Virus genome (UHGV): UHGV-0041117
DNA from: a virus
DNA length: 64,000 bases
Strand: one strand, 5' to 3'
In this document: piece after piece, positions 1 to 64,000 of the stretch
How positions within the stretch are numbered: the stretch's first letter is position 1
How the letters are laid out: each line of letters opens with the position of its first letter
Translations under genes and position numbers: made by a program
Notes under the pieces: generated by a model
Database searches by the model: none
What the model was told of the DNA's origin: nothing
Seen by the model: only the letters and a program-made list of their open reading frames with translations

Positions 1-1
1 G

Positions 2-580
2 GTGGAGCACGTCCCCGGTACGGCGGTTCGCCTGCACGCCCTGGACGGGCACCACTACATCTGCTTCCTGTTGCGTGAAGGGAACCCAAGCGGCGTCCCG
101 TTCCAGACGTTCGGGTTCCGCCTCACACCTGCAGAGTTGCGAGGCATCTTCAACGGGCCCGAGTCCTGCACCGAGTCTGTGTATGTCGACGACCTCGACG
201 GTTCCTCCTCGACGTTGCGCACACCTGATGCCGTTATGGCTTTGGAGCTGTCACCCGCTTCGGATGCGCCTGACTTCCGCAAGTTCTGGACGCGTCTGGA
301 TGATGCCGGCGACCCCCCCTTGCCGGATACGTCTGTCCTGCCGTTGCGGGCAGCGGAACTGTTCGATTTGCGGAAGTATTTCTCGGGGGCCTATGAGGCC
401 CCGGCGTTCGTCCGGCGCGGGCGGGAGATGACAGGCGTCATCATTTCCGGCCTGCCGTACGGTATCGACGCCCGGGGCATCGCCATGCAGATGAATGTTT
501 CTGGCTCGCAGGAGGTGTTCGACGAACACTTCGGCCCGCTCGTCCCTATTTGGCTGCTGGAGGACCGTTATGTTGTGTAA
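2..580 (+). CDS. hypothetical protein, 5'-truncated at window edge
   Basis: ORF open from base 2 with no start codon; 192 aa; stop TAA 578-580; next gene start overlaps it. Confidence 0.45.
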   Translation: MEHVPGTAVRLHALDGHHYICFLLREGNPSGVPFQTFGFRLTPAELRGIFNGPESCTESVYVDDLDGSSSTLRTPDAVMALELSPASDAPDFRKFWTRLDDAGDPPLPDTSVLPLRAAELFDLRKYFSGAYEAPAFVRRGREMTGVIISGLPYGIDARGIAMQMNVSGSQEVFDEHFGPLVPIWLLEDRYVV

Positions 581-878
581 GCTCTACCGTTTGGCCACGA
601 CCTCGCAGCCCGGGAGCCGTGGCCGCAGGCACTACTATGTGGAAGCCGTGCCGGTCCCGCCTACGCTGCAAATCCCTGCCGGGGATGACCCGGTGCAGTT
701 GCAGTGTGCCATCTGGGCGGCGTGCGATGCGTATGCAGACTTCCCGCTCATCGTCGGCTTCGACTGGCGGGAGCCCGACGGCACCCTGTCGTTCTACACG
801 GTAGACCACCCCCGTAATGACAGGCGTCTCGTGGATACGGCGGTCAAGGCGTGGTCGGAAGGCCGCCGTCTCGGATAA
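570..878 (+). CDS. hypothetical protein (~102 aa)
   Basis: ATG at 570 in ATGTTGTGTAA overlapping upstream stop; frame of ORF 495..878; no recognisable motif. Confidence 0.45.
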   Translation: MLCKLYRLATTSQPGSRGRRHYYVEAVPVPPTLQIPAGDDPVQLQCAIWAACDAYADFPLIVGFDWREPDGTLSFYTVDHPRNDRRLVDTAVKAWSEGRRLG

Positions 879-932
879 ACCTGTAACTTCGGGCAGGTTC
901 TCCCTGGGCCTGCCCGGAAAGGAGATGCACCT

Positions 933-1931
933 ATGGCAGATACTCCCCTGCAGCAATGTCTGTACGACTTCGGTGAGGTCTTCGCCGGGAAGAAGTCGGG
1001 CATAACTGTCCCCGGGTTCATGCCCCCCGCACACCCCTTGGTGCCGGAGTACAAGTCCGGGTATGCCTACCCTGAGTGGGCCCGGGACGTGTTCTCGTGG
1101 TTCATTCATAGCACGGAGCCGCTGTTCATCAGCGGCCCGACCGGCTGCGGCAAGAGCAGTTTGGTACGCCAGATAGCCAGCCGTCTGCTCTATCCTGTTT
1201 ATGAGATAACAGGTCATGCCCGGCTTGAGACGCCGGACCTCGTGGGGCACTTCGCCCTGCACGAGGGCTCGACTGTCTGGAAAGACGGCCCGCTCACGGC
1301 CGCCATGCGTAACGGCGGAATCCTGCTGCTCGACGAGGTCGACTTGCTCGACCCGAGCACAGCGACAGGGTTGAACACGGTTCTCGACGGTGCTCCCCTG
1401 TGTATCGCCGAGACGGCGGAGGTGGTGAAGCCCCATCCCGGGTTCCGTTTCATCGCCACGGCCAACACGTTCGGCAGCGGGGACGACAGCGGCCTGTATC
1501 AGGGCACGCTGCGGCTGAACGCGGCCTTCATGGACCGCTTCGTCTGCGTGGAGGCGGACTACCTGCCCGAGCCCGTGGAGGCAGACCTCATAGCCAAGCT
1601 GTGCCCTGACCTGCCGCATGATGTGCGGAAAGGTATCGTCCGCTTCGCCTCTCTCGTGCGTGGTCTGCACAAGCGGGACGACAACACGCTGGAAGCACTG
1701 GCCAAGGTCTCCGGTGCGGAGGCGTTGAACCTGCCCCTCTCGACCCGTTCGCTCTTGCGATGGGCCCGGTGGGTCACGGTGTCCAAGCCGCTGGCCAAGG
1801 CCGGTATCAACCCCACGAAGCATGCCTTGTACCGGGCCTTCGGGTTCCGGTGTGACACTATGGGCCGTCGTGTGCTGGATGAGCTCCTGCAGCGGGCGTT
1901 CGGCGAGACGACCAAGAATAAGGAGGACTAG
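933..1931 (+). CDS. CobS-like MoxR-family AAA+ ATPase
   Basis: Walker A GPTGCGKSS, Walker B ILLLDEVDLL, AAA+ sensor region; RBS AAAGGAGA 8 nt upstream of ATG; same family as aerobic cobaltochelatase CobS / phage CobS homologs. Confidence 0.85.
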   Translation: MADTPLQQCLYDFGEVFAGKKSGITVPGFMPPAHPLVPEYKSGYAYPEWARDVFSWFIHSTEPLFISGPTGCGKSSLVRQIASRLLYPVYEITGHARLETPDLVGHFALHEGSTVWKDGPLTAAMRNGGILLLDEVDLLDPSTATGLNTVLDGAPLCIAETAEVVKPHPGFRFIATANTFGSGDDSGLYQGTLRLNAAFMDRFVCVEADYLPEPVEADLIAKLCPDLPHDVRKGIVRFASLVRGLHKRDDNTLEALAKVSGAEALNLPLSTRSLLRWARWVTVSKPLAKAGINPTKHALYRAFGFRCDTMGRRVLDELLQRAFGETTKNKED

Positions 1932-1933
1932 TC

Positions 1934-2548
1934 ATGGAAGAGACCCGTATTATCAGCAGCGAGAAGCATTTCCTCGGCCTTATCTATCAGGACCCTGAAC
2001 TGTCCAACCCCCGAAAGGAGTACGACCACATCGGCGTCATGCTCTGCGTGCCGCACCGTAACTACAGGCTGGGCGACCGGCAATGCAGTGCGGACGAGAT
2101 GGCCAAGCTCGTCCGGGGCAAGGTCCATCTGCCGCTGTATCTGCTCGACCATAGCGGCGTCACCATGCGCACCACGGACTTCCGCGACCCGTGGGATAGC
2201 GGGCAGGTCGGGTACATCTATGCCGACGTGGCCGCAGCCGAGCGTCTCATGGGCCGCATCCCCAGCGAGAAGGAGCTCCGGGACATCCTGGAGAGCGAGG
2301 TGAAGGAGTATGACTGCTACCTTCGGGGGGATGTCTGGGGGTATAATATCCTCGAAGCTGACCGTGGCCATACCGTGGAGGAGGAAGACCGGGAGTGCAC
2401 GTTGGTGGATTCCTGCTGGGGCATGTACGACTACGCCAAGGAACAGGTGCTGGCCCAGCTTGCCGAGTTCGAGAAGCAGCGCAGACTCACCTACCCCCGC
2501 TGGCTCGCCCTGCCTGGGCTGAATATCGAACCCAAGGAGTTGAAGTAA
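1934..2548 (+). CDS. hypothetical protein (204 aa)
   Basis: ATG 2 nt after CobS-like stop (operon-coupled); no recognised motif. Confidence 0.6.
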   Translation: MEETRIISSEKHFLGLIYQDPELSNPRKEYDHIGVMLCVPHRNYRLGDRQCSADEMAKLVRGKVHLPLYLLDHSGVTMRTTDFRDPWDSGQVGYIYADVAAAERLMGRIPSEKELRDILESEVKEYDCYLRGDVWGYNILEADRGHTVEEEDRECTLVDSCWGMYDYAKEQVLAQLAEFEKQRRLTYPRWLALPGLNIEPKELK

Positions 2549-2561
2549 AGGAGGTACGACC

Positions 2562-3191
2562 ATGAGTTACGAGTTCTCTAATGCCGATGTGTGCATCATC
2601 CTGTCCCCCTGCGGGCTGGAGCGTTTCAACGCCATGGTGGAAGACCTCGACCCGGGCGTCCGGGATGAGGTGCTCGACATCCTGGGCAGTGCTGATGTCG
2701 AAGAGGTCGAAGACCGCGAAGGCAATGTCATGTGGCTCCTGCGTGGTACGTCCTGGGGCGCGACATGGGTAGACGGTGAGTCTGACATCCATGATTTTCT
2801 GTACGCCCAAGATAATCGTGACCACGTCCTCTACATGGTCACTTCCATCGACGGAGAGTACGGCGTCGACGATATTGATGTGGGCAATCTGGACTCCAGC
2901 TTCTACCCGGCCATCGTCAAGCATATCGGCGTGAATGACTTCGGCATGAAGCCTAGCGATGATGGCGACTCGAAGCCGAAGGAACCCGAGAAGTTCGCCC
3001 AGGTGTGGTGGACGCTCGATGATTTGCTCGGTGAACAGTGGCGCCACAATCTCACCGGCCCCTATCCCGGGGATGAGAACGGCGCTCGCCTCGTGCTCGA
3101 AGACCACGAGGAGCGCATCAGGGAGGCCATGATTGCGGCGGGCTGGGATGCCATCAATGAAATTCTGAGCGAGCTCGTGAGTGAGGAGTAA
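2562..3191 (+). CDS. hypothetical protein, paralog 1 of tandem triplicated family (209 aa)
   Basis: RBS AAGGAGG; N-terminal motif NADVCIILSPCGLERF and C-terminal AGWDAI shared with downstream paralogs. Confidence 0.6.
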   Translation: MSYEFSNADVCIILSPCGLERFNAMVEDLDPGVRDEVLDILGSADVEEVEDREGNVMWLLRGTSWGATWVDGESDIHDFLYAQDNRDHVLYMVTSIDGEYGVDDIDVGNLDSSFYPAIVKHIGVNDFGMKPSDDGDSKPKEPEKFAQVWWTLDDLLGEQWRHNLTGPYPGDENGARLVLEDHEERIREAMIAAGWDAINEILSELVSEE

Positions 3192-3195
3192 GTAT

Positions 3196-3582
3196 ATGTT
3201 GCAGCATGGATTCGATGACGCCCATGTGTGCTTCGTCCTTTCCAAGAAAGGCCAGGACCAGTTGGGTAGGTTGCTCCAGGATTTGGCTTCTTTTTCCCGC
3301 CGCGAAGAACTCGGATGTTTCCTGCGTCGTGCGGATAGAGTGGTGCAAGACTCGTGCGGGAATAAGTTGTGGTATTACTATGACGAAGATTGGACGTGCG
3401 ATGTGCCCCTGTCTAATGCGTGGTATCTGCACGGGCTTTTCACCAGTATCGACCCTGCGGATGTCTTGCTCCTGGTGGTGAACAACAACGGCGAGTTTCG
3501 CGCCGGGGAGTTATCTACGCCCCTGGCCCCGAGGGTCTGGCGGACCATCGACTTCACTATCGAGAACGTTGTGGAGGTGTAA
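3196..3582 (+). CDS. hypothetical protein, paralog 2 (short form, ~128 aa)
   Basis: RBS GAGGAG then ATG 3196 (internal M of ORF 3181..3582); N-terminal DAHVCFVLSKKGQDQL and central SID..D..GEF motifs match neighbours. Confidence 0.55.
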   Translation: MLQHGFDDAHVCFVLSKKGQDQLGRLLQDLASFSRREELGCFLRRADRVVQDSCGNKLWYYYDEDWTCDVPLSNAWYLHGLFTSIDPADVLLLVVNNNGEFRAGELSTPLAPRVWRTIDFTIENVVEV

Positions 3583-3583
3583 C

Positions 3584-4117
3584 ATGGGATACTATTCTGA
3601 CGTGTGTTTGGTGCTGTCGACGAAGGGTCTCGAAGAGCTCAACTGCCGCATTGAATCCATGGACAAAGATACGAGATTCTCTGTGGTTGCGTTGCTCGAC
3701 TACTGCAACGCATACGAAGAATACGAGGGGCTGTCCCTCTATCTTTGGACTGATATAAAATGGTACCCGAGCTATCGAGAAATCGGTGCTTTCATGGGCG
3801 CCCTTATGGATATGGATGACTCCTGGTATCGTTTCGTGGAAGTCGGGGAAGACGGCAGCGCAGAATACTTCGGAGATTTGAACAGTGTTTTTCTGCCGTA
3901 TGTGAGGCACTCCATCACCTACACGAGCATGAAGCCCGAACCCCCGAAGCAGTACGCTTCGGTGGGCTGGACTGTCGAAGACCTGACGTATATGTACGGC
4001 ATCCATGAGGATAAGGCTCGGGACATCCTGCTGGATATCGGGGAGGAACTGCATCGTGCCATGTGGCGGGCCGGTTGGGAAGTCATCGACGCGGCTATGA
4101 AGGAGCCCAAGAATTAG
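3584..4117 (+). CDS. hypothetical protein, paralog 3 (~177 aa)
   Basis: RBS GGAGG, ATG 1 nt after upstream stop; N-terminal YSDVCLVLSTKGLEEL, C-terminal W..AGWEVI matches paralog 1. Confidence 0.6.
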   Translation: MGYYSDVCLVLSTKGLEELNCRIESMDKDTRFSVVALLDYCNAYEEYEGLSLYLWTDIKWYPSYREIGAFMGALMDMDDSWYRFVEVGEDGSAEYFGDLNSVFLPYVRHSITYTSMKPEPPKQYASVGWTVEDLTYMYGIHEDKARDILLDIGEELHRAMWRAGWEVIDAAMKEPKN

Positions 4118-4126
4118 GAGGACGAC

Positions 4127-5170
4127 ATGAGCAACAACTACCTGGACAATTCTGTCTACTTGCGGCTGGAAGTTTCCATCTGGACGGGCAAGGCCCGGCT
4201 GTCCCGTGATGACATCCCCAACGCCGACGAGCTGCCGCCGGATACGCTCGCCACCCTGGGTACCAAGCGTATCTTTGACCCGGCCAAGCTGCGCCCGTTC
4301 GGAGCGCTCAAGACCAGAGCTGTCCGGGCTTGCGACCAGCATGGGGTCCGGTGCATGGGCGGGTGGATTGTCGAGACCGGCGCCGCCCAGCGGTTGGCCG
4401 CTGAGTTGCAGGTCATCCGGGACGAGTTCGACCGCACCAAGTCCCAGTTTGTTTCCGACTACGACGCCGGAGCCGACGCCTGGCTCGCGCAGTACCCGGA
4501 GTGGGCCAGTATCCTGCGCCCGGCCTTGCCCGAGTCTTATGAGTTGCACAAGCGCTTCGCCTTCCGGTGGCAGGTGCTGGAGGTCAAGCCTGTGGAGTCG
4601 CCGGAGTACGGCGGCACGGCAGCGGCCGACATCGGGGGACTTGAGGACACCGCTCTGGAGGCCGTGGCCGGGGAGGTCAAGGAGCTGCTGGGGCGTGGCT
4701 TCACCAATGAGCGTACGTCCATCACAACAAAGAGCTTGCGTCCGCTCAATGCGTTGGCAGACAAGTGCGACAACTACTCGTTCACCCGCCCCGAGATGTC
4801 GACCCTGGCCGATGTGTTCCGGGAGCTCGCCAAGTGCGAGCCCACGCCTGGCACCCTGTCCCTGGTGCGTACGACCCTCACGGCGCTGTCCACACCGGCC
4901 GGGCTCCGGTCTGTCACCTTCGGGGCCACGGCCCAGTCCATCACGAAGGGGATGACGGACCCCGCCATGATGGGGCTCGGCAGTTTCATGCCCGACCCGG
5001 AGGAAGAAGCCGCGCCGGAGCCGCTCGGCGCTATCGTCCCCCCGTCCGGCATCGTGGTCGACCCGGAGCCAGCTATGCTGCAGCAGGTACCCGTGCCCCC
5101 CGAACCGGAGGAGCCCAAGCAGGACGCCGTGGAAGGGAGCCTCAACGACATCATTTCCATGTTGATGTAG
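4127..5170 (+). CDS. hypothetical protein, possibly DUF3150-like (partner of phage CobS/CobT pairs)
   Basis: RBS AGGAGG; 347 aa; acidic Pro/Glu-rich C-terminus; family assignment is inference from gene context, not a motif I can verify. Confidence 0.55.
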   Translation: MSNNYLDNSVYLRLEVSIWTGKARLSRDDIPNADELPPDTLATLGTKRIFDPAKLRPFGALKTRAVRACDQHGVRCMGGWIVETGAAQRLAAELQVIRDEFDRTKSQFVSDYDAGADAWLAQYPEWASILRPALPESYELHKRFAFRWQVLEVKPVESPEYGGTAAADIGGLEDTALEAVAGEVKELLGRGFTNERTSITTKSLRPLNALADKCDNYSFTRPEMSTLADVFRELAKCEPTPGTLSLVRTTLTALSTPAGLRSVTFGATAQSITKGMTDPAMMGLGSFMPDPEEEAAPEPLGAIVPPSGIVVDPEPAMLQQVPVPPEPEEPKQDAVEGSLNDIISMLM

Positions 5171-5227
5171 CACCACAACTGCGGGGCATGCTTCGGCAGG
5201 CATGTCCCGCCGCATAGGAGTAGAGAG

Positions 5228-7048
5228 ATGAAACACGACCTTGCAGAAGTCGTCCTGACGTGCCGGGCCCTGTCGGCACAATATGGCGTCGATGTGTTCC
5301 CGACTGGGAAGGAAGCTTACACGACCGTCGATTCCCATGGGCGGTATGTCATCGGGGTCCCGTTCATCCCTGACATGGGGGATGGCGAATGGGCCATGCT
5401 GCGTGGGTACATCGACCACGAGTGCGGTCATGTGAAGTACACGGACATGGCCGGTTCGGACGCCGGGTTGGATGGTGTGCTCCGTAAGTATTTTGCCGGG
5501 GCCCCCACGATACGCCCGGAGGAGCGTCACTTCATGGAGCAGCAGCTTAAGCCATGGGTGCATACGGTGTGGAACATCTTCGAGGACATCCGGGTCGAAC
5601 ATCTTATGGGGCTCGACTTTCCTGGGTGTAAGTACAACTTCAAGAAGTTGGCGATAGAAGTATTCAACGAAAGCAACGCCTTAGACTCTTTGGCTGGGAT
5701 ATACAACTCCCTCTCCACCGCCTTACTCCGTGATGCGATGACGCTGTATCTGCTCTACGCAGTCCGGGCCGCAGTGGTCCCTGAGCTTCGCCCGGCCAAA
5801 GATGCCCTGAGCAAGGAACTTTATGGGGGTCTCCGGTATAGGGGCAAAAACATAGATATGGAGGTGTATGGGCGCGACATAAACGCTCTGGCTAGATTGT
5901 ATGCCTACGACCCGAAAGACTCTTTCGATGCCACGTATCAGTTTATGTTACTGGTCCGGGACTTGCTGTCTGCGTATGGAGACGACAATGACAGTGTCAG
6001 TATCAGAACGTACGCCAATTCCCTCGGGGCGTTGGATACAAAGACTGCCGGGAAGTCGAAGTCTGAACAGGACACTACCGTCAAGGTAGCCTGCGGAAAC
6101 AATGCTGCTGGTGTTGGGCGTAGCACGGACGTTTCCAGCATGACGAAGCACGAGATGTCATCGAGGGCCCTGCGGCCCGCCGGTAGTGATAAGCGAGCAC
6201 CCAGGGAGATTTCTTCCGCGCTCCAAGAATTGCAGTCTTTTCAGGCGTACGACTCGGTCGGTGAGTTCCAGGCCGGGTCTAGGGAATCTCTCTCGCGGAA
6301 GTCGCGACAGATCATGGAACTCCAGCCTGACATGGTGTCCAGTGTGGATTCCATAGCAGCATCCGCAGGAGGTCGTCTGGCAGCCGTGCTGCAGTCCGAG
6401 ACGTATCAGCGTTGCCGCTCCGGGTGGAGTGGCCGGCTCGATGGCCGTAGGCTCCACAGGGCTGGGGTCGGGGATGGGCGCGTATTCTCCCGGCGTGCCG
6501 AACGCAAGGCTCTCCATACGGAAGTCATCATTCTCTACGACGCCTCCGGCAGTATGCAGTACACGACAGTGAAGACTGGTTGGGATAACGCCGGCTATGC
6601 TGCGGTAGCTTCTTATGGACTGCTCAAGGCGCTGCGTAATATTCCGCATGTCCGTAGTGCGGTATGGACCTTCCAGAATATCGCCTGTGTGCCCATGGCC
6701 AAATTCGATATGCCCATACCGGACAAGTATTTGCGCCCTTATGGCGGCACTCCGTTAGGAGCGAGCGTGTTTCGTCTGCTCGGTGAGTACACGTCACAGC
6801 CTGACTGGCGGAAAATCTTGCTTATCATGTCCGACGGGGTTCCTGATAGTAATACGCTTTTCAGGAGTGCTCTCACTGCGGCCGAGCGTTCCGGGGTAGA
6901 GACGTATGGTATCGGTATCCGAACGGACGCCATGAATTTCTTCTTCCCGGAAGAGCGCCGTCTTGAGCTCTATGACCTCCGCAAGCTCGTGCCTGGCATG
7001 TTTACTATGATGCAACGGGCCATGCTCAAGGGGGTCCACCATGCCTAA
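5228..7048 (+). CDS. CobT-like von Willebrand factor A (vWA) domain protein
   Basis: 606 aa; C-terminal vWA with MIDAS-like VIILYDASGSMQ and LIMSDGVPD motifs; classic partner of CobS-like ATPase. Confidence 0.8.
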   Translation: MKHDLAEVVLTCRALSAQYGVDVFPTGKEAYTTVDSHGRYVIGVPFIPDMGDGEWAMLRGYIDHECGHVKYTDMAGSDAGLDGVLRKYFAGAPTIRPEERHFMEQQLKPWVHTVWNIFEDIRVEHLMGLDFPGCKYNFKKLAIEVFNESNALDSLAGIYNSLSTALLRDAMTLYLLYAVRAAVVPELRPAKDALSKELYGGLRYRGKNIDMEVYGRDINALARLYAYDPKDSFDATYQFMLLVRDLLSAYGDDNDSVSIRTYANSLGALDTKTAGKSKSEQDTTVKVACGNNAAGVGRSTDVSSMTKHEMSSRALRPAGSDKRAPREISSALQELQSFQAYDSVGEFQAGSRESLSRKSRQIMELQPDMVSSVDSIAASAGGRLAAVLQSETYQRCRSGWSGRLDGRRLHRAGVGDGRVFSRRAERKALHTEVIILYDASGSMQYTTVKTGWDNAGYAAVASYGLLKALRNIPHVRSAVWTFQNIACVPMAKFDMPIPDKYLRPYGGTPLGASVFRLLGEYTSQPDWRKILLIMSDGVPDSNTLFRSALTAAERSGVETYGIGIRTDAMNFFFPEERRLELYDLRKLVPGMFTMMQRAMLKGVHHA

Positions 7049-7262
7049 GAGGTACAACCGCAACAAGGACATGGACAAGTACATCCGCTCTCTGCTGGCC
7101 AGGGGATGGGTGTATATCAGCGGCAACAAGCACCACAAACTGGAGGCCCCTTCGGGGGCCCTGGTGATATTCCCCACATCGACGCGCCCTGGGGTGTACA
7201 GCAGGGCGCTCCAGAATATCAAGGCCCAGGTCAAACGGGCCGAAGGAGGGTATGATGCCTGA
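7041..7262 (+). CDS. HicA-like (YcfA family) putative mRNA interferase toxin
   Basis: 73 aa; ARGWVYISGNKHHKLEAPSGALVIFPTSTRPGVYSRALQNIKAQV fits the HicA pattern GW..GSHH..P.H...G.L..IlKQ; ATG overlaps cobT-like stop (ATGCCTAAG). Confidence 0.6.
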   Translation: MPKRYNRNKDMDKYIRSLLARGWVYISGNKHHKLEAPSGALVIFPTSTRPGVYSRALQNIKAQVKRAEGGYDA

Positions 7263-7455
7263 GCTCAAGCGTCGGTTCTGGGCACTCTTCGAGCAGCATC
7301 ACATGGACTTCTACCCTGAGCGCCGGGAGTTCGCCGTACGCTGGATGGAGCGGGCCAGAGACAGGATGGACATGGGTGAGGATGAGCAGGCGGCGGTCGA
7401 TGCCGCGCTCGAATTGGTCAGACAGGGTGTCGAAGTGGTTGACACCCGAAGTTAA
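7252..7455 (+). CDS. small acidic helical protein, candidate antitoxin partner of the HicA-like gene
   Basis: 67 aa; ATGATGCCTGA overlap with HicA-like stop (toxin-first order as in hicAB); no HicB RNase-H-like signature seen. Confidence 0.45.
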   Translation: MMPELKRRFWALFEQHHMDFYPERREFAVRWMERARDRMDMGEDEQAAVDAALELVRQGVEVVDTRS

Positions 7456-7463
7456 ATGTTAGA
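7439..7463 (+). promoter_or_regulatory. sigma70-like promoter candidate (TTGACA -35 within GTTGACACC)
   Basis: TTGACA 7439-7444, weak -10 (GATGAT/TAGATG) about 17 bp downstream; GTTGACACC recurs at 15925. Confidence 0.3.
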
Positions 7464-7492
7464 TGATGCGACGTAAGCGATTTACGTCGCAT
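7464..7492 (+). promoter_or_regulatory. perfect 12-bp stem-loop at operon boundary / 5'-UTR of next gene
   Basis: GATGCGACGTAA-GCGAT-TTACGTCGCATC; no U-tract, followed by RBS AGGAGG of gene 7512. Confidence 0.4.
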
Positions 7493-7511
7493 CACCATTA
7501 GGAGGTTCTTT

Positions 7512-8114
7512 ATGGGCTACACCAAGGAAGAAATCGCGGCTATGAGTCCACTCGAGCAGATGACCAAGGTCATCCTGCCCGCACTGTTGAAGAGGCTCTT
7601 GACTGTCGAGGAGCGTCTCAATGCGCTCCCGGATGGCGAGGAGCTCGCCCAATTGAAGCAGCGCGTGGATGCGCTGGAGAAAGAACTCGCCGGGCTCAAG
7701 GAAGCTGCGCCGAAGAAGCGTGCCCCCCGCAAGAAGAAGGGCGAAGACGCACCGGCCCCCGTGGCCACGGCCGAACCTGCGCCGGCCCCCACGCAGCTTC
7801 CCCCCACGCCTCCGGTTGACGGTGCCCTGCCGCCGGAGCCGGAGCCGACCATCATGTTCACGTACGACTCTGACGCGGATGAGTTCCGCCCCATCATTGC
7901 CTATGGGCATGAGCTCACCGGCGAGACGGTGGCCATGGCCAGGTACGCTCTGGCTATGTGCAAGAACAACGTGGATGAGGCCGCTGCCGTCTCGCAGCTT
8001 TCTGCCGAGTTCGTGCGTTACGCCGGGAAGCTCGACATCGAGAAGCGCCGTATCCTGGGAGCCAAGTTCCCAGTGGCGACGCAGAGCATCGCACCTTACC
8101 TGCTGACGGAATAG
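7512..8114 (+). CDS. hypothetical protein with coiled-coil N-terminus and Pro/Ala-rich linker
   Basis: RBS AGGAGG; 200 aa. Confidence 0.6.
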   Translation: MGYTKEEIAAMSPLEQMTKVILPALLKRLLTVEERLNALPDGEELAQLKQRVDALEKELAGLKEAAPKKRAPRKKKGEDAPAPVATAEPAPAPTQLPPTPPVDGALPPEPEPTIMFTYDSDADEFRPIIAYGHELTGETVAMARYALAMCKNNVDEAAAVSQLSAEFVRYAGKLDIEKRRILGAKFPVATQSIAPYLLTE

Positions 8115-8172
8115 GGCATTCACGAACATGTAGACTGGGGGGGCTGGACAAGCCCCCCGTAAAGGAGCGAGC

Positions 8173-10254
8173 ATGCCGATATATGCTGTAGACTTCGAGA
8201 CTTTCTGGGACAGCAAAGACTACACGCTGTCCAAGATGGGGCCCATCGAATACATACGCGACAAGAGATTCACGCCCCAGATGATGAGCGTCCAGTGCGT
8301 TGACGACCCCGGGCAGCCGTACGTGTGGGATAATATCAAGGACAGAGCGACTGTCCGTCACGCTTTGGAAATGCTGGAGACGTCGCCTAACGTGTCGTGG
8401 TGTGGCCACAACATGCATGGGTTCGATGCCCTCATTTTCTCCGAGCACTACGGGTTCCACCCGCACAGGATTCTAGATACCATCTGCATGGCTCGGTGGT
8501 GCGGCCTGGCTCGTCTCGGAAGGGAGAGCCACGAGGCGCTGACGGAGATGCTCGGGCACGGGAAGAAGAAGGCTGGCACCGTGGTCAGTAATGGCAAGCG
8601 GTGGCCCGATGACTTCACCCCCGAAGAGCAGGCTTTCTTCAAGCAATACTGCGCCGATGACACGAGCCAATGCGCGGCCAACGCTGCTGCCATGCTGCCG
8701 TACATGACTGACGACGCCCTCCGTTTCATGTCCATTACCGCTCGCATGGCGACCGAGCCCATGTTCGAGTTGGACGAAGAGATGTTGGAGGGGTACATCC
8801 GGGAACTCGACGCCGCCGCCGAGAAGTCCCGGCAGGAGCTGCTCGGCATGTTCCACTTCCCGGACATGACCTCGTTCCTGTCAGCTATCCGCAGCAGTGA
8901 CCGGTTCGCTGTCATGCTCCGGGCCCTGGGGGTCGAGCCCCCCATGAAGGTGAGCGAGGCCAAGACCAAGACCTACTTCGGGAAGCTGCAGGCCCAGGCT
9001 GATGCGGGGAGCGCCGAGGCTGCTCAGGCCCTGGCCAATGCCGAGCCGGTGATGACATACGCATTCAGCAAGACCGACCTCGACTTTCTGGACTTGCTGC
9101 ATAGCGACGACCCCCGTGTGTCGCTGCTTGTCCAGACACGCCTGGAGCACAACAGTTCCATCGCCCGCAGCCGGGCTGTTACGCTGCTCAAGTTCGCCCG
9201 GGACAAGCGCCCTGTGCCGGTCATGCTCTCTACGTGGAAGGCGGCTACGGGACGGTACTCCGCTGGTGTCAGCGAGGGAGCTTCTGACGCGCTCCAGTTC
9301 CAGAATCTCAGTAAGCGCGACCCATCCAAGCTGACGTTGCGGCGCGCTATCAAGGCCCCGAAGGGGCGCTGCATCGTGGCTGTAGACTCTTCCCAGGTAG
9401 AAGCCCGGTGCCTGGCGTTCGTGGCCAAGGAGATGCTCCTTGTCCAGCAGTTCGCTCAGGGACGGGACCCGTACGCCGAGCTGGCTGAGGTGGTCTTCGG
9501 AGTGCCGGCCAAGGACATCCACGACGGGGCCAAGGCCCATGACCCGAAGATGAAGATGTATCGTAATGTGGGGAAGAAGGCCATCCTGTCCGCAGGGTAC
9601 GGTGTCGGGGCCCGCAAGTTCTCCGACACGCTGCTGCGTGACGGCGTGCGTATGTCGGATGACCTCGACAAGCACAGGGAGATGGCGTTCAATGCCCACG
9701 CTGTGTACCGTGCACAGAACCCGAACATCGTGGCCCTCTGGCGCACCTGTGAACGGGTCATCCAGGCGCTGGTCAATGGGGAATCCGGCCAGTTCGGCGG
9801 CCCCAACGACGACCTGTTCTCGTTCGGTGTCATCGGGGTCGGCCCCCGGCAGGACATCCTTGTCCCGTCCGTGTGGTCTAAGAGCGGGTACATCCTGCGC
9901 TATCCCAATCTGCGGTGCGAGTACGACGGTGGGAGCAAGCCGCAGTATTTCTACGACAGGCCCCGAGGGAAGAACCTCGTGAAGACCAAGATTTACGGGG
10001 GGTCCCTCACAGAGAATATCATCCAGAGCTTCGCCTTCGTCGACATCCTCATGTGGCAGGGGTGCCGGATGGATGAGCATGGCGTCCCCCTGGCGGCCAA
10101 CATCCATGACTGCTGGGCTGCTGTGCCCCGGATTGAAGAGGCCGAGGCGACTCTCCACACGATGGAATACTGGATGTCTCAGGTCCCGGCGTACGCCGCT
10201 GGGCTTCCCATCGCCTGCGAAGGTGAGATTGGTTACGACTTCACGGTCGTGTAG
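8173..10254 (+). CDS. family A DNA polymerase with N-terminal 3'-5' exonuclease domain
   Basis: Exo motif AVDFETF; Pol motif A VAVDSSQVEARCLA, motif B RNVGKKAILSAGYGVG, motif C ANIHDCWA. Confidence 0.9.
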   Translation: MPIYAVDFETFWDSKDYTLSKMGPIEYIRDKRFTPQMMSVQCVDDPGQPYVWDNIKDRATVRHALEMLETSPNVSWCGHNMHGFDALIFSEHYGFHPHRILDTICMARWCGLARLGRESHEALTEMLGHGKKKAGTVVSNGKRWPDDFTPEEQAFFKQYCADDTSQCAANAAAMLPYMTDDALRFMSITARMATEPMFELDEEMLEGYIRELDAAAEKSRQELLGMFHFPDMTSFLSAIRSSDRFAVMLRALGVEPPMKVSEAKTKTYFGKLQAQADAGSAEAAQALANAEPVMTYAFSKTDLDFLDLLHSDDPRVSLLVQTRLEHNSSIARSRAVTLLKFARDKRPVPVMLSTWKAATGRYSAGVSEGASDALQFQNLSKRDPSKLTLRRAIKAPKGRCIVAVDSSQVEARCLAFVAKEMLLVQQFAQGRDPYAELAEVVFGVPAKDIHDGAKAHDPKMKMYRNVGKKAILSAGYGVGARKFSDTLLRDGVRMSDDLDKHREMAFNAHAVYRAQNPNIVALWRTCERVIQALVNGESGQFGGPNDDLFSFGVIGVGPRQDILVPSVWSKSGYILRYPNLRCEYDGGSKPQYFYDRPRGKNLVKTKIYGGSLTENIIQSFAFVDILMWQGCRMDEHGVPLAANIHDCWAAVPRIEEAEATLHTMEYWMSQVPAYAAGLPIACEGEIGYDFTVV

Positions 10255-10263
10255 GAGGACATC

Positions 10264-10950
10264 ATGCCGTTCGTTTTCTCGCCCAGCAACATGCAGTCGT
10301 TCCGAGACTGCCCGCTCCGGTTCTGGGGACAGAGCATATCCAAAGAAATCAAATGGAAGGCCAGCCAGCAGAAGAGCCGGGGCCAGGTGCTGCATTCCAA
10401 TATCCAGAAATGCCTGCTGCAGGGATGGCAGGACGCCATCTCATGGGACGCACAGGTCGATGTGGATTATGTCCGCAACCGTGTCGCCGAAGTCCGTGCG
10501 GCCATGGCCTCCGGCGCCTCGTGCTACATCGAGCATGAGCTCGTCATCACGAAGCGCGGCGGCAAGACAGGATGGTGGGACGCTGATGCCGTACTGCGGG
10601 CCAGGGCCGACGCTTTTGTCATCCCCCCCGATGCAGCATCCCCGGCCGTCCTCATCGACATCAAGTCCGGGAAGAAGTGGGACTCGGATGATTTCCAGCT
10701 CCGGGTAGAATGCTTCCTTGTCCACCTGCTCTACTCCCGCCCTGTGGTCCGCTACGAATACTGGTATGCGGACATCGGCGAGACCGTGGATGGGCTCATC
10801 GACTTCCGCAATGGGCTCGCTCCGGTGCAAGACATTCTGGACTGTATGCAGACCATGGGCCTTGCCATCAAGAACAATGATTTCACGCCCACCCCGAATA
10901 AGTTCTGCCGGTGGTGCGACTTCAACAATACCCCCAAATGCATGAGGTAG
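10264..10950 (+). CDS. PD-(D/E)XK nuclease, Cas4/RecB-like exonuclease with Cys cluster
   Basis: N-terminal FRDCPLRF Cys, core LIDIKSGKK, C-terminal FCRWCDFNNTPKC; RBS AGGAGG. Confidence 0.75.
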   Translation: MPFVFSPSNMQSFRDCPLRFWGQSISKEIKWKASQQKSRGQVLHSNIQKCLLQGWQDAISWDAQVDVDYVRNRVAEVRAAMASGASCYIEHELVITKRGGKTGWWDADAVLRARADAFVIPPDAASPAVLIDIKSGKKWDSDDFQLRVECFLVHLLYSRPVVRYEYWYADIGETVDGLIDFRNGLAPVQDILDCMQTMGLAIKNNDFTPTPNKFCRWCDFNNTPKCMR

Positions 10951-10953
10951 ACT

Positions 10954-11412
10954 ATGGGACGCGAAAAGTTCAAGCCGCACACTCTGGTGCATGAAAGCTG
11001 GAACATGAATAACAGTGGTGATGTGTACAACGCCATATGTCGCATGGCGCAGACCGGCGGTAATCAAGCGTTGGTCGGCAAGCATATCGGGCTGAACTTC
11101 CCCGGACAGATGGAATGCGTGCTGTTTCTGGAACATAACGGCAGACCTCTGACGTTCAACATCACACCTGTGATGGATGAAACCCGGTACATCATCGACG
11201 GTCTCGGCTACGATATGCGTTGCCCTGATGTCGTGCTCACCGCGTCTGACCGTTACGGGTACGTCACGGCTTACACCATTTATGCCCATGCTGACTACGA
11301 CATCGTCGGGTCCATCACGTTCAACATCGACGACCTGGTCGCCGTGCAGTTCAAAGTCTTTGAAGATAACAAGAAGGATTCCCGTCCCTGGTACAAGAGG
11401 TTGTTCTCGTGA
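10954..11412 (+). CDS. hypothetical protein (152 aa)
   Basis: ORF with ATG 3 nt after upstream stop. Confidence 0.55.
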   Translation: MGREKFKPHTLVHESWNMNNSGDVYNAICRMAQTGGNQALVGKHIGLNFPGQMECVLFLEHNGRPLTFNITPVMDETRYIIDGLGYDMRCPDVVLTASDRYGYVTAYTIYAHADYDIVGSITFNIDDLVAVQFKVFEDNKKDSRPWYKRLFS

Positions 11413-11708
11413 CGCCCGAGGGTAAGGTCAAGGCCAAAGTCAAGAAAGTGCTTACCGAGGCAGGGGTATGGTATGCCATGCCCCTGGGCTCGACCTTCGG
11501 TAAGCGAGGGGTGCCGGACTTCGTGGCTTGCTGCGATGGCCGGTTCCTCTCTATCGAGACCAAGGCGGGTAAGGGTAAGACCACGGCGCTGCAGGAGTAC
11601 GAGATGCAGCGGATACGCAATGCTGGCGGAACAGCCATCGTGGTCGATGACAGCAACGTGGGCGCCCTGGCGGAGTGGCTGGATAGTTGGAGACGAGGCG
11701 ATGGGTAG
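11409..11708 (+). CDS. VRR-NUC domain nuclease
   Basis: GTG start; GVPDFVACCDGRFLSIETKAGKGKTTALQEYEM matches VRR-NUC PD-(D/E)XK signature. Confidence 0.8.
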   Translation: MTPEGKVKAKVKKVLTEAGVWYAMPLGSTFGKRGVPDFVACCDGRFLSIETKAGKGKTTALQEYEMQRIRNAGGTAIVVDDSNVGALAEWLDSWRRGDG

Positions 11709-12318
11709 AGCAGCAGACATATCTCGGGAGTTGGGTAAGACAGTAGCGGACATGGCCCGGGAGCATGGGCTGGAGCCAGACATAGTTCATAGCCGGCTGC
11801 GCCTTGGGTGGACGCTGGACAAAGCATTACGGACCCCAGTACGGGAGCGCATCCGGGCGGTAGATGCTGATGGAAATGTGACGACGTATGCTCGCCTCGC
11901 TGTAGAGTGCGGCATGAGTCTGAGCACTTTGCGTAATCGTTTGAATAATGGCTGGTCATTGGAGGACGCTCTCAGCATCCCGCGCCGCAAACACACGTCG
12001 GATTACGACGCGAAGTATGGCCTCCCTATCTCCAAATGGTTGGCAGAATCAGGCGTGACTCTGTCGCAATTTCGCAGCCGCATCGGTCATGGGTGGAGCC
12101 CGGAACGGGCGGCTCGTGAGCCTCTCAGCCTTGCGACTGTGCTGACGCAGTACGTGAAGGAACCAGATGCCACCAGGGTCCGAGACCTATGCGTAGAGCA
12201 TGATGTGCCGTTAGATGTCTGTGTCTACCGTTTGCGCGCAGGGTGGGAAATAGACAAGGCGTGCACTGTCCCGGTGCAACGTAAGAAGCGCCGGGCCAAG
12301 ACCGCTGAGGAGGATTAG
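11701..12318 (+). CDS. putative DNA-binding protein with four tandem ~45-aa repeats (RLxxGW[ST]x[ED][KR]A motif)
   Basis: ATG 11701 overlaps VRR-NUC stop; repeats HSRLRLGWTLDKAL / RNRLNNGWSLEDAL / RSRIGHGWSPERAA / VYRLRAGWEIDKAC. Confidence 0.55.
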   Translation: MGRAADISRELGKTVADMAREHGLEPDIVHSRLRLGWTLDKALRTPVRERIRAVDADGNVTTYARLAVECGMSLSTLRNRLNNGWSLEDALSIPRRKHTSDYDAKYGLPISKWLAESGVTLSQFRSRIGHGWSPERAAREPLSLATVLTQYVKEPDATRVRDLCVEHDVPLDVCVYRLRAGWEIDKACTVPVQRKKRRAKTAEED

Positions 12319-13947
12319 ATGTTCCAGGTAGGGGATACCATCGTCGTCTTTGACGAGGCCGGGCAGATGGTCGCCAATATCAAAGACCCTGTGGCCCAGA
12401 AGGCGGCCACGTCTTGGCCGGGGGCGGAGTCGATGCCGACCTCAGACGGCATCCTCGTGCAGTTCCCCTGGACTGAGGAGGCTTGCCGGTTCCTATGCAA
12501 TATCGGGATAGATGCCACGACAGCCTCCCCGCTCATGTACGCCGCAGACATCCCGCTGGTAGAGGGGCGTTTCCGCCCCCTGCAGCACCAGCTTATGACA
12601 GCCGCGTTCCTGACGCTCTACCCCAGGTGCTATGTCCTGTCGGAGCCGCGCCTCGGCAAGACCGGCAGCCTCATCCTGGGCATGGACTACATGCAGCGAC
12701 ATCGCATCCTGACTGGCGGGGTGCTCATCCTGACCACGTTCACCACATTGTACGGCGTATGGGAGACCGCTATCAGGGAGACTATCCCCAAGGCGCTGGT
12801 CCGCGTGGTCCATGGCCCGAGCCGGGCCAGCGCGCTGCAGGAGCCAGCCGATTTCTACGTGTCCAACTACGAGTCTGTGCGCCTGGACGAACTGGCCTTC
12901 CGCAAGGCTGTGACGGAGGGCCGTATCGGCGCCGTGGTCATCGACGAGCTGACGCATGTAGGGAACCCGGACGCCAAGCGGAGCAAGGCTATCTGGAATC
13001 TGTGCAACAAGACCGGGGTGTCTCGGGTGGTCGGTGTCACAGGCTCGCCTGCTGACGACCCCATCGCTGTGTACGGCATGGCCAGGGTAGTCAATCCGGG
13101 GAAGCTGCCGTGTGCTACGAAGGGTGGATGGAAAGACCTCGTGACGTATCAGTGGGGCACGGAGCGCTGGCAGCGCGATGTCCGGGCCTGTGCCGGGGAC
13201 ATCATCCACAAAGTCATGCAGCCGGCCATCCGTTTCCGCAAGGCCGACGTGCTCGACCTCCCGCCGGTGACAGAACAGATTCGCACCTGCACACTCACGG
13301 CGGCCCAGCGGCGCCTGTGCGATGAGCTGCGGCAAGAGGCCCTCACCATCCTGGATTCGGGGGAAGTCATCACAGCGGCCAATGGTGGCGTGCTGCTGCA
13401 ACGCCTGATGCAGGTCTTCCTCGGGGCCATCAAGGGGCCAGACGGGAGCCCGGTCTTCATCGACCATGCCCCCCGGACGCAGGTCCTGCTGGAGGCCATA
13501 GAGGAGACACCACGCAAGACGGTCGTGTTTTGCTCCTACCTCGCCGGTATCCGTATGCTGCGGAAGGAGATAGCCGAGGCCGGTTACACGGTGGAGCATA
13601 TCGACGGCAGTGTGACGGGGCAGGAGCGGGCGCGTATCCTCCATGATTTCCAGCACACGCCAGCGCCGCATATCCTCGTGTGCCATCCTACGACGGTCGG
13701 TTTCGGTACGGAATTGTCTGCTGCGGATACGATGATTTTCGCGAACCCGCTGCTACTCGGGGGGTTCACATACAACCAGGCGCTCGAACGTCTGAGCTCA
13801 GTCAAGCAGACTGCCAGCAATATCAACATCATCCACATCATCGGGAGCCCCGAGGAGCGCAAGGCGTTGCGGCACCTGCAGAAAGGGCACGTCATGGCCC
13901 AGACCATCGCCGGGCTGTTCGAGGATTTTGCACGGCATCGGGATTGA
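12319..13947 (+). CDS. SF2 DNA helicase (SNF2/DEAD-like)
   Basis: Motif I SEPRLGKTGS, motif II VVIDELTHV (DExH), C-terminal helicase domain with HDFQ and TVGFGTELSAAD; paired with VRR-NUC. Confidence 0.85.
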   Translation: MFQVGDTIVVFDEAGQMVANIKDPVAQKAATSWPGAESMPTSDGILVQFPWTEEACRFLCNIGIDATTASPLMYAADIPLVEGRFRPLQHQLMTAAFLTLYPRCYVLSEPRLGKTGSLILGMDYMQRHRILTGGVLILTTFTTLYGVWETAIRETIPKALVRVVHGPSRASALQEPADFYVSNYESVRLDELAFRKAVTEGRIGAVVIDELTHVGNPDAKRSKAIWNLCNKTGVSRVVGVTGSPADDPIAVYGMARVVNPGKLPCATKGGWKDLVTYQWGTERWQRDVRACAGDIIHKVMQPAIRFRKADVLDLPPVTEQIRTCTLTAAQRRLCDELRQEALTILDSGEVITAANGGVLLQRLMQVFLGAIKGPDGSPVFIDHAPRTQVLLEAIEETPRKTVVFCSYLAGIRMLRKEIAEAGYTVEHIDGSVTGQERARILHDFQHTPAPHILVCHPTTVGFGTELSAADTMIFANPLLLGGFTYNQALERLSSVKQTASNINIIHIIGSPEERKALRHLQKGHVMAQTIAGLFEDFARHRD

Positions 13948-13975
13948 CACAAGTGGGGGATTTCGATTAACTATG
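13944..13975 (+). promoter_or_regulatory. promoter candidate (TTGACA ... TTAACT) overlapping CAAGTGGGGG motif
   Basis: ATTGACACAAGTGGGGGATTTCGATTAACT upstream of gene 13997. Confidence 0.3.
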
Positions 13976-13996
13976 ATTAACCAAGGAGCAAGCACA

Positions 13997-14386
13997 ATGT
14001 CCGACGATAATTCCACGTTGTCGCAGGAGCTGATGGCGCAGCTCGAACGAGACCTTCCCCCCTTCTTTCTCAGGACCGACGTTGGGAAGTTGACTTGGGG
14101 CATCATTACCCCGAGGGCTATGGAAGCGCACGCGGCCCATGGGACTGGCCCGGCTATCCACCGGGCCGGGCGCCGGGTCGCATACCGGAAGAATGAATTT
14201 CTCGCCTGGATGCGAGACTACTACGGAGGGATGTATGTCACAGAGTCCTTTAGCAAGTTTGGCCGCCGAGTACGCGTCGGTGCGGCGGGAACGCAAGATA
14301 CTGCAGGAACAGATGGATGCGCTGGAGGCCCGGGAGACGGAGCTGCAGCGCAGCATCCTGATTACGATGGCGTCGGCGGGCACTAG
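13997..14386 (+). CDS. putative AlpA/excisionase-like HTH DNA-binding protein (3' end uncertain)
   Basis: RBS AAGGAG then ATG 13997; GRRVAYRKNEFLAWM resembles AlpA/Xis HTH C-terminal pattern; ORF runs ~150 nt into next gene. Confidence 0.4.
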   Translation: MSDDNSTLSQELMAQLERDLPPFFLRTDVGKLTWGIITPRAMEAHAAHGTGPAIHRAGRRVAYRKNEFLAWMRDYYGGMYVTESFSKFGRRVRVGAAGTQDTAGTDGCAGGPGDGAAAQHPDYDGVGGH

Positions 14387-14681
14387 TTCTACCCGTATCG
14401 ACGGGGTCGGACGCCTTGTGGTCAAGACCAAGACCCGGTACGAGATTGCTGACAAGGACAAGCTGGCTCTGGCCCTGCTGCAGGCCATGGTCGAGAATGC
14501 CGAACAGGGTCGGGCCATGAGCGACGGCTTGTTGTTGCAGCAGCGTGTGGCCGCCCGCAACTTCGAGGAGCGGGCAGAAAATCTTGGCGTAGACGAAGCG
14601 GGCATGGACGCCTATGCAGCCGCCGCCGGCCTACGCCGTGTCATTGAACCTTCACTCACTTTCACTAAGGAGACAGCGTAA
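14235..14681 (+). CDS. coiled-coil protein, possibly Sipho_Gp157 / Mu Gam-like
   Basis: RBS GGAGGG, ATG 14235; 148 aa, N-terminal coiled coil then beta-rich segment; sits between HTH protein and putative SSB/SSAP. Confidence 0.4.
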   Translation: MSQSPLASLAAEYASVRRERKILQEQMDALEARETELQRSILITMASAGTSSTRIDGVGRLVVKTKTRYEIADKDKLALALLQAMVENAEQGRAMSDGLLLQQRVAARNFEERAENLGVDEAGMDAYAAAAGLRRVIEPSLTFTKETA

Positions 14682-15922
14682 TGAGCGAGTATCCCATGGT
14701 TGCCGTGGCCAGTTCTTTCCAGCCCCCGGTCGTCCCCCAGAATCTGGAGGCTACGGCCAACTCTCTGATGGAGAGCGCCTTCGACGGATTCGGCAACAGC
14801 CTGCGTATCCTCAAGCCGGGCAAGATGGACTTCGTCGTCGTGGAAGGCGGTCAGGAAGTGCGCATCCCCAACGGTGGCGTCGTCGGTGTGCTGCTGGGCG
14901 TGGCCCCGCATAACTACTGCACGTGGTACGAGCGGCAGTACAACCCCGGCCAGGAGCCTATGCGTCCCGACCTGTGTTGGGTGCAGCATGAGCCCGACTA
15001 CTACCCCGACGCCCTGCCTGAGATGTATCGTCGCAAGGTGAATATCCAGGGCCAGGAGCGGTGGGGGTATCGCATCGCCCGCCGGACGGTTTGGGCCCTG
15101 ATGACGGTGCAGGGCGACCAGATGTATCTGGACCTCAATCGTCCCGTGGTGCTGGACATCACGAGTATGAGCCTGTTCGGAAAGAGCGACACGCAGTCTC
15201 ACAGCTACCGCTGGGCGGGTCTCCGTGGGTTCTGCGACCGGTTCTCTCAGCCTGGTGTCTTCCAGTGCAACCCGGCCATGTTCCCCATCCAGATTGTCAT
15301 TGACCCGCAGTCCAGCGTGTCCGGCGTCGTGCTGTTCCGCCCGCAGATGGCCAATGGGTCCCCCTGCTATCTGGACAGCTCCACGTACACGGCCGTTATC
15401 GAAGCCGCGTCTTCTTCCTCCGTGGCGGAAATGCTCAAGGTCCGCGAGATTCTGACCTATACCCCGACCGGCGCCGCCCCCGTGGCTGCTCCCATGGCGT
15501 CCCCGGCTCCTGCCGCTCCTGTGGCTGCTCCTGCGGCTGCTCCGGTGGCTGCTCCCGTGGCTGCTCCCATGGCCGCTCCTGTGGCTGCGCCTGTGGCGGC
15601 CCCGGCCCCCGCTGCTCCTGTGGCTGCTCCTGTGGCTGCTCCTGCAGCGACTCCGGGGGAACTGTTGGCCCGCGCCGCTGATGTTCTCGGTAAGGCCGCC
15701 GCTGCCCAGCCTGCTGCCCAGCCTGCTGCCCCTGTCGTGCAGCCCGCACCCCAGGTTCCCCAGCAGCCGCAGCCCGTGGCCACTCCTGTCGTGCAGCCTG
15801 CGCCCCAGGTTCCTCAGCAGCCGCAGCCCATGGCCGCTCCTGTCGTGCAGCCTGCGGCAGCCAGCGTGAACGATGAGGCCAAGGCCGCACTCGGGGGTAT
15901 CATGGACGCCCTCGGCGTTTAG
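14681..15922 (+). CDS. putative ssDNA-binding / annealing protein with C-terminal (PAAPVAA)n low-complexity linker
   Basis: TAATG overlap with upstream gene, RBS AAGGAG; 413 aa; function inferred from context and tail architecture only. Confidence 0.55.
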   Translation: MSEYPMVAVASSFQPPVVPQNLEATANSLMESAFDGFGNSLRILKPGKMDFVVVEGGQEVRIPNGGVVGVLLGVAPHNYCTWYERQYNPGQEPMRPDLCWVQHEPDYYPDALPEMYRRKVNIQGQERWGYRIARRTVWALMTVQGDQMYLDLNRPVVLDITSMSLFGKSDTQSHSYRWAGLRGFCDRFSQPGVFQCNPAMFPIQIVIDPQSSVSGVVLFRPQMANGSPCYLDSSTYTAVIEAASSSSVAEMLKVREILTYTPTGAAPVAAPMASPAPAAPVAAPAAAPVAAPVAAPMAAPVAAPVAAPAPAAPVAAPVAAPAATPGELLARAADVLGKAAAAQPAAQPAAPVVQPAPQVPQQPQPVATPVVQPAPQVPQQPQPMAAPVVQPAAASVNDEAKAALGGIMDALGV

Positions 15923-15925
15923 TGG

Positions 15926-15954
15926 TTGACACCGGCTCAAGTACAGAGTAAACA
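15926..15954 (+). promoter_or_regulatory. sigma70-like promoter candidate upstream of primase-helicase
   Basis: GTTGACACC with TTGACA -35, 17-bp spacer, TAAACA. Confidence 0.3.
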
Positions 15955-16133
15955 ATGCCTACGCGGGGAGACGAACCCGCGTAGGCTCGCAACCGAACAG
16001 CGGTACTTTTACGCGGTGGCGGATGCTGATAGAACGGGGGTTCTCTGGATGTGCCTCCCCCGTTTAATGGACTCGTCACCCGCCAGCCTCTGCCACCCCG
16101 TAAAAGTATCGCAGAGCATTAAAAGGCCCATCC

Positions 16134-19100
16134 ATGCAGCACATTAAGTCTTTCCTCGAAAGCGTCCTTCCTCCCCTCCCGCCGCAAGAAAATCTTTTCT
16201 CTCAGCCTGCCTATTTCAGTCTCGGCATCGACAAGCGTACTGGAAGCCGTCGGCAGGATGCCTGTCTCTCTATCGACAATATTTTGGATAATGGGCAGCG
16301 CTTGTCTGCCATGGGCTACAACGCTTACTTCGCGCTCGCCTCTTTCGCTGATGGGCTCTATGGGCGCAAGCAGGCCAATGCCCGTCTGCTGAAATCTTTC
16401 TGGGTTGACCTCGACGTAGGTAAGGCCGCCAATTCATACCCCACTATCGAGCTGGCAGTCCGCTCTCTGAGCGAGATGATTCATGCCTCCGGGTTGCGTC
16501 CTTCGTACATCAATTTCTCGGGCGCTGGCCTCCATGTCTTCTGGGCCCTGGACACGCCGATACCGGTGGAGAAGTGGCGTAGAGTGGCCGTGGTGCTGGA
16601 GCGATTCTGTGTAGCGTTCGGACTTATCGCTGACCCCGCTTGCACCAAAGACCCGGCCCGTGTCTTACGCATCCCCGGAACGCTGCACCAGACTACGGGA
16701 CAGACGGTGACGATTATGCGTGACTCCGGTATCCGGTGGTCGCCTCGTAATTTTGCCGAGACCATGCTCACGGCACTGGCCTCGGTCCATCCCGATGTCC
16801 TGATGCAGTTGCAGGGTGCCACACGGCCTGCGCCCACGATGCCGATTATCCCGGCGGCCCCGGTGATAGGGAGCCCTGCATCCTCGGGCAATGCCCTGCT
16901 GGATGGCGGGAGCTTCGGCCTGACCGACGATACCCCGTACGCCAAGGCGGAGCCTATCTGCCAAGGCTGCCGCCAAATGATTACTGCCGGTCTCGGCGCC
17001 GAGCCGCAGTGGTACGCAGCAATGTCGGTGTTCCGCCGGTGCGTGGATGGTCGGGAGTGGGCTCATGCCGTGTCGGCTTTGGATAGCGTCCGGTATGTCC
17101 CCAGTGATACCGAGGCCAAGTTCTGGCATGCCCCGGAGAACTCCCCGGCCCGCTGCGACCGTTTCGATGCGGTCAATCCGGGCGTGTGCCCGAAGTGCCA
17201 GTATTGGGGGAAGATTACGTCCCCCGTGCAGATTTACCGCCGGGCGACTTCCGCTGGCGAAGTCTACACCGTGCCCACACCGCAGCCTGCTGCAGTGGGC
17301 CCGGCCCCGGTAGCCGCTCCTATGCCGCAGACTCGCCTGCAGATACCCGAGACGTTCTACCATCCCAGAATCGGTTTCAGCTCCAAGCGTTTCAGCGTAG
17401 ACGACCGTGGGTGCATCTGGCATAGGTCTGAGAAACAGGACGACGGCTCTTGGGTAACGACAGACCACATCATCACCACGTCGCAGATTTACTACGTGAA
17501 GTCTGAGTGGACGTACGACAACGGCATATCCGAGCGCTCCCACTGGTTTGAGGTGAAGCACCGCCACGGGGCTGTCGAAATGATGCGGCTGCCCGCGTCT
17601 ACCATAGCGAGCAACCAAAGCCTGATGGCCGCCCTCAACTCGTCCAACGTGTTGTCGTACAACCTCGACCAGTACACCCCCAAACTGTTCGCGAGTTTTA
17701 TGAACGCATACCTCCGCAGCGTGCTGGAGAGCGGTAACATGTCCGAACTCCAGACGAAGGATACTTTCGGTTGGACTGATGTCACTGACCCCGTGACGAA
17801 GACCACGACACGGGGCTTCGGTGTCGGGCATGGCGTGATTACTGAGACCGGCATGCACGACACCGTGTACAGGAACTCTGCTGAGAAGTTGGCCCAGAAG
17901 GAATTGACCATCGCTGGCAATCTGGATGCGTGGAAGGATGTCCCCCGTATGTACCGGGTGCTCAACCAGCCTGCGGCCCAGCTTGCCATATGCCTGTCCT
18001 TTGCAGCGCCGCTCATGTCGTATGGCCCCGGCGTGGTTCGCTCGGCGGCGTACTCCCTGTGGAGCCCTCTGAGCGGCAAGGGTAAGTCGCAGGTGCTCTG
18101 CGCTGCGGCATCTGTCTGGGGGCATCCTGAAAACCAATTCATCCAGCGCAACTCCTCTGCTGTCATGCGGATGCGCAAGATGGCTGTGATGAACAACTTG
18201 CCGGTATTCATGGACGAGTTGTCCGATGTGAAGGACGAAGACCTGTACGCGTTGGCGTATTCCTTGATGGGCAATCAGGAGAAGCAGAAGCTCAAGAGCA
18301 ACGGGGCCGAGATGGTCGATACTGGGTCGTGGTCCACGGTCACATTCATCACGGCCAACAAGTGCATCAAGGAAGCCGTGGCCCGGCACGCCGGAGACTC
18401 CGAGGCCAGTATCGTCCGTGTCATGGAATATGAGTGCGACTTCCCGTCCTATGCGGATGTCCCCGAGGTGCAAGAATACATCCATGCCTGCATGGGGGCC
18501 TGCAAGGCCAACTACGGGCTGGCCGGGCCGGAGTTTATCTATCAGGTGCTCCAGCACCGTGACCGGCTGTGCACGCTCACGCAGCAGGTGGAAGCGTGGT
18601 GCTCCAGCCATGGGTTCGACAACAGTGAGCGGTTCCTCTCCTACCCGCTGGCCTTGGCCATGAAGGCTGGGCGCTGGGCTGTGGAGTTCGGCCTGCTCGA
18701 TTACGACATGGACGCCCTGGAGCGTTGGGTCATGGACGTGTTCGTGCCTCATAACCGCGCGAGCACCCGAGTGCATTCCTCTGATGTGCGCCACCTGCTT
18801 TCTACCTACCTCATGGAGCGCCAGCTCAACATGCTGGTGACGCGACAGGACAAGCGGACGGCAGACACCCCGGAAGTCCCGCACGGCATGCCGGATAAAT
18901 TCATCATCCAGCTCCCCACAAACAGGGACGTGCTGTTGCGGGCCTCGCTGGAGTCCAAGGAGCTCTACATTTCCCGGGCCGACCTCCACAAGTGGCTGCG
19001 TACGCAGAAACATTCGCCGACCAACCTGTGGAAGAGACTGGCCGAGCAGGGCATCTATGCCATGGACACCACAACGAACTTCTCTGATGGTATCGGCTGG

Positions 19101-19217
19101 CTGCAGACGCCCACGACGCGCTGCTACAAGCTGGACGCTGCCAGTGTGGACAAGCTGGGATTCGTGATTCAGGAGCCCCCGACAACGAAGGAAGCCACGA
19201 ATATCCGTGTATTGTAG
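16134..19217 (+). CDS. bifunctional primase-polymerase (Prim-Pol) / D5-like helicase
   Basis: N-terminal Prim-Pol motifs LDLDVGK and GLHVFWALD; C-terminal P-loop SPLSGKGKSQV; 1027 aa. Confidence 0.85.
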   Translation: MQHIKSFLESVLPPLPPQENLFSQPAYFSLGIDKRTGSRRQDACLSIDNILDNGQRLSAMGYNAYFALASFADGLYGRKQANARLLKSFWVDLDVGKAANSYPTIELAVRSLSEMIHASGLRPSYINFSGAGLHVFWALDTPIPVEKWRRVAVVLERFCVAFGLIADPACTKDPARVLRIPGTLHQTTGQTVTIMRDSGIRWSPRNFAETMLTALASVHPDVLMQLQGATRPAPTMPIIPAAPVIGSPASSGNALLDGGSFGLTDDTPYAKAEPICQGCRQMITAGLGAEPQWYAAMSVFRRCVDGREWAHAVSALDSVRYVPSDTEAKFWHAPENSPARCDRFDAVNPGVCPKCQYWGKITSPVQIYRRATSAGEVYTVPTPQPAAVGPAPVAAPMPQTRLQIPETFYHPRIGFSSKRFSVDDRGCIWHRSEKQDDGSWVTTDHIITTSQIYYVKSEWTYDNGISERSHWFEVKHRHGAVEMMRLPASTIASNQSLMAALNSSNVLSYNLDQYTPKLFASFMNAYLRSVLESGNMSELQTKDTFGWTDVTDPVTKTTTRGFGVGHGVITETGMHDTVYRNSAEKLAQKELTIAGNLDAWKDVPRMYRVLNQPAAQLAICLSFAAPLMSYGPGVVRSAAYSLWSPLSGKGKSQVLCAAASVWGHPENQFIQRNSSAVMRMRKMAVMNNLPVFMDELSDVKDEDLYALAYSLMGNQEKQKLKSNGAEMVDTGSWSTVTFITANKCIKEAVARHAGDSEASIVRVMEYECDFPSYADVPEVQEYIHACMGACKANYGLAGPEFIYQVLQHRDRLCTLTQQVEAWCSSHGFDNSERFLSYPLALAMKAGRWAVEFGLLDYDMDALERWVMDVFVPHNRASTRVHSSDVRHLLSTYLMERQLNMLVTRQDKRTADTPEVPHGMPDKFIIQLPTNRDVLLRASLESKELYISRADLHKWLRTQKHSPTNLWKRLAEQGIYAMDTTTNFSDGIGWLQTPTTRCYKLDAASVDKLGFVIQEPPTTKEATNIRVL

Positions 19218-19235
19218 GGAAGGTTTTGAATAGGG

Positions 19236-19286
19236 AAGCCCCCGTATCCTGCAGGCGAGCTTTGCAGGGTACGGGGGCTTTTTTGT
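19236..19286. terminator. rho-independent terminator between convergent gene arms
   Basis: GAAGCCCCCGTATCCTGCA...TGCAGGGTACGGGGGCTTC stem followed by TTTTTTG. Confidence 0.75.
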
Positions 19287-19311
19287 TTCCACTGCCGAGA
19301 CAGTGAAAATA

Positions 19312-19917
19312 TTACGCCGTGACTTTGACTGTCAGGACATGCGTCGCGATGGCAGTCCCGTTGCAGTTCGTCGCGGCGACGCTGAAATTGAACGTGCCCT
19401 CTTCTTCCGGCGTTCCTGACAGCAGCAGGACATTGCCGCTGGCCTGGACTTTCATCCAGGGCGGGGTATTGGCAGCCACGAGCGTCATAGGCAGGTCGCC
19501 CGAGAAGGCCACGGCCCCTTCCCATGGAGTAGCGACTACTCCATCCTGGACATAGCCCCCGCTATAGGCCACAGGGGTGCACTGGCACGGGCCTTCACAG
19601 CACTGGTAGTTGCACACCAGGTCTTTCACGGCAGCTACCAGCGTCGGGGATACTGTGCGCACGCAGGACCCATAGGGGTGCGCGCTCGGTTTCGTGCTTT
19701 CCAGCCCGCGCTCCAGCACCAAGGTGCCGTGGTCGTTGCGGACGCGCACGGTCTCCATATCCACGTCGCCCATGATGGTCAGGTAGGTGTAGTCGTCTTC
19801 CTCCGGCAGAAGCGTCAGCAGGTCGGCCGTGGCCTGGACGGATACCGGCAACCCGACATCGGAGCTTTCGAGCTTTGCTGTCAAGTACGCCTCGAAGTAT
19901 TCGTTGACGAACGGCAT
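19312..19917 (-). CDS. structural protein with C-terminal putative Ig-like domain
   Basis: RBS GGGAGG; C-terminal LLSGTPEEEGTFNFSVAATNCNGTAIATHVLTV resembles bacterial Ig-like fold. Confidence 0.6.
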   Translation of the reverse strand: MPFVNEYFEAYLTAKLESSDVGLPVSVQATADLLTLLPEEDDYTYLTIMGDVDMETVRVRNDHGTLVLERGLESTKPSAHPYGSCVRTVSPTLVAAVKDLVCNYQCCEGPCQCTPVAYSGGYVQDGVVATPWEGAVAFSGDLPMTLVAANTPPWMKVQASGNVLLLSGTPEEEGTFNFSVAATNCNGTAIATHVLTVKVTA

Positions 19918-19920
19918 AGG

Positions 19921-20535
19921 CTACCTCCCGGCGTTCCTGATTTCTTCCAGGGCGGCGACACGGGCTTCCATTTCTTGGAGCCACGCCCTGAGTTGCTGTG
20001 TGTCTTCTGCAGACGCGAAGCCAGTATGTCCGCTCGATGCGTAGTCCAAGTGGTCGAGCTTCTCGTGGGAGCGGACCCCTGGTGTACCAGGAGGTCCCGG
20101 AGGCCCTTGCAAGCCGGGTTCACCGCGCCGGCCAGTGGCACCTCGGGGGCCCGGTTTGCCGCGTTCTCCGGGGTCGCCCTTGGGCCCGGGTTCGCCTTGC
20201 TCGCCTCGTTCTCCCGGAACGCCGCGCTCCCCGCGTTTCCCCTGCTTACCTTCTTTCCCGGGTTCGCCTTGGGGACCGGGTTCACCACGGGGGCCCGGTT
20301 TACCGCGAGGGCCCGGATTTCCCTGAACGCCTTCCTGCCCGGGCTGGCCCGGAGGACCCTGGGGACCAGTCTTGCCGGGGTCGCCCTTGTCACCTTTGAG
20401 CGGGTCCCCCCAGCGCAGCATGAGAGGCGAGTTGCTGTCATACACCAACGCTTGGCCGTCCTCGCCGCCAGGCGGGAGGCCGAGGATGGGCACGCAGTTG
20501 GGCATCCCAGGCCTGGGGAAACTGTGTCTGGGCAT
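19921..20535 (-). CDS. collagen-like (Gly-X-Y repeat) fibre protein
   Basis: ~40 uninterrupted GXY triplets ([19 protein letters not shown]...); RBS AGGAGG. Confidence 0.8.
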
Positions 20536-20539
20536 GAGG

Positions 20540-21148
20540 TCATACCTCCTCGCCGCATGTGCTCAAGAAGAACTGCACATGGGCCATGTCGATGATGTGT
20601 TCGGAACAGCGCGGGCCGTAGTCGATGTCGAACGTGGACAAGATACAGCACACCGGTGGGGGTGTGTGGACTTGCGGCACGTGACAGCCCATATCCGGAG
20701 CGCAATTCTGATTACCGACCAGATACTCAGGGGGGATGCATTTGTCCGTCTCATCCGCAGGTTCCGGGCGAAGGGCCCGGAGATTCACCGGTGCGAGGTT
20801 GTGTGGGTGATACTGCAGAATCCCAGTGTAGCGCCCATACGGCAGCTCCTTGAACCGCTGCGGCAGGCAGAACACGACAGCGCCTTCGCCGCTCCGCTCG
20901 AACGCATCGCAGCAGATGGTGGGGAAATCGGCGCGCGCCGGATTGGCTACGTCCACATCCACAGGTTTCCCCGGCCAGCAGCCGTGCAGATACCACGGGG
21001 ACCCACCAGGCACGTGGCAAGGCTGGTCGATTTGTCCCGGCTGGATGAGAAGTTGCACATGGCGCCAGTTTGACAGCGTCCTGTGGTTCTTCCAATCCAG
21101 GATGCGGATGCCCACCCGGGCGGTATCTTCTGTGACCTGCAGAATCAT
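20540..21148 (-). CDS. Cys-rich hypothetical virion/tail protein
   Basis: RBS GGAGG; 202 aa with 13 Cys. Confidence 0.55.
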
Positions 21149-24100
21149 CGAGCGCCTCCGGCGTAATAGTTGAGATTCTGGACGACCCCACCATACAAAT
21201 CCCGAGACTGGTTGGCAAGAGCGGCGAAGGCGTCGCGCATCTCCTGGGAGGTATCCATGGCCAGCCAGCGCTCCTTGTAGTCCTTGTTGAACTTCTTGCC
21301 CACCTCACGCATCTGCTTGTCTGTGCGCCAGATGAGGATGTAGTCATCAATCTCTTCCGGGGTGAACCCGGCTTCCTTGAGCTTGCTCCGCTTGAAGGCC
21401 TCGGCAGCCACGGCGTCGTTGCCGTAGCTGGTGTCGGTTATCTTCACACCGCTCTGACGGATGCGACGCTCGTAGTCGTCCTTGGCGTTGTAGTACATAA
21501 TCTGGCTGGTGTTGCCAGCGTTACCGAGCCAGGTGGACGCGCCGAGCCCTGCCATTAGCGGGTGCATGTCCTTGAGGACAGAGGGGTCCTGGGACCCCTT
21601 GTGCAGGGAGTCGGCTTCCGTGAGCGCCATGACGGTACGCAGGGGGCCCAGCATGATGCTCTTGGCCATGTAGCGCCACTGCTCAGGCGCGAGGTCGATA
21701 CCGTAGGTCTGATTCATGGTCTTGGCCAGGTCGTGCCAGAGTACGGGGGTGCCGGTGCGACCCGTGTCGGCCATGGCCGTGGTCGAATCCGGGCGGGCCC
21801 GGGTGATTTCCTGCCCGAAGTATGACCGGTTGATGGCCACGTCCATCAGCGGGCGCAGTGGGGCCGGGGTGATGAATGCTGCCAGGTAGCTGGACGGATG
21901 CTCGGTGAACTTGTACGCGGGCCAGTTGCCGGGCATGGTATTCTTCACCGTTGTGAACAGCGTCTCGAAGGCGAGGTCCTGGGGGTCCAGCAGGCCATTC
22001 TCCACCCGGTCCGTACCCACTGCCAGAAGGGCAGCAATCTGCGGCATACCGAAACCGATGGGCAGCCGGACGTAGTCGCCGTTGCGGTTCAACCCGATGG
22101 GGAGGCCACGGGTGAGGTCGGAGAGCGACATGGTGTCCATGATGTAGGTGCCGTTCTCATCCTGACCCATGGATTCCCGGGCCAGGGGATAGAGCAGGGA
22201 GTACGCGGCATAGGCCCCGAGCAGGGACAGGTAGCCGCGCTTGCCCTGCTTGAAGATTTCCTTCGGCGTACGCGCATTGAGGCCCATGGTGCGGGCGAAC
22301 GCCACACCGGACTCCACTGTGGGGACCACGAACGGAAACAGCACGCGCATGTACGGCGTGAGGGCGCCCCTGTGGCTGAGATTCATCATTTCCAAGACAC
22401 CACGCGCGGCGCGGCTGGGTGGGACCCCGGCTTCGCGCAGGGTGATAAACTGCGCGAAAGACCCCAGGTTCTGGAAGTAATCGTTCCAGCCGTCGAGGAC
22501 CCGCATGGTCTGCTGCTTGGCCGTACCAAGGCCATTGAGCCAGCGCTGCATAGCCTGCCCGCCCTGTTCCCCCAGCATCTTCTCGATGCGGGTAGTGCTC
22601 CCCGGCTGCAGCATATCGTTGACGGATTCGCCCGTGGTCTTCACGCCCTGGGTGTATCTCTGGTACAAGCCGTTGCGCCGGTACTCGTCGATGTACTTGT
22701 ACATCTGGGAGTCGGGGGACAGCTTGCCGTTGATAAAGTCGAGGATGACCTTCCCGGCCCGGGCCGTATTGCCTATCATCGCAGCGCCCATGCGCCCGCC
22801 GGAGATGCGGTTGCCGGCCTCGTCGAAGTAGTCACGGTTGAGCATGTTGAACGACCGCTCCATGACATCGCGGATACCGGACACCGGTGCGAACCCGGCA
22901 GTGAAGCGGGTGCTCATCTGACTGAAATAGCTGGTGCCGGTGGCCAGAGCCTCGATGACTTTGCCGGCATCCCCCAGCTTGTAGTTACTGGACAGCCCCT
23001 TGTTGAGGGACTCGCCAGAAAGCCCGGACGCCTCGTCGGCCCAGTTCGGGTCGAAGTGCAGGTACCTGCGCTCCAGCGTGAGGGAGCCATCCGGCTGCTC
23101 GACCGGGACATCCGCGACGATGCCGCCGCCTTCCAAGAGGTGGTCTGCGATGCGCCGACGGGTGGGGTCGATACCGTGCTGCATCTTCACCAGAGTGTTG
23201 TAGGAGTACGACTTCAATCCAGAATCGCCGAAACGGCCGTCTAGCCGCATCTGCCGCTCAAGGGCGAACATCTGGAGCGCGAACTCCTGCATCCCGACCT
23301 CGGTCGCGGCTCTGTTGGCGTAGAACTTCAATGTGGCGTAGGCGCTGTCCGGGCGCTGCTTGCGGCCCTGGATGGCCTGGTAAGAGCCCGGGTTGTAGGG
23401 CCGGCTGTCGTTCGTGGCCCCGGAGAGGTTGTTGTCACGAGTGCGGATAGCGACGTAGTTCTCGAAAGCGGGGAAGCTCTCCAGCACTTCGGGGGACACC
23501 ACACCGGCATTGATGCGTTCCTGCAGCAACATGTCGTAGAGCCCGGACAGGGACTGTGCGAATCCGTCAGCCTCTTCCCGGGTGACGCCGGTGTGCGTGA
23601 TGATGTCCTCCATGTACTTGGCGGCTTCGGCATCGGTATATCCCGCAGACACGAGGTCTTCATCGGGCTCCAGAGAATCGAGGTTCGCTTCCAGGGCGTC
23701 GATTTGGTCCATGAGCCGCTGGGCTTCCAAGAGGTCGGCAGCGTCCACATCCGTGGCCCCGTCCGGCAGCAGCTCATCGACACGCTGGCCCCAGCGTTCG
23801 AGGAGGAGACGGTTCACTTCCGGGGTGTGTTTACACACGGCGTAGTGACCGAGGATTTCTGCCAAGCGCTCAGGTTCCCAGCCGATGCGCTTGGCGACGG
23901 GGACGATGCTTTTGACGGCAGCGGCGATGCGGTCCCGGTAGATGTTGTTCAAGGCACGAATCTTGGAGGGCATCTGGTCGTACTCACGCCACAACGTATT
24001 CTCCGCTGTCGTGCGGTCCGGCTGGTCCGCGAACATGCGGGCCCACTTCGCGAAGTCACCGCGTTCGTTGACGAAGGTCGTGTAGACCTTGTTCTGGAGA

Positions 24101-24474
24101 TTCAGCCATGCCGATGCTCTCCCGACACTGGTACCGGCAGCCACGTTCAAAGCCTCATGCCAGCGCTCCATACGACGTGCGACACCGGCCCGGGCATCTT
24201 CCACGAAGCGGACGAGCCGAGCGGCTGTGATGCGTGCGTTGCGCTGGTCAGATGCGGTGGCCTGCTGGCCGGTGAAGTCCGCATCCTGGGCAACGTCTGC
24301 AAGGTCATTCAGCACGCGCGAACGTTCGGCAGCATCCCGGGTCTGCTGCAGGGGGTCTGCATCAGACCCGGGAGTATCGCTTTTCATAGCGGCCGTGTCC
24401 GGTCCCATGCCCATGGGGTTTTCCATGGTAGCTTTCACGTAGTCAGTTTCAGACGGACAGGTGGGCATAATCAT
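21145..24474 (-). CDS. large virion protein (1109 aa), internal/ejection or tail-associated
   Basis: Long ORF in structural operon; size and position resemble podovirus internal core proteins. Confidence 0.65.
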   Translation of the reverse strand: MIMPTCPSETDYVKATMENPMGMGPDTAAMKSDTPGSDADPLQQTRDAAERSRVLNDLADVAQDADFTGQQATASDQRNARITAARLVRFVEDARAGVARRMERWHEALNVAAGTSVGRASAWLNLQNKVYTTFVNERGDFAKWARMFADQPDRTTAENTLWREYDQMPSKIRALNNIYRDRIAAAVKSIVPVAKRIGWEPERLAEILGHYAVCKHTPEVNRLLLERWGQRVDELLPDGATDVDAADLLEAQRLMDQIDALEANLDSLEPDEDLVSAGYTDAEAAKYMEDIITHTGVTREEADGFAQSLSGLYDMLLQERINAGVVSPEVLESFPAFENYVAIRTRDNNLSGATNDSRPYNPGSYQAIQGRKQRPDSAYATLKFYANRAATEVGMQEFALQMFALERQMRLDGRFGDSGLKSYSYNTLVKMQHGIDPTRRRIADHLLEGGGIVADVPVEQPDGSLTLERRYLHFDPNWADEASGLSGESLNKGLSSNYKLGDAGKVIEALATGTSYFSQMSTRFTAGFAPVSGIRDVMERSFNMLNRDYFDEAGNRISGGRMGAAMIGNTARAGKVILDFINGKLSPDSQMYKYIDEYRRNGLYQRYTQGVKTTGESVNDMLQPGSTTRIEKMLGEQGGQAMQRWLNGLGTAKQQTMRVLDGWNDYFQNLGSFAQFITLREAGVPPSRAARGVLEMMNLSHRGALTPYMRVLFPFVVPTVESGVAFARTMGLNARTPKEIFKQGKRGYLSLLGAYAAYSLLYPLARESMGQDENGTYIMDTMSLSDLTRGLPIGLNRNGDYVRLPIGFGMPQIAALLAVGTDRVENGLLDPQDLAFETLFTTVKNTMPGNWPAYKFTEHPSSYLAAFITPAPLRPLMDVAINRSYFGQEITRARPDSTTAMADTGRTGTPVLWHDLAKTMNQTYGIDLAPEQWRYMAKSIMLGPLRTVMALTEADSLHKGSQDPSVLKDMHPLMAGLGASTWLGNAGNTSQIMYYNAKDDYERRIRQSGVKITDTSYGNDAVAAEAFKRSKLKEAGFTPEEIDDYILIWRTDKQMREVGKKFNKDYKERWLAMDTSQEMRDAFAALANQSRDLYGGVVQNLNYYAGGAR

Positions 24475-27400
24475 CCTTCACATGTGTTACGGGAAGTTGC
24501 AACCAGCTCCCGGGCTTCTTCGAGACTGACGGAGTTGTAGTCCTTCGCATTGAGGTGGATGCCGCACGATTCGCACAGTTTACGCAGGTCGTCGGGGATA
24601 CCGATGAACGGCGCTGGTTTGGGTATGCCGGCATCATGCAGCAGCTTGGCCCGGGCCGCGTCGATTTTGGAGAGCTTCCTGCCCTGGGCCTCCCGCAGCA
24701 GTACGCGAGCCGGGATAGAGAGTACGCTCTGATTCTGGGCATTCGAGATAATGGGGCGGCCGTTTTTGTCTTTTTTGCCGAAGGTGTCTCGCAGGAAGTT
24801 GATGTTCTCGTTGAGCATCTTGTACACGTCCCCTAGAGACGGAGCATCGGTATCCAGAGCCTCCTGCAGTGCGGCAGCGTCAATCACTGCCTGTTTCCTT
24901 GCCGCCATCATCCGGTCAATGGCCTGGTCCAATTTGGACTCTCGCATCAACTGCGCGTTCAAGTTACTCTTGGAAACGCGCTCCAAAAGGTCGTCAGGAT
25001 TTTGCGCCCCGTGCAAAATAAAAGCCATCTGATTGTTGTAATCTGGGAGCCGGTCGAGGCCAAGTGTGGCCAGGTTCGGGTCAGCACGTAGCACTGCTTC
25101 CATATCAGGGTCAGGGACATCGCGGTTTCGGATGTAGTGGCCCAGCGCGCTACGCGCCGAAGTAAGCACCCCATGGGGGTGGGCTCTGCTACTGTAGGAA
25201 GCAGCAGCCCTTATCACGGCGTCCCGGTTCTGGGCACGCTGCAGGACTTCTTCGGCAGTTGCCAAGGCGTCATAGAGGACTGTGGCAGTAGCGACGTTGG
25301 GGGTGTCGACCCTTTTGAAATTGACTTCGCCGTAATTATACCGGGAAGACGTTCCGGTAGTGGACGACTTCTTTGCTTTTTTGGTCGCTGCTTTTGCTAC
25401 AGTGCCCCCTGCGGAAGCCTGAGCGTCGGGTCGTTCGTTGCTGCCAGCGTCTGCTGCATTCCCACGGCGGCCCTTGCCTGCGCTTCGCGCAGCCCTCTGC
25501 TCTCCTGCGCCCGCACTTCCCGTTGCATCTGCTTCGGCTGCTGCGCCAGCACTTCGTTCTCTGAGGGCTGCTTCGGCTTGCTCAATCCTCGCCCGGCGAG
25601 CAGCTCTCTTAGCCTCTGGAGTCTCTCCGGCACCCGATGCCGAGGCCCCAGCAGGCCTTCTCCTTGTAATTGTCGGACTGCCTGCAATAATTTCTGGAGC
25701 AGTGGCGTAGGCAATGGTTCGAGCAACGGGCGCGGCAGGGGCTTGTTCTGGGCTACCAGCAGGAGGATTTGCGTTATCAACTCCTCCCTGTCCTTCCGGT
25801 CGAGATTCTGCCATGGGGGCAGCCGGCGCACTCCGGCGGCTTCCCGCATCGCTTCCTGTGTCGGCATCGGGGTGTCCTCCTTCCATGATTTCCAGGGTCC
25901 GCAGGTTGGCCGCCGTGATGTCCGCGTTGGGGACGAGAGCGGCTGCGTCATCTGCGGGCGTGATATTGATTTGCTCAGGCGCTATCGGAGCCTGCGTTTC
26001 CTGCTCGGTCGCAGTGGCTTTCTGGCTACGCGCCTTCGCCGCCCGCTTTCTGACGACTACCGGCGGAATTTCTTCCGCAACGGGGGGCTCGGGCGTGGCG
26101 GCAGTAGGAACTTCCTGGGGAGCTTCCTGGGGGTTTTCTGCACGTACAGGTTCCGCCACGGGCTCGTCCGCAAATGCGTCTCGCATCGTAGTGAGTCGGT
26201 CACGCTCGGCTCTGGTCGACAGCTTAGAGAAGTCTTTGTTGGACAACCTGGAATCAATAGCGGCCAGCAGGTCCTCACGACGGCCGCCATTTTGCTCGAA
26301 CGTGTTGAGAATGGTTCTGAGCATATTGGCGTTGCTTTGAGCAGCGGCGATAAGCTCGGAGGCATCCCCACGCATATGAGACACATCTTTCCAGCCGTCG
26401 CCCTCGAACAACTTGGCCAGGGCATCCCGGAGATTCGCGTCTTCAATACCATTGAGTTTGCGTTCCAGTTTCGCAGCCGCCATACGCTCTCGTCGACCAG
26501 CACTGACGGGGGTCTCGGGCTGAGGTGCAGCGGTTGCTGCTGCCGGAACTGCTGCTGCAGAGGCGTCAGGTGCCGGATTGATGGGTGTGGGAGTCGGAGC
26601 TGCAGACGCAGAAGCGTCACCCTCCTGCGGGGGTTCGAGCAGCCTGTTCCCGTTGGCATCGTAACCGGCGGGCATGGGCGTGCGGCGCATATTGAACGGA
26701 GCGAAAGCCGGGCCCATGACAGCGCCGAAGAGTGCGGACTCTGCGACACCCTCAGACAACGGCGTGCCGGGGACAGCGTATGCGTCGTACACCAGGTTTT
26801 CACCCAGAGTACCTCCAGCAGCCATCGCGGCGCCCTCAGCGGCCGTTTCGGGAACGGCATGAAGATACCTGGACGCAGTACCACGGGCAGCAGCCTTGGC
26901 CGCCTGGTCGGTAAGCAGACGTTCCACAGCAGCATCATCAGCACCGCCGCGCACGGCTTTGGCGAGCTGGCTGCCCCCAAAACCGCGCAGGGCAGCTCTC
27001 TGGAGGACACTGCGAGTGGCGGCACCAGCGGGGAAGGGGATGGCATTCGCTGCGGCACCCACGCCCATGGCGGCACCGGCGCCTTCCTCGACAGCCTGGA
27101 CTTTTTGTGCTTCGGTCAAGGTGGGGTCGTCGGCCACTCGGCGGACATATCCTCCGAGTCCTGCAGGCACACCCGCCGCCGCACCGCCAAGCATGGAGCC
27201 GAGCAGGCCACCGACAGCCGTACCGACACCCGGGATGACGGACCCTGCGGCAGCACCAGCAGCAGCACCCGCAGCGGCGCCAGCGATACCAGCGCCGAGG
27301 TCGCCGACAGTCTCAGCCGCTCCGCCAACGATGGTGTCGAGCGGAGCGGAGGCGAGCCTGCCGAGGAGGTCGGTACGGCCTTCCTGTTCAAGGCGCTGCT

Positions 27401-28199
27401 GTTCCTGCAGATACGGGTTCGCATCCCGGATACGCTGCTCGTACGCTGCCTGCCGATTGGCCCGCAGGAGGCGTTCGTCGGCAGACTCTCCGAGCATGGC
27501 CACGCTGTCCGCGAAACGGTTGGCACCGATTTTCAACTGGTCCCAGTATGTCCCGAGCCCAGAGGCTTCGTCGATGTCGCGTAGGCGCTGCTGCCGGGCA
27601 GCCTCATGCTCTTTGAGTCCGGCGTTGATGAGCAGGTCCGGCGGGAGATGCGTCATCTTCTGCAGGCGCGGGATGTCCTCCTTGCGGATGGACTCCAGGA
27701 CCTCGGCCTGTCCTTCCGTGGACAGCTCGTTGAGCCCCTGTAGTTTCTGTCGGACGCTCTCGTCGTGCTGCATCACGAACTCGGCTTTGCTGGCGTCCAT
27801 GGACGCCTTGTTCTGCAGAATGATTTCCTGGCTACTGCCCGGGACCCATTCCCAGATGTCATTGCCTTGGGCGTCCTTGCCGACGTGAATCATGGTGCCT
27901 TTGCCGGCACCCCGCGCGCCGCCGTACCCTCGGCCACCGCCACCGGTGACAGCACGATACAGAGCCGAAAGCTGACGGAGGTCAGCGGAGAAGTCCGGGG
28001 CCTTGAACGGCGTTATGCCGCCAGCAGCACGGGGGATGTCGTAAGGCATATCTCTACTCCAGGGGGATGGCGTCGATGAGTTTGCGCAACTCATCGTCGT
28101 AAGGCGACTCTGCGAGCCCGCCCTCTGCGGCAGGCGCAGCCCCGATGTCCCGTAAAGCCGATTCCAGGAGGTACCGGTTCGAGTGGTACTGGGCGTCAT
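24471..28199 (-). CDS. large virion protein (1242 aa), tape-measure-like or internal core protein with Gly-zipper segment
   Basis: Ala/Gly-rich GxxxG region (GAGIAGAAAGAAAGAAAGSVIPGVGTAVGGLLGSMLGG), extended coiled coils. Confidence 0.6.
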   Translation of the reverse strand: MTPSTTRTGTSWNRLYGTSGLRLPQRAGSQSRLTTMSCANSSTPSPWSRDMPYDIPRAAGGITPFKAPDFSADLRQLSALYRAVTGGGGRGYGGARGAGKGTMIHVGKDAQGNDIWEWVPGSSQEIILQNKASMDASKAEFVMQHDESVRQKLQGLNELSTEGQAEVLESIRKEDIPRLQKMTHLPPDLLINAGLKEHEAARQQRLRDIDEASGLGTYWDQLKIGANRFADSVAMLGESADERLLRANRQAAYEQRIRDANPYLQEQQRLEQEGRTDLLGRLASAPLDTIVGGAAETVGDLGAGIAGAAAGAAAGAAAGSVIPGVGTAVGGLLGSMLGGAAAGVPAGLGGYVRRVADDPTLTEAQKVQAVEEGAGAAMGVGAAANAIPFPAGAATRSVLQRAALRGFGGSQLAKAVRGGADDAAVERLLTDQAAKAAARGTASRYLHAVPETAAEGAAMAAGGTLGENLVYDAYAVPGTPLSEGVAESALFGAVMGPAFAPFNMRRTPMPAGYDANGNRLLEPPQEGDASASAAPTPTPINPAPDASAAAVPAAATAAPQPETPVSAGRRERMAAAKLERKLNGIEDANLRDALAKLFEGDGWKDVSHMRGDASELIAAAQSNANMLRTILNTFEQNGGRREDLLAAIDSRLSNKDFSKLSTRAERDRLTTMRDAFADEPVAEPVRAENPQEAPQEVPTAATPEPPVAEEIPPVVVRKRAAKARSQKATATEQETQAPIAPEQINITPADDAAALVPNADITAANLRTLEIMEGGHPDADTGSDAGSRRSAPAAPMAESRPEGQGGVDNANPPAGSPEQAPAAPVARTIAYATAPEIIAGSPTITRRRPAGASASGAGETPEAKRAARRARIEQAEAALRERSAGAAAEADATGSAGAGEQRAARSAGKGRRGNAADAGSNERPDAQASAGGTVAKAATKKAKKSSTTGTSSRYNYGEVNFKRVDTPNVATATVLYDALATAEEVLQRAQNRDAVIRAAASYSSRAHPHGVLTSARSALGHYIRNRDVPDPDMEAVLRADPNLATLGLDRLPDYNNQMAFILHGAQNPDDLLERVSKSNLNAQLMRESKLDQAIDRMMAARKQAVIDAAALQEALDTDAPSLGDVYKMLNENINFLRDTFGKKDKNGRPIISNAQNQSVLSIPARVLLREAQGRKLSKIDAARAKLLHDAGIPKPAPFIGIPDDLRKLCESCGIHLNAKDYNSVSLEEARELVATSRNTCEG

Positions 28200-28287
28200 T
28201 CATGTAACGCACCACGTCAGAGGGCTGCGACCCTTCGGGGCCACTCGCTGCCTGGATGGTATCAAGAAGCATACTCATGGGCAACCT

Positions 28288-29700
28288 CTAAGGAGCCGGG
28301 TAGTACACGGCAGGCGGGACCATGGCCGGTGCCTGCTGTGCTGCAGGACGGGCGACCGCCGACGGGAGCAACTGCGCAGGGGCTGCGTCCGCCGTGTACA
28401 GCGGGGCAGTGAGCTGCCGATACAGCATCGGCAGCAGGGCACGTTCTTCCGCCATACGCCGGGCCTGGATGCTGCTCCAGTATTCCCCCATATTCGCGGG
28501 AGCGGTTTCCACGACAGGCTGCGCGGGGGCGGGAGTGCGCGCGTACGGCTCTTGGTACCCGCTGGTGTACACCGGAGGCGGCGACACAGGGTCTTCGATA
28601 GGGGCCGCCAAAGGCATATGTGCAGCGGCCATGCCCGGTACCGGAGGCGTGATGAGAGGCGATGCCCCCCCCGCGCTGTAGGCATGGGCCGGAGCCATGG
28701 TGCGTCCCCCCGCTGGGACCGTGGTCAGTGTCGGGACTGCGATGGGGGAGGCCGCAGCTCCGGCGCTATCTGCACTGATGGGGGGAACTTCGATGCGGTA
28801 AGTAGCACTCCCTGCTGGCTGCGCCTGAGATGGATACGCCTGAGTAGCTGCACGTTGCAGCGCGGGGGACACCGGGATACCAGGTTTCGGGGAGGCCATG
28901 CCCGGAGCCTGCGGCGCTACAGAGGGCGTCTCTACGACTGCCGGGGCCGAGGGGCGCAGCCCAAGCGCTTCGCCCAAAGTGCTCCAGAACATACCCGGGC
29001 TGTAGGTGAATCCGCCCGAAGGCGAGTTGCCCGCAGGAGCCGTGCCACGCGCCGCCAGCACTCTGTTTGCTTCGGGGCTGGTGGCGTGCAGGAGCGCCTG
29101 CTCTACTAAAGCACCATACTGGTCGTCCATCCCGCCGGTATCATACGGGGCTCCACCGTCGATGTAAGGGTACGGTTCGGGGGCCGCGATGGGAAAAGGC
29201 TGCTGCTCACCCGACGGCTTCAAACGGTCCCGCCCTGCCGGAGGAAGGGTGTAGGGCTCGTGACTGGGTGCCATGGCCGGCCGAGCCGGAGCCGCTGTAG
29301 CGGGGGTGCTACGCGCCGGTGTCTGGGTAGCCGGACCACGTGCCGGTGCCGCACCCCCCGCCTTAGCAGCCGCGACAGGTTTCGCCGGTTGCGTGCTGAC
29401 AGGGGCTGCCATGAAAGGCCCTGCCACACTCATGGCCCGGGCCAGAGAGTCAGTAGGGACGCCGCTGACCACATGCGGGTAACGAGAGGGGAAGCCGATG
29501 AGCGGCTGCACCGACATCTGACCGTACGGGTCGACATAGGTGCGGAACGCGGCCGTCGCGTACGGGTCACGTTGGTACATAATGGGGGGGATACCGTACC
29601 GCTCGTACGCTTCCCGGACCCCGGGGGCAGCGTAATGCGCGCCGGAAGCCGGGTAGACCTCCTGCACGACAGGCGTCCTCTGCGGATTCGTTGTAGGCAT
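28288..29700 (-). CDS. Pro/Ala-rich hypothetical virion protein (470 aa)
   Basis: Long ORF, low complexity, in structural operon. Confidence 0.5.
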   Translation of the reverse strand: MPTTNPQRTPVVQEVYPASGAHYAAPGVREAYERYGIPPIMYQRDPYATAAFRTYVDPYGQMSVQPLIGFPSRYPHVVSGVPTDSLARAMSVAGPFMAAPVSTQPAKPVAAAKAGGAAPARGPATQTPARSTPATAAPARPAMAPSHEPYTLPPAGRDRLKPSGEQQPFPIAAPEPYPYIDGGAPYDTGGMDDQYGALVEQALLHATSPEANRVLAARGTAPAGNSPSGGFTYSPGMFWSTLGEALGLRPSAPAVVETPSVAPQAPGMASPKPGIPVSPALQRAATQAYPSQAQPAGSATYRIEVPPISADSAGAAASPIAVPTLTTVPAGGRTMAPAHAYSAGGASPLITPPVPGMAAAHMPLAAPIEDPVSPPPVYTSGYQEPYARTPAPAQPVVETAPANMGEYWSSIQARRMAEERALLPMLYRQLTAPLYTADAAPAQLLPSAVARPAAQQAPAMVPPAVYYPAP

Positions 29701-29715
29701 AAAACATCTACCTCC

Positions 29716-30165
29716 TTACATGCCGGACGGGGCTTGCGGCATATCCCAGCCGTAATAGGGGGGATACCACGGGCTGCCGCCCCAACCCCCCTGCGGGAAC
29801 ATCCCGGCAGCCATCCGAGACAGCAACTGCTGCTGGGCCTGCTGCTTCAACAGGGCGAGCTGTGGGGCGTACAGGGAAGCCGCCTGAGCCTCAGCCATGA
29901 GTGCCGGGTGCATAGCCATGTTCTGGGCAAGCTGCATCCCAGTGTTGGTGAGGGTAATCCCCGACAGTTTTCCCTGGTCGTACATCATGTCGATACGCGG
30001 CTGGAAGACCGCCTCATCGAAAGCATTCTGCAACTGCCCGGCTTGGACCCTGTTGTATTGGTTGAGATCGTTCCAGTTATCCTGCACTGCCATGCGCTCG
30101 CCCTCGACAAAGCCGGGGAGGGTGCGCCCGATGGCGGCAAACAGATTCCCGAAATCCAGTGCCAT
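29716..30165 (-). CDS. hypothetical virion protein (149 aa)
   Basis: ORF in structural operon. Confidence 0.5.
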   Translation of the reverse strand: MALDFGNLFAAIGRTLPGFVEGERMAVQDNWNDLNQYNRVQAGQLQNAFDEAVFQPRIDMMYDQGKLSGITLTNTGMQLAQNMAMHPALMAEAQAASLYAPQLALLKQQAQQQLLSRMAAGMFPQGGWGGSPWYPPYYGWDMPQAPSGM

Positions 30166-30175
30166 AGGTCATCTC

Positions 30176-31102
30176 CTAAAAAGCCATACCGCCGCCCGGA
30201 GCAGCGGCATTGACGGCGGTGTTGTTCGTACCTACGAGGCCGATGTTGCCACCCTGGCCCCCTGTCCCAAGGTACGTCGTCGGGTACACAGTGTCCAGCC
30301 TGGCCCCGTAGTAACCCAGGGCCATGGACAAACTGCTAGCGGCCTTGTTGGCGATACCACCCACATCCGACATGAGCGCTCGGGACACGTCACCATACTT
30401 GAGCGCCATGGACCCCAGGTTACGCCCCAGATTGAGGATGTTGCTACGGCGGTTCCAGCGCTGGTCGTTTTTGAAGTCGGTGAACCAGGTGTCATCACGT
30501 AGGTTGTAGTTTTCGGTGTCCACCAGCAGGAGGTTGCGTCCGAACTCTAGCTGGTCCACAGACGTGGGGTCGAGACAGAGACGCAATGCCCTGGCCTTCC
30601 GGGTCATATACGTCCCGATAGTGTCGTACGCGCTGCCGACCGCCTGAGACGCCCGGTCGCGGTCGTCGTCGCAATCCATCTCGCGGAGGGGTACTGACGA
30701 CGTTTCGTCCAGGATGCTCTCTTCCAGCGGGCGGTACCTTTTGTCAAAACGGTCCCATTTGTACTTTGCCTGCTGGTAGTACCCATTCGCCAGGTCTTGC
30801 TGTTTATCGGCAATCTGCCCCTGAATTGTAGCATTCAGCAGAGCGATGGCGAGCTGGGCCGCACGAAAGAAGTTTGTCCAGGCACTTTCCCCCACACCAC
30901 CATACTCAGGCGCGGCCCAGTGGCAGAAGCGCACCGGTGCCGGGGAGCCGTGGGAGCCGTTCAAGGACTTACCATACATCGTTTCGTCGATGAGCTGCCC
31001 GGTGCTCTCTATCTTCCCGGAAATGGTGCTGGCCGACTTATTGATGGCCTGGGCCACGGCCTGCGGATTCGCGCATGTACATTCAGCCATAACTACAACC
31101 AC
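30176..31102 (-). CDS. hypothetical virion protein, paralog A (C-terminal GYYG...YPTTY motif)
   Basis: 308 aa; C-terminal GYYGARLDTVYPTTYLGTG shared with adjacent gene. Confidence 0.55.
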   Translation of the reverse strand: MVVVMAECTCANPQAVAQAINKSASTISGKIESTGQLIDETMYGKSLNGSHGSPAPVRFCHWAAPEYGGVGESAWTNFFRAAQLAIALLNATIQGQIADKQQDLANGYYQQAKYKWDRFDKRYRPLEESILDETSSVPLREMDCDDDRDRASQAVGSAYDTIGTYMTRKARALRLCLDPTSVDQLEFGRNLLLVDTENYNLRDDTWFTDFKNDQRWNRRSNILNLGRNLGSMALKYGDVSRALMSDVGGIANKAASSLSMALGYYGARLDTVYPTTYLGTGGQGGNIGLVGTNNTAVNAAAPGGGMAF

Positions 31103-31866
31103 TGCCTCATCAGAGCTTCGCCAGCTTCGCTGGTATCATTGAACCTTCCCTGCGCGGGAGGTGCCTGCACCGGTGTGGCCCGCCCGGCCATGTATGTCGT
31201 CGGGTAGGCTGGCTGATTCCTGTTCAAATAATACCCGAGATATTGCCCGGCCCCGGTGAGGCCCTGCCATGCCTGGTCGAGCAAGTCACCATAGATACCA
31301 GCAGCGGCGGCCCCGAGCGAGACCGTATCAGAGATGATGTCGCGCCCGCGCTTTGCCGTGTTGAGGCGCTTCTCGAAACGAACGTCGTTGCGGGTCTCCA
31401 CGTAGGCACGCTCGTTACGGTACCCCAGCCCGTCGGCCAGGGCCACCGCATCTGCCTGTGCCCGCGACACCTGCACGAGGATGTCACCACGGAGTCCCGT
31501 GCAGTAGCGCGACATGCAGCGCATGGAATTGCGCAACTTCCCTTGAAACTCTATCCAGGCACTGGCCCGGGCCCGCCCACGGGCCACTTCGTAAAGGGGC
31601 TCGGCTTCTTCAAGCTGCAGGGCTTCGGCGATTTCCTGGTCTTCGACAGGGGCATAGGCGTTCTTGTAGTAGTCCATCCAGTTCTGGGAGATGCGCCAAT
31701 ACTTCTTGGCCATCTCCCATTCCTTGACGGCGATGTCGTATGCTTTGTAAGCACTGGTCGCAGCAGCAGCCAATGCCGCTGCAGCCAGCAAATCACCGAA
31801 CAGACTGCGTTCGCTGTCAGTTACCCCGTGCTTCTCGTTGCATCTGTTGTCACTGGCCAGCACCAT
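31093..31866 (-). CDS. hypothetical virion protein, paralog B (C-terminal GYYL...YPTTY motif)
   Basis: 257 aa; GYYLNRNQPAYPTTYMAGR. Confidence 0.55.
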   Translation of the reverse strand: MVLASDNRCNEKHGVTDSERSLFGDLLAAAALAAAATSAYKAYDIAVKEWEMAKKYWRISQNWMDYYKNAYAPVEDQEIAEALQLEEAEPLYEVARGRARASAWIEFQGKLRNSMRCMSRYCTGLRGDILVQVSRAQADAVALADGLGYRNERAYVETRNDVRFEKRLNTAKRGRDIISDTVSLGAAAAGIYGDLLDQAWQGLTGAGQYLGYYLNRNQPAYPTTYMAGRATPVQAPPAQGRFNDTSEAGEALMRQWL

Positions 31867-31872
31867 GGCGTG

Positions 31873-32355
31873 TTACCTCCGGCGCACGTAGCGCACCTGC
31901 TGGAAACGACTGGCCTCCTCCCACGTGAGGTCGAGCTGAGGCGCCCGGTCCCGGGGGCCGAGGGACAGCCAGAGCTCGTCGCAGGCCAGGAACCGCATCG
32001 CAGTGTGCAGATACTGGAACAGGCCGGCTTCCACCTCGGGATGCCCCTTGGCATACCAGTCTTCCACCTGGAACACCGTGGCGTTGTAGGGCAGAGGACG
32101 AAAGACCATGCCGATGAGGTAGCCGACCGGGTTATTGTGCTTGTCGTACGCCATGAAAATTTTCAGTCCCTTGTTGAACCACATGGCCGAAAAGGCCGGC
32201 ACATTCATGTCGTACGGTTTGCCATACGCGGCCTGCTTCTCATGCACCCACGAATCTGTGTACAGAGGGGCGAACTCTTTGGTCAGGGTCTCAAGGGCCA
32301 CATTGATGTCGTCGTCAGGTTCCAGGATGTCGTAACGGTAGTAGCTGTCGCTCAT
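31873..32355 (-). CDS. hypothetical protein (160 aa)
   Basis: ORF in structural operon. Confidence 0.5.
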   Translation of the reverse strand: MSDSYYRYDILEPDDDINVALETLTKEFAPLYTDSWVHEKQAAYGKPYDMNVPAFSAMWFNKGLKIFMAYDKHNNPVGYLIGMVFRPLPYNATVFQVEDWYAKGHPEVEAGLFQYLHTAMRFLACDELWLSLGPRDRAPQLDLTWEEASRFQQVRYVRRR

Positions 32356-32365
32356 TGCTCGCTCC

Positions 32366-34039
32366 TTAGCGTCCGCTATTTACGGTGAAGTGTGCTGTCC
32401 CCAAATCGAGGAAAGTCACTGGCTGGTCCCCTCGCAACTCCACCTCATACCACAGATGGCGTCCGATGCGAGGGATTCGTACTGGGGTCTCATCGTAGAT
32501 GAGCCGCGTGTAAGCGGCCTCTCCCCGTGCATTGTACAGCGTCATATCCACAGGGCCTCCGCCAATCTTGCACGAAACCGGAGACCACGCAACGCCCCGG
32601 GCCGGGGTCGCGCTGGCCATACGGTTGGCCCCAACCGCGTCCGGGCCCCCCGTCAACGGGCGGCTGCGCCAGTGATAGGGGCGCAGGGAATCAGCACTGT
32701 CCCAGGCCCAGACGGTGTCGTCTTCCAGCAGCAGGAGCTTGCCGGTGTTGGAGACCAGGCAGGCTACTGGCTTATCCGAGAGCGTGACCAGTTCTGCAGA
32801 TTCCATGTCCCCATAGGGGTCGCCGTTGATATTCAGCAGGAACGTGGCCATGTCCGTGGCGAAAAGGAGGAACCCTTCCCAGTATGCCATGCGGATAGTG
32901 TCGGGGCGGAGTTTCTGCCACTCCCGTTCGCCGAACCACTTCGCCGTCAGCAGATGCCATGCCCCGTTACTGCCCAGCAGGATGATGCCCATGGTCGAGG
33001 CATAGATGTACCCGTGCGGCGTCATCACGGCGGCATTGGCATAGCGGCACCCGATGTCAGGCAGGGGGGTCTCCACAGATACCACCGGAGAACACCGGTT
33101 CTCGTCACAGCTCGACGCGTCGATGATGTACGAGAAGGCGTCGGTAGTCACATAGAGCTTCTGGTCCAGCTCTCCCATATGCCGGATGTGGTAATCCAGG
33201 GTAAGGTCGTACTTAGCCGGCCAGTTGTGGGGCTGGAATGGCTCAGAGAAAAACACCCGGTTCCGCCGGAACCCAGCCAGGCGTATCTGGTCCCGGATAG
33301 ACACCACGCCCTGCATCCCAATGGGAGGCGTGCGGTCGTACTGAGTCTCGATGGCCGGGCCCAGGGCCACGGCCGGGAAGGTGTCCACAAACGACATGCT
33401 CGGAAACTCGATAGTCGTTACGTACAGGAACGCCGTCTGCGGTTTCTGAATCTTCCCATCCGCCGGGCGGAAGCCCGTCGTCGCCCGATAGATGTTGGCG
33501 GCTACGATGCCGTATCCATCAGGGGGCGTGGTGATGCCGGAAACAGTGACCGGCGTGCCGTCGTTGACACGCACAATGTTACTGGCGGGGCTGGGGGCGC
33601 TTTCTTCCCCCCACCGGTTGACGTAGGTGTAGACGTAGGAACGTGCGTCAGCTTCGCGGCTGCACTCACAGGTGGTCTCGGCCTTCGGTGGAGTGAGGGG
33701 GGCTGGAACACCAGCTGCGTAATACGTCGGATGGCAGTTCCGCGTCATCTCGACGACCTTGAGGCCGCCCCCCTCCACACCGGTGGTGTAGAACCGCGTC
33801 CAGTCAGGGCTCAGTTCCGCTGCTGTGACCACATCCGGCCATGATACGACGCAGCATCCATGCAGATGGAACGAGCGCGCTCCTGAGACAGCATCCGCGA
33901 AGTGCGCCCGCTCCCGCCAGGCTTCGAGGCGTCCATCCCGTAAGAGAGCGTCGTGTGCCATGGTCGCCTGCGTAGGTCCGAGGGAATGCTCGGACATGCG
34001 AGGGATGATACCGCCGAAACTGCTCAGAGTAGTGTTCAT
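32366..34039 (-). CDS. tail/baseplate-associated protein (557 aa)
   Basis: Large ORF between fibre-like protein and internal proteins. Confidence 0.6.
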   Translation of the reverse strand: MNTTLSSFGGIIPRMSEHSLGPTQATMAHDALLRDGRLEAWRERAHFADAVSGARSFHLHGCCVVSWPDVVTAAELSPDWTRFYTTGVEGGGLKVVEMTRNCHPTYYAAGVPAPLTPPKAETTCECSREADARSYVYTYVNRWGEESAPSPASNIVRVNDGTPVTVSGITTPPDGYGIVAANIYRATTGFRPADGKIQKPQTAFLYVTTIEFPSMSFVDTFPAVALGPAIETQYDRTPPIGMQGVVSIRDQIRLAGFRRNRVFFSEPFQPHNWPAKYDLTLDYHIRHMGELDQKLYVTTDAFSYIIDASSCDENRCSPVVSVETPLPDIGCRYANAAVMTPHGYIYASTMGIILLGSNGAWHLLTAKWFGEREWQKLRPDTIRMAYWEGFLLFATDMATFLLNINGDPYGDMESAELVTLSDKPVACLVSNTGKLLLLEDDTVWAWDSADSLRPYHWRSRPLTGGPDAVGANRMASATPARGVAWSPVSCKIGGGPVDMTLYNARGEAAYTRLIYDETPVRIPRIGRHLWYEVELRGDQPVTFLDLGTAHFTVNSGR

Positions 34040-34042
34040 ACG

Positions 34043-35380
34043 CTAGTCCCAAATCTCGTCGGCTGTGAGATTCTCCACGCTATCCACCGCTTTGACCGGC
34101 CGGATGCTCACGCTCAGGGGGAAGTCAGACGGGAACCCATCGGCAGAATGGATAGTCAGCACATGCTGCCCAGCCTGATAGACCCCAGACGGCACGACGC
34201 GTAGCTGGACGCTGCTGGAGAAATCCAGCGTCGTTTCTGCTGCCAACGAATCCTGCCCCCCATTGATGACTGTTTCTGCAGTAGCCGTGGTCGAAAGTCG
34301 CATGATGTTATTCTGCACGACTTCATCGAGTCTGACCTGTACTTTGCCGGCCCAATCCCTATCGGCCACAGTGGCGATGTCGATGACGATAGGGGCCGTA
34401 TGCCGCAGAGTGAACGTGACATTACGACGCACGACTCCCGCAGCAGGTGCTGGCAGGAGGGCGAAAATCTCTGTCCCCGGGGCCCCTGCATCAGTGATGG
34501 ATACCACCGAACCGTACTCGTTGACTTCGACATCATACTGCCCCCAAGCGTATGTTCCCGCCGGGACTTCGAGTATTCGGTTGATGTTGAACACCAGGTT
34601 CTTCGTGTCGAGCTGGACATCGAAGCCGCCGAACCGGTAGGTGCCCTCCAAACCATGGGCTGGTTTGGCGATGCCGATAGTAGCGATTCCGGCCTTCTGC
34701 TCCATCTGCACGTCGATGCCGTACCCTGCGGCTATCCCATTGATACCAGAGGCCCCGGGGTCATCGTAGCTTTCGAGATGCCCGAACTGGTCGAACGTCA
34801 TCCCATTGATGGTGCCCTGGTATCCGCCGGTAGTATGAGAAATTTTGAGGGGGTCTTTCCCTGTCCCACTGCCAGCCACTTCGACACCGGTATTCCCGGC
34901 TTTGACCACGAAGGCCTCGGTAGAGATGTTCGCAGCTACGACAAAAGGGTTCCCGGACGTACCATCACCGGAGACGGTGACATTGTCCCCACCTCGGATG
35001 TTGCACCGCACAAGTGGGCGGCCCACAGTATCGCACTGGTAGAGGTTCCCAGCAGTCGCAGACGGGTTACAGAGATTGCTCCCTTCGGTATCCCCGGAAG
35101 CACAGTCAGCGGGAACCTGGGAGCAGGGTGGGGCGACGTAGAGCGGGAGGTCAGCTTTCTCGACACCGACAATGCAGCCACCTGAGACGATGACTTTACC
35201 ATACACCCCATCAGCCGGGGGATTGCCAGGTGCTACTTTGACACAGCGCCCATCAGACCACATGCGCCCCCCAAAGGGGAGGCATATTTCCCACACTGGG
35301 CAGTCCGCAGGGGCACCGGGGGTCACGACATCTACTGGTTCGCAATTCGCCGTAGGGCGGGGGATACATTTGTTGGTCAT
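34043..35380 (-). CDS. tail fibre/receptor-binding-like protein (~445 aa)
   Basis: ATG 35380 (MTNKCIPRP) preceded by GAGG; Cys/Gly-rich N-terminus, beta-rich body. Confidence 0.55.
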   Translation of the reverse strand: MTNKCIPRPTANCEPVDVVTPGAPADCPVWEICLPFGGRMWSDGRCVKVAPGNPPADGVYGKVIVSGGCIVGVEKADLPLYVAPPCSQVPADCASGDTEGSNLCNPSATAGNLYQCDTVGRPLVRCNIRGGDNVTVSGDGTSGNPFVVAANISTEAFVVKAGNTGVEVAGSGTGKDPLKISHTTGGYQGTINGMTFDQFGHLESYDDPGASGINGIAAGYGIDVQMEQKAGIATIGIAKPAHGLEGTYRFGGFDVQLDTKNLVFNINRILEVPAGTYAWGQYDVEVNEYGSVVSITDAGAPGTEIFALLPAPAAGVVRRNVTFTLRHTAPIVIDIATVADRDWAGKVQVRLDEVVQNNIMRLSTTATAETVINGGQDSLAAETTLDFSSSVQLRVVPSGVYQAGQHVLTIHSADGFPSDFPLSVSIRPVKAVDSVENLTADEIWD

Positions 35381-35450
35381 GGCGATACCTCGTGTGTCAG
35401 TGATACCGTAAAGCGCCGAGAAAGAAAAGCACGGTACTTGACACGTCTGC

Positions 35451-35480
35451 GGAATCGTGATTGGATGTCCGCAAGGGACA
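35451..35480 (+). promoter_or_regulatory. promoter-like TTGACA box on strand opposite to flanking genes
   Basis: TTGACA-17 bp-TTGGAT. Confidence 0.25.
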
Positions 35481-35582
35481 GGAGTGGTGCATCTCTCCAT
35501 TGCCGCCGAAGTCTGGTCGCCAGAAAACCAGGCATCGGAAATACCAGGGAAGAGGCCTCCGGCGGAAACGCTGGGGGCCTCT

Positions 35583-35615
35583 TGACATTTCCAGGCCTGG
35601 ATGATTGTATAGAGC
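35583..35615 (+). promoter_or_regulatory. promoter-like TTGACA box preceded by hairpin (GAGGCCTCC...GGGGGCCTC)
   Basis: TTGACA then TTGTATAGA about 17-20 bp downstream. Confidence 0.3.
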
Positions 35616-35847
35616 CATGCTACGCTCGTTTCGGTCTCCTAATGGTGCAGGGACGGGCAGCCTTCTGTAGCCGCCGAATTGGCAGAGGAAGTAGGCTTCA
35701 CAGACTGGCGCGAGGAAGGCGGTCCATCCCTGCCCTGGGGGGCAGATACCCGGCCCATAACGGGATACGAGACACTGCAGTGAATCAGCCAAGCCCGCTA
35801 CGCTGCCTTTACTGCACGCTGGCATACGGCATCACCTCATCCTAAGA

Positions 35848-35884
35848 AAGCAAAACCCCGTCTCGCGACGGGGTTTTGCCGTTT
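35848..35884. terminator. bidirectional rho-independent terminator
   Basis: AAAACCCCGTC-TCGCG-GACGGGGTTTTG; flanked by A-run upstream and T-run downstream, so it would terminate on both strands. Confidence 0.75.
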
Positions 35885-35891
35885 CTGGGGC

Positions 35892-36542
35892 CTATAGCGC
35901 CCGACCAAAATTCATCTTCACGATACCGCGCTGTTTCCGCAACGACCGGTCCACAGCAGCGCGCCCGAGCATCCTGTTGTACTCATTGTACAACTCGCCA
36001 CCGACCTTGAGATTTGTCCACGGTCGGCCAGTAATCAGCATGATGCCGGCCCTGGTCCCCATGATGAGCGTAGGGAACAACTCATCCCGAAAAGCAGCCG
36101 GCAGCACGCAGGCCGTAGGCGCGGGCACCACCGACATGTCCACGGCCACGACGCCCCCCTGGTTGAGGTGCAGGGTAAGGACTTCCTCGTCAGGGTCATA
36201 CCAGGCTTTGTCCCCCGCAGCACAGCACAGATGCTCCGGTGCCGAGAACGACCTGGGGACCTGGTGCGAACCGCACTCCTCATTGCCTGTCGGAATGTGC
36301 CGCAACCCTGTGATAGCGACCATGGTCATGCCATCCGGGGATTTCACAGCGTAACGGGTGACTTCGGGCTGGAGCGTGATGCGGACGCGCCTATGGATAA
36401 GAGGGGCGCGCCGGCACATGTCCGTCGCAGTACGCAACAGGTAGTAGTCGAACAGCTCGACAGGAAGGTCGGGCCACTCGAAGCGCAGCTCGCTGTGGAA
36501 CTCACTTAGCGGGACTGTCGGGAACGGCTCGTAGACGACCAT
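35892..36542 (-). CDS. hypothetical head/neck protein (216 aa)
   Basis: RBS GGAGAAGAGAG; ORF. Confidence 0.55.
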   Translation of the reverse strand: MVVYEPFPTVPLSEFHSELRFEWPDLPVELFDYYLLRTATDMCRRAPLIHRRVRITLQPEVTRYAVKSPDGMTMVAITGLRHIPTGNEECGSHQVPRSFSAPEHLCCAAGDKAWYDPDEEVLTLHLNQGGVVAVDMSVVPAPTACVLPAAFRDELFPTLIMGTRAGIMLITGRPWTNLKVGGELYNEYNRMLGRAAVDRSLRKQRGIVKMNFGRAL

Positions 36543-37200
36543 CTTCTCTCTTCTCCATGGTCTGGCGGGCTATCTCGTGCTCCAAGAGCTTGAAGTATGT
36601 TTGCTGGTGAGACAGCGCCAACTGAGTGATGGTGCTGTTGTTCTCCGAATCCATGGACAGGGCCCGGTACAGCATCCACTGCTTGACCATGGCCACCAGC
36701 CTATTCGGCACCTCCAGCACCTCAGAATGTCCGTCAGGCTCCACGTAGCTTTCGAGCAGCACATAATGCGGCTTCGTATCTGCCGGAGACACTGGCGGGT
36801 ACACGCGGAACATCGAGCTGTCCGTCGTGCTGACGCTGTAGCTGGTGAGGGGCCCGCCTGCATGGCAGCGGGAAGGCCCCCCACTCCAGGTATTCACCTC
36901 GTCGTCCATGACCCGCGAAAGGGACCGCAGAATTTGCCGCCCATCCGCCGTGGTCTCACCCAGGATACGCACTATTTCGGCATCACCGCCGCTGACGATG
37001 GCCTCCTGCCACCGATTACCGGGCTCAACACGCACGACATGTCGCGCGAGGAACTCATCCCGGAACTGATGACTGAGCGTAATGACAGCTTCGGACAAGT
37101 ACGACTGCAACTGCGGCACAGGCCAGCGTGTGTACTCGTGACCTGGCTCCTGGTCGTTGAGGTCGACAGAGACCTCCCGGATGATATGCGAGGCCAACAT
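36502..37200 (-). CDS. hypothetical head/neck protein (232 aa)
   Basis: ORF in head module. Confidence 0.55.
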   Translation of the reverse strand: MLASHIIREVSVDLNDQEPGHEYTRWPVPQLQSYLSEAVITLSHQFRDEFLARHVVRVEPGNRWQEAIVSGGDAEIVRILGETTADGRQILRSLSRVMDDEVNTWSGGPSRCHAGGPLTSYSVSTTDSSMFRVYPPVSPADTKPHYVLLESYVEPDGHSEVLEVPNRLVAMVKQWMLYRALSMDSENNSTITQLALSHQQTYFKLLEHEIARQTMEKREDGRLRAVPDSPAK

Positions 37201-37205
37201 GGCAG

Positions 37206-37703
37206 TTAATCCGAAAGCTGGGCCAGGAGCGGAGCCATGTCCTTCTCCATGCCCTCGTAGTATGCATCCAGAGCCTGCGCCCCGAAAGGCATGTCAGAAG
37301 ACTTCGGCTGCATGGAAGCCACGGGGGTGTCCTGTCGGTAGGTATCCGTGACGGACTTGGCGTGCTGCAGTACGGACGAACGTGCCTGAGCCATCAGCTC
37401 ATCCCGTTCCGCGTCCGTGTATTCCTCCGGGTTCACCGTATCCATCCACGCGGTAGGGTCAGTGTTCCCGTCGGCGTCGCAGCACTCCATGATGTCGCGC
37501 TGCTCCGCCAGGATGTCATTCCAGGGCAGAACGAGTCCTGTGATTTTGTTCCGCAGATGGGACGAACGGGGCAACGGCGGGTGCGTATTCTGCGCGCCAG
37601 CTCGTTGCATCGCGGCCTGCCGCAAGGCGAAGTCCTGTTCGTTGAGGATGCCCTTCAAATCCACACCGGCAACCGGTGTAGGCGTATATCCCGTGACTTC
37701 CAT
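37206..37703 (-). CDS. hypothetical protein (165 aa)
   Basis: ORF in head module. Confidence 0.55.
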   Translation of the reverse strand: MEVTGYTPTPVAGVDLKGILNEQDFALRQAAMQRAGAQNTHPPLPRSSHLRNKITGLVLPWNDILAEQRDIMECCDADGNTDPTAWMDTVNPEEYTDAERDELMAQARSSVLQHAKSVTDTYRQDTPVASMQPKSSDMPFGAQALDAYYEGMEKDMAPLLAQLSD

Positions 37704-37728
37704 GCTCGCTCTCCTTGATGTTTCGCCC

Positions 37729-37947
37729 TTACTTGGGCGCGCGCTTGAAGGCGCCTTCCACGTCAGTGCCGAAACCGGTACTGGTCATCCGCATCCCCAT
37801 GATGGTCTTGCGGGCGGCTTCGGAGCTGTTATTCATGTCCTTGGTCGGTCCGGTCTGGGCGCGGAACCGGGGGGCAAACGTCTTGCCCCCCGACACAGCG
37901 TCCTTGGAGGCCGGACCCGTCGCCTTGGTGTTGGCCACGTTAGCCAT
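37729..37947 (-). CDS. small hypothetical protein (72 aa)
   Basis: Strong RBS AAGGAGG then ATG 37947 (internal M of ORF 37729..38145). Confidence 0.5.
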   Translation of the reverse strand: MANVANTKATGPASKDAVSGGKTFAPRFRAQTGPTKDMNNSSEAARKTIMGMRMTSTGFGTDVEGAFKRAPK

Positions 37948-37969
37948 GGTGTCCTCCTTGGATGCGAGG

Positions 37970-38782
37970 TTAGCCGACCTGCGTAGCGCCCTCGAAGGCG
38001 TGCAGCTTGGCCGACATGTAGACAGCGATGTTGGACTTCCAGATGGCCTGGATTTTCTCGGGGTCGCCGGCCACGATTTTGTAACCCAGCACGACGGCGC
38101 CATAGTAGTCGTCAGCGCCGCCCGTGGCCTTGCCATGCTCATCACGCTTCACGATGTTGTGGCCAAACGTACACGGCGCGGCCTGGGCCAGCTTGGTGTT
38201 GACCGTCACGCCGGTCACGTTATTGGCTTCGCCTTCCACCTCGGCCGTGCTGGTCGCCGACATGGCGGGCATGAGCGGGAGGAAGCCCCACAGGGTATCG
38301 CCTTCTTCGGGCGTGCCCAGGGGGAACTGCGTGATACCAGCCGCCGTGACAGCAGCATCGAACTCGGCGTTGTCTTCGTACTTCCAATCGTTCGTAGCGA
38401 AATCCCAGGACACACGCTGCGCGATGGGTTTGATGTAGACCCCATCCAGCAGCTTGTCCGTGGTGACGACTTCGTAGTGGATGGCTTCCACGTACGACCG
38501 CAGCGGGACCCAGTTCGTCAGGATGATGTCGTTGACGTTCGCCAGCCCCTGCAGGGCGCTCTGCATCCACTTGTGGCCGTAGGTATCACCGAGGTTCGGC
38601 ACCAAAGGGAAATGGAGGTTGAGATAGCCCTGGCCGTAGGCCGCGTCCGCGTGGGAATCATACGGGGGGGTGGCATCCAGATGGGGGGCGTCGAACGGAG
38701 GCTTGAACTGCGACCAGTCACCGGCACAGAACCAGCCCTTGAAATCGGGGCTGCCGCCCCGGAACATGCTGATAGTAGCCAT
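37970..38782 (-). CDS. virion structural protein (270 aa; decoration or second capsid component)
   Basis: RBS GGAGG then ATG 38782 (MATISMF); directly downstream of putative capsid gene. Confidence 0.55.
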   Translation of the reverse strand: MATISMFRGGSPDFKGWFCAGDWSQFKPPFDAPHLDATPPYDSHADAAYGQGYLNLHFPLVPNLGDTYGHKWMQSALQGLANVNDIILTNWVPLRSYVEAIHYEVVTTDKLLDGVYIKPIAQRVSWDFATNDWKYEDNAEFDAAVTAAGITQFPLGTPEEGDTLWGFLPLMPAMSATSTAEVEGEANNVTGVTVNTKLAQAAPCTFGHNIVKRDEHGKATGGADDYYGAVVLGYKIVAGDPEKIQAIWKSNIAVYMSAKLHAFEGATQVG

Positions 38783-38792
38783 GATATGCCTC

Positions 38793-39746
38793 CTAGTTGA
38801 TGGCGTCGAACGTCCAATAGCCCATGGCCAGAGCATCGGGGTAGATGACTTCCGCACCCCAGGCCACCAGATACTGGTAGCGCACGCCGAAGCTGTTGGG
38901 GTCGCTGGTGTTGAGTCGGGCCTCGATGATGTTGGAGGCATACGCAGTAGCCTCCTTGTGACCGGCCATGATGAAGAAGCTGAGGGCGCCGCTCTCGTCC
39001 ATGCGCACCGGGACGTGGATGGACTCGATGGCGGTGAAGCCCATCAGCGGGTGGTTCCACATACCGGACACGATGCCACCGCACTCGCAACTCCACAGGG
39101 AGTTGGAGTAGTTGGACATGGCCAGATACGTGCGCAGCACCGGGGGGACGATAATGAACATCTCGCCATCCACCCAGCGCTTGGACTCGATGAGCACGCG
39201 CTGCAGGTCGGCCAGGACTTTGGGCAGGTTCTGGGGAGTCACGTGCACGGGATGCCCGGGCGTACCCAGATTCACGTCATGGTTTCGGCCAGCAGCACCC
39301 AGAGAAGTCACCGGGGAGACCTGAGCCATCATGCGGCCCAGGACGTAGCGACGCATAGCTTCCACGTACGACTGGTACATGGATTCCAGCAGCTTCTCCT
39401 CGAAGGAGCTCCAACGCTCGCAGGCCATCTTGATGTCCGTGGTATCGAACTTGATGTCCTGATACCCGAGGTTGCAGATGGTCAGGCAGCGCGCATCGGT
39501 ACTCACCGTGCTGGGTACGAGCTGCTGGTTTTTCTGGTAGCTGCGCAGCGGGCCGACTTCGGGGGCCTGCATAATCTGGATGACCTGGTTACACCGGGTA
39601 ACAGGCTCCAGCAGCTCAGAGGCCGTGATGCGGGGAAGCCAGTCTTCTTCATAAATACGGGACAGGATGAAGTCACTGTACCCGACCCGGGCGAGAGGGG
39701 TGGCCTCAATCCCCGGATAGCCGCTTGCACTGGGGTAAATAGGCAT
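38793..39746 (-). CDS. major capsid protein candidate (317 aa)
   Basis: RBS GGAGTAGGAG; immediately downstream of scaffold-like gene; size fits HK97-fold capsid; assignment is by position. Confidence 0.5.
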   Translation of the reverse strand: MPIYPSASGYPGIEATPLARVGYSDFILSRIYEEDWLPRITASELLEPVTRCNQVIQIMQAPEVGPLRSYQKNQQLVPSTVSTDARCLTICNLGYQDIKFDTTDIKMACERWSSFEEKLLESMYQSYVEAMRRYVLGRMMAQVSPVTSLGAAGRNHDVNLGTPGHPVHVTPQNLPKVLADLQRVLIESKRWVDGEMFIIVPPVLRTYLAMSNYSNSLWSCECGGIVSGMWNHPLMGFTAIESIHVPVRMDESGALSFFIMAGHKEATAYASNIIEARLNTSDPNSFGVRYQYLVAWGAEVIYPDALAMGYWTFDAIN

Positions 39747-39758
39747 AGACTCCTACTC

Positions 39759-40769
39759 CTATTGTGCGGGGTTTGCGGCGCGCCATTCCTTGAGCATCTC
39801 GCGATACTGGTCGGGCGTGATTTGCCGCGTTTGCATGAGATTGTTCAGGTCCGCCAACGTGTACGTCACCGCCGGCGCCGGGGCAGCAGGGGCTACACTG
39901 CCTGCCGCAACCTGGACAGGGGCCACAGTAGTGATAGCGTCACCTTGGGGGGCACGCTGTTTGAAGCGGTCCACCATGTCGATGACGTACTTCGCATTCC
40001 CAGCGTTGAACTCTTCCGTGGCAAGCTGGTCGCGAGTGCGGCTGCTCATGCCCTCGGGCTGCTGCAGGAAAGCGCGAAATTCGGGGTCCTGGTAAAGGGA
40101 GAAAAAGTCGGGATGCACCCGCAAGATTTCATCCCTGAGCTGCTGTGCACGAAGCTGCTGCATATTCTGACTGTTCGCGGCCACGCTCTGCTGCAGAGCA
40201 GCGCGCTGTGCTGCGAGTTCCTGCTGCATCGCATCAATAGAAACGTGCATGGCATTGGCGGCAGCCGCAGCAATACGCCGTGCGTCGTTAGGGTCCACGG
40301 TCTCCAGGTCCCCCAACGTAGCATCCCGGGCGAGCGTATCGGACAGGGCGCGCTGCTGCTTGTCCAGTTCCCACTCACGCTGCTGCTGCCGCAGCGCCTG
40401 CAGGTCAGCGCTGCTTTTCTGGAGTTCGGCCGTCAAGGCGTCCCGTTCCGCCAGAAGCTGCTGCCGCTGCATCTCAAGCTGTTGACGCGCCATATCATAC
40501 GGATACGGAGGCGCAGGCTGGGGCGCCGGCTGAGGCGCAGGCTGGGGCACCGGCTGAGGTGCAGGCTGAGGAATAGGCTGGGGAGTGGGCTGAGGAATAG
40601 GCTGGGGAGTGGGCTGAGGTGCAGGCTGGGGAGTGGGCTGCGGCGCAGGCTGGGGAGTAGCCGCAGCGGCTTCGGATACTGCATAGCTTTCACGGAACCG
40701 CTGCGCCATATGCGGCACCTTCGCAAAGGCCGCCTGCGTCTGGGCGGAATCGTTAAGGGTCTGGGACAT
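39759..40769 (-). CDS. scaffolding-like protein (coiled coil with PQPTPQPA repeats)
   Basis: 336 aa, N-terminal (PQP[TAI])n repeats, long Gln/Leu/Ala/Arg-rich coiled coil; located between portal and capsid. Confidence 0.5.
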   Translation of the reverse strand: MSQTLNDSAQTQAAFAKVPHMAQRFRESYAVSEAAAATPQPAPQPTPQPAPQPTPQPIPQPTPQPIPQPAPQPVPQPAPQPAPQPAPPYPYDMARQQLEMQRQQLLAERDALTAELQKSSADLQALRQQQREWELDKQQRALSDTLARDATLGDLETVDPNDARRIAAAAANAMHVSIDAMQQELAAQRAALQQSVAANSQNMQQLRAQQLRDEILRVHPDFFSLYQDPEFRAFLQQPEGMSSRTRDQLATEEFNAGNAKYVIDMVDRFKQRAPQGDAITTVAPVQVAAGSVAPAAPAPAVTYTLADLNNLMQTRQITPDQYREMLKEWRAANPAQ

Positions 40770-40782
40770 GTTTGCTCGCCTC

Positions 40783-41037
40783 CTAATGGTATTGTTTCAG
40801 CGTGTCGATAATATCCCGCAGCATATCACAGCGTCCGAGTGACACGCACCCGGAGGGCACCTTGGTCTGGTCAAGCAGAGCCGCGACAGCGGCGTGCTCG
40901 CACGCAGCCTGCTCTGCTTCCAGGGCTTCCACGAAGAGCTGTTCGAGCGCAGCGAAAGCGCCCTTATTGGACGCCAACGTCTGCAGGAGGTTATCGGCGG
41001 GAGTGTGCTTACCCCTGATTGCCAGAAGTCGGGACAT
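40783..41037 (-). CDS. hypothetical protein (84 aa)
   Basis: ORF. Confidence 0.45.
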   Translation of the reverse strand: MSRLLAIRGKHTPADNLLQTLASNKGAFAALEQLFVEALEAEQAACEHAAVAALLDQTKVPSGCVSLGRCDMLRDIIDTLKQYH

Positions 41038-41195
41038 ACTTCAACCCGGTAATGGCGTCCCGCACCGAGGGGGACTGCTGCTGGCCGTTGCTACGGGCCG
41101 GATGGATAGCACCGCCAGGCCGACCGCTGCCAACAACGGACGGGGGAGGCGTGGGACGAGAAGGACGATTACCACCACAACGAGGGCAACCCATA

Positions 41196-41453
41196 TTAAC
41201 CTCCAAAACGCATGCCCATGATACCAGAGTACACCCGGCCATGGGCAGGGTTACGACGCCGACACGCGTCTTCGCGCAGGCGCCTCATATTAGTGTCGAA
41301 CAGGTCCGAAGCGGCAGCCTGTTCCGGGGTCACAGTAGCAAGCGGGTTGTTGGCCAGGGTCATGTTCGTGTCACGAGCCTTCTGTTCCGCCTGCTGCTCA
41401 CGTCGCATCATTTCTTCCCAGGAGGGTTCGGAAGGAGTCGGGATAACAGCCAT
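41196..41453 (-). CDS. hypothetical protein (85 aa)
   Basis: ORF. Confidence 0.4.
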   Translation of the reverse strand: MAVIPTPSEPSWEEMMRREQQAEQKARDTNMTLANNPLATVTPEQAAASDLFDTNMRRLREDACRRRNPAHGRVYSGIMGMRFGG

Positions 41454-41462
41454 ATACGCCTC

Positions 41463-41828
41463 CTAGTACGCGGGGACAGCCTTACCGCCAATGCTGACCC
41501 AAGCCGTCGGAGACCCCAGCAAAGTCCTGCGGTCGCCAACAACCATGGTACCCAGCGTCTCACCATCGGCAGCGGCAGGGGCGTTAGCGGCAGACACAGT
41601 GCGGGCAGCATCAATCGCATCGGCCAGAGCTTTGAGCTGCGCCGGGGAGAGGCTGGCGAGGGCACTGGCAATCGTCATAGCCGAAGCCGCGTCCACAGAG
41701 CGCACCGACACAATGTCAGAGCTCTCGATGCTGCCACCAGAGAACCTGCTGTTGATGATGGTCGAGTCGCTCACCGTAACATGGGTGAGCGTCCCCCCAT
41801 CCATAAAATCTACAGAGCCACAACCCAT
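41463..41828 (-). CDS. hypothetical protein (121 aa)
   Basis: ORF. Confidence 0.5.
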   Translation of the reverse strand: MGCGSVDFMDGGTLTHVTVSDSTIINSRFSGGSIESSDIVSVRSVDAASAMTIASALASLSPAQLKALADAIDAARTVSAANAPAAADGETLGTMVVGDRRTLLGSPTAWVSIGGKAVPAY

Positions 41829-41840
41829 AGCGGGAACCTC

Positions 41841-42290
41841 CTACTGGAAGAAAATGTCGCGCACCTGCGGCGCAAGCTGGGCCACATCGTATTGCTCGGC
41901 ATACACCTGGGCAGTACCAACAATCGTGCTATCATTCAGCTCAAGCTGGTAAACCCCAGGGACACCGATGGCTTTGACACAGTCGCACTTATCGAGAGAC
42001 CAGGTGCAACCGTTGGAAACGACATCAATGTCGGCCGCGAGCTCGCTGCGGATATTACCGAAATCCAGCAACCAGTCACACCCAGACTTTTTAGCCACGG
42101 GCAGGGCGCCGCCGAACTCATGTACCAAACGCCGCACGCACGCACGCGCCGGTGTGCGCGGCTCGTTTTCCACCTGGAATTTGAACCTGGGGAAATTCGC
42201 AGCCCACAACACGATGACCTTCCCGGGAGCGACCGAGAAGACCGAAGAATAGACAGAAGTGTTTTCCGGGCTCCACAGAGGGACACTCAT
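41841..42290 (-). CDS. hypothetical protein (~149 aa)
   Basis: RBS GGGAG then ATG (MSVPLW), internal M of ORF 41841..42389. Confidence 0.5.
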   Translation of the reverse strand: MSVPLWSPENTSVYSSVFSVAPGKVIVLWAANFPRFKFQVENEPRTPARACVRRLVHEFGGALPVAKKSGCDWLLDFGNIRSELAADIDVVSNGCTWSLDKCDCVKAIGVPGVYQLELNDSTIVGTAQVYAEQYDVAQLAPQVRDIFFQ

Positions 42291-42544
42291 AGCAAACTCC
42301 CGATGATGTACCCGATGAGGCCCCCGTACAGGAGCCCACGAACCGTATTGCAACAGATGCAGTCGTTTTGCTTGAAGGGGAACAACCACACCTTGTAGAA
42401 GAAATCATAGACCTTATTCGCGGGTTTTTCAATGTCCGAATCGTACAGCCAACCGTGGCAGAAATTCACGTTGTCGCAGAACCACGCCACGAACTTATAT
42501 GCCCACGTCCCCGGCTTGGGTTTCGGGGTATCCCACAATTCCAT
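42287..42544 (-). CDS. small protein with C-terminal hydrophobic anchor (85 aa)
   Basis: C-terminal GLLYGGLIGYIIGSLL; lower-GC segment. Confidence 0.45.
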   Translation of the reverse strand: MELWDTPKPKPGTWAYKFVAWFCDNVNFCHGWLYDSDIEKPANKVYDFFYKVWLFPFKQNDCICCNTVRGLLYGGLIGYIIGSLL

Positions 42545-44508
42545 TACGCTTCACCTCCTGTGACATCAGCAACGACACCAGCCCCAGTAGGTGACGCCGG
42601 CATGGGTGCGGGGTTCGGATTGTTCCCAGCACCAACAGGCATGTCCATGGCCCCAAGCACGGCATCCGGGACGCCCATCGAGCCGAGGAGCTTCTGCAGG
42701 CTCCACGAGAGCACGGGGGCTATGTTGATATTCTGACCCAGGGAGCTGGCAGCAGCCCCAACAACTTGCAGAATCTCCATCGCCGACTGCTTCTCCATCT
42801 CCTTCTGGAGGAGGCCTTCGGCGCCCTTGGTAATGATTTGGGAATCCCCCTTCACGTTCATATCCTTGGCGTACAACATATTCATGTTGTAGAGCAGGCT
42901 ACCCAAAGGCTGGAAAACCCCGTAGGCGATGTTGTCCGTCGCGGCGTGCAACGCCTTAGTGGCGTTCCCCTGCAGCATGGACATACCACGGAAAGTACGC
43001 ATCGCGCCGGACCCGACAGCTTCCCCGTGCAAGGCCGCAGGAATATTGGTCACACGGTCGGCGAGCTGCATGAACATCTCCATAAGCTGCGCGTACGCCG
43101 GAATGTTGGATGGGATATGTGTGAACCGGAATGCTGGGATGTTGGAGTTCCCCAAGTCGGAATCGGACAAGTACATGCCCCCGGGCACGAGCTGACCGAT
43201 TTCCCCTTCCCCCAGGTACGCTGAGATGCGGCGGTAATCGGCTTCGCAGATAGGAGCCGATGCATTGGCCGCATTGCGCAGAAGATACATGAGGCTGGCA
43301 AGGTAAGCGCGCTCGATGTCGCGAAGACGCTGCGCGATGCCATCCCCAGCGATACGGTCCCCGCCGGTCTTGTAGAAGCTCGCGGTGTAGACCGGGCGGG
43401 TCTGCATCTTCGGGTCGGAGAAGACCCTCACCTCGATGACGCGCCCAGCCACAAGGGAAATCTGGCAGTTGTAGAACTCCGACGCCGTGAGCCCCTTGAT
43501 GTCATATTTCTGCAGCTCACGACCAGACATGAGCCCGTAATGCGTGAGGACCTCAATAGGGCTCACATTGGACGACCACAGCGCCATATTGCGCTGGGCC
43601 GCGTCCGGGGACCTGGACAGCCAGCTCAGGTTGAAATCTGGGCTGGAGTCGGCATCTTTCAAGACATCCAAAATCGTCTTGGAAATGTATCCCGGCAGCA
43701 TGGCGGCATTCATCAGCTCTCGCCGTGTCCACAACGTCCGGGTGAAAATACACGTCCCACGCTGCGTATCCGGGCTGTCGGGGGAGTACACGAAGTCGAA
43801 CGGGCTGATAGCCCGAAACGTGGGGAAGACCTCCGTGCTGATACGCGGCTTGTTTCGTCCCCAGACGAGGCGCGGAGCCCGGGTGATGTATGGGCCAGCA
43901 AATACTGCGTAAGGGTACACCGGAAACCATTGGAGGAAATCGGTCAGGGCCCGCGTGAAACCACCTTCTGCACACTGGTCTTCCATCAGAAGCAGCATGG
44001 CATCGGCAGACTTCTTGGCCTTCTCCTGCTCACGCTCCATCATCACACGTTTCTGCTGGCGTATCGCTTCGATAAGGAGTGCCGGGTCGCCGCCGAAATT
44101 GGTCTGCTGGAGCTCACGCTTTACCGCCTGGAACACCTCGTCTTTGGCGACAGGCGAGATGTCCGGGCGGGGCGTAGGGATAATCGTCCAGGGGAGTGCT
44201 GCGTCACCACGGCTCGTAAGAGCGTCGTTAAGGTAGGAATTGGCGATGTCAGATTTCAACGCAGTGAGGTTGATGTAAACGTCGACGCCGAGCTCGTCTG
44301 CGCGTTTTTTGGCATCACACGACATGATGCCATTCTGCTGATTCCAGCAGTTCTCCAGCACATCACGCAGAGGGCGCCCATTCACCAACTCCGCAGACTG
44401 CCATGCCACGGCCCCATTGAACCGCTCCATGACAGCATCCGCCAGAGGGTCCTGCGCTTTGGCAGGGATGTCCTCGATTTCCAGCATCCATCTGATTTCA
44501 TCGCTCAT
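42544..44508 (-). CDS. portal protein candidate (654 aa)
   Basis: RBS AAGGGGA; size and position immediately downstream of terminase large subunit. Confidence 0.6.
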   Translation of the reverse strand: MSDEIRWMLEIEDIPAKAQDPLADAVMERFNGAVAWQSAELVNGRPLRDVLENCWNQQNGIMSCDAKKRADELGVDVYINLTALKSDIANSYLNDALTSRGDAALPWTIIPTPRPDISPVAKDEVFQAVKRELQQTNFGGDPALLIEAIRQQKRVMMEREQEKAKKSADAMLLLMEDQCAEGGFTRALTDFLQWFPVYPYAVFAGPYITRAPRLVWGRNKPRISTEVFPTFRAISPFDFVYSPDSPDTQRGTCIFTRTLWTRRELMNAAMLPGYISKTILDVLKDADSSPDFNLSWLSRSPDAAQRNMALWSSNVSPIEVLTHYGLMSGRELQKYDIKGLTASEFYNCQISLVAGRVIEVRVFSDPKMQTRPVYTASFYKTGGDRIAGDGIAQRLRDIERAYLASLMYLLRNAANASAPICEADYRRISAYLGEGEIGQLVPGGMYLSDSDLGNSNIPAFRFTHIPSNIPAYAQLMEMFMQLADRVTNIPAALHGEAVGSGAMRTFRGMSMLQGNATKALHAATDNIAYGVFQPLGSLLYNMNMLYAKDMNVKGDSQIITKGAEGLLQKEMEKQSAMEILQVVGAAASSLGQNINIAPVLSWSLQKLLGSMGVPDAVLGAMDMPVGAGNNPNPAPMPASPTGAGVVADVTGGEA

Positions 44509-44543
44509 GGTTTCCCCTTACCAAGTCCAAATATGTACGTCAA

Positions 44544-46052
44544 TCACACCAGGCGGGCCAGGGTACTACGTCGCTGCACCAAACGGTCTCGAACTTGATG
44601 GGCCGTCTGGTCCCCGTCTTGCTCATCGCCCCGCATAATCATCAGGGCCGCGTACTGGAGCGCGTCGTGGACATGGCTCGCATCGTTTTTTTCTGGCGAG
44701 GGTGTGTACACAGCCCCCATCGTACCGCTAGCACGCAGCTTTCGGTACCGGTACTCATGGATAAATCCTCGTATGAGCATCTGACATCTGGGGTCAATGA
44801 GCAGGCCACCGGTCCGCTGATTGAGCATGTGCTCCACAGTCTGGATACGAACCTTCGGGTTATTGGACAGCTCAGTCACAGCGTTGATGCCCACATCGGC
44901 GAAGCGCTCTTTGGGTGTCACCGCCTGCCAAGAGTCGCGCGTATTGCTCGGGTCAATGGCGGCGACGACAGGATTGGTACTGTACCGCTCCCGCAGCAGG
45001 GGGACCAGCATGCCGTAGAGGAAATTCTCGAACCCCTCGTTGTCAGCGTACAACTCATCCAAGACACACCACCGCCCCTGCAGATTCTGGAGCACCACAG
45101 CGGCAGGATGGATGCCAGACTGGTCCACCCCGATGACGACAGGATGGAATGGCCTGGGCTCCAACGGTGTCTCCGAGACGTGGTAGGACTGATTGAAATT
45201 GGAGTAGACCGGCTTGCCGTCGATGATGGGGACATCCAGCATGCAATACTGGTTATCCACGATGTCTGTCCGGCCGGTCTTCAACAGGGCGTCAATCTGG
45301 TTGCGGTAGTACCGCATCCCCTGCTGCTCCGGGGTGAAATCCTCCGGGTCTCCTTCCTCCTTGGCCCCGAGGTTGCGCAGGTTCTCTGCATCCGGGTTAA
45401 TCTCGTACGTCACCTGACCCATGGCGTCGACTCTCTTAAACGCCGCCGGCGGCTGCCGAAACACGGCCCAGTTCGGCTCCGGGTTCCGTATGTACTCATC
45501 CAGCCAAGAGCCGGGCTCAGGCTGGTTGAAGTCCATGATAGTGCCACCCCAGGAGATACCCCCAAGGTCTTGGGGCGGAAAACGCCCGATACGCCCGGTC
45601 ACAGCGTTGTACACCTCTGGAGTGCAACCCGTGGCTTCGTTCATCCATGCATAGGTCCAGTTGGCCGAGCGGAGCTTCGGGGCATCATCCGCTGTTTTCA
45701 AAGCCCACAGTTCCAGCTCCAGAGAGACCTTCGTGCCATCCGGCAGCGGGATGAGGTAATACCCCTTCACAGGAGAGCCTGAACTCGCGATAGTGCCACA
45801 CTCAGGCGGGAGGACTTCCAGCAAAGAACGCCGAGTCGTGGAGAGGAGTTCCGGGTATGAGGACCGCACCACGCCGACACGCACATATCGTACACCATCC
45901 GGGGCCGGGTTCTGGGCGCAGGCGTACGCCAACACGTCCACAGCGCAAGCGCATGATTTGCCTGAGCCGTAAGGGCCCAGAATCATTTTGAGATACTTGT
46001 CACAATTATGCAACTGCAGGCCCGTGGGGCTAGGCACGTAATTGAACATCAC
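44544..46052 (-). CDS. terL: terminase large subunit
   Basis: Walker A ILGPYGSGKS, Walker B-like YAWMNEA, C-terminal nuclease-like region; 502 aa. Confidence 0.85.
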   Translation of the reverse strand: MMFNYVPSPTGLQLHNCDKYLKMILGPYGSGKSCACAVDVLAYACAQNPAPDGVRYVRVGVVRSSYPELLSTTRRSLLEVLPPECGTIASSGSPVKGYYLIPLPDGTKVSLELELWALKTADDAPKLRSANWTYAWMNEATGCTPEVYNAVTGRIGRFPPQDLGGISWGGTIMDFNQPEPGSWLDEYIRNPEPNWAVFRQPPAAFKRVDAMGQVTYEINPDAENLRNLGAKEEGDPEDFTPEQQGMRYYRNQIDALLKTGRTDIVDNQYCMLDVPIIDGKPVYSNFNQSYHVSETPLEPRPFHPVVIGVDQSGIHPAAVVLQNLQGRWCVLDELYADNEGFENFLYGMLVPLLRERYSTNPVVAAIDPSNTRDSWQAVTPKERFADVGINAVTELSNNPKVRIQTVEHMLNQRTGGLLIDPRCQMLIRGFIHEYRYRKLRASGTMGAVYTPSPEKNDASHVHDALQYAALMIMRGDEQDGDQTAHQVRDRLVQRRSTLARLV

Positions 46053-46058
46053 GCCCCC

Positions 46059-46511
46059 CTAATTCGTTGGCAAACAGTGGGCTACCTTGGCCACGCCTTG
46101 CGGGAGCGGGAGCGGGACGGCCACATTGACTTGAGTGTTCACCTGCGTGGCCTCCTTAGTATCGAGCAGACCCGCAGATTTCATCATCAGCTCCAGGAGC
46201 TTGAGTGCGTCCTTGTTCTCCAAGAGCCCTTGGTGGGCATCCCGAAACATTTTCTCCAGGAGGGCCTGGGACAACGTCATAGCCCGGTACCTGGCCCCAG
46301 CCTTGCTGCCCTGCTCTTTGCACTCAGCCAAGCTCTGCTGGAACAGGAGCTGGAAATGGGGCACGAGCAGAATGGCCTTGAGCGATTCTGGGGTCAGCCC
46401 GTACTCTCGATAGATGGCCGACAAGTCGATGGGACTGTCGGGGGTCTGCATAATCGCCAGGTCGCGTGCCAACGACGGCCAACGGAACTGGGTACCAATG
46501 ATGTCATTCAT
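46059..46511 (-). CDS. terminase small subunit candidate (150 aa)
   Basis: Position immediately upstream of terL; no motif verified. Confidence 0.45.
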   Translation of the reverse strand: MNDIIGTQFRWPSLARDLAIMQTPDSPIDLSAIYREYGLTPESLKAILLVPHFQLLFQQSLAECKEQGSKAGARYRAMTLSQALLEKMFRDAHQGLLENKDALKLLELMMKSAGLLDTKEATQVNTQVNVAVPLPLPQGVAKVAHCLPTN

Positions 46512-46515
46512 GCTC

Positions 46516-46550
46516 GCCTCACATACGAAAAAGAGGAGGCCTGCGCCTCC
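46516..46550 (-). terminator. rho-independent terminator (minus strand)
   Basis: GAGGAGGC-CTGC-GCCTCCTC stem then TTTTTCG on minus strand. Confidence 0.55.
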
Positions 46551-46562
46551 TCTTTGGGGTCC

Positions 46563-46590
46563 GACATTGTGTCGAAAAAGCGCATCCGCG
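46563..46590 (-). terminator. second tandem hairpin terminator (minus strand)
   Basis: AAGCGC-GGAT-GCGCTT then TTTTTCG on minus strand. Confidence 0.4.
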
Positions 46591-46591
46591 C

Positions 46592-46834
46592 TTATTTAAC
46601 GTCGGCAGCCGGGGAGCTGTCAACCTGACTCGCGGCCACAATGGCCGTGAGCTGAGTAGCAAGCCGCTCCAACTGCACGAGACTGGGAAGCCTCTTCTGC
46701 ATGGCCAGCGCCATGGCCCAGGGCATAGCTTCTTGCATAGCGTCTTCCAGCAGACGCGCAGCCGTGGGATATGTCTCCATAAGATGGCCCGCATTCAGCC
46801 GAATCCGCTCGTAGACCTTGTTTTCAGAGGTCAT
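46592..46834 (-). CDS. hypothetical protein (80 aa)
   Basis: ORF. Confidence 0.5.
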   Translation of the reverse strand: MTSENKVYERIRLNAGHLMETYPTAARLLEDAMQEAMPWAMALAMQKRLPSLVQLERLATQLTAIVAASQVDSSPAADVK

Positions 46835-46837
46835 ACG

Positions 46838-47404
46838 CTACACCTTCGTGTCCGACCCGGACTGGCCCACGGGCTGCGGCATCGGCGCCGGCTTCTTTGA
46901 CTGGGCCTCAGCCGTATTCTGAGGCTCAGAAGCATGCGTCAGGGGTTCGAGCAAAGTACGGCTCCACTCCCTGTCGGTCGCCTGCTGGCGTTCAGCATCA
47001 GCGAGGATACCACCCAGAGCGCAGTTCAGGAAGTCCTGGGCGGACTGCCGGTTGGAGACAGCAGCAGGTTCCTTGAGGTAGTAAGCCATTTCCTGGAGGC
47101 GCAGGGAATGGACATCGGACGGTTCCGGCGGCCTGTAGTCATACAGACGGAAGCCTTTGAGCAGACGGGCCGGACGGATCTCATTGCCGTACATGGTAGC
47201 GGGAATTTCCACATCCACGACAGCCAGATAGAAGTGCTTGTCCTCACTCTGCCCCGGAAGTTTCACCTCGGAGCAGCCCACATTGAGAATACGCGCGCCA
47301 GTGAGGTCCGGCATCACGCTCATGGTATCCGCCGGGTCATATTGCAGATACCATCTGGAACCATTCCATTCGATAACTTGCGCAAACAGGGATTTGCTCG
47401 CCAT
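46838..47404 (-). CDS. hypothetical protein (188 aa)
   Basis: ORF. Confidence 0.55.
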   Translation of the reverse strand: MASKSLFAQVIEWNGSRWYLQYDPADTMSVMPDLTGARILNVGCSEVKLPGQSEDKHFYLAVVDVEIPATMYGNEIRPARLLKGFRLYDYRPPEPSDVHSLRLQEMAYYLKEPAAVSNRQSAQDFLNCALGGILADAERQQATDREWSRTLLEPLTHASEPQNTAEAQSKKPAPMPQPVGQSGSDTKV

Positions 47405-47428
47405 AAGTACATCTCTCCTTACCGATTG

Positions 47429-47986
47429 TTACAGACTCGCCCGAAGCATGGCAGCCAGCGTATGGACCATCTCACGATGTACGTCCGCAGCAGGCGCATG
47501 TTTTTTGAGCACGCCCACGAGTTCCTTGGATTCCATCTCGACGAGGCCGACCATATCCTTCCCTTCCAGGTAGGGCTTCCAAGTGTCCGGCGGATTCATG
47601 CTCACGGAGATGGCGGATTCCATCATCCCTTCCAGCTTCTCTTCGAACTTTCGGCTCGGGCGCATCAGGCCGGAAGCCGCATATCCCATGTGCGGATGCT
47701 GCGCTTCCATACGCTCCAGCTCGGCGAGCTCCTGAGAAAGCATGACCTTCCGCATATGGATGTCCTGGGGGTTGAACAGAGGCATACGCATCCCCCCGTA
47801 CCCGCCGTTATATGTCCGGTAGGCCGGGGATTCAAGGGGAGGCCAATCCCTGCTTTCCGGCATAGGGTAGTGTTCCTCGTGAGTTCCGTCAGTACCACCA
47901 CCGACGAAACCAATCATACGCCCCATAGGCTCAGTGTCACTCTCGGGGGGCGGCGTAGGTACGCCACGGAATCGAATAGTACCCAT
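47429..47986 (-). CDS. hypothetical protein (~185 aa)
   Basis: ATG MGTIRFRG internal to ORF 47429..48004. Confidence 0.5.
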   Translation of the reverse strand: MGTIRFRGVPTPPPESDTEPMGRMIGFVGGGTDGTHEEHYPMPESRDWPPLESPAYRTYNGGYGGMRMPLFNPQDIHMRKVMLSQELAELERMEAQHPHMGYAASGLMRPSRKFEEKLEGMMESAISVSMNPPDTWKPYLEGKDMVGLVEMESKELVGVLKKHAPAADVHREMVHTLAAMLRASL

Positions 47987-48057
47987 ATCACTTCTCCTTC
48001 GCATTTAAAAGGGCGGTGCGCTCGGAAAACGCACCGCCTCACCCATTTTGTTTCAGC

Positions 48058-48771
48058 TTAACGAGAAGCGGTACCACCCGAACTGGTGGTCGGGAGATGG
48101 GCCAGGATGGTCGTCAGCATGGACTGCATGTCGTTGCGGTTCTGCTGGGCCGTGCTGTTAGCCAGGTTGGTGTTGAAGTTCTGGGCTTCGAGCTGGGCGA
48201 TGCGGGCATCCTTAGCGCCCATTTCACGCAGCAGGCGTTCGCGGTCAATCTGGGCGATGAGTGCACGGGTGGCTTCGCCTTCCGCATGGATGGCGCTACG
48301 GGTCTCACAGCCCTGGCGTTCGATGTTGCGGTTGGTTTCGCAGCAGCAGTCGGAGATGAGCTGCTTGGTGGTGCAGCAGCAGTCCTTCTGGGCGGACACG
48401 ATATCGAACGTGTTGCGCATACCCTGCACTTCGTTGGCATGGGTAGCCGTGAGCTGGGCGATGGTGTTGTCTTTCTGCTGGAGCTGACCCTGGAGACCGG
48501 TGGTCAGAACGGCAGCTTCGGTACGGCTCTGGCCCTGGGCGAGCTGGGCGGCCACATTCTGGACAGACGAGATGGTACGACCGAAACCTTCGCAGAGCTG
48601 ACTGCCCAGATTGGCGACCTGCATGAGCTGGTCACGACCGATGGAATCCACGTCAGAACGCATGGTGGTCAGGGACTCCATCACATACTGGTTGCCGTTG
48701 GTGCCGCAGCAACCACCACCGCAGCAGTTGCCATTGTTCCAATTGCCACCACGACCCCAGGCGGAACCCAC
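48058..48771 (-). CDS. Gly/Cys-rich coiled-coil virion protein; reading frame continues upstream to an ATG at 48864 across an in-frame TGA (48808-48810)
   Basis: Track ORF starts GTG 48771; strong RBS AAGGAG plus ATG at 48864 in same frame, 18 codons then TGA; Gly-rich composition on both sides; CC/CCC cysteine clusters. Confidence 0.55.
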   Translation of the reverse strand: MGSAWGRGGNWNNGNCCGGGCCGTNGNQYVMESLTTMRSDVDSIGRDQLMQVANLGSQLCEGFGRTISSVQNVAAQLAQGQSRTEAAVLTTGLQGQLQQKDNTIAQLTATHANEVQGMRNTFDIVSAQKDCCCTTKQLISDCCCETNRNIERQGCETRSAIHAEGEATRALIAQIDRERLLREMGAKDARIAQLEAQNFNTNLANSTAQQNRNDMQSMLTTILAHLPTTSSGGTASR

Positions 48772-48946
48772 AGCACCACCGATGGCGCCACCGATGAGAG
48801 CGCCGCCTCAGTTGCCCATGCCGTTGTTGCCACCGATGTCGATAGTAGGCTGGAGACCTTCCATGAGAAAACTCCTTGTAAAATGTGACGATAACCCGGG
48901 AACAATACTCGGGCAGGTTTATGTAATCAGCGGGAAATCCGCTGAT

Positions 48947-49600
48947 TTACGCAGTAAAACGAACGAGGGCCGACACATAGGACTGATTCGTCATACCAGC
49001 GATAGCCAATTTCACAGCTTTACCTTTGAGTGCGCCAAGTGCCTGCGGAGAGTCATTCAGCGTGATGGGGTTGGCCCCGGATTCAGAACTCAGCGTAACC
49101 GTAATACCTCCGGTCCCAGAACCATCAGCCTCGATGTAGCTGAGAGTGACGTTGTTCCATTCACTTGCGAGGACAGTGTGAATGACCTCATCAGAAAATG
49201 CGAAATATAGCGGAAGGTTAGCAAAAGCGGAAGGCATCTGTGCGGCCAACCACTCCTGGTCTACCTGAATCACACCCTCTTCGGTAATGGTGATACCTTC
49301 CCCAGCCGTCAGCGACCCGCCGAGGGCTTCTTCAAGAGCCGTAAGGTCGATTTCCACCGCAATGGAATCACCCTGCAAAGGGGCCTCTGTTCCGGTATTG
49401 AACGTGAGGATACCCCCCGCGCTCTTGAGCAGAAACTTATCGGGGACCATGGGGTGTCCGCCAGCAGTCGAACCGTCATGAACGACCACGACCTGCTTGT
49501 CGGTGTCGACGGTGAGCTCACCGGGGAGGCCCTTGTATGTTTTGTGCTGGGCAGTCGTCCCCCTGAACTGCTGGATAGGACTGGAGTTGTTTCTCGCCAT
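48947..49600 (-). CDS. tail fibre-family protein (217 aa) with conserved fibre N-terminal domain
   Basis: N-terminal IQQFRGTTAQH..GELTVDTDKQVVVVHDGSTAGGHPM shared with gene 49717..51075. Confidence 0.65.
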   Translation of the reverse strand: MARNNSSPIQQFRGTTAQHKTYKGLPGELTVDTDKQVVVVHDGSTAGGHPMVPDKFLLKSAGGILTFNTGTEAPLQGDSIAVEIDLTALEEALGGSLTAGEGITITEEGVIQVDQEWLAAQMPSAFANLPLYFAFSDEVIHTVLASEWNNVTLSYIEADGSGTGGITVTLSSESGANPITLNDSPQALGALKGKAVKLAIAGMTNQSYVSALVRFTA

Positions 49601-49716
49601 ATGTGTATACCTACCTCTTTACATACTGCGTTAGGAGGGGACGTATAGAAAACTACCCTCTCGAACAAGAGGGTGCAGCCGTAGGACTTTCCTCGGCTGC
49701 ACCCATGGTGAAACGC

Positions 49717-51075
49717 TTAGGCGTCCATGGTGCCGTAGTCGGAATAGACCATCAGCTTGCCATTGTCGCACTGAATCTGGTTGCCGGCGGTTTCGGAAAT
49801 CATGGAACAGCCCAGAGAGCCATCCGGGTTGTCGACCATGCCGTTGACGATGTTCTTCACCGAGTCCGTAATGTCGGCTTCCGTGAGCAGGGCGCCCTTG
49901 TCAGTACCAGTCTTGATGAGGTTGCCGCCGTCGGCAGACACGACCTTCACAGACAGTTTGCCGTCGGCACCGGCCTTGATAGCGTTGTCGGTGTCGGAAG
50001 AAATCGTGTTGGTGAAGTCCACCACGATGTTGCCGCTTTCGTCGAACTTGATACCGGTGCCCAGCTTGGCAGAGATGGTATGCCCCGAAATGGTGATACC
50101 CTGACCGGCGGTGTACACATCCACGAGGTCGGTCACATCCACATAGGTGTCAGCCACGGAACCATCGGACAGGGCCCAGATAAAGTGCAGGTACACACCG
50201 GATTTCAGGCCCACCCCAGGCGTGAAGCTGACAGTGCCGCTGACCGTGGTACCGCTGACCGCGAACGGGACAGAAGCGGACGACGTGTCATCGAACGTCA
50301 CCGTGGCCGGGCTGGAGCCACCTTCCGCAGTCTTGTCGTCGCCGTTGAACACAGCACGCACAGCAGCGACCGAGGTACCGCCTTCGGCCAGCTCGGTGGA
50401 GTATTCGGCAGTACCGGCGGAACCCTTGGTGGTCGTCACCTGGACACCCACGGCATCAGACCAGGCGCCGTTCTGGTCGCGGAAAATCAGGGTCAGGTGG
50501 TAGTCGCCTTCGACAGTTTCACCACCGGCATCGGGCTTACCATCCGTCAGTTCCACACCCTTGAGCACGGAAGTGCTGGACGGGATGGTCACGTTGGCGA
50601 CTTCGGTGGAACCGTCATGGCCGATGAGTTTCAGCTTACCGGAGGGCTGGTCGTAGGTCATGCTGAGGTCAGCAGCAACCTTGCCCTCGGCGTCATGCAG
50701 AATCTTGTCGCCTGCGCGGATGATGAGGTTGGCGTCGGGAGCCTTGGCATACAGCTTATTGTCAGTACCCACGGACAGACCGTTGTTGGCGTCGGTGGAC
50801 ACCAGGTCGGTAGCCACCGTGGTCATGTCCAGGGTGAGCGCCACATCGCCAGCGAGGGTGCCCTCGGTGGAGCCGTTCACTTTCAGATGGGTGTCGCCAG
50901 TAACCTTGCGGTCTTCACGGGCCATAGGGATACCACCGGCGGTGGTACCGTCGTGGACGACCACAACCTTCTTATCGGTATCGACAGTCAGTTCGCCGAC
51001 TTTGCCGGTGTACGAGGCATGCTGCGCAGTCGTACCACGATACTGCTGGATAGCGTCGGGAGTTTTACGAGCCAT
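49717..51075 (-). CDS. tail fibre protein (452 aa)
   Basis: Same N-terminal fibre domain; beta-rich Gly/Thr/Ser repeats; central region paralogous to 51144..52682. Confidence 0.7.
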   Translation of the reverse strand: MARKTPDAIQQYRGTTAQHASYTGKVGELTVDTDKKVVVVHDGTTAGGIPMAREDRKVTGDTHLKVNGSTEGTLAGDVALTLDMTTVATDLVSTDANNGLSVGTDNKLYAKAPDANLIIRAGDKILHDAEGKVAADLSMTYDQPSGKLKLIGHDGSTEVANVTIPSSTSVLKGVELTDGKPDAGGETVEGDYHLTLIFRDQNGAWSDAVGVQVTTTKGSAGTAEYSTELAEGGTSVAAVRAVFNGDDKTAEGGSSPATVTFDDTSSASVPFAVSGTTVSGTVSFTPGVGLKSGVYLHFIWALSDGSVADTYVDVTDLVDVYTAGQGITISGHTISAKLGTGIKFDESGNIVVDFTNTISSDTDNAIKAGADGKLSVKVVSADGGNLIKTGTDKGALLTEADITDSVKNIVNGMVDNPDGSLGCSMISETAGNQIQCDNGKLMVYSDYGTMDA

Positions 51076-51143
51076 AAATCACTCCATAGTTTGAAGCCCG
51101 GGCCCTATGCCCAGGCCGTATCAATGTTACTCTGGTGGCCGCA

Positions 51144-52682
51144 CTAATTAGTAGCCGGCATATCCCCACGGTCCATGGGCGTGTAGGCGCCCTTGTCCGA
51201 GCCAGACACCAGAAGGTTGTCCTTATCCGCAGACACGACAACGACCTTGAGCTTCTTGTCCGAGCCAAGGCGAAGCACGTTATCACTGTCAGCGGAAAGC
51301 AGCTTGGAACAGTCAATCCCGATGGAACCGTCGGTGTTAATCACGATAGGGCTGTCTTCGCCCGTACCCAGGTCAAGAACAAGGTTGTTGTCCTTGAGAG
51401 TCAGACCAGAACCAGGAGAGACCCCAAGACCACTCACCGGGTCACATTTGATAGCTCCCTCGGGATGGAGCTTCACGGACACTTCCCGGCTGGCGCTGAT
51501 GTCGATACCACACCCGGCCCTGTAGATGTCGACAAGAGCCGACACATCCACATAGACATCCTGCACAGTACCGACAGCCAGCGCATACACGAAGACCAGA
51601 TAGGTTCCCGGAATGAGCCCGACGCCAGGCTCGAAAATAACTTCGAGCCGCGTAGCCTCCGGCGTCACGATAATACGGGTGCCGTCAGCAAACTGGAGTG
51701 CTGCGGTGCCGTCGATGAAAAACTGCTCCGCCGTCTGCCCATTGAAAATACCGCGAACCCGGACAGCACCCATGCCCGCAACAGATTCGATACTAGTCGA
51801 CACGGCTGCGCTTTTATGCGTCCGCACCGTGGCCGGGACAGGGTCGCCCCAGACGCCATCGGCCTGGGCGAACATGAGCGAAAAATGGTAGTCGCCCTCG
51901 ATGTCCTCACCGCTCTCACTGGGCATACCATCCACGAGGTAAACACCCTTGAGCGAAGAGCTTGCTCCGGGGACGCGCACCGTGGAAATCACAGTCTGAC
52001 CATCATGGCCCAGGATGTCGAGCTTGCCGGTGTCAGGCGAATACGCCAGCGAGAGCTCGGAGGAAATGCGCCCGTCCTTGTCTTCGTACAGGATAGCATC
52101 GCCCCGATTCAGGATGTCATCCATGGACAGGTACACACCCTTGTCGGAGCCGGGATGTACCAGGTTCCCCTCATCTTGAGAGATGACAGGGAGATTGTCC
52201 TGGATGTTTTCCTTGGTCAGAATGATTTTTCTGTCGACAGGGTCGATGGTCAACAGATTGGTGTGTCCATTGGACAGCATGTCATTAGGCGTGAGCTTCG
52301 CCCCGCCATCACTTCCGACCGTGACCAGGTTATCAGTATCCGCAGAAACCACGGTCTGGTCGACGAACAAGCCACCATCACTGCCAACCTGCAGTTCATT
52401 CCCGCTGTCCCTGGAAACAAGGCCCTCGGCAGTAGCCGACATGTCCGGGACGTACAACATTCCGCCGCGCACCCTCAAAGCATTACCAGCTTCGGGAGAG
52501 ACAAAATCACCAGCGCGGACAGTCAGGCCCTCGGAGTCAGATTTCAGAAGGTTAGGTGCCCCGGAAGAATCGGCGCCGCCCAAAGGAAGGGCTGCTACGT
52601 CAACGAACTGCCCGTCAGGGAGCTCGGAAAACTGCTTATTCGCCGGGTCGCGAACAATGGGGCGCTTCATAGGTTTCGCCAT
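51144..52682 (-). CDS. tail fibre / receptor-binding protein paralog (512 aa) lacking the conserved N-terminal domain
   Basis: RBS AAAGGAGA; LSLAYSPDTGKLDILGHDGQTV...GEDIEGDYHFSLMF aligns with LSMTYDQPSGKLKLIGHDGSTE...GETVEGDYHLTLIF of neighbour. Confidence 0.7.
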   Translation of the reverse strand: MAKPMKRPIVRDPANKQFSELPDGQFVDVAALPLGGADSSGAPNLLKSDSEGLTVRAGDFVSPEAGNALRVRGGMLYVPDMSATAEGLVSRDSGNELQVGSDGGLFVDQTVVSADTDNLVTVGSDGGAKLTPNDMLSNGHTNLLTIDPVDRKIILTKENIQDNLPVISQDEGNLVHPGSDKGVYLSMDDILNRGDAILYEDKDGRISSELSLAYSPDTGKLDILGHDGQTVISTVRVPGASSSLKGVYLVDGMPSESGEDIEGDYHFSLMFAQADGVWGDPVPATVRTHKSAAVSTSIESVAGMGAVRVRGIFNGQTAEQFFIDGTAALQFADGTRIIVTPEATRLEVIFEPGVGLIPGTYLVFVYALAVGTVQDVYVDVSALVDIYRAGCGIDISASREVSVKLHPEGAIKCDPVSGLGVSPGSGLTLKDNNLVLDLGTGEDSPIVINTDGSIGIDCSKLLSADSDNVLRLGSDKKLKVVVVSADKDNLLVSGSDKGAYTPMDRGDMPATN

Positions 52683-53193
52683 TGGTGTCTCCTTTACGCC
52701 CGCAACAGGCCATGCACCGGGCGCAGTCGTTCTGGAACGGGCACTGCTGTTTATGCTGCTCGCGTTGTGCGGGCGTCATCTTTTTACGCAGCTCGTTAAT
52801 ATCGTTACCGTCCATCATGTCGATGAATTTATACCCAGACTTCCACCGTATAAGTGCGTCTACAGCTTTCATGCCCCCAGCGGAAAGAAAAATCGTCAAC
52901 CCGAGGTCTGTCTCAGGAGACCGCGTTAGACCAAAAAACGGGAGGCATAATACTACGCCTACGGCCACGATAGCCATAAATGCGCTGGAAAACAGGATAT
53001 TGAAAAAAATGCTGCAAAAATCCCGGTGCAGGTAGCTGCGCTTCACGCCATGCCAACCCTGATACATAGCAATGACGAAAGCACCTGCGATGAGCGGCCA
53101 CAACTCGACAAGCAGATTCAAATAGGTACTACTGCGCCCCGTGATGGTGTCAGGAGAAACGGGAGGAATACTCATAAATTGTGGACCGGACAT
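52636..53193 (-). CDS. holin-like membrane protein (2-3 TM)
   Basis: Downstream of endolysin; hydrophobic segments LLVELWPLIAGAFVIAMYQGW and FCSIFFNILFSSAFMAIVAVGVVLCLPFFGL; start ambiguous (53193 or 53229); lower GC. Confidence 0.5.
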   Translation of the reverse strand: MSGPQFMSIPPVSPDTITGRSSTYLNLLVELWPLIAGAFVIAMYQGWHGVKRSYLHRDFCSIFFNILFSSAFMAIVAVGVVLCLPFFGLTRSPETDLGLTIFLSAGGMKAVDALIRWKSGYKFIDMMDGNDINELRKKMTPAQREQHKQQCPFQNDCARCMACCGRKGDTNGETYEAPHCSRPGE

Positions 53194-53200
53194 AGTTTGT

Positions 53201-53689
53201 TTACCACGACATGGCCATGACTTCGTCATAGCTGGAACGACGGACCAGACCGCCTACACGCTTGAACTTCACCGCGCGCTCATCTTCGCGCCCGCGCACG
53301 ATGGCCACGTGAATCCATCCCCCAGGGAGGTTCTCTGCGATGAGTTCGGTGAAAGGCAGATTTTCAGCGATAAAAGCAAAGATGTCCCGCAGCGATACAT
53401 CCGCCGACACCGGCTCGATGTCAGCGGCCGCGCCAGAGCAGTGATGGGAGGTTTTGGAAGAGCCGGGAATGGCACGATTCAGCGCGGCACTACGATACCC
53501 AGAAGTCACCCGGATAGGACCAAAATGGTCTCGCACAGGCTGCAAGACAGTCCTCGCCAGGTACTCCATATTATCCCAAACACACTGGTCATCAGGGATG
53601 TTTTGGATACCCTCACGCACCGCAGTGTCCGAATGCAGGAGCTCTTCGTAAGTGAAGTTCGGGGCCCCAGGAATAGGTCCATGTTCCAT
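53201..53689 (-). CDS. endolysin, peptidase M15 (L-alanyl-D-glutamate peptidase / VanY-like)
   Basis: RBS AGGAGG then ATG 53689 (MEHGPIPG); Zn-binding motif SKTSHHCSGAAADIEP (SxHxxGxAxD). Confidence 0.75.
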   Translation of the reverse strand: MEHGPIPGAPNFTYEELLHSDTAVREGIQNIPDDQCVWDNMEYLARTVLQPVRDHFGPIRVTSGYRSAALNRAIPGSSKTSHHCSGAAADIEPVSADVSLRDIFAFIAENLPFTELIAENLPGGWIHVAIVRGREDERAVKFKRVGGLVRRSSYDEVMAMSW

Positions 53690-53957
53690 GGCGGGAAACC
53701 TCCTAAAAAAAGCGGGCGACACGTACCTTGTAGTATCACTACTAGAGGTCCGTGCTCGCCCGCTCTGATGTATTACTACAACCGGGGTCCTTCCGTGTCA
53801 ATATCCATCAGGATGCTTGAGGCGCTCCTTGAGCTGTTCCACATCCTCGATAGTCACAGAGTCCCTCTGCCAGGTAGAAACGATGGACTGCACCGCAGGG
53901 AGCCCGTACATGGCTACGAGCTCCAGAATCTGCAGCACCAGTTTGATGTCAATGGCG

Positions 53958-54359
53958 TTACTCATGGCTAACCTCCTTCACATCCACGCCAAGGTCAATG
54001 GCGGCCTTGAGCAGTTCCTGCAAATCCCCCGCCATCTTATCGACGAGAGCCTTGAGATTTTCACGCTCAGTAGCCCCCGGAGACGAGAGACCCTCAGACG
54101 CGCGCATGTACGTCAGAAGACCGCTGACAGCGACCTGATACGCGTCGTAATATACCAGAGCGGCGTCCTTGAGCTTCGCCCAGTCATCATCCTGGAGTTT
54201 GCCCTGAGAGTGCATGTCACTGGCAGCAGTCATCACCGTGTCGTAGGTGATGGCACTGGTCTCCAGCGTTTTGTATGCCGTGAGCGCGATTTCATCCTGG
54301 GCCGCGCAGCCCACCAGACTGGCCGTGAGCGCCACAACGACGAAGAAATAACGGAACAT
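53958..54359 (-). CDS. lipoprotein (signal peptide plus lipobox LVGC)
   Basis: RBS AAGGAGG; MFRYFFVVVALTASLVGC; 133 aa. Confidence 0.6.
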   Translation of the reverse strand: MFRYFFVVVALTASLVGCAAQDEIALTAYKTLETSAITYDTVMTAASDMHSQGKLQDDDWAKLKDAALVYYDAYQVAVSGLLTYMRASEGLSSPGATERENLKALVDKMAGDLQELLKAAIDLGVDVKEVSHE

Positions 54360-54373
54360 ATACGAACCTCCTT

Positions 54374-54778
54374 TTACACTTTACCGCGTGTGATGACCAG
54401 CGGGCGGCCCTTAATCCACCCCTTGTCGCTGAAAGCCGTGAGATGCACCTTAGTCCCATCATCAGTAACCAGGTCATAATGGTACGGCGCATTGCCAGGG
54501 CTGGAAGCATAATACGCCGTATACTGCTTTCCCTTGTATGTCACACGCATACCGTGACGACAGTCTTCTTCGGTATGGTGCGCGTGGAAGTCGTAATCAT
54601 TCTGTCGCCACTCCTGCCCAGCAGCAAGGACAGGCGTAGTCACAGTACCCAAATCGACGAAATATTTAGGAGTGCTGCCGTTACAATCATTTTTGGCGAG
54701 TTCGATACGCATGGAAAGAGCCGCCGGTTCGGGCGTCATATCCCCATAATCACTCGCGACATAAGCAAAATTTTTCAT
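54374..54778 (-). CDS. hypothetical protein (~134 aa)
   Basis: RBS GGAGTAG then ATG (MKNFAYV); lower-GC region. Confidence 0.5.
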   Translation of the reverse strand: MKNFAYVASDYGDMTPEPAALSMRIELAKNDCNGSTPKYFVDLGTVTTPVLAAGQEWRQNDYDFHAHHTEEDCRHGMRVTYKGKQYTAYYASSPGNAPYHYDLVTDDGTKVHLTAFSDKGWIKGRPLVITRGKV

Positions 54779-54817
54779 AGGTATTCTACTCCACATACGA
54801 TAAAGAACAGACGAAAT

Positions 54818-54845
54818 TTGCACTTGCCTAAAACGATATTATAAG
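54818..54845 (+). promoter_or_regulatory. sigma70-like promoter for low-GC forward cassette
   Basis: TTGCAC-16 bp-TATAAG in AT-rich divergent intergenic region. Confidence 0.4.
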
Positions 54846-54888
54846 GGAAACTACCGAATGTCCATAACGGTGAACAAGGAGTGTAAAT

Positions 54889-56280
54889 ATGGATAACCTC
54901 GTTATGCAAGGGTATAAAAGCGGACTCAAAATCGTCCCCACTATCCCTCGCTACGATAACTCCGGTACAGAAATCACCGACGCCAATTATTGGCCGGTGC
55001 CTATTGATAGTGTATTCAGAACTAATTACGGGTTCAACGTCTACACTGGGAATGGTAAACTCGTAACTACGACCGATACGACCAAACGCTTCATTGTTAC
55101 CGATTACGGCGGATTCACCCCCAAGAACCCGCAAGAATCCTACAGCGCGCAGGAACTCTACAACCTCGTACTCGACGCCAGAGGTCTCACCCACGGGAAA
55201 AACTACGCCTTGTCTATCCTGGACAGCACGACAGGGAAATCGGGGCGTGTTATTCTTACCGCATCCGACAATACCGCACGCCTAACGTATGCGCTCACTC
55301 TGCAACTCGAAGACGCCGACGGTAATCTTTTGTCGAACAAAGCTGTGGCTGTGAACAAATGCGCCTGGCATGTACTTCCTGACGGAACCAATACGGGGAC
55401 ATTCTCCCTCGAACCCGACATCGTCGTTCCAGGTATGACCATCCTCGACCCCGGGAACTTGCCCGCACAAATCTACCTGCGATACAGCCTCTATGTCGCC
55501 CCGTTCATGGGGCACATTTTCGGCGGCGCCACAGGAGACGAAAACACCAACCGTATCGAACTCACTAGCGATGGTTGGAACGTCAATACAAACAAAACAG
55601 TCACACTCAACTTTGGCCCCGGCATTCTCAATTTTGATTTCTGGTGTTTCCCTGGAGACCCCGACATCCTCTCCAAAGCCAATGCTAAACGGTACAGAGT
55701 CCAGATAGCTTCCGAATGGACAGTTGATGTAACCCTCCACAGACATTCTAACATCCAAAACAACATCGACAGTATTACTGTTACATCGTCTAAACCCTGG
55801 GTCTTTGAACTCTCCAAATCTTCTCTTGAAGAATGTGACAGGGAACCCAAACCGGTCGAAGACTTCACACTCAACACCTTGACCATACATGGTACTTTCG
55901 GTTCCGCAGGTTCCGGTTGGCTCGATGAAGGAAGTATCGTTGATATATTCTCTGGTACCAACACACACTTCCCCATCTCCGGCAAAGTATCTTCTGGTGA
56001 TGTAAAAGGTCAGAGTTACCCTGCCAGCGTCGGAGGCGGAGACCATACTTCCTACACATATGATATGGCCCGGGTCACAGTCAATGGTAAGGTATTTGAG
56101 TTCCCGCTTTCCAGATACAATACCTGGGTGTTCGATAACTATATCACCCCTCAGGAACTCCCCGGTCTTGCCATAGGTATCTGTATCAGCAATTCCCCCT
56201 CTATGGGGTTCATCATATACTTCTTCGTCGGAAGTTCTTCCAATGTCGAAGAATGGCTCGAATACTCCAGAAATAGGTAA
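54889..56280 (+). CDS. tail fibre / receptor-binding-like protein (463 aa) in low-GC cassette
   Basis: RBS AAGGAG; ~47% GC vs ~63% background; beta-rich Thr/Asn/Gly composition. Confidence 0.6.
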   Translation: MDNLVMQGYKSGLKIVPTIPRYDNSGTEITDANYWPVPIDSVFRTNYGFNVYTGNGKLVTTTDTTKRFIVTDYGGFTPKNPQESYSAQELYNLVLDARGLTHGKNYALSILDSTTGKSGRVILTASDNTARLTYALTLQLEDADGNLLSNKAVAVNKCAWHVLPDGTNTGTFSLEPDIVVPGMTILDPGNLPAQIYLRYSLYVAPFMGHIFGGATGDENTNRIELTSDGWNVNTNKTVTLNFGPGILNFDFWCFPGDPDILSKANAKRYRVQIASEWTVDVTLHRHSNIQNNIDSITVTSSKPWVFELSKSSLEECDREPKPVEDFTLNTLTIHGTFGSAGSGWLDEGSIVDIFSGTNTHFPISGKVSSGDVKGQSYPASVGGGDHTSYTYDMARVTVNGKVFEFPLSRYNTWVFDNYITPQELPGLAIGICISNSPSMGFIIYFFVGSSSNVEEWLEYSRNR

Positions 56281-56303
56281 CAAATAAACAAAAGGATTCT
56301 ACA

Positions 56304-56798
56304 ATGCCTATAGCACTCGCCGGTAAAGTCACGTTTTTCTCTGGTGAACTTGGCGGCAGCGATGGCCGTCGGCCCATCGACGCTAAAACCAAAACCCCCA
56401 ACGAAGACTACGTCCTCTGTGACGGTATCGAAACCAACGGCATCGCTATCCCCGACCTTCGCGGACTGATGATTGTCTGCACCTCTGATGACCACCCGAT
56501 GGGCGAGACCGGTGGGTCTGATACGGCCACTTTCACCATGGAAGGTACTGTCGGAGACTGTACCCTCACCGTGGCGCAGATGCCGAGCCATACGCATGGT
56601 TATCGCAAGGTGACAGCATGGTATGGCTGGAACGGCACCAATGATGGCGATGACTGCAAACCGCCGAGCGACGGACAGCCCACTGATGCCACCGGTGGCA
56701 GCCAGCCGCATACCCACCCCATCGAAGGCACCGTCTCTGTGGAACGCTCACTTCCTCCGTACTACGCCCTGGCAGCAGTCATGTACATCGGCGACTAA
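56304..56798 (+). CDS. phage tail-collar domain protein (MdpB-like)
   Basis: TLTVAQMPSHTHGY ... GGSQPHTHP ... LPPYYALAAVMYIG matches tail-collar (Collar) domain signature. Confidence 0.7.
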   Translation: MPIALAGKVTFFSGELGGSDGRRPIDAKTKTPNEDYVLCDGIETNGIAIPDLRGLMIVCTSDDHPMGETGGSDTATFTMEGTVGDCTLTVAQMPSHTHGYRKVTAWYGWNGTNDGDDCKPPSDGQPTDATGGSQPHTHPIEGTVSVERSLPPYYALAAVMYIGD

Positions 56799-56799
56799 A

Positions 56800-56834
56800 A
56801 CAAAAAGCCCCCGCGTGTGCGGGGGCTTTTCTTA
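56800..56834. terminator. bidirectional rho-independent terminator
   Basis: AAAAAGCCCCCGCG-TGTG-CGGGGGCTTTTCTT. Confidence 0.75.
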
Positions 56835-56856
56835 CATCATTACTGAACAGCAGCGC

Positions 56857-57042
56857 TTAAGCGTCCATCTCGAAGTGGTCGCAGACAGAGAATGCCTTAG
56901 TTCGGAAACCGAACTTTCCGCAGGTGAGTTTTTCTCCGTATTTTCCTACGCGACGATAATGCTTACAGGTATTGCAGGCTTCAATCCTGGCCTGCTTCTT
57001 CCACCCGGCAACTTTCTTGGTCATCTTCTTTTCTTCGGGCAT
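56857..57042 (-). CDS. small Cys-containing protein (61 aa, possible Zn ribbon)
   Basis: RBS AAAGGAGA; CNTC...C...C. Confidence 0.5.
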   Translation of the reverse strand: MPEEKKMTKKVAGWKKQARIEACNTCKHYRRVGKYGEKLTCGKFGFRTKAFSVCDHFEMDA

Positions 57043-57057
57043 AGTCGTCTCCTTTGT

Positions 57058-57504
57058 TCACAGCATGGCGCCTACGAGGCGCTGTATCACGTAATGGGTC
57101 TGGCGGTCGAAGAGCTCTTTGAGTTTTTCCTCAGACAACCCCTTCCTGCTGCCCAGGGCCAAGGTCTCCATATCCATGAACAGCAGATGCAAGACCTCGT
57201 GGAGAGCCAGGGCCTCCATCCCCGTCTCTGCTACGAACTTAGGTACGGTAGTAGAACAATGGACCAGAACCGAAGTCCCCATTTCTTGCCAGCACACACT
57301 GGCCGCACTGTCGTCCCCGTGCCCACACTGGATGAAAACCAGCTCCAGATGGCGAAGGCCCAGCTTGTCGCACCACAGCCGAAAATGTCTCGTGAAGTCG
57401 GAGTACATCTCGGCAGTGACGGGGACATCTTCATTGATAACATCAAGCGCATCTTCCGGCCCCTCATACCGGCCGAAATCACGATACCAACCACGACTAC
57501 TCAT
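57058..57504 (-). CDS. putative Zn metallopeptidase (HExxH motif)
   Basis: RBS AGAGGAG; ALALHEVLHLLFMDME; 148 aa; ImmA/IrrE- or SprT-like by motif only. Confidence 0.5.
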   Translation of the reverse strand: MSSRGWYRDFGRYEGPEDALDVINEDVPVTAEMYSDFTRHFRLWCDKLGLRHLELVFIQCGHGDDSAASVCWQEMGTSVLVHCSTTVPKFVAETGMEALALHEVLHLLFMDMETLALGSRKGLSEEKLKELFDRQTHYVIQRLVGAML

Positions 57505-57811
57505 GGCCGCGCTCCTCTTTCCAGGCCCATTCCTTGTATCGCGTAAGATATTCAGAAAGCGCCAGCAGCGAAACGTACGTCACAACAGCCAGTACGCCGA
57601 ACCAAACGGCGAACACGACATCCGCCCAGAATGTCTCACCAGGAAAGCAAGACACGGCCCGGTAAGCGGCATGTACCGCACCGGCAAGGCAGGCCAAAAA
57701 CATGACGACGTACAAGCACAACACTCTGATGCGCCCTTTCTCGTTCCCGAAGACGAACTCGAGCACTGTGTCCAACGCGCCGTCGAGCGCATCCTTGAGC
57801 TTCCCCCACAT
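57497..57811 (-). CDS. small membrane protein (2 TM, 104 aa)
   Basis: RBS GGGAGG; hydrophobic LCLYVVMFLACLAGAV and VFAVWFGVLAVVTYVSLLAL. Confidence 0.55.
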   Translation of the reverse strand: MWGKLKDALDGALDTVLEFVFGNEKGRIRVLCLYVVMFLACLAGAVHAAYRAVSCFPGETFWADVVFAVWFGVLAVVTYVSLLALSEYLTRYKEWAWKEERGHE

Positions 57812-57814
57812 ACC

Positions 57815-58402
57815 CTATTCCTCCCTCGGTGAAGCCGAAGGACCGCAAGCCTCAGCCTGCCAGGCTTCGTAAACCCTGCGCTGCTCAGACGTGAGGTCAG
57901 CCACGTCGAGTTTTTTGACGTATCGGTAAGCCGCCAGAGAGAAACCGACGATGGTCCCCGAACCGGTGAAGTCTCTCCTGGCCCCGCGTTCGTAGATGAT
58001 ATGAAACGGGTATATGTCGTCACTATGGGAGAAATACTGCGCAATACCAAATCTCCCGCCATTCCAACCTGCTTCACCAGGAAGGAAGTCAGAGCAGAGC
58101 ACCGGAGTCCCGACAACGAACCACGGCTCACGGTCACTGACCCACCCTTCCACCTCAGCAGCCGAGAACGTCGGCGCAAGGGCGACGGTGCCAACGAGCT
58201 CGGCAGTGAGTTCCGTGTACGGGACGATTTCCTTGAACACCTCCCTGCTCCCGACCAGCAAGTAGCCCACAGAGCCATCAGGCAGCGTTATAGTCCTGGA
58301 GTAGAACCCGGGCTCCCAAAAGTCCAAATTACCGTTACGAGCCAGGACTCGGTCGAACGTATCATACTTCCAATTCGCGTAGATGCTTACCTTCTTATCC
58401 AC
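57815..58402 (-). CDS. hypothetical protein (~195 aa)
   Basis: GTG start after GGAG, overlapping stop of upstream gene; alternative ATG at 58441. Confidence 0.5.
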   Translation of the reverse strand: MDKKVSIYANWKYDTFDRVLARNGNLDFWEPGFYSRTITLPDGSVGYLLVGSREVFKEIVPYTELTAELVGTVALAPTFSAAEVEGWVSDREPWFVVGTPVLCSDFLPGEAGWNGGRFGIAQYFSHSDDIYPFHIIYERGARRDFTGSGTIVGFSLAAYRYVKKLDVADLTSEQRRVYEAWQAEACGPSASPREE

Positions 58403-58715
58403 CCTGCTCCTCCTGTTTTTTGAGATATGCTTCCAGCACACGCCTCCCGCCCGCTGTCAGCTCATAATAGCCCCGATTGTGGCCCCAGTGCCGCTTGAGG
58501 TCCACCCGCCTCAGATACCCGATGGAGACCAGCTTATTCGCGAGGCTGTTCACCTTGCACGAGATACCCTGCCAATACCGGCGCGGGTTCTCCGGGTCCG
58601 TCTTGCACTCGAAAACTTCCTGGGCCAGGTCCTTCCCGAAAGCCACCTTCGGAGGGCATATCTCCGACACGGCTTTGAGGATTCGATACGAGGTTTCGGT
58701 CAGTTCTTCCTGCAT
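58395..58715 (-). CDS. PadR-like winged-helix transcriptional regulator
   Basis: RBS AGGAG; ISCKVNSLANKLVSIGYLRRV...GYYELTAGGRRVLEAYLK fits the PadR pattern. Confidence 0.6.
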   Translation of the reverse strand: MQEELTETSYRILKAVSEICPPKVAFGKDLAQEVFECKTDPENPRRYWQGISCKVNSLANKLVSIGYLRRVDLKRHWGHNRGYYELTAGGRRVLEAYLKKQEEQGG

Positions 58716-58869
58716 AATGCCACTCCTACCTTCTCACATAACAAGAGCGTGTTTTCGTGGATGCGCTCCCCCCACTCCCTATGTACGGCCGATAGTATCC
58801 GGCGTAAACATAACACATCACCCCCCAAAACGCAGCTAACTTGCTGGTAAATTACCGGTAACTTGCGGG

Positions 58870-59574
58870 TCAATTTGCTGCGTACTTCCTCATACCGGTG
58901 CGCAGCTCCTCTATGGTGGCCAAGAGCTTATCGCGTTCTTCCAGGAGCTTCCCCCGTTCTTCACGATACACGCGATTCTCCGCAACTATGCATTGCAAAA
59001 AATTCCCTGCGCTCGGGTCTTCTTGCGTCAGCAAGGTGACGATACGGTCTTCAAGACCGCGTCTGATAGACTCTGAGTCCCTGTAGCGTTCCAAAAGCAC
59101 GGACTTCTCCGCCGTGACCTTGCAAACGTCTGACTTGAGCTCCTCTATCCGGCTGTCCCGCTCACGGAGCTTGGCCCGGAGGTCATCGACTTCCGAGCCA
59201 ATAGCAGCAGTCTCCGTCACAGGAAACCTCACTACAGCAGGTCGCCCCTTCGGAGGGGAGTCACCAAACGGACGCGCCGACCCTACGAAAGACTCATTAC
59301 CCTCAAGTGGGATACACTCGCAATACACCCCCGTTCCGGTGAAGAAACCTACTCCACCGTCAGGCACCGCCCGCTGGAAAGAAAACACACCGACACGCCA
59401 AACCCTGGGGTCAATGGACTCAGGTCCACCACCCCGCACAAGGACAAACTGCCCCGGGAAAAACTTGCGTTCACCAGTACCCATCACAAAACTACCTCCA
59501 GAGTCCTTGGAAAAATATTTCACAAAACTCCTGAAAAATGAGTTCCAAAGACGAGCAGCCGCACCTGTGACCAT
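58870..59574 (-). CDS. hypothetical protein with C-terminal coiled coil (234 aa; alternative start 59484)
   Basis: ORF; both candidate starts have SD-like sequences. Confidence 0.5.
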   Translation of the reverse strand: MVTGAAARLWNSFFRSFVKYFSKDSGGSFVMGTGERKFFPGQFVLVRGGGPESIDPRVWRVGVFSFQRAVPDGGVGFFTGTGVYCECIPLEGNESFVGSARPFGDSPPKGRPAVVRFPVTETAAIGSEVDDLRAKLRERDSRIEELKSDVCKVTAEKSVLLERYRDSESIRRGLEDRIVTLLTQEDPSAGNFLQCIVAENRVYREERGKLLEERDKLLATIEELRTGMRKYAAN

Positions 59575-59583
59575 TTCACAAAC

Positions 59584-60222
59584 CTACCTTTGGGTCTCTT
59601 CCAGAAGCCTTCCATACAACGCTTCCGCCGGGTCCTCAGCCGCCGGGCAACGCCCCAGCCAGAACTCGGCCCACCGGTCGGACAGTTTGCGCAGCACCTG
59701 CCACTCCGGGCCGGAGGAGAACTGCGGGCAGGTGGCAATGGTCCCGCACAGGTACGTATCCAGACCGATGAACAACTCGGCACACCGATGCTGCAGCGTG
59801 TGCGATTCAGACCCCATAACGGCGTCAGCAATGGCGCGCAGATTCGCCATTTTCTTCTCGGCTGCAACAGAATCCCTCCTCCGGCGGACACTCGGCCAAC
59901 ACGCATCTATCGCGGCCCAAGTCTTCTCCCACAAGCCGGAGACCGGCTCCAGAACGCCAAGCTGGTCCCTGGACCAGAGCAGCGTGGCCGCGAGCATGAT
60001 GAGGACCATGGTACACCGGACATGCTGCCACGCCGGCGCCGGGAACTCCACAGGACCGATACTGTACGGCATCGTGGCCACGTACTGAGCCTCGGTGTAC
60101 CAGAGGGCCCCACAGGTCAAGCAACGCACCCAGGCCCCCTTGCCGGTCTTGCGCACGATTTCCCACTTCCGGTACTCCGGGTCGTGGTTCCGCTCAGTAC
60201 ACTGGCATGCGGGCTGGCGCAT
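59584..60222 (-). CDS. hypothetical protein with N-terminal Cys4 (Zn-ribbon-like) motif
   Basis: CQC...CLTC; 212 aa. Confidence 0.5.
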   Translation of the reverse strand: MRQPACQCTERNHDPEYRKWEIVRKTGKGAWVRCLTCGALWYTEAQYVATMPYSIGPVEFPAPAWQHVRCTMVLIMLAATLLWSRDQLGVLEPVSGLWEKTWAAIDACWPSVRRRRDSVAAEKKMANLRAIADAVMGSESHTLQHRCAELFIGLDTYLCGTIATCPQFSSGPEWQVLRKLSDRWAEFWLGRCPAAEDPAEALYGRLLEETQR

Positions 60223-60224
60223 GG

Positions 60225-60413
60225 CTACTCCTCCGCCGGGCCGCGCTTAGAGCTGGAGCGCTCGACATACGGCTGGACATGGAACAAGAGCGGAAGGGCC
60301 AACATGGGCACAACGAGCCACGGCGAAGCCCCGCCCCACACCAGCAAACCAAGCCAGCCCACGAGGGCCCACAGACCGGTATTCACAATAGCGGCGTATG
60401 TGAAAACGCTCAT
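60225..60413 (-). CDS. small hydrophobic membrane peptide (62 aa)
   Basis: RBS GGAGG; MSVFTYAAIVNTGLWALVGWLGLLVWGG...; N-terminal 17 aa duplicated at 61028..61114. Confidence 0.55.
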   Translation of the reverse strand: MSVFTYAAIVNTGLWALVGWLGLLVWGGASPWLVVPMLALPLLFHVQPYVERSSSKRGPAEE

Positions 60414-60438
60414 ACCAAACCTCCGAAACGGCCGCGCA

Positions 60439-60789
60439 TTACAACTGCGCTCTCAACCCAGCGAAGCAGAGCTGCTGCAGACCTTTTTCACCATAGAGCA
60501 CAGGGATACCATAAGAACCGGCACAATGGATTTCCGCCTCACATCCCCTGGGCAGTTTCGTGTTCCGGTCACGCTCTCCGATATAGAGCAGTACGTCGCA
60601 ACGGGAGAGGATTTTAAGCGATTCCCCCAGGCACCACAGTGCCTCATTCACACTCTCGGGTGGAACGTCGATGTAACTGTCCTCGACCACATGCCCGACC
60701 TTTTCCAACATCCTGCAAGCAAAGTTCCGGTCCGCGTAGATTTCTTCTTTCGTCTTGCCCTTCATGGGCTGGCTGATGAACACACGCAT
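60439..60789 (-). CDS. nucleoside 2-deoxyribosyltransferase-like (DUF4406/SLOG-like) protein
   Basis: MRVFISQPMKG ... CDVLLYIGERDRNTKLPRGCEAEIHCAGSYGIPVLY resembles the Rossmann-like NDT fold pattern. Confidence 0.5.
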   Translation of the reverse strand: MRVFISQPMKGKTKEEIYADRNFACRMLEKVGHVVEDSYIDVPPESVNEALWCLGESLKILSRCDVLLYIGERDRNTKLPRGCEAEIHCAGSYGIPVLYGEKGLQQLCFAGLRAQL

Positions 60790-60791
60790 GG

Positions 60792-60995
60792 CTAGTATCT
60801 CTCCTGATATTCTCCATCGACAAAATCCTCTTCCCTGGCCCTACGCGCTTCCATGTCGATGTCATCGTCATCAAGACGCTTCCATTCATCAGGCAGCATA
60901 TCACGCGCCTTAGCGAATGCTTCCTCATAATTTTCGGCCTCGACGATATACTTCTTCGGGCCCGCCATGGCCGTGACTGCGAATTTCCAACTCAT
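60792..60995 (-). CDS. small acidic protein (67 aa)
   Basis: RBS AAGGAG. Confidence 0.5.
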   Translation of the reverse strand: MSWKFAVTAMAGPKKYIVEAENYEEAFAKARDMLPDEWKRLDDDDIDMEARRAREEDFVDGEYQERY

Positions 60996-61027
60996 CGTGA
61001 TACGCTCCTTCTAGGTGCCAGCAATCA

Positions 61028-61114
61028 TCACCTATTTTCCATAAGGCCGGAGATTACGGCCGCGAGGGCCCACAGACCGGTATTCACAATAGCAGCATAC
61101 GTGAAAACGCTCAT
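61028..61114 (-). CDS. 28-aa hydrophobic peptide, truncated paralog of gene 60225..60413
   Basis: RBS GGGAGG; ATG overlaps upstream TGA (ATGA); MSVFTYAAIVNTGLWALAAVISGLMENR; ~52-bp DNA repeat with synonymous-only differences. Confidence 0.4.
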   Translation of the reverse strand: MSVFTYAAIVNTGLWALAAVISGLMENR

Positions 61115-61449
61115 CAGAAATCCAACCTCCCAATCTGCGGTCCCGAAGCGCTGGCCGACAACAAAGCAGAAACGTGAGCCGTCGCTTGCCGCTCCCCATC
61201 GTGTAAGCTGTACCCGGGACCCAACGTGATATAAAGGGACCCATCATTGCTGACGACGAAACCAGCGTCAGGAAACTTCTTGCGGATTTTATCCATGAGC
61301 GACCCCATATCCGAAGACACCCGGCGAAATCGCTTCAAAGCCCCGGGCACCTCCTCATCCAGCAGTTCTTCGGGAGCGAACCCGTAGTCTCCGATGGGGT
61401 CAGGGAACATCTTCTCGATGTCATCAGCGAAGTATATCTTGCCACCCAT
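61114..61449 (-). CDS. hypothetical protein (~111 aa)
   Basis: ATG MGGKIYFADD internal to ORF 61114..61515. Confidence 0.5.
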   Translation of the reverse strand: MGGKIYFADDIEKMFPDPIGDYGFAPEELLDEEVPGALKRFRRVSSDMGSLMDKIRKKFPDAGFVVSNDGSLYITLGPGYSLHDGERQATAHVSALLSASASGPQIGRLDF

Positions 61450-61615
61450 ACTACACCCCCGTCGAGCCATAACCGCCCGTGCCCCGGGCCGTAGCCGACA
61501 GCTCGCCGGTAGCATCTGTGAAACACACTGGGTAGATAGGCGTGTACAAGGCCCCGGCTGTGGTGACGGACATGATAGTGTTCCCCGTCATCATGGCGCA
61601 GGGGAGGATGATGAG

Positions 61616-62041
61616 CTATGCGATACGCTCTCCTACACGATAGGGATGCATCATGCCCTCTCGGCCCGGGTAGAGTTCGGCAAGTCTACGCGCCCTGGCA
61701 GCCTGGTCCCCGGGAACTTTGCGAAACATGACCTGGATGGTCCCCCGGTAATCGCTATCAACGACAGTCATACCGCCGCATTTTTCCAGGCCGGTCATAA
61801 AAATACTGGACCTGGCGCAGACGGCCCCAAAATATCCCTGGGGAATCTCTACAGCGAGACCGGTATCATAAATGTACAAATCATCGACCACTTCAAGTTT
61901 CGCGGCCGTCAGGTCCCAGCCGGCGGCCCCGGCACTCTTGCACTCAGGCAACTTGGCCCCGGGGAGTTCCAGACTGCACCGAACCTGGAAACAGGCCGTC
62001 GAAGACAACGCCGGCGTGATAGCAAATTGCTCTTCCAACAT
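61616..62041 (-). CDS. dut: dUTP diphosphatase (dUTPase)
   Basis: RBS GGAGG then ATG 62041; motifs AGWDL, RSSIFMTGLEKCGG, GMTVVDSDYRGTIQVMF. Confidence 0.8.
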   Translation of the reverse strand: MLEEQFAITPALSSTACFQVRCSLELPGAKLPECKSAGAAGWDLTAAKLEVVDDLYIYDTGLAVEIPQGYFGAVCARSSIFMTGLEKCGGMTVVDSDYRGTIQVMFRKVPGDQAARARRLAELYPGREGMMHPYRVGERIA

Positions 62042-62086
62042 ATTCTTACCTCCACTTGGATAGTGGGGCCAAGTGGGGGTTTTGTC

Positions 62087-62128
62087 AACAAAAAAATCCG
62101 GCCAGACCGGGGGAGGTCTGGCCGGATG
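62087..62128 (-). terminator. rho-independent terminator (minus strand)
   Basis: ATCCGGCCAGACC-GGGGGA-GGTCTGGCCGGAT followed on minus strand by TTTTTTTG. Confidence 0.65.
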
Positions 62129-62363
62129 GCCAAGGTGCCTATGCAGCGTCCCGTAGGGAGGGTGTCGCGCGGCATGTAGGCTGGGGGTGCTGAGTCCTGG
62201 TGCCCCGCCCCATCTGCTCAACCGCAGGCGGGATAGGGGCGGGGACTTTAAGTTTGGCGTTCCAGGGTAGGCGTCCGGTCACATACCCCAGAAACACATC
62301 GGGTGTGCAGCCACCCGACAGCAAACTGCACAAAACGTCACATCGTCTTGCTGTGAACTGACC

Positions 62364-63071
62364 CTACTTGGAAGATGCTCCGGTGTCAAGAGCTTTCGGG
62401 GCCAGGGACAAAATCTTGTACATGGCCTGCCGCAGATACTCAGCTTCCCACTCAGCATCGCACAAAGCATGGTGCGCGATACCGGTATCGGGTACCTCGA
62501 CAGTGATACCGAGGGACTCCACCAAGAACTCCACGGTCCTGAGCGACTGGTTGTTCCGATAAGTCCACACCTTCTGCAAAAGTTCGGCACCCTCCCGGGC
62601 AGAGAAGCCTTCAAGCGCACTGCGCCAGATGACGTTGTCGAACTCGGGTCCCTTCCCCCAGAACTGCACTGGGGCAGTCACGCCCCAAACCTCAGCATCG
62701 TGCTCCGTGTAATCCAGAATCCAGCGCCCGAAATCATCCACCGCCTGCGTCAAACGCACGGCGTTGTCATGGAACGCAGCGTTCCTCGCATCATCACTCG
62801 TACGAGTGACCCACCATTTCACGGTCGAGTAATCCATGGTCCGCCCATACTGACCGGCACCATGGATAGAGCGGTAGAACCTGCCGATGACCTTGTACTC
62901 ATCATCGAGGGCCACAGCCCCCACAGCCAGGATGACCGGATTGCCTCGAAGACCTAGCGTCTCCAAGTCAAGGACGATATGGGACAGCAATCTCCCCTGA
63001 GAGATTCCCTCAGTCAAACTCCAGGAAGGGAGCTCATCAGTAAATCTGTTCGCGTACTTGTCTTCGCTCAT
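62364..63071 (-). CDS. DEDDh 3'-5' exonuclease (DnaQ-like)
   Basis: RBS GGAGG then ATG 63071; Exo I VLDLETLGL, Exo III HHALCDAEWEAEY. Confidence 0.75.
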   Translation of the reverse strand: MSEDKYANRFTDELPSWSLTEGISQGRLLSHIVLDLETLGLRGNPVILAVGAVALDDEYKVIGRFYRSIHGAGQYGRTMDYSTVKWWVTRTSDDARNAAFHDNAVRLTQAVDDFGRWILDYTEHDAEVWGVTAPVQFWGKGPEFDNVIWRSALEGFSAREGAELLQKVWTYRNNQSLRTVEFLVESLGITVEVPDTGIAHHALCDAEWEAEYLRQAMYKILSLAPKALDTGASSK

Positions 63072-63128
63072 AACATGCCTCCTGACCGCGACCGTACAAA
63101 CAAGTAGGGGGCATGTCAAGTGTGGGGG

Positions 63129-63473
63129 TCAGCGCGGCATGTAGCCCGCACCTATCTGGACCGTGCCCGGCATCCCATCCGCTGGCGTCCAGAAAGGCGG
63201 CCGGCCCTGCATCGCCCGCAGGAGGGATGACTGGTACGCACGGTCGAAGACCTCCCACTGCAGCGGGTCGTAGCCGTACTGGTACACGTTCGAGAGCGTC
63301 TGCATGTCCCATGGTGTGATGTCCTGGTACACCGCAGGGTAGAGCGCCCCGACCGGGCCCAGGGAATACTCCGTCATAACAGCACCATCGGGGAGTACCT
63401 GGGCTGCGAAGCCCGGGCCCTTGTTCGTGCCGTCCGGGCGCTGGCCGTAGCCAAAGTCTGGGTATGTTTCCAT
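63129..63473 (-). CDS. hypothetical protein (114 aa)
   Basis: RBS GGAGG; ORF. Confidence 0.5.
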   Translation of the reverse strand: METYPDFGYGQRPDGTNKGPGFAAQVLPDGAVMTEYSLGPVGALYPAVYQDITPWDMQTLSNVYQYGYDPLQWEVFDRAYQSSLLRAMQGRPPFWTPADGMPGTVQIGAGYMPR

Positions 63474-63726
63474 GTCTGCCTCCTATGTTGGAATACTACG
63501 CGGGTCGGGAGGGTGAAGCAACGGATAAAGTCAAGTGGGGGTGCCGGGGAAAATTCCCAAAAAATTTTGGCGGCCTCGTGTCTGAGTGTGTGAATAAATA
63601 GGTGTATGTTTTCTCCTCGCGCGCCCGGCCCGCGCGTCCAAAGCGCCCGCCCCCGCCCGCGCGGCCTGCCAAGCGGCCCCCGAACCCCCTTTAAGTACCT
63701 GAAATCATTGAACAAAAAAACCACTT

Positions 63727-63760
63727 GACTTCCGCGTCGCACTAGCACATAAAGGACTTG
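63727..63760 (+). promoter_or_regulatory. promoter candidate (TTGACT-17 bp-CATAAA) in terminal noncoding region
   Basis: CCACTTGACTTCCGCGTCGCACTAGCACATAAAGG. Confidence 0.3.
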
Positions 63761-64000
63761 CGAACGGAAAGACCGGACGCCACCTCAAAGGTGTTTTGAC
63801 ATAGGGCCTCGCAAGAGGCGCTGCTGCTGGCCTCACGGCAAAAGCTGGGAAATGCCCTAGGGCGCGTTCCTGCGGGAACACGCAAGGGAAGACCGGAAGA
63901 CGAAGGGGCATGATGGTAGCAGGCTGCGCGAAGGCTCCCCCCTGCCGAATGAGATTGCAGGATGATGCATAGGGAATCCGAAGGGAAGCGGGAAGGTGGT

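What the first reader, a model, noticed from the sequence alone, without database searches (positions are those of the whole stretch)
933..7455. Phage-borne MoxR/CobS-like ATPase + CobT-like vWA operon coupled to a HicA-like RNase pair, with three inserted paralogs: candidate NTP-dependent conflict (defence or counter-defence) system
Nine genes sit in one tightly packed, RBS-linked forward operon with gaps of -8 to +57 nt. They encode a CobS-like AAA+ ATPase, a 204-aa unknown protein, three tandem paralogous small proteins, a DUF3150-like protein, a CobT-like vWA protein, a HicA-like toxin whose ATG overlaps the vWA stop, and a small helical partner whose ATG overlaps the HicA stop. MoxR-vWA pairs are established NTP-driven switch modules in predicted conflict systems, and HicA is an mRNA interferase. 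Fusing these into one phage operon, with hairpins at 5181-5210 and 7464-7492 and a promoter-like box only after the last gene, suggests one functional unit: an ATPase/vWA-gated RNase or its regulator. Possible roles are superinfection exclusion, abortive-infection-like control, or anti-defence. CobS/CobT homologs in phages are already annotated, but I am not aware of a described function for this extended architecture.
Basis: partly seen in the sequence, partly recalled or inferred. Interest (0 to 1): 0.8.

Follow-up and report, generated by a model that had tools for sequence, protein, structure and literature searches.

The report
Phage copy of plasmid anti-restriction module
A roughly 64-kb tailed phage carries the ATPase/DUF3150/vWA gene trio that conjugative plasmids use in their host-defence-evasion operon, here loaded with fast-changing small acidic genes and followed by a HicA-like RNase pair, so it is most likely an early counter-defence module rather than a vitamin B12 enzyme or a new kind of system.

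Summary
All nine ORFs exist as described. They are RBS-linked with gaps of -11 to +57 nt, and the three tandem paralogs and the hairpins are real. The 73-aa protein is HicA-like by profile match and by predicted fold, and it keeps the catalytic Gly28/His31.

The core is not cobaltochelatase. It scores far below the CobS equivalog cutoff, has no CobT N-domain, and the window has no CobN. Instead it matches the AAA+ / DUF3150 / HExxH-vWA trio found on 1153 plasmids and many genomic islands. The ATPase is 38% identical to the IncC Vcrx089-position protein. Published work shows that vcrx089-090 gives evasion of type I restriction on entry into a new host.

The stretch between the ATPase and DUF3150 is a variable cargo slot in all these elements, holding 0 to about 4.7 kb. 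In IncC it holds vcrx090-ssb-bet-exo. Here it holds p204 and three acidic paralogs, which differ by clean cassette indels from a phage whose DUF3150 protein is 96% identical.

The HicA-like/p67 pair stays coupled to the vWA gene across this phage clade, but appears in only 1 of 59 bacterial loci and in none of five plasmid or island loci examined. An ATPase-gated RNase therefore remains speculative.

Verdict: a new variant of a known, mechanistically unsolved anti-defence module. Interest is moderate.

The parts
573..878 (+). Conserved small upstream gene (about 101 aa from the ATG at 573). It is co-directional, and its start overlaps the stop of ORF 2-580.
   Evidence: Homologs lie upstream of the ATPase gene in clade relatives L008-L014, at E 1e-9 to 1e-12. 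GC3 is 0.77. No family hit.
888..917 (+). 13-bp stem-loop in the 54-nt gap, ending just before the ATPase gene's RBS (AAGGAG).
   Evidence: RNA fold gives -27 kcal/mol with z only -1.6. It is kept, with base changes, in L001.
933..1931 (+). MoxR/CobS-class AAA+ ATPase (332 aa). It is the closest relative of the IncC Vcrx089-position ATPase.
   Evidence: AAA_5 at 7e-26, plus a weak CbbQ_C hit. Walker A GPTGCGKS at 68-75 and Walker B ILLLDE at 130-135. 38% identity and 2e-67 to the pKAZ3 protein. PDB matches: CobS 1.8e-28, NorQ 2e-27, CbbQ. TIGR01650 scores 94 against a cutoff of 558.
1934..2548 (+). p204: member of a large unnamed family of mobile-element accessory proteins (slot cargo).
   Evidence: phrog_6186 at 6e-20. 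960 clusters, no Pfam match. Elsewhere it occurs without the trio, in jumbo-phage or mobile-element accessory regions. Missing from relative L010.
2562..3191 (+). Paralog 1 (209 aa, pI 4.1): N-domain plus C-terminal helical domain.
   Evidence: BLASTP to paralog 3 at 1e-18. Its C-terminal domain is absent from the L001 ortholog.
3196..3582 (+). Paralog 2 (128 aa, pI 4.8): N-domain only.
   Evidence: BLASTP to paralog 1 at 8e-8. The start is re-set to the RBS-preceded ATG.
3584..4117 (+). Paralog 3 (177 aa, pI 4.4): the form conserved across the clade. The whole gene is missing from near-identical L001.
4127..5170 (+). DUF3150 protein (347 aa, pI 4.7): the constant partner of the ATPase and the vWA protein.
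   Evidence: PF11348 at 3e-58. 30% identity to the pKAZ3 protein. Found in 1153 plasmids. The only hit among 50,697 phage records is really a Salmonella genomic island.
5181..5210 (+). 13-bp stem-loop in the 57-nt gap between DUF3150 and the vWA gene.
   Evidence: -25 kcal/mol, z -2.4. Kept in L001 but absent in L008 and L014.
5228..7048 (+). 606-aa protein: N-terminal HExxH (zincin-like) domain, a Ser/Ala/Thr/Gly-rich low-complexity linker, and a C-terminal vWA domain with a complete MIDAS site.
   Evidence: HECGH at 64-68, EDIRVE at 119-124, DASGS at 438-442, GGTP at 506-509, SDG at 535-537. E65, H68, E119, D120, E124, D438, S440, S442, T508 and D536 are invariant in 7 diverse homologs. The vWA domain matches NorD at 7e-12 and CobT at 2e-11. 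Full-length 25% identity to the pKAZ3 598-aa protein.
7041..7262 (+). HicA-like small basic protein (73 aa, pI 10.3). Its ATG overlaps the vWA stop by 8 nt.
   Evidence: PADLOC HicA-like at 1.2e-13. 17 of 44 relatives hit PF07927. AF2 plus Foldseek give 5yrz_B, 1whz and 6hpb_A. Gly28 is present and His31 is invariant in the family alignment.
7252..7455 (+). p67: small acidic protein (pI 5.1). Its ATG overlaps the HicA-like stop by 11 nt. It is the candidate partner or antitoxin.
   Evidence: 52-55% identical across the clade with 30 invariant residues, and identical in L001. No Pfam, PHROG or PDB sequence match.
7439..7494 (+). Promoter-like box (TTGACA-17-GATGAT) overlapping a perfect 13-bp hairpin (7464-7494). 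This is a possible 3' boundary of the unit.
   Evidence: z -5.0. The hairpin is weakened in L001 and absent in L008 and L014, though a TTGACA is also present at this position in L008.

Best explanation
The block is a phage-borne version of a mobile-element entry module. Its constant core has three parts: a MoxR/CobS-class AAA+ ATPase, a DUF3150 protein, and a roughly 600-aa protein that joins a zincin-like HExxH domain to a MIDAS-bearing vWA domain.

Between the ATPase and DUF3150 lies a cargo slot that holds different genes in different elements. In this phage the slot holds p204 and three acidic paralogs. In this phage clade a HicA-like RNase with a small acidic partner has also been attached after the vWA gene.

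Most likely function (inferred): neutralising host defences, such as restriction systems, early in infection.

Likely mechanism (inferred from the families): the ATPase forms a ring motor, as CobS, NorQ and CbbQ do. The vWA/MIDAS protein docks it onto a target protein. ATP hydrolysis then remodels or inactivates that target, possibly with help from the HExxH domain. DUF3150 would be a third subunit. The slot proteins would be exchangeable effectors, or independent anti-defence genes that share the same early transcript.

Shown here: homology, architecture, conserved motifs, cassette turnover and synteny. Shown elsewhere: the anti-restriction phenotype of vcrx089-090. Everything else is inference.
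For: - The ATPase is 38% identical (2e-67) to the pKAZ3 IncC protein at the vcrx089 position. That is closer than any real phage 'CobS' (30-34%) and closer than solved CobS (1.8e-28).
- The DUF3150 and vWA partners are also homologous to the plasmid ones, at 2e-23 and 7e-26.
- Gene order on pKAZ3 and on a Salmonella island is AAA - 302 aa - ssb - bet - exo - DUF3150 - vWA.
- Published experiments: deleting vcrx089-090 lowers transfer into a type I R-M+ recipient and is complemented in the recipient (PMC7498323). The same deletion gives 424-906-fold more restriction by EcoBI/EcoKI (PMC11602122).
- The trio co-occurs in 59 bacterial loci. The slot is under 600 nt in 33, 600-2000 nt in 14 and at least 2000 nt in 12. 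Slot contents vary: bet/exo in 25-31 loci and vcrx090 in 14.
- Walker A/B, HExxH with a downstream Glu, and MIDAS residues are conserved.
- The slot differs by three clean cassette indels from a phage whose DUF3150 protein is 96% identical.
- The slot proteins are strongly acidic, pI 4.1-5.1.
- The paralog family also sits directly upstream of the ATPase in four Desulfovibrionaceae loci whose vWA proteins are only about 23-30% identical.
- The module lies at the head of the early/replication arm of a tailed phage.
Against: - No homolog of Vcrx090, the second gene needed in IncC, is detectable. phmmer finds none, and hhalign probabilities are below 2% for every slot gene.
- In the IncC TnSeq only vcrx089-093 were depleted, not the DUF3150 or vWA genes (PMC7498323). 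The trio may therefore not act as one machine in restriction evasion.
- 38% identity does not guarantee the same function.
- The anti-restriction phenotype is known only for conjugation, and its mechanism is unknown.
- The position next to PolA, a PD-(D/E)XK nuclease and an Hjc-like gene fits a DNA-metabolism role equally well.
- One clade member (L014) has N instead of the first His of HExxH.
- No PADLOC or other family hit gives the slot genes a function.
Confidence: 0.45

Rival explanations
1. DNA-metabolism or assembly chaperone. The AAA+/vWA pair would mature or remodel a phage or plasmid replication/recombination complex (or a virion part), and has nothing directly to do with host defences. 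The slot genes and HicA/p67 would be unrelated neighbours.
For: - The module sits immediately before p200, PolA, a PD-(D/E)XK nuclease, Hjc-like, SNF2 and primase-helicase genes.
- In plasmids and ICEs the slot very often carries ssb, bet and exo.
- An analogous AAA - metallopeptidase-vWA (DUF2201) pair lies next to an Hjc-like gene in another phage, L113.
- Known MoxR-vWA pairs (NorQD, CbbQO, CobST) are maturation chaperones (and established knowledge).
- A MoxR-vWA pair with an N-terminal peptidase was proposed as a virion-assembly chaperone in jumbo phages (PMC7824862).
Against: - The only experimental phenotype for a close homolog is restriction evasion in the recipient cell (PMC7498323, PMC11602122).
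- The module is shared by phages, plasmids and ICEs that have no virion or replisome in common.
- The fast cassette turnover in the slot is more typical of conflict genes than of core replication factors.
Confidence: 0.22
2. All nine genes form one machine in which the ATPase/vWA switch gates or regulates the HicA-like RNase, with p67 as its inhibitor, for superinfection exclusion, abortive-infection-like control or anti-defence.
For: - The HicA-like start overlaps the vWA stop and the p67 start overlaps the HicA-like stop.
- This coupling is kept in clade relatives whose vWA proteins are only 33% identical.
- The charges fit a basic toxin and an acidic partner, and Gly28/His31 are intact.
- Two looser independent co-occurrences exist: L037 has a HicA-like gene about 0.8 kb after the trio, and L113 has one about 1.8 kb after an AAA/peptidase-vWA pair.
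Against: - In the same clade the flanking p200, PolA and PDDEXK genes are equally syntenic, so the linkage may simply be inherited.
- The HicA-like gene is absent from 58 of 59 bacterial trio loci and from the five plasmid or island loci scanned, L002-L005 and L025.
- The HicA-like family occurs in unrelated early operons, with a CP76 repressor and radical SAM gene, in a DnaB module, or before an ankyrin protein.
- p67 has no detectable similarity to HicB.
- No case of a MoxR-vWA-controlled HicA was found in the literature searches.
Confidence: 0.1
3. Auxiliary metabolic genes. Viral CobS/CobT would join the host CobN to boost cobalt insertion and vitamin B12 supply.
For: - PHROG labels: phrog_249 'porphyrin biosynthesis' at 1e-60 and phrog_5298 'cobalamin biosynthesis protein' at 3e-12.
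- Full-length alignment to solved CobS at 1.8e-28.
- The usual reading of phage cobST pairs (PMC8651126).
Against: - TIGR01650 scores 94 bits against a cutoff of 558.
- CobT_C scores 15.6 against a cutoff of 21, and there is no CobT N-domain hit.
- The vWA domain is as close to NorD as to CobT.
- The obligate partner DUF3150 has no place in the cobalamin pathway.
- The same trio sits on 1153 mostly conjugative plasmids, next to ssb-bet-exo.
- No CobN-like protein was found among the large ORFs tested.
Confidence: 0.04

Closest known systems
IncC/IncA plasmid and SXT/R391 ICE 'hde' (host defence evasion) operon and its flanking genes (vcrx089-vcrx093 plus the downstream DUF3150 and vWA genes); AntiDefenseFinder system vcrx089_090
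   Same: - A homologous AAA_5/CbbQ_C-type ATPase (38% identity), DUF3150 protein (30%) and 598-606-aa HExxH-vWA protein (25%, full length).
- The same order: ATPase - variable genes - DUF3150 - vWA.
- Co-directional, tightly packed genes on a mobile element.
   Different: - No Vcrx090, ssb, bet or exo in the slot. It holds p204 and three clade-restricted acidic paralogs instead.
- The element is a tailed phage, not a conjugative element.
- A HicA-like/p67 pair has been added after the vWA gene.
- No function has been shown for the DUF3150 and vWA genes, even in IncC.
MoxR-class AAA+ / vWA chaperone pairs (CobS-CobT, NorQ-NorD, CbbQ-CbbO, RavA-ViaA)
   Same: The ATPase aligns over its full length to CobS and over the AAA core to NorQ and CbbQ. 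The partner has a MIDAS vWA domain matching NorD and CobT at about 1e-11.
   Different: - It fails the CobS equivalog threshold.
- The N-terminal domain of the vWA protein is an HExxH domain not matched by solved CobT or NorD.
- A third constant subunit (DUF3150) replaces CobN or the enzyme client.
- The context is a mobile element rather than a metabolic operon.
HicAB type II toxin-antitoxin systems, including phage-borne ones such as mycobacteriophage Adephagia gp91/gp90
   Same: - The fold is alpha-beta-beta-beta-alpha.
- Gly28 and His31 fall at the same positions as the catalytic pair described for Adephagia gp91 (PMC11373665).
- A basic small protein is followed by an overlapping acidic small gene.
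   Different: - The partner has no sequence similarity to HicB and no recognisable DNA-binding domain.
- The pair is translationally coupled to a 606-aa vWA gene inside a long early operon.
- Toxicity is untested.
Jumbo-phage MoxR - (metallopeptidase-vWA) pairs and DUF2201_N/DUF2201 proteins
   Same: An AAA+ ATPase together with a vWA protein that has an N-terminal HExxH-type domain, in a phage (PMC7824862; L113).
   Different: It is a different vWA/peptidase family, with no DUF2201 hit. It has the DUF3150 partner, and it lies in the early/replication arm rather than among structural genes.

Membership tests
Aerobic cobaltochelatase CobS/CobT | The ATPase reaches the CobS equivalog score (TIGR01650). 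| tested here: not met
   94.4 bits against a cutoff of 558.55.
Aerobic cobaltochelatase CobS/CobT | The partner has the CobT N-terminal and CobT_C domains above threshold. | tested here: not met
   CobT_C scores 15.6 bits against a cutoff of 21, and there is no CobT N-domain hit. The profile matches solved CobT only over the vWA domain, no better than NorD.
Aerobic cobaltochelatase CobS/CobT | A CobN subunit or cobalamin pathway context. | tested here: not met
   No CobN-like hit among the large ORFs scanned. Not every ORF of the window was scanned. The neighbours are replication genes.
MoxR-class AAA+ ATPase with vWA partner | An AAA_5 domain with intact Walker A and Walker B. | tested here: met
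   AAA_5 at 7e-26. GPTGCGKS at 68-75 and ILLLDE at 130-135.
MoxR-class AAA+ ATPase with vWA partner | A co-encoded vWA protein with a complete MIDAS motif (DxSxS...T...D). | tested here: met
   D438, S440, S442, T508 and D536 are invariant in 7 homologs. The genes co-occur in 59 bacterial loci.
IncC/SXT hde-type module (vcrx089_090 and neighbours) | A Vcrx089-like ATPase. | tested here: met
   38% identity over 312 aa, 2e-67, to the pKAZ3 protein at that position.
IncC/SXT hde-type module (vcrx089_090 and neighbours) | A Vcrx090 homolog next to the ATPase. | tested here: not met
   No phmmer hit. hhalign probability is at most 0.6% for p204, the paralogs and p67 against a Vcrx090 alignment.
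IncC/SXT hde-type module (vcrx089_090 and neighbours) | DUF3150 and a roughly 600-aa HExxH-vWA protein downstream on the same strand. | tested here: met
IncC/SXT hde-type module (vcrx089_090 and neighbours) | Relieves restriction on entry into a new host. | not testable with these tools
   Needs plating or transfer assays. Known only for IncC plasmids (PMC7498323, PMC11602122).
HicAB toxin-antitoxin | The HicA fold with the conserved Gly and catalytic His. | tested here: met
   PADLOC HicA-like at 1.2e-13. 17 of 44 relatives hit PF07927. Foldseek top hits are 5yrz_B, 1whz and 6hpb_A. Gly28 is present and His31 is invariant.
HicAB toxin-antitoxin | A cognate HicB antitoxin (partial RNase H-like fold, usually with a DNA-binding domain). 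| tested here: inconclusive
   p67 has no Pfam, PHROG or PDB sequence match.
HicAB toxin-antitoxin | Toxicity that the partner neutralises. | not testable with these tools
   Needs expression experiments.
MoxR-vWA ternary conflict systems (Kaur et al. 2020) | A bpMoxR-type ATPase with a beta-propeller, VMAP or effector third component. | tested here: not met
   bpMoxR PF20030 scores 18.2 bits against a cutoff of 27. No such partner domains were found in any of the nine proteins.

The most novel reading that the evidence does not exclude
The AAA+/DUF3150/HExxH-vWA trio may be a general, exchangeable-payload engine of mobile elements. It would load, activate or deliver whatever small effectors sit in its slot against host restriction and other defence complexes. 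Those effectors would be Vcrx090 in IncC and the acidic paralog family and p204 here. In this phage clade the same engine would additionally control a HicA-like RNase held in check by p67. That would make it a programmable ATP-driven anti-defence platform shared by phages, plasmids and ICEs.
Probability: 0.12. Interest if true: 0.8.

Novelty: new variant of a known kind. Interest (0 to 1): 0.5.

Why it matters
The vcrx089-090 anti-restriction function is experimentally real, but its mechanism is unsolved. The roles of the DUF3150 and HExxH-vWA genes that sit downstream of the operon on more than a thousand resistance plasmids have not been addressed.

A compact phage version gives an independent, genetically tractable system to ask three questions:
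- Is the trio one machine?
- What does it target?
- Are the slot genes its payload?

Three features make this version useful. Its slot cargo is different. A phage whose DUF3150 protein is 96% identical offers natural cassette knock-outs. Related chromosomal modules exist in Desulfovibrionaceae.

The result also warns that 'cobS/cobT' or 'porphyrin biosynthesis' labels on phage genes of this type should not be counted as vitamin B12 auxiliary metabolism.

Tried and rejected
1. Cobaltochelatase reading: rejected on equivalog and domain thresholds and on context.
2. Direct Pfam, NCBIfam or PDB sequence match of the 73-aa protein to HicA: none. A profile of its relatives reached solved HicA chains only at E about 0.5. 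The call rests instead on the PADLOC profile, family members hitting PF07927, and the predicted fold.
3. Slot genes as hidden homologs of Vcrx090 or of each other: BLASTP, phmmer and hhalign were all negative.
5. p204 as an obligate partner of the ATPase: rejected, since family members occur without the trio.
6. Hairpins as conserved unit boundaries: only the one before PolA keeps its position across the clade.
7. Promoter scan: not above chance.
8. Nucleotide-level relatives among deposited phages: none beyond 97-nt fragments.
9. An alignment-based scan with the HicA-like family failed for lack of a conserved stretch, as did the DUF3150 alignment on genome contigs.
10. Literature: 'DUF3150' appears in one unrelated preprint only. 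No paper links HicA with MoxR/vWA.

Full report
**1.

Their third-position GC is 0.66-0.85 and second-position GC is 0.35-0.48, the coding signature of this 60% GC genome. The long antisense ORFs are shadows.

Spacing between genes is +2, +13, +4, +1, +9, +57, -8 and -11 nt. Most starts have a GGAGG-type RBS. Paralogs 2 and 3 are better started at the RBS-preceded ATGs at 3196 and 3584.

The unit is not bounded at 933. A conserved 101-aa gene (573-878) and ORF 2-580 lie just upstream on the same strand and are conserved in relatives. The window as a whole looks like a complete tailed-phage genome of about 64 kb:
- An early/replication arm on the + strand (1-19217) carries PolA with 3'-5' exonuclease, a PD-(D/E)XK nuclease, an Hjc-like resolvase, an SNF2 helicase and a DUF927 primase-helicase.
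- A structural arm on the - strand carries terminase, head-tail adaptor, major head protein and internal virion proteins.

**2. What the proteins are**

*933-1931.* This is an AAA_5 ATPase (7e-26) with intact Walker A and B motifs. It aligns over its full length to solved CobS (1.8e-28) and over its core to NorQ, CbbQ and midasin. It is not a CobS ortholog, scoring 94 bits against the TIGR01650 cutoff of 558.

*4127-5170.* This is a clear DUF3150 protein (3e-58).

*5228-7048.* This protein has three parts:
- An N-terminal domain has HECGH (64-68) and a downstream EDIRVE (119-124). In a seven-sequence alignment spanning phages, an island and plasmids, E65, H68, E119, D120 and E124 are invariant.
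- A low-complexity linker follows.
- A C-terminal vWA domain has invariant MIDAS residues D438, S440, S442, T508 and D536.

The vWA domain is as similar to NorD (7e-12) as to CobT (2e-11), and nothing in the PDB matches the N-domain by sequence. 'CobT-like' is therefore true only at the level of the MoxR-partner vWA class.

*7041-7262.* The 73-aa protein has no direct Pfam hit. Several lines make it HicA-like:
- It matches PADLOC's 61-position 'HicA-like' profile end to end (1.2e-13).
- A full HMMER scan of 1.84 billion representatives found 50 relatives. Of the 44 aligned sequences (the query plus 43 relatives), 17 hit PF07927 HicA_toxin.
- Its AF2 model (pLDDT 82.8) is alpha-beta-beta-beta-alpha. 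Solved HicA toxins rank 1, 3 and 4 in the Foldseek search: S. pneumoniae HicA (probability 0.96), T. thermophilus 1whz and E. coli HicA.
- His31 is invariant in the family and Gly28 is present. These are the same positions reported as catalytic for the phage Adephagia HicA-like toxin (PMC11373665).
- It is basic (pI 10.3).

*7252-7455.* The overlapping 67-aa protein is acidic (pI 5.1). It is highly conserved in the clade, with 52-55% identity and 30 invariant residues. It resembles nothing known, including HicB.

*p204.* In contrast, p204 belongs to a large unnamed family of 960 clusters. That family occurs in accessory-gene regions of jumbo phages and other mobile elements without the trio.

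**3. The core is a known mobile-element module**

DUF3150 is almost absent from deposited phages. The single hit among 50,697 records is really a Salmonella genomic island. It is present on 1153 plasmids, 976 of them conjugative.

On these plasmids and islands the order is always AAA ATPase - variable genes - DUF3150 - vWA protein of about 600 aa. On the IncC plasmid pKAZ3 it reads 'CobS' - 302 aa - SSB - Bet - Exo-position gene - DUF3150 - 598 aa.

The window's proteins compare with the pKAZ3 proteins as follows:

| Protein | Identity to pKAZ3 | E-value |
|---|---|---|
| ATPase | 38% | 2e-67 |
| DUF3150 | 30% | 2e-23 |
| vWA protein | 25%, end to end | 7e-26 |

The ATPase is closer to this plasmid type than to any real phage 'CobS', which reach 30-34% identity.

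This is the region around the published hde (host defence evasion) operon of IncC plasmids:
- vcrx089 (AAA_5 + CbbQ_C) and vcrx090 are needed in the recipient to escape type I restriction.
- ssb-bet-exo repair CRISPR-Cas breaks.
- A primer in vcrx094 yields cDNA covering the upstream genes, so these genes are co-transcribed (PMC7498323).

In pKAZ3, deleting vcrx089-090 raised EcoBI/EcoKI restriction 424-906-fold (PMC11602122). vcrx089_090 is now an AntiDefenseFinder system (PMC11724313) and has been flagged in Pseudomonas phages (bioRxiv 10.64898/2026.02.22.706922). By gene order, vcrx094 and the next gene are the DUF3150 and vWA genes. That assignment is my inference.

**4. The slot and its cargo**

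A scan of bacterial genomes with the vWA alignment gave 80 loci. In 59 of them all three core genes lie on one strand. The distance from the ATPase to DUF3150 is under 600 nt in 33, 600-2000 nt in 14 and at least 2000 nt in 12. In most loci DUF3150 and the vWA gene lie within about 500 nt of each other.

Slot or flank contents vary. Bet is found in 25 loci, Exo in 31, SSB in 24 and Vcrx090 in 14. A 395-aa protein lies upstream of the ATPase in the loci inspected and is present in 17 loci. The space between the ATPase and DUF3150 is thus a recurrent insertion site for variable genes.

In the window the slot is 2.2 kb and holds four acidic proteins (pI 4.1-5.1). None is a detectable homolog of Vcrx090 or of the others.

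Compared with IMG/VR contig 3300045988_171930, the slot differs by three clean gene-level indels at stop/RBS/start junctions. In that contig the DUF3150 protein is 96% identical, the vWA protein 88% and p67 100%. The three indels are:
- a 91-aa ORF present only in the relative;
- the C-domain of paralog 1 present only in the window;
- the whole of paralog 3 present only in the window.

More distant clade members (DUF3150 40-45% identical) have one paralog plus a different 105-aa gene. In some, a paralog lies upstream of the ATPase, and one lacks p204.

The paralog family also lies immediately upstream of the ATPase in four Desulfovibrionaceae loci whose vWA proteins are only about 23-30% identical. 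The family is therefore truly associated with the module. This also hints at the host group.

**5. The HicA-like pair**

In every clade member examined, the HicA-like start overlaps the vWA stop and the p67-like start overlaps the HicA-like stop. That is real conserved coupling. However, p200, PolA and the PD-(D/E)XK gene downstream are equally syntenic, so the arrangement may just be inherited.

Outside the clade the pair is absent:
- from the more distant viral locus L015;
- from the five plasmid or island loci scanned (L002-L005 and L025);
- from 58 of 59 bacterial loci.

The single exception is L037. There a HicA-like gene lies about 0.8 kb after the trio and overlaps an ankyrin-repeat gene.

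Other members of the HicA-like family sit in unrelated phage early operons:
- next to a CP76-type repressor and a radical-SAM gene;
- in a DnaB module;
- in L113, about 1.8 kb after an AAA / DUF2201 metallopeptidase-vWA pair and an Hjc-like gene.

I read the pair as a promiscuous early-gene cassette that this clade has attached to the module. A direct functional link to the ATPase/vWA is possible but unsupported.

**6. Mechanism**

*Shown here:* homology to the plasmid module; intact ATPase, MIDAS and HExxH motifs; a variable slot with rapid cassette turnover; an early-arm location.

*Shown elsewhere:* vcrx089-090 relieves restriction.

*Inferred:* the ATPase ring, docked by the vWA/MIDAS protein and joined by DUF3150, remodels or disables a host defence complex early in infection. 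The acidic slot proteins are either payloads or independent anti-defence genes on the same transcript. The HicA-like protein is an RNase restrained by p67.

*Against this:* there is no Vcrx090 homolog. The IncC TnSeq did not flag the DUF3150 or vWA genes. The location suits a replication/recombination chaperone equally well.

The remainder is unassigned.

**7. RNA features**

Each + strand gap of more than 50 nt in this region holds a stem-loop. Three have 13-bp stems (888-917, 5181-5210, 7464-7494), and a shorter G-rich one lies at about 8137-8158. None has a U-tract. Only the one before PolA keeps its position across the clade.

The TTGACA-17-GATGAT box at 7439-7467 is the best promoter-like site on the + strand. 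However, the scan as a whole is at chance level. The 3' boundary after p67 is plausible but unproven.

**8. Novelty and verdict**

The extended architecture, however, is a phage variant of a described and experimentally supported anti-restriction operon backbone, not a new kind of system.

What is new here:
- A complete trio in a phage clade. This is rare: 10 IMG/VR loci (9 distinct contigs) and no true phage among 50,697 deposited phage records.
- A different and fast-changing cargo, including a module-associated orphan family.
- A conserved HicA-like/p67 appendix.

I rate it a new variant of a known kind, with interest 0.5.

Noticed in passing
window 21145-24474 (- strand): A 1109-aa ORF in the structural arm carries an LPD38 'large polyvalent protein associated' domain (9e-12). 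It has no PHROG hit. It may be an ejected polyvalent or internal virion protein, a class often linked to anti-defence.
   Followed up: no
window 62364-63119 (- strand); also L022 4681-5343: An Rv2179c-like 3'-5' exoribonuclease domain protein (1e-29). It is conserved in clade relatives.
   Followed up: no
window 888-917, 5181-5210, 7464-7494, 8137-8158: Every + strand intergenic gap of more than 50 nt in the first 8.2 kb contains a GC-rich stem-loop without a U-tract. The one just before PolA is conserved in position but not in sequence in L008, L014 and L022. These may be RNA processing, stability or termination elements.
   Followed up: partly
window 1934-4130 versus L001 3298-4980: Two phages that are near-identical in this region (DUF3150 protein 96% identical) differ by three precise gene or domain cassette indels at stop/RBS/start junctions in the slot.
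   Followed up: yes
L031, L034, L045, L059 (Desulfovibrionaceae MAG contigs): Compact loci read: 395-411-aa protein - paralog-family protein - ATPase - DUF3150 - vWA. L031, L045 and L059 also carry a 107-aa gene between the ATPase and DUF3150, with a weak WGR-like hit in L059 (4e-4, below cutoff). The best bacterial matches of the vWA protein are also Desulfovibrionaceae, which suggests the host group.
   Followed up: partly
L037 522-6576 (- strand), next to the trio: Three large ORFs (1119, 504 and 395 aa) lie directly upstream of, and divergent from, the trio in a Rhodospirillaceae chromosome. From recalled sequence features only, they look like a type I R-M hsdR/hsdM/hsdS set. They were not scanned against any family.
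   Followed up: no
P0006 (2972 aa), P0016, P0036, P0037, P0039: Several giant proteins contain 2-7 separate stretches matching the 73-aa HicA-like protein, so the domain also occurs as repeats inside very large proteins.
   Followed up: no
L019 6075-7576 and L020: In an unrelated contig of about 294 kb, a p204-family gene sits next to a DUF3846 gene and a HicA_toxin-hitting 75-aa gene, among many small unannotated ORFs. This is another accessory-gene island that mixes the same small families.
   Followed up: no
L113 840-5216: Another phage contig has AAA ATPase - DUF2201_N/DUF2201 (metallopeptidase-vWA) - 369 aa - Hjc-like - HicA-like family member. This arrangement is analogous but not homologous to the window's.
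   Followed up: partly

Follow-up and report, generated by a model that had tools for sequence, protein, structure and literature searches.

Several small RNAs of phages and prophages, such as DicF, IpeX and the AsxR and AgvB RNAs of Stx phages, are transcribed from a sigma-70 promoter of their own and end at a Rho-independent terminator. Pairs of divergent promoters placed back to back and sharing an upstream A/T tract are a general bacterial arrangement. In uncultured gut phages, regulatory RNAs are almost unknown, and gene callers skip them. Among accessory elements of phage genomes, morons are independent promoter-terminator units located between genes of the late operon, as exemplified by gene 15 in the tail operon of HK97 (PMC3594210). 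In virulent Pseudomonas phages, ONT-cappable-seq revealed antisense RNAs and ncRNAs initiated at opposite-strand promoters in or near the structural regions (PMC10914365). The same study described bidirectional terminators between convergent units, for which a block of read-through or a regulation of the neighbouring unit was proposed (PMC10914365).

Here, we analysed a gene-free gap of 510 nt at the junction of the head and tail genes of an uncultured, podovirus-like phage of the human gut. This island occupies positions 35381-35891 of the window, that is, of the whole 64,000-nt stretch of DNA under analysis, and we read it as a phage sRNA locus or, in other terms, as a moron without coding content. 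Its upstream neighbour is a 216-aa structural gene on the minus strand (phrog_437, stop codon at 35894-35892) and it is bounded downstream by a 445-aa gene on the same strand, with a Shine-Dalgarno sequence GAGG at 35391-35388 and an ATG at 35380-35378. The 445-aa gene has an alternative in-frame ATG at 35500, but each of the four sister haplotypes has a stop codon between the two ATGs, where TGC has become TGA at 35471. The gap had been described as the largest non-coding one in the window, and we agree, the sole apparent gap exceeding it (11709-12318) having a coding appearance. The GC content of the island (0.581) is that of its flanks (0.585-0.604), and none of the repeats sought in the window (DGR template/variable pairs, duplicated elements) touches it. 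DNA and protein searches of a cultured-phage database gave no match to the island or to either flanking gene, a host and prophage search across 185,579 species genomes returned no relative, and the TerL of the phage is only about 30% identical to those of Rhizobium and Pseudomonas phages.

Comparison of about 30 related gut-phage loci revealed that these 510 nt are extra DNA, the two flanking genes being direct neighbours in other phages. In the most distant relatives, with 41-55% protein identity, these genes either abut or share 4 nt (L025, L026, L027 and L033), or lie 51-61 nt apart (L022, L028 and L030). The slot holds an additional same-strand gene in L032, an opposite-strand cassette encoding a PAPS reductase and a small protein in L023 and L024, and another opposite-strand cassette, with Bro-N and three small proteins, in L029. 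Every cassette starts with TTGACA-N17-TATTAT/TATTGA preceded by an A-rich tract, and its other end is a bidirectional terminator directly next to the stop of the 216-aa gene; the island has exactly the same boundaries, without the ORFs. The GC content of the cassettes is below that of their flanks (0.43 versus 0.50 in L023, 0.50 versus 0.55 in L029). A tblastn search with the eight cassette proteins against the island and the gap of a sister clade gave no credible match, the best hit (E value 0.04) being on the wrong strand. We regard the slot as a recurrent cargo site at the junction between the head/adaptor block and the next virion block. Because this one junction can hold nothing, a sense promoter, protein-coding cassettes or non-coding units, it provides a natural experiment on the gain and loss of accessory cargo, RNA included.

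The explanation that we favour, with a probability of about one half, is that the island is a non-coding occupant of the cargo slot, made up of two promoter-to-terminator units that follow each other in tandem and are oriented against the operon. These units probably make small non-coding RNAs. Two plus-strand TTGACA boxes had been placed at 35451 and 35583 in the earlier note; both are present, with corrected positions of 35438-35443 and 35582-35587. By itself, TTGACA is not enriched in the window (18 sites found versus 24 expected, about 11 of the 18 being intergenic). Both boxes belong to a perfect TTGACA-N14-TG-N-TTG-N-AT, a pattern with no other match in the 64 kb even with two mismatches, and for which we estimate a chance expectation of about 0.002 perfect matches. 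Likewise, TTGACA-N14-TGNTTGNAT is found twice in the 64 kb, at these two sites only.

The first putative promoter, P1 (35421-35466, plus strand), includes an A-tract (AAAGAAAAG, 35421-35429), the -35 box, a 17-nt spacer with a TG at 35458-35459, and the -10 hexamer TTGGAT at 35461-35466, which leads to a predicted start near 35473. The second, P2 (35582-35610, plus strand; TTGACA-N14-TGA-TTGTAT), combines a 17-nt spacer with a weak TG-extended -10 and has its predicted start near 35617; TTGTATAGA is located at 35605-35613, 3' of the box. Variation in the island clade was read from five haplotypes, and the P0001 protein cluster comprised 76 members. The promoter-like character attributed to the opposite-strand boxes is upheld by the evolutionary protection of these sigma-70-type hexamers, since the elements of P1 and P2 are invariant while their spacers vary. 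In the 55 nt from 35421 to 35475, all 10 variable sites miss the 23 element positions (p of about 0.002, our estimate), and all 4 variable sites of 35582-35610 fall within the 14-nt spacer of P2 (p of about 0.04, our estimate). Against the favoured explanation, the -10 hexamers TTGGAT and TTGTAT do not have the usual A at position 2; a generic promoter scan called neither P1 nor P2.

Unit A extends from P1 to the hairpin T1. Its body (35473-35549, plus strand) contains two small hairpins, and the predicted RNA, including T1, is about 115 nt long. T1 (35550-35583, plus strand), the presumed terminator of unit A, is the hairpin that had been recognised ahead of the second box; it is GC-rich, with 15-nt arms and a GAAA loop, and is followed by UUGACAUUUCC. 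The -35 hexamer of P2 overlaps the T-rich tail of T1. On the plus strand, T1 forms 15 contiguous pairs, two of them G.U (dG -32.2 kcal/mol), while on the minus strand these G.U pairs become C.A mismatches (dG -22.4 kcal/mol). A substitution at 35558 converts a U.G pair of T1 into C-G. Analysis of the body and T1 revealed 4 variable sites in 109 nt (0.037), about threefold fewer than at codon third positions (0.116-0.132), with a Poisson p that we estimate at about 0.003.

Unit B, from P2 to T2, has its body at 35616-35849 on the plus strand and a predicted RNA of about 265 nt. It carries a long, imperfect inverted repeat (35647-35665 and 35715-35733), with a complementarity of 84% across 19 bp in the window and of 95% across 20 bp in haplotype L001, where the single mismatch is a G.U pair on the plus strand. 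Such mismatch-to-match changes count against the favoured explanation insofar as they could reflect template switching at the DNA level, without selection on an RNA, and the hairpins evidently undergo template switching, since loop inversions are seen. An ncRNA of about 260 nt starting from the second box had been proposed; the box and the terminator are present, but unit B is confined to one lineage and its body evolves almost neutrally, with a variable-site density of 0.092 versus 0.12-0.13 at codon third positions. Two exact-pattern scans of IMG/VR for copies of the island found the sister contig only. The possibility that unit B is a duplicate of unit A was rejected, as 10 of 300 shuffles score equally well.

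Folding energies were compared with a background of control windows (mean z-score -0.49, sd 1.12), in which only 1 of 84 strand-windows reached z of -3.4 or below. Unit A folds with z = -4.3 on the plus strand versus -1.7 on the minus strand, and unit B with z = -3.4 versus -1.6. Since the raw MFE difference between strands is ordinary for this genome, half of the control windows differing by at least 8.5 kcal/mol, the evidence for a strand is limited to these z-scores and to the T1 hairpin.

Bidirectional intrinsic terminators are recognised by a GC-rich hairpin with an upstream A-tract and a downstream T-tract, located between convergent units. T2 (35850-35879), with a 13-bp stem (GCAAAACCCCGTC-TCGC-GACGGGGTTTTGC), a 4-nt loop and T-rich tails on the plus (CGTTTCT) and minus (TTTCTT) strands, has the sequence of such a terminator and lies between the stop codon of the 216-aa gene and the predicted end of unit B. 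Its dG is -25.2 kcal/mol on the plus strand and -26.2 kcal/mol on the minus strand. The strong bidirectional terminator announced in the earlier note is present, although the string given for it carries one extra g, and the view that it also closes the upstream genes agrees with its position on the minus strand, where it abuts the stop codon of the 216-aa gene, 12 nt beyond it. Across the five haplotypes, the outermost pair is the only part of the stem that changes; L001 has the loop in the inverse orientation.

In the sister clade (65% identity), the counterpart of the P1 region is AAAGAAAAG..TTGACT-N17-TTAAAT. The homology of the two is indicated by a global alignment between the clades with z = 4.1-4.7, a score that 0 of 500 shuffles reach, and demonstrable homology covers the promoter-proximal 92 nt only. 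For the body of unit A and the predicted transcript of the sister clade, homology was rejected, the alignment not being significant (z of about 1.3-1.4). Unit A and the sister-clade unit can be considered equivalent by position, and T1, aligned with the clade-2 terminator, is the positional counterpart of the terminator of this clade. As in P1 and P2, the elements of the sister-clade promoter are spared, with 0 of 8 variable sites falling within them (P = 0.0022). The 50 nt directly 3' of its antisense -10 are the least variable of 4 kb (pi 0.011 versus about 0.10), and this core forms two hairpins with compensatory changes at three pairs. Unit A, with a promoter homologous to that of the sister clade and a constrained body, is better supported than unit B. 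The sister clade is common in human-gut metagenomes.

The covariance check suggested for the island itself had little to work with, the five island haplotypes being too little diverged: double compensatory changes are absent from them, and RNAalifold assigns a slightly unfavourable covariation term (+2.12), which counts against the favoured explanation. Nor did Rfam place the island in a family, as the whole window gave no match at gathering thresholds, and a permissive search (E up to 10) returned terminator-hairpin look-alikes only (rnk_pseudo, 36.4 bits versus a threshold of 55). ARAGORN detected no tRNA or tmRNA in the window. Between the island and the remainder of the window, perfect complementarity extends over 12 nt at most, a length at chance level, shuffled sequences giving 12-15 nt; one of the matches of this length (35636-35647) is to the RBS of the gene whose start is at 7512. 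An RNAduplex target scan within the window yielded only long duplexes devoid of meaning. A CRISPR-repeat mimic (RNA anti-CRISPR) and a type III antitoxin mimic were considered but left aside, the island having neither tandem repeats nor a recognisable repeat-like unit.

Based on this layout, we infer that a host sigma-70-type RNA polymerase would use P1 and P2 and that the resulting RNAs would accumulate. Transcription from P1 would end at T1 and release the RNA of unit A, while P2, built on the T-rich tail of T1, would drive unit B as far as T2; read-through from P1 past T1 would give an RNA of about 400 nt. T2 would also end the upstream structural transcript, and the downstream genes would restart from a weak promoter placed back to back with P1, or be reached by read-through. 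Unit A could be a regulatory small RNA pairing with its targets or, alternatively, could act through its divergent transcription, by interference with the neighbouring promoter of the tail genes. Unit B may be a younger add-on under weak constraint.

A different emphasis, which we consider unlikely, would make the island matter as minus-strand RNA or as DNA, the plus-strand promoters being incidental. T2 would then stop the head/adaptor transcript, and the remainder would be a long structured 5' leader or a promoter region, in which hairpins for processing or stability, mini-ORFs upstream of the genes or a late promoter that depends on an activator could be at work. A strong terminator requires a restart, and the suggestion that the island houses a promoter for the downstream genes fits the relatives with short gaps, where a strong sense promoter, TTGACR-N17-TATRGR, occupies the equivalent junction position; a sense promoter is thus expected here. 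The candidate is a weak one at 35400-35428 on the minus strand (TTTTCT at 35428-35423, a 17-nt spacer and TATCAC at 35405-35400), back to back with P1 and separated from the ATG at 35380 by about 19 nt. Its position is conserved in both clades, as the sister clade has TTTTCT-N17-TATCAC/TATTGC at an equal distance from the ATG; its -35, however, matches at only 3 of 6 positions. In the sister clade, a sense-strand Shine-Dalgarno sequence (GGAG-N9-ATG) and a 15-codon mini-ORF lie within the invariant core, so that the sense strand may have a role, and in the window clade a 31-codon sense mini-ORF shows 3 synonymous changes among 3 substitutions. However, the mini-ORFs of the two clades differ in length and have no sequence relationship, T1 loses 10 kcal/mol on the minus strand, where the fold z-scores are weaker too, and in two clades the protected positions fit a plus-strand -35/TG/-10 layout. 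The leader reading is nevertheless compatible with the two-unit explanation, because T2 and the sense promoter are already part of the latter.

More speculatively, and again with a low probability, the junction may be a "cargo bay" of the whole family, with its boundaries, a host-type promoter on the opposite strand and a bidirectional terminator, kept and its cargo swapped, in which the RNA cargo of two lineages would act on the host or on the timing of the phage's own late genes. The cargo would then be a conserved small RNA of about 115-190 nt, represented by unit A and its sister-clade counterpart, plus the RNA of about 265 nt in this phage. If true, the locus would encode, for instance, an sRNA for anti-defence or host takeover, or a switch linked to the tail-gene promoter that lies back to back with P1.

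It is rather improbable that the island is a decaying relic, either left over from an opposite-strand protein cassette or formed as junk by illegitimate recombination at the terminator hairpin. The RNA would in that case be idle, and the promoter and terminator would persist since T2 and the divergent promoter region serve the structural genes. The lineage-specific and almost neutral body of unit B would suit a relic, as would the GC content equal to that of the flanks, unlike the fresher, lower-GC cassettes of L023 and L029, and the persistence of two ORFs of at least 135 aa in a stretch of 60% GC. However, the island has no similarity to the cassette proteins and no residual codon periodicity, unit A is constrained, the P2 elements are protected though they serve no structural gene, and the sister clade keeps an invariant core in its putative transcript.

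We consider it very unlikely that the island contains one or several small protein genes. The candidates are a plus-strand GTG ORF (35484-35585), a 34-codon TTG ORF (35679-35783) and a 142-aa ORF on the minus strand. The last of these and a 135-aa ORF on the plus strand are the two ORFs of about 140 aa that had been reported to have no RBS; they do exist, but the 142-aa ORF has an SD-like GAGGTG 9 nt 5' of its ATG in the window, weakened in the sister haplotypes. Also in favour of translation, GTGGTGCATCTCTCC..GCCGCC of the window and ATGGTGCTGTTCTCC..GCCGAC of the sister clade align in frame with a 3-nt indel. However, the composition and substitution patterns are those of non-coding DNA, as the first reading of the sequence had concluded. 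The GC content of the island is 0.56-0.60 at all codon positions, versus a GC2 of about 0.45 and a GC3 of 0.65-0.76 in the flanking genes, no frame displays GC3 periodicity, and six-frame counts of synonymous and nonsynonymous changes gave no synonymous excess in any frame, with two of each in the plus-strand GTG ORF. Moreover, the plus-strand ORFs are badly spaced from a Shine-Dalgarno sequence, the frame is broken by a 7-nt indel in the sister-clade hairpin loop, and a PHROG search gave no match for the 142-aa or the 135-aa ORF.

Packaging sites of the cos or pac type usually adjoin the terminase genes and are conserved among relatives with the same packaging machinery. Such a site, raised as an alternative in the earlier note, or a genome terminus or another DNA-level site such as an origin, is extremely improbable here: the region is full of inverted repeats, and the 62,077-nt sister-clade contig (L005/L050) and the ENA contig L043 end inside the equivalent terminator hairpin, but the ends of the former join and re-create the gap minus 9 bases within a hairpin arm, a break of the kind that an assembler makes when a sample contains an inverted repeat in both orientations of its loop, many other contigs, those of the island lineage included, run through the site, about 9 kb separate the island from the terminase gene (TerL), the island has neither iterons nor an AT-rich stretch, and, because it is absent in most relatives and missing where the flanking genes overlap, it is not an essential packaging site of the family.

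The locus is a concrete candidate, with predicted 5' and 3' ends for two RNAs and a conserved counterpart in the sister clade. Even if the RNAs were unexpressed, it would still be a clear operon boundary made of a bidirectional terminator and divergent promoters.

Like a moron, the island is extra DNA between adjacent structural genes, with one or more predicted promoters and a predicted terminator of its own. In relatives, moreover, this slot is occupied by accessory genes of the classic kind (PAPS reductase, Bro-N), whose GC content is below that of the flanks. It differs from a moron in having no protein-coding cargo, in its GC content, which equals that of the flanks and gives no compositional sign of horizontal transfer, and in the orientation of its units against the operon. 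Because the ORFs scanned in this phage include no integrase and a DNA polymerase is among its own products, there is no obvious rationale in expression from a repressed prophage. Regarding the opposite-strand transcripts of the Pseudomonas phages, these RNAs are observed and mostly overlap coding genes, whereas the units of the island are predicted and lie in a dedicated gene-free slot. The arrangement of P1 and the candidate sense promoter resembles a divergent pair, with the -35 boxes about 10 bp apart and flanking an invariant AAAGAAAAG/CTTTTCTTT tract, although the sense promoter is weak. Finally, the island has no sequence or Rfam relationship to DicF, IpeX, AsxR or AgvB, but it shares with them the size range of 100-270 nt, the accessory position in a phage genome and the succession, here predicted from sequence, that leads from a promoter through a structured body and a GC hairpin to a U-rich tail; as in these RNAs, the conserved part in the sister clade is the 5' part.

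The phage is uncultured, its GC content is about 60%, and the window covers most of its genome. On the + strand, replication genes (DNA polymerase A, primase-helicase and SNF2 helicase) extend to about 19.2 kb, where they converge with a long - strand block of virion genes at a very strong 20-bp hairpin terminator (19235-19281). This virion block encodes, first and second in transcription order, the terminase large subunit (TerL, 44544-46052) and the portal (42544-44508), then a scaffold-like protein (39759-40769), the major head protein (38793-39746), an SU10-type adaptor (36502-37200, Pfam PF24175) and a 216-aa structural protein (35892-36542, phrog_437). Beyond the island, it continues with genes for a 445-aa protein (34043-35380, family unknown) and an internal virion protein (32366-34039), among others. 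The 510-bp gap between the 216-aa and 445-aa genes (35381-35891), described in the earlier note, was confirmed: ATG 35380 opens the downstream gene and has a GAGG 7 nt before it. It is also the largest non-coding gap in the window, as had been claimed, because the sole larger apparent gap is a gene (11473-12318) whose C-terminal part (11710-12318) comprises four repeats of a ~45-aa motif (…L/R-x-GW-S/T-x-E/D-x-A…) resembling tandem helix-turn-helix DNA-binding modules. No close cultured phage was found, TerL being ~30% identical to Rhizobium and Pseudomonas phages, and the genes adjoining the island had zero matches among cultured phages. Related contigs come from human-gut metagenomes; no relatives were found in 185,579 reference species genomes.

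Several repeats were observed elsewhere in the window. Long arrays of 12-nt period, read as Ala/Pro-rich runs, lie at the end of the + strand gene 14681-15922 (15461-15862) and within the N-terminal portion of the scaffold-like gene (40484-40684). Imperfect 9- and 18-nt-period repeats, GGN-rich on the - strand, at 20114-20396 in gene 19921-20535 suggest a collagen-like Gly-X-Y stretch of a tail-end protein. The neighboring - strand genes 49717-51075, with an Mtd_N domain (major tropism determinant N-terminal domain), and 51144-52682 have in common a 54-nt segment at 72% identity (49891-49944 and 51186-51239), and are probably paralogous tail fibers, not a diversity-generating retroelement. Finally, a 55-nt direct repeat at 93% identity (60359-60413 and 61060-61114, 701 nt apart), both copies of which end in CTCAT, looks like the duplicated 5' ends of two - strand genes.

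The junction harboring the island was compared across about 30 related contigs. The two flanking genes overlap by 4 nt or abut in loci L025, L026, L027 and L033, and lie 51-61 nt apart in L022, L028 and L030, with a sense promoter TTGACR-N17-TAT(A/G)G(A/G) about 20 nt before the ATG. Locus L032 has an extra same-strand gene for a Cys-rich 177-aa protein (4690-5223). Opposite-strand cassettes were found in L023/L024 (PAPS reductase and a small protein; L023 4681-5791, L024 4682-4966) and in L029 (Bro-N and three small proteins; 4683-6441). The first cassette genes of L023 and L029 are homologous, and these loci share a Cys-rich small protein (78 and 72 aa, the shorter with a sub-threshold CapR-domain match), while a hydrophobic one is common to L024 (94 aa) and L029 (99 aa). 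Each cassette, lower in GC than its flanks, starts with TTGACA-N17-TATTAT/TATTGA downstream of an A-rich tract and ends with a bidirectional terminator abutting the stop of the 216-aa gene. A ~265-nt gap without ORF characterizes the 13 loci of the sister clade (65% protein identity), and the 510-nt gap the window's own clade; the island displays the boundary architecture of the cassettes. The junction has therefore repeatedly received accessory units on the opposite strand.

The island contains two promoter-like elements on the + strand, opposite to the structural genes. The two TTGACA boxes of the earlier note are present, at 35438 and 35582, its position 35451 being off by 13 nt. Both read TTGACA-N14-TG-N-TTG(G/T)AT, and a search for this pattern with two mismatches allowed matched only P1 (35438-35466, with an A-tract from 35421) and P2 (35582-35610) in the 64 kb. 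A generic promoter scan misses them because position 2 of each -10 hexamer is not the usual A; upstream of both hexamers stands the TG of an extended -10, a feature that offsets weak hexamers in sigma-70/sigma-A promoters and is common in Gram-positive bacteria. TTGACA is not over-represented in the window (18 observed vs 24 expected), and it marks promoters in this phage, because about 11 of the 18 sites are intergenic, in front of genes. Other intergenic perfect boxes (7439, 13944 and 15926 on the + strand; 46618, 53796, 62083, 62384 and 63114 on the - strand) have weak -10 hexamers 17-18 nt downstream, and those at 7439, 15926 and 46618 are directly followed by a GC hairpin at the predicted transcript 5' end. 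Transcription of this phage seems to depend on host-type promoters driven by their -35 element. Regarding the terminators, the T-rich tail of the T1 hairpin (35550-35583) forms the -35 hexamer of P2, and the bidirectional terminator claimed at the far end, T2, was confirmed as a perfect 13-bp stem (35850-35879) of equal stability on both strands (-25 and -26 kcal/mol). T2 alone, among about four strong hairpin terminators in the window, lies inside the head-to-tail block.

The + strand of the window was then aligned with the sister-clade gap, running outward from the 445-aa gene's start codon. The Shine-Dalgarno region, an invariant AAAGAAAAG, TTGAC, a 17-nt spacer and TT(G/A)(G/A)AT are collinear, and farther along T1 lines up with the sister-clade terminator, T-rich tail included. 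The promoter-proximal 92 nt are significantly similar between clades (z = 4.1-4.7, 0/500 shuffles); the transcribed bodies are not (z ~1.3-1.4), which makes them equivalent by position. Read in this way, the island would comprise unit A (~115 nt, P1 to T1), shared in kind with the sister clade, and unit B (~265 nt, P2 to T2), an addition bounded by T1 and the 216-aa gene's stop codon. Unit B, motifs included, is confined to this lineage.

Because the two strands do not differ unusually in raw energy, strand evidence was restricted to fold z-scores and T1. The latter has an uninterrupted 15-pair stem on the + strand (-32.2 kcal/mol, versus -22.4 on the - strand, where two of its G.U pairs become C.A mismatches), and a polymorphism at 35558 changes a U.G to a C-G pair. 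Fold z reaches -4.3 for unit A and -3.4 for unit B on the + strand, against -1.7 and -1.6 on the - strand; among 84 control strand-windows (mean -0.49, sd 1.12), one reaches -3.4. The most negative control value, -4.7, was obtained around 62000, near the 60359-61114 repeat pair. Across the long inverted repeat of unit B (35647-35665 and 35715-35733), a number of haplotype differences create pairs in place of mismatches, losses occur too, and no double compensatory change was seen among five haplotypes; DNA-level template switching at palindromes, a process to which these hairpins are evidently subject, could give the same pattern. Within unit B, CUCCUAAUGGUG (35636-35647) is the perfect complement of CACCAUUAGGAG (7493-7504), the Shine-Dalgarno region 8 nt before the ATG of the + gene at 7512, downstream of the 7439 promoter; this 12-nt complementarity is at chance level for the window.

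The explanation we favor, at roughly even confidence, is that of two opposite-strand small non-coding RNA units. Beyond island anatomy and selection signals, we infer the whole mechanism from sequence. Host-type RNA polymerase would initiate at P1 and P2, yielding two small RNAs ending at T1 and T2, with a ~400-nt product upon read-through past T1. T2 would additionally halt the head/adaptor transcript arriving from the opposite direction, and the downstream genes would be restarted from a weak promoter, TTTTCT-N17-TATCAC (35428-35400, - strand), or alternatively reached by read-through. Unit A would be the functional core, either acting by base-pairing as a small RNA or modulating the adjacent promoter through divergent transcription, and unit B a younger, weakly constrained addition. 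The island belongs to no Rfam family, the database that the earlier note had proposed to search. The candidate sense promoter, back-to-back with P1, has kept its position in the two clades. A role restricted to the sense strand, as leader or promoter, partly overlaps the model of two small RNAs; given the + strand bias of the folds, we regard it as unlikely.

It is quite unlikely, in our estimation, that the island is a decaying relic whose RNA is functionless. Five haplotypes were compared (window, L001/L035, L036, L057 and L058). All 10 variable sites of the 55-nt P1 region fall outside the 23 positions of A-tract, -35, TG and -10 (estimated p ~0.002); these elements were defined ahead of L058, whose 7 new sites alone give p ~0.017. 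The 4 variable sites of P2 are all in the spacer (p ~0.04), and in the sister clade, independently, none of 8 touches the promoter elements (P = 0.0022). Variable sites per position amount to 0.116-0.132 at codon third positions of three flanking genes and 0.009-0.039 at first and second positions, compared with 0.037 in unit A body plus T1 (4/109; p ~0.003 vs the third-position rate) and 0.092 in unit B body. The candidate ~260-nt RNA of the earlier note corresponds to unit B, whose body, present in one lineage, varies at near the third-position rate; the constrained element is unit A. In the sister clade, the 50 nt directly downstream of the antisense -10 are the least variable part of the 4-kb alignment (pi 0.011 vs ~0.10) and form two hairpins with compensatory changes at three pairs.

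Translation of short ORFs appears very improbable. The two long island ORFs (142 aa on the - strand, 135 aa on the + strand), which had been judged not credible, look non-coding by GC periodicity and synonymous counts: GC per codon position is flat in every frame (0.56-0.60 at all three; flanking genes, GC2 ~0.45 and GC3 0.65-0.76), and synonymous differences are not in excess in any island frame. ATG 35500 prolongs the 445-aa gene in frame by 40 codons in the window haplotype only; a TGA at 35471-35469 in 4/4 sister haplotypes leaves a 9-codon upstream ORF in place of this extension.

A packaging site or terminus, the cos/pac alternative of the earlier note, is scarcely credible, since the island is missing from relatives, ~9 kb separates it from TerL, and the two ends of a contig broken at the equivalent hairpin rejoin, short of 9 bases in the hairpin arm. 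Two independent assemblies (L005 end/L050 start; L043 end) break at the same base, 47 nt past the 216-aa gene, inside this hairpin. Re-joining the ends of IMGVR_UViG_3300045988_169709 (L005 end, position 62077; L050 start, position 1) restores the normal gap minus 9 bases. Terminator loops are exactly inverted between close haplotypes, stem unchanged: TCGC in T2 of the window (35863-35866, + strand) versus GCGA in L001 (6677-6680) and, in the sister clade (about 6682-6686), GGGCA in L006 versus TGCCC in L008 and AGGCA in L010 versus TGCCT in L009. These at least three independent flips point to recurrent template switching or cruciform processing at palindromes, and the break in the 62,077-nt contig probably arose during assembly, at an inverted repeat that flip-flops, which would make this contig a complete circular assembly.

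Prophages carry promoter-plus-terminator small RNA genes in accessory positions, and the predicted units of the island resemble these. Morons are stand-alone promoter-terminator units lodged between neighboring late genes (PMC3594210); the island would function in the same manner, with promoter and terminator activity predicted from sequence, but lacks protein cargo and deviant base composition, two usual descriptors. Its predicted antisense RNAs and bidirectional terminator likewise recall those mapped in virulent Pseudomonas phages (PMC10914365). Although not conceptually new, the island constitutes a well-delimited, testable candidate in a poorly explored phage group.

Follow-up and report, generated by a model that had tools for sequence, protein, structure and literature searches.

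An in-frame TGA interrupts a gene of a gut phage early in its reading frame, and we conclude, with a probability of about 0.8, that it is a genuine nonsense mutation of a single base, TGG (Trp-19) to TGA, in a late accessory gene that is conserved but has no known function. The window, by which we mean the whole stretch of 64,000 nucleotides that was analysed, is essentially a complete phage genome (~64 kb), and the phage is one of Desulfovibrionaceae, with Mailhella-like hosts. Judged from its sequence, the allele is best described as a null or a strong hypomorph, a natural knockout; low-level Trp readthrough or reinitiation could provide partial function.

A translation read through the stop has 362 homologues, nearly all of 260–280 aa, which extend over both of its parts; they are single ORFs of ~270 aa and cover 96–100% of the translated query, and one 90% cluster of the family has 207 members. 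With more than 360 homologues matching the two parts as one protein, the interrupted frame is no chance ORF, and the proposal of an earlier note on this DNA that a single gene is interrupted by a stop is borne out. By the note's own criterion, orthologues beginning downstream of the stop would have refuted it; the homologues instead share a conserved N-terminal extension. In alignments of 35 and 95 sequences this extension is again conserved, with Trp in the column that the stop occupies (...GMGN-W-GGALIGG...), and residues M1, G3, L4 and G17 are each at least 90% conserved in the 35-sequence alignment. Codon 19 is TGG in all seven of the nearest relatives first examined (L003–L009), of which four are close relatives with about 90–97% amino-acid identity to the window and three are further metagenome contigs. 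It is also TGG in L038, which shares the exact N-terminal sequence of the window, and in all other intact relatives inspected, so that one G to A transition sets the window apart. A recent nonsense mutation yielding a pseudogene-like allele was among the options listed in the earlier note, and it is the one with which the TGG of the orthologues agrees.

The rest of the frame is well preserved. The query with Trp restored aligns to the window as a single HSP with 99.6% identity by local tblastn, and compared with six close relatives the window has, the stop aside, 6 synonymous and 4 non-synonymous private changes in its nucleotides; the non-synonymous ones alter 3 residues, all conservatively. 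Because the private changes are few and conservative and the frame is otherwise without defect, the sequence suggests a recent lesion or residual function, and not long decay.

The same allele is present in other deposited records. Over 4.7 kb, TGA included, an ENA contig of 66,824 nt (L048) shows 100% identity to the window, although it may be the same assembly, and a truncated product of 237 aa (P0121) is recorded from three contigs of NCBI and ENA sources; the TGA allele is therefore reproducible in deposited data. An exact-pattern scan of viral contigs gave no match to the window's pattern, and the same kind of scan of metagenome contigs returned TGG alleles only; the remaining stop alleles were recovered by a degenerate pattern and protein look-ups.

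The interrupted gene and its product

The gene lies on the minus strand, and the AAGGAG, the ATG at 48864, the 18 codons, the TGA at 48808-48810 and the open frame beyond it are all present where they had been described (Table 1). The 18 sense codons before the stop encode MEGLQPTIDIGGNNGMGN, and the frame after the TGA (GGALIGGAIGGAVGSAW...) runs for 249 further open codons to a TAA at 48060-48058. Two relatives of different haplotypes (L009 and L054) have ACG in place of the start ATG. Only two homopolymers of at least 4 nt are present in the gene, both GGGG, at codons 19 and 36. An alternative-frame ORF embedded in the gene (48440-48114) has no signal peptide and looks like an artefact of GC-rich sequence.

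Table 1. Coordinates of the interrupted gene and its flanking features.
Feature	Position	Strand	Basis or remark
Shine-Dalgarno AAGGAG	48872..48877	-	7-nt spacer to start codon; kept in close relatives
Full-length gene start ATG	48862..48864	-	Aligned with M1 of homologues
Codons 2-18 (EGLQPTIDIGGNNGMGN), conserved N-terminal extension	48811..48861	-	Alignment, 35 sequences
Premature TGA, mutated Trp-19 codon	48808..48810	-	Ancestral TGG, one G to A transition
Remainder of frame, 249 codons and TAA	48058..48807	-	Without further lesion
Ancestral GGGG run (TGG GGC), cluster of independent lesions	48806..48809	-	Homopolymer count, codon inspection
Codons 19-36, W-GGALIGGAIGGAVGSA-W, Trp-flanked glycine-zipper-like segment	48757..48810	-	Translation and alignment
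In-frame GTG, codon 32, possible reinitiation start	48769..48771	-	Begins 237-aa ORF emitted by gene callers
Predicted single long alpha-helix, about residues 69-262, presumed coiled-coil rod	48079..48660	-	AlphaFold2 on orthologue P0001
Two CCC clusters, codons 162-164 and 173-175, 11 residues apart, within helix	48340..48381	-	Translation
Intrinsic terminator-like hairpin, 12-bp stem, T tail	48012..48038	-	20 nt past the gene's stop codon
Three downstream genes, unknown function, 191/188/80 aa	46592..48004	-	Syntenic with gene in relatives

The genome has a GC content of 57–64% and encodes a family-A DNA polymerase, an SNF2 helicase, a DUF927 primase-like protein and a large LPD38 protein, together with a dUTPase and an exonuclease. 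An M15 endolysin (53722-53201) is followed by a membrane protein (53229-52636). Two paralogous tail proteins contain Mtd_N domains and a third, larger paralogue (52682-51144) has no Pfam match, and the genes for the large terminase (46052-44544) and portal (44508-42544) are downstream of the tail genes. On one side the interrupted gene is flanked by the last tail gene, and on the other by three small genes of unknown function, after which come the terminase genes. Because it closes its transcription unit, with the strong terminator-like hairpin 20 nt downstream, a stop here carries no polar cost. No close phage was found by megablast; the relatives are contigs clustering at 64–67 kb and also include contigs of Candidatus Mailhella (Desulfovibrionaceae) MAGs. 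A crude scan of the window for other split genes gave many spurious long frames arising from GC-rich sequence.

The Mtd_N tail genes, together with a reverse transcriptase encoded two genes upstream in one relative (L044), raised the idea of a DGR. Involvement of a DGR was rejected, as no TR/VR-like repeat was found in 46000-58000 and no RT domain among the scanned ORFs of the window.

Three parts are predicted in the intact product: an N-terminus that is disordered, is rich in Gly, Asn and Cys and includes the Trp-flanked Gly-zipper-like segment; Cys clusters; and a helix of ~190 residues. The earlier note had pointed out a composition rich in Gly before and after the stop, CC/CCC clusters and a long helix, all of which are real, and the 268 residues include 34 Gly, 22 Asn, 24 Gln and 12 Cys, with C162–C164 at least 90% conserved in the 35-sequence alignment. 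A Gly/Asn/Cys linker (CC-GGG-CC) follows the Gly-zipper-like segment, and residues 19–36 have a mean Kyte-Doolittle hydropathy of 1.04, which is moderate and under the usual threshold for a transmembrane helix. In an AlphaFold2 model of the orthologue P0001 (95 sequences), residues 70–263 form one uninterrupted helix with pLDDT of 70–91, and residues 1–73 have pLDDT below 50.

The only family match is to phrog_9288, whose function is unknown (E = 5.2e-13, 50.2 bits, residues 12–170). Two Gly-zipper families score below their gathering cut-offs, PF05433 (Rick_17kDa_Anti) with 12.8 bits against 24.2 and PF13488 (Gly-zipper_Omp) with 10.6 bits against 25, and Pfam yields only such sub-threshold Gly-zipper matches and coiled-coil noise. 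There is no match in NCBIfam or PADLOC, none in a profile search of the PDB, and no significant match by Foldseek to viral models; annotated phage genomes give only weak partial matches, to unannotated or hypothetical genes. With low confidence, we infer that the protein is most likely an oligomeric coiled-coil rod, with its Gly-zipper end anchored in, or interacting with, the membrane or the virion; it may also be the last product of a tail-fibre transcription unit, a suggestion of similarly low confidence. The N-terminal anchor, coiled coil and Cys residues also brought a spanin to mind. This candidate was rejected, as three tail genes lie between the gene and the endolysin/membrane-protein pair and no lipoprotein partner was seen.

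Lesions of the gene in related phages

The Trp-restored protein was compared with all fetched loci by local tblastn, followed by inspection at the codon level, and at least 19 independent lesions of the gene were identified. Among the 27 loci retrieved regardless of gene integrity, the window included, 10 have broken copies, and in this 27-locus set the frames of TerL, portal, tail and neighbouring genes appear unbroken and free of stops. Some of the knockouts are seen in two or more samples.

Four independent lesions fall at codon 19 (in the window, L010, L026 and L049/L050). L010, which has ~96% amino-acid identity and a different N-terminal haplotype, has TAG at this codon and also a 3′ deletion. 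The codon is TGA in L026 (67% identity) and TGG in its sister L012, and L026 has in addition a stop at the conserved Arg-114 and an internal deletion. L049/L050, from two samples and of the L010 haplotype, have one additional G in the TGG-GGC run of codon 19.

The other lesions are diverse. In L016 and L017, CAG to TAG changes introduce stops at Gln-147 and Gln-247 respectively, each in a background otherwise identical to the intact L013–L015. Small insertions and deletions include two +2 frameshifts in L003, an additional G in the second GGGG run, at Trp-36 (G4 to G5), in L051, and 1-nt indels at Trp-42 in L052 and L053; in a more distant subfamily, −1 G and +1 G changes occur in the analogous TGGGG run (L044/L045, in several contigs, and L047). 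The gene has a frameshift in L027 and a deletion plus a frameshift in L028, and its N-terminus is lost in L046. Three deletions with different breakpoints (L008, L010 and L038) remove the 3′ part of the gene and the next one to three genes, and in-frame deletions between CTGCTGC repeats, which lie at the two CCC clusters, are present in L004/L005 (33 nt) and in P0010.

The lesions are not evenly placed along the gene. Stops can be reached in it by 30 transition routes, at 27 sites, and by 63 routes of any kind; given the event in the window, at least two of the remaining five nonsense events would land on codon 19 with a probability of 0.04 if only transitions are counted and of 0.009 for all routes. 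Substitutions to stop at codon 19 make up 3 of the 6 nonsense events, and the two GGGG runs hold five lesions, four of which are at the codon-19 run. Of the small lesions, 12/16 are in the first 61 codons, a figure that is inflated because L044–L047 and L049–L053 were chosen for their N-terminally truncated products. The clustering may reflect a hotspot, or early knockouts may be favoured, and since it exceeds uniform chance at codon 19, simple neutral decay is not the full explanation.

From the pattern of losses alone, the gene appears to be dispensable or conditionally counter-selected, and inactivation that is recurrent, diverse and specific to this gene suggests a product that is dispensable and possibly costly under some conditions. 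A more elaborate reading, which we regard as doubtful, is that the Trp-19 codon and its G-run form a natural off-switch hotspot at which a conserved coiled-coil accessory protein, harmful under some conditions, is repeatedly silenced in phage populations; the TGA of the window would then have been selected for escape and would not reflect neutral decay. Selection would recur, for example where the protein is sensed by host defence or by the receptor environment, and the routes to silencing may include substitutions, slippage by ±1 G, loss of the start codon and deletion of the whole 4-gene block.

The gene thus represents a widespread and uncharacterised protein family of gut phages, conserved over deep divergence, yet lost independently in roughly a third of sampled genomes. 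Such a pattern of loss would mark a conditional cost, for instance if the protein triggers host immunity or is a fibre or membrane factor that the phage can do without. With respect to recoding the gene is ordinary, and its residual interest is in the uncharacterised family and the unusual rate of natural loss.

Decoding of the premature stop and alternative readings

If the TGA is a nonsense mutation, ribosomes would start at the ATG behind the strong RBS and stop at the UGA after 18 codons. At most a small fraction of them would misread the UGA with tRNA-Trp, restoring the ancestral residue, and others might reinitiate at the GTG at 48771, giving a truncated form.

In 34 confident genes of the window there are 199 TGG codons and no internal TGA, six of the genes are terminated by TGA, and ARAGORN found no tRNA gene in the window, suppressors included; the phage therefore uses the standard code. 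An Rfam scan of 46000-51000 for a SECIS-like element gave only noise at E values up to 10, and no stimulatory RNA structure was found in the 76 nt around and after the stop (z = −0.60 relative to shuffles). Selenocysteine, code 4 and programmed readthrough are excluded. The TAG and the frameshift at the same site in relatives are incompatible with any UGA-specific decoding, and programmed readthrough of the Q-beta A1 type is ruled out because the stop is not conserved among relatives. Two options of the earlier note, recoding or programmed readthrough on the one hand and a separate peptide of 18 aa on the other, find no support, as the stop is unconserved and is replaced by TAG at the same codon in a relative; its rejection of selenocysteine holds, with no SECIS-like fold and with Trp rather than Cys in the orthologues.

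It is scarcely credible that the UGA is decoded as selenocysteine, or as Trp or Gly under genetic code 4/25, even though the protein is rich in Cys and Gly and Desulfovibrionaceae have selenoproteins. Recoded gut phages have in-frame TGA codons at Trp positions in late genes, and in alternative-code gut phages in-frame stops occur in 26–71% of genes, suppressor tRNAs are frequent and a low-GC origin has been proposed (bioRxiv 10.1101/2021.08.26.457843). Here an internal TGA is present in only one gene of 35, six genes end in TGA, and the GC content, at 0.57–0.60, is high, not low; there is no Rfam match or suppressor tRNA, the orthologues have Trp and not Cys or Sec, and L010 has TAG at the same codon. 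A simpler possibility is a sequencing or assembly error, the true codon being TGG and the gene intact. This would be in keeping with a single-base change in a G-rich stretch, with the TGG of every near relative and with the flawless remainder of the ORF, but we consider it improbable: the TGA is also present in L048 (ENA), the truncated product is recorded from three contigs (NCBI and ENA), real knockouts of this gene, assembled independently, are common, and consensus substitutions are uncommon in short-read assemblies.

Two further alternatives accept the stop and differ in what it does. The stop might be leaky and retained as useful, with reading by tRNA-Trp at a low rate supplying a small dose of wild-type protein, either as attenuation or in the manner of the Q-beta A1 protein, for which tRNA-Trp misreads a UGA about 1 time in 15 (PMC8067240). 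Misreading of this kind is established and would here put back precisely the ancestral Trp, the Trp-19 codon has been hit by stops more than once, and the downstream ORF of the window is still clean. However, the stop is not conserved, one of its recurrences is a TAG and the same run has also acquired a +1 frameshift, L010 and L026 carry further destructive lesions downstream, and no stimulatory RNA structure is present. Reading of TAG by tRNA-Trp in the same way is not expected, and we think a retained leaky stop improbable too, if only slightly more so than an assembly error. Reinitiation at the in-frame GTG at 48771, or at a later start, would yield a functional N-terminally truncated protein, such that the product is changed rather than abolished. 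The GTG is 13 codons past the stop and preceded by a GGTGGT stretch, and gene callers emit the 237-aa ORF from it, but the SD-like match is weak, the product would be deprived of the conserved N-terminus and most of the Gly-zipper segment, both of which are conserved in the family, and other alleles destroy the gene outright by frameshifts or deletions. We regard this outcome as very improbable.

A nonsense mutation remains our preferred reading, and we would annotate the region as a single gene that carries a premature stop and is a disrupted homologue of a protein of ~269 aa. Annotation as a selenoprotein, as a case of recoding or as a gene for a peptide of 18 aa is unwarranted.

Comparison with known systems

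Residues 10–54 of the product resemble the motifs of glycine-zipper domains (PF05433/PF13488), but the zipper scores are below threshold and the long Cys-bearing helix is without counterpart in those domains. Like the gut phages of code 4/15, this gut phage has a late gene with an in-frame TGA at a Trp position of the homologues, and it departs from them in that this is a single case in a high-GC genome with TGA as a terminator and no suppressor tRNA. The likeness to Q-beta A1 is a UGA in a phage gene of the virion-gene region whose misreading would insert Trp. In Q-beta, however, the coat gene naturally ends at the UGA, which is conserved, and the phage makes use of both products, whereas the UGA here replaces a conserved internal Trp 18 codons in and is absent from relatives, with TAG or a frameshift elsewhere.

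In the laboratory, phage escape from abortive infection by ToxIN proceeds by nonsense and indel mutants of asiA and by multi-kb deletions in non-essential phage genes (PMC5449768). The alleles described here are similar in that nonsense mutations, small indels and kilobase deletions affect one non-essential gene or block and the rest is intact, but they come from natural metagenomic genomes, and the analogy is offered as a hypothesis only and not as evidence. There is also some resemblance to homopolymer contingency loci, in that a gain or loss of one G in a G-run near the 5′ end switches the frame off. Changes in run length are G4 to G5 in L049/L050 (codon 19) and L051 (codon 36) and G3 or G5 in L044/L047, which are few events from a sample partly chosen for truncated products. 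Classical contingency tracts are about 7 nt or longer, whereas the tract here is 4 nt (GGGG) and half of the events in the run are substitutions and not slippage.

The remaining comparison is with an ordinary nonsense allele or nascent pseudogene. Such alleles, like this one, arise in one step (TGG to a stop) in an otherwise intact and conserved ORF, at a codon that is a sense codon in relatives, and many other loss-of-function alleles accompany them. The difference is one of frequency and position: knockouts of this gene are frequent (10/27 unselected loci) and cluster at one codon and its G-run, which is more clustered loss than is usual for a gene in an otherwise intact phage genome.

Conserved order and joint loss of four genes

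The Gly/Cys-rich gene and the three genes downstream of it, encoding 191-aa, 188-aa and 80-aa proteins, keep their order even in phages in which the Gly/Cys-rich protein is only about 55–60% identical. Through three independent deletions with different breakpoints, the related loci L008, L010 and L038 have lost the 191-aa and 188-aa genes, along with the 3' portion of the Gly/Cys-rich gene and part of the 80-aa gene; we therefore conclude that the four genes act as one dispensable block.

The Gly/Cys-rich gene is also altered at individual positions. Its ATG start is replaced by ACG in two relatives (L009 and L054) with different N-terminal haplotypes, a second point lesion that recurs in this gene. 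L004/L005 carry in-frame deletions of 18 and 33 nt between direct repeats of CTGCTGC, formed by Cys codons, and the homologue P0010 has a larger one; the repeats appear to be prone to slippage. A Pro/Ala/Arg-rich ORF of 108 aa is embedded within the gene in another frame and has no signal peptide; it looks like a GC-rich artefact, and P0093, a frameshifted relative encoded by L003, runs into its frame.

Locations of features in the window and, where named, in related phages
Feature	Location	Strand	Remark
Four-gene block	46592-48864	-	Gly/Cys-rich, 191-, 188- and 80-aa genes
Embedded 108-aa ORF	48114-48440	-	
CTGCTGC repeat regions	48340-48381 and 48712-48730	-	deletion sites in L004/L005 and P0010
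ACG start lesion	L009 11920	-	homologous to window 48862-48864
ACG start lesion	L054 gene start		homologous to window 48862-48864
Three consecutive paralogous tail-protein genes	48947-52682	-	
197-aa protein gene	53229-52636	-	hydrophobic segments, Cys-rich tail
M15 peptidase endolysin gene	53722-53201	-	

Mosaicism and probable completeness of the genomes

The window genome is mosaic. Its terminase and portal proteins (42544-46052) are 99–100% identical to their L009 and L010 counterparts, and its terminase gene shares only about 76% nucleotide identity with those of L003, L004 and L008; for its tail genes and its Gly/Cys-rich gene, identity to the same three relatives is 88–96%. Contigs of close relatives are tightly grouped at about 63.7–66.8 kb, and this clustering suggests that they are complete, separately assembled phage genomes and not decaying prophages integrated in a host chromosome. 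The ORFs scanned did not reveal an integrase.

Probable lysis genes, tail genes and a possible retroelement in a relative

The endolysin gene overlaps the start of the 197-aa protein gene by 29 nt, and the latter overlaps the first tail gene. The two (52636-53722) are likely to constitute a lysis pair; no spanin candidate was recognised.

Two of the three paralogous tail proteins have Major-tropism-determinant N-terminal domains (PF18454); the third, of 512 aa, has no Pfam match and cross-matches the other two in tblastn. No TR/VR-like repeats of a diversity-generating retroelement were found in 46000-58000, and a reverse transcriptase domain is absent from all window ORFs scanned. In a more distant relative, L044, a reverse transcriptase (RVT_1; L044 1-692) is encoded two small genes upstream of the Gly/Cys-rich gene, which suggests that a diversity-generating retroelement lies beside the tail genes in that phage.
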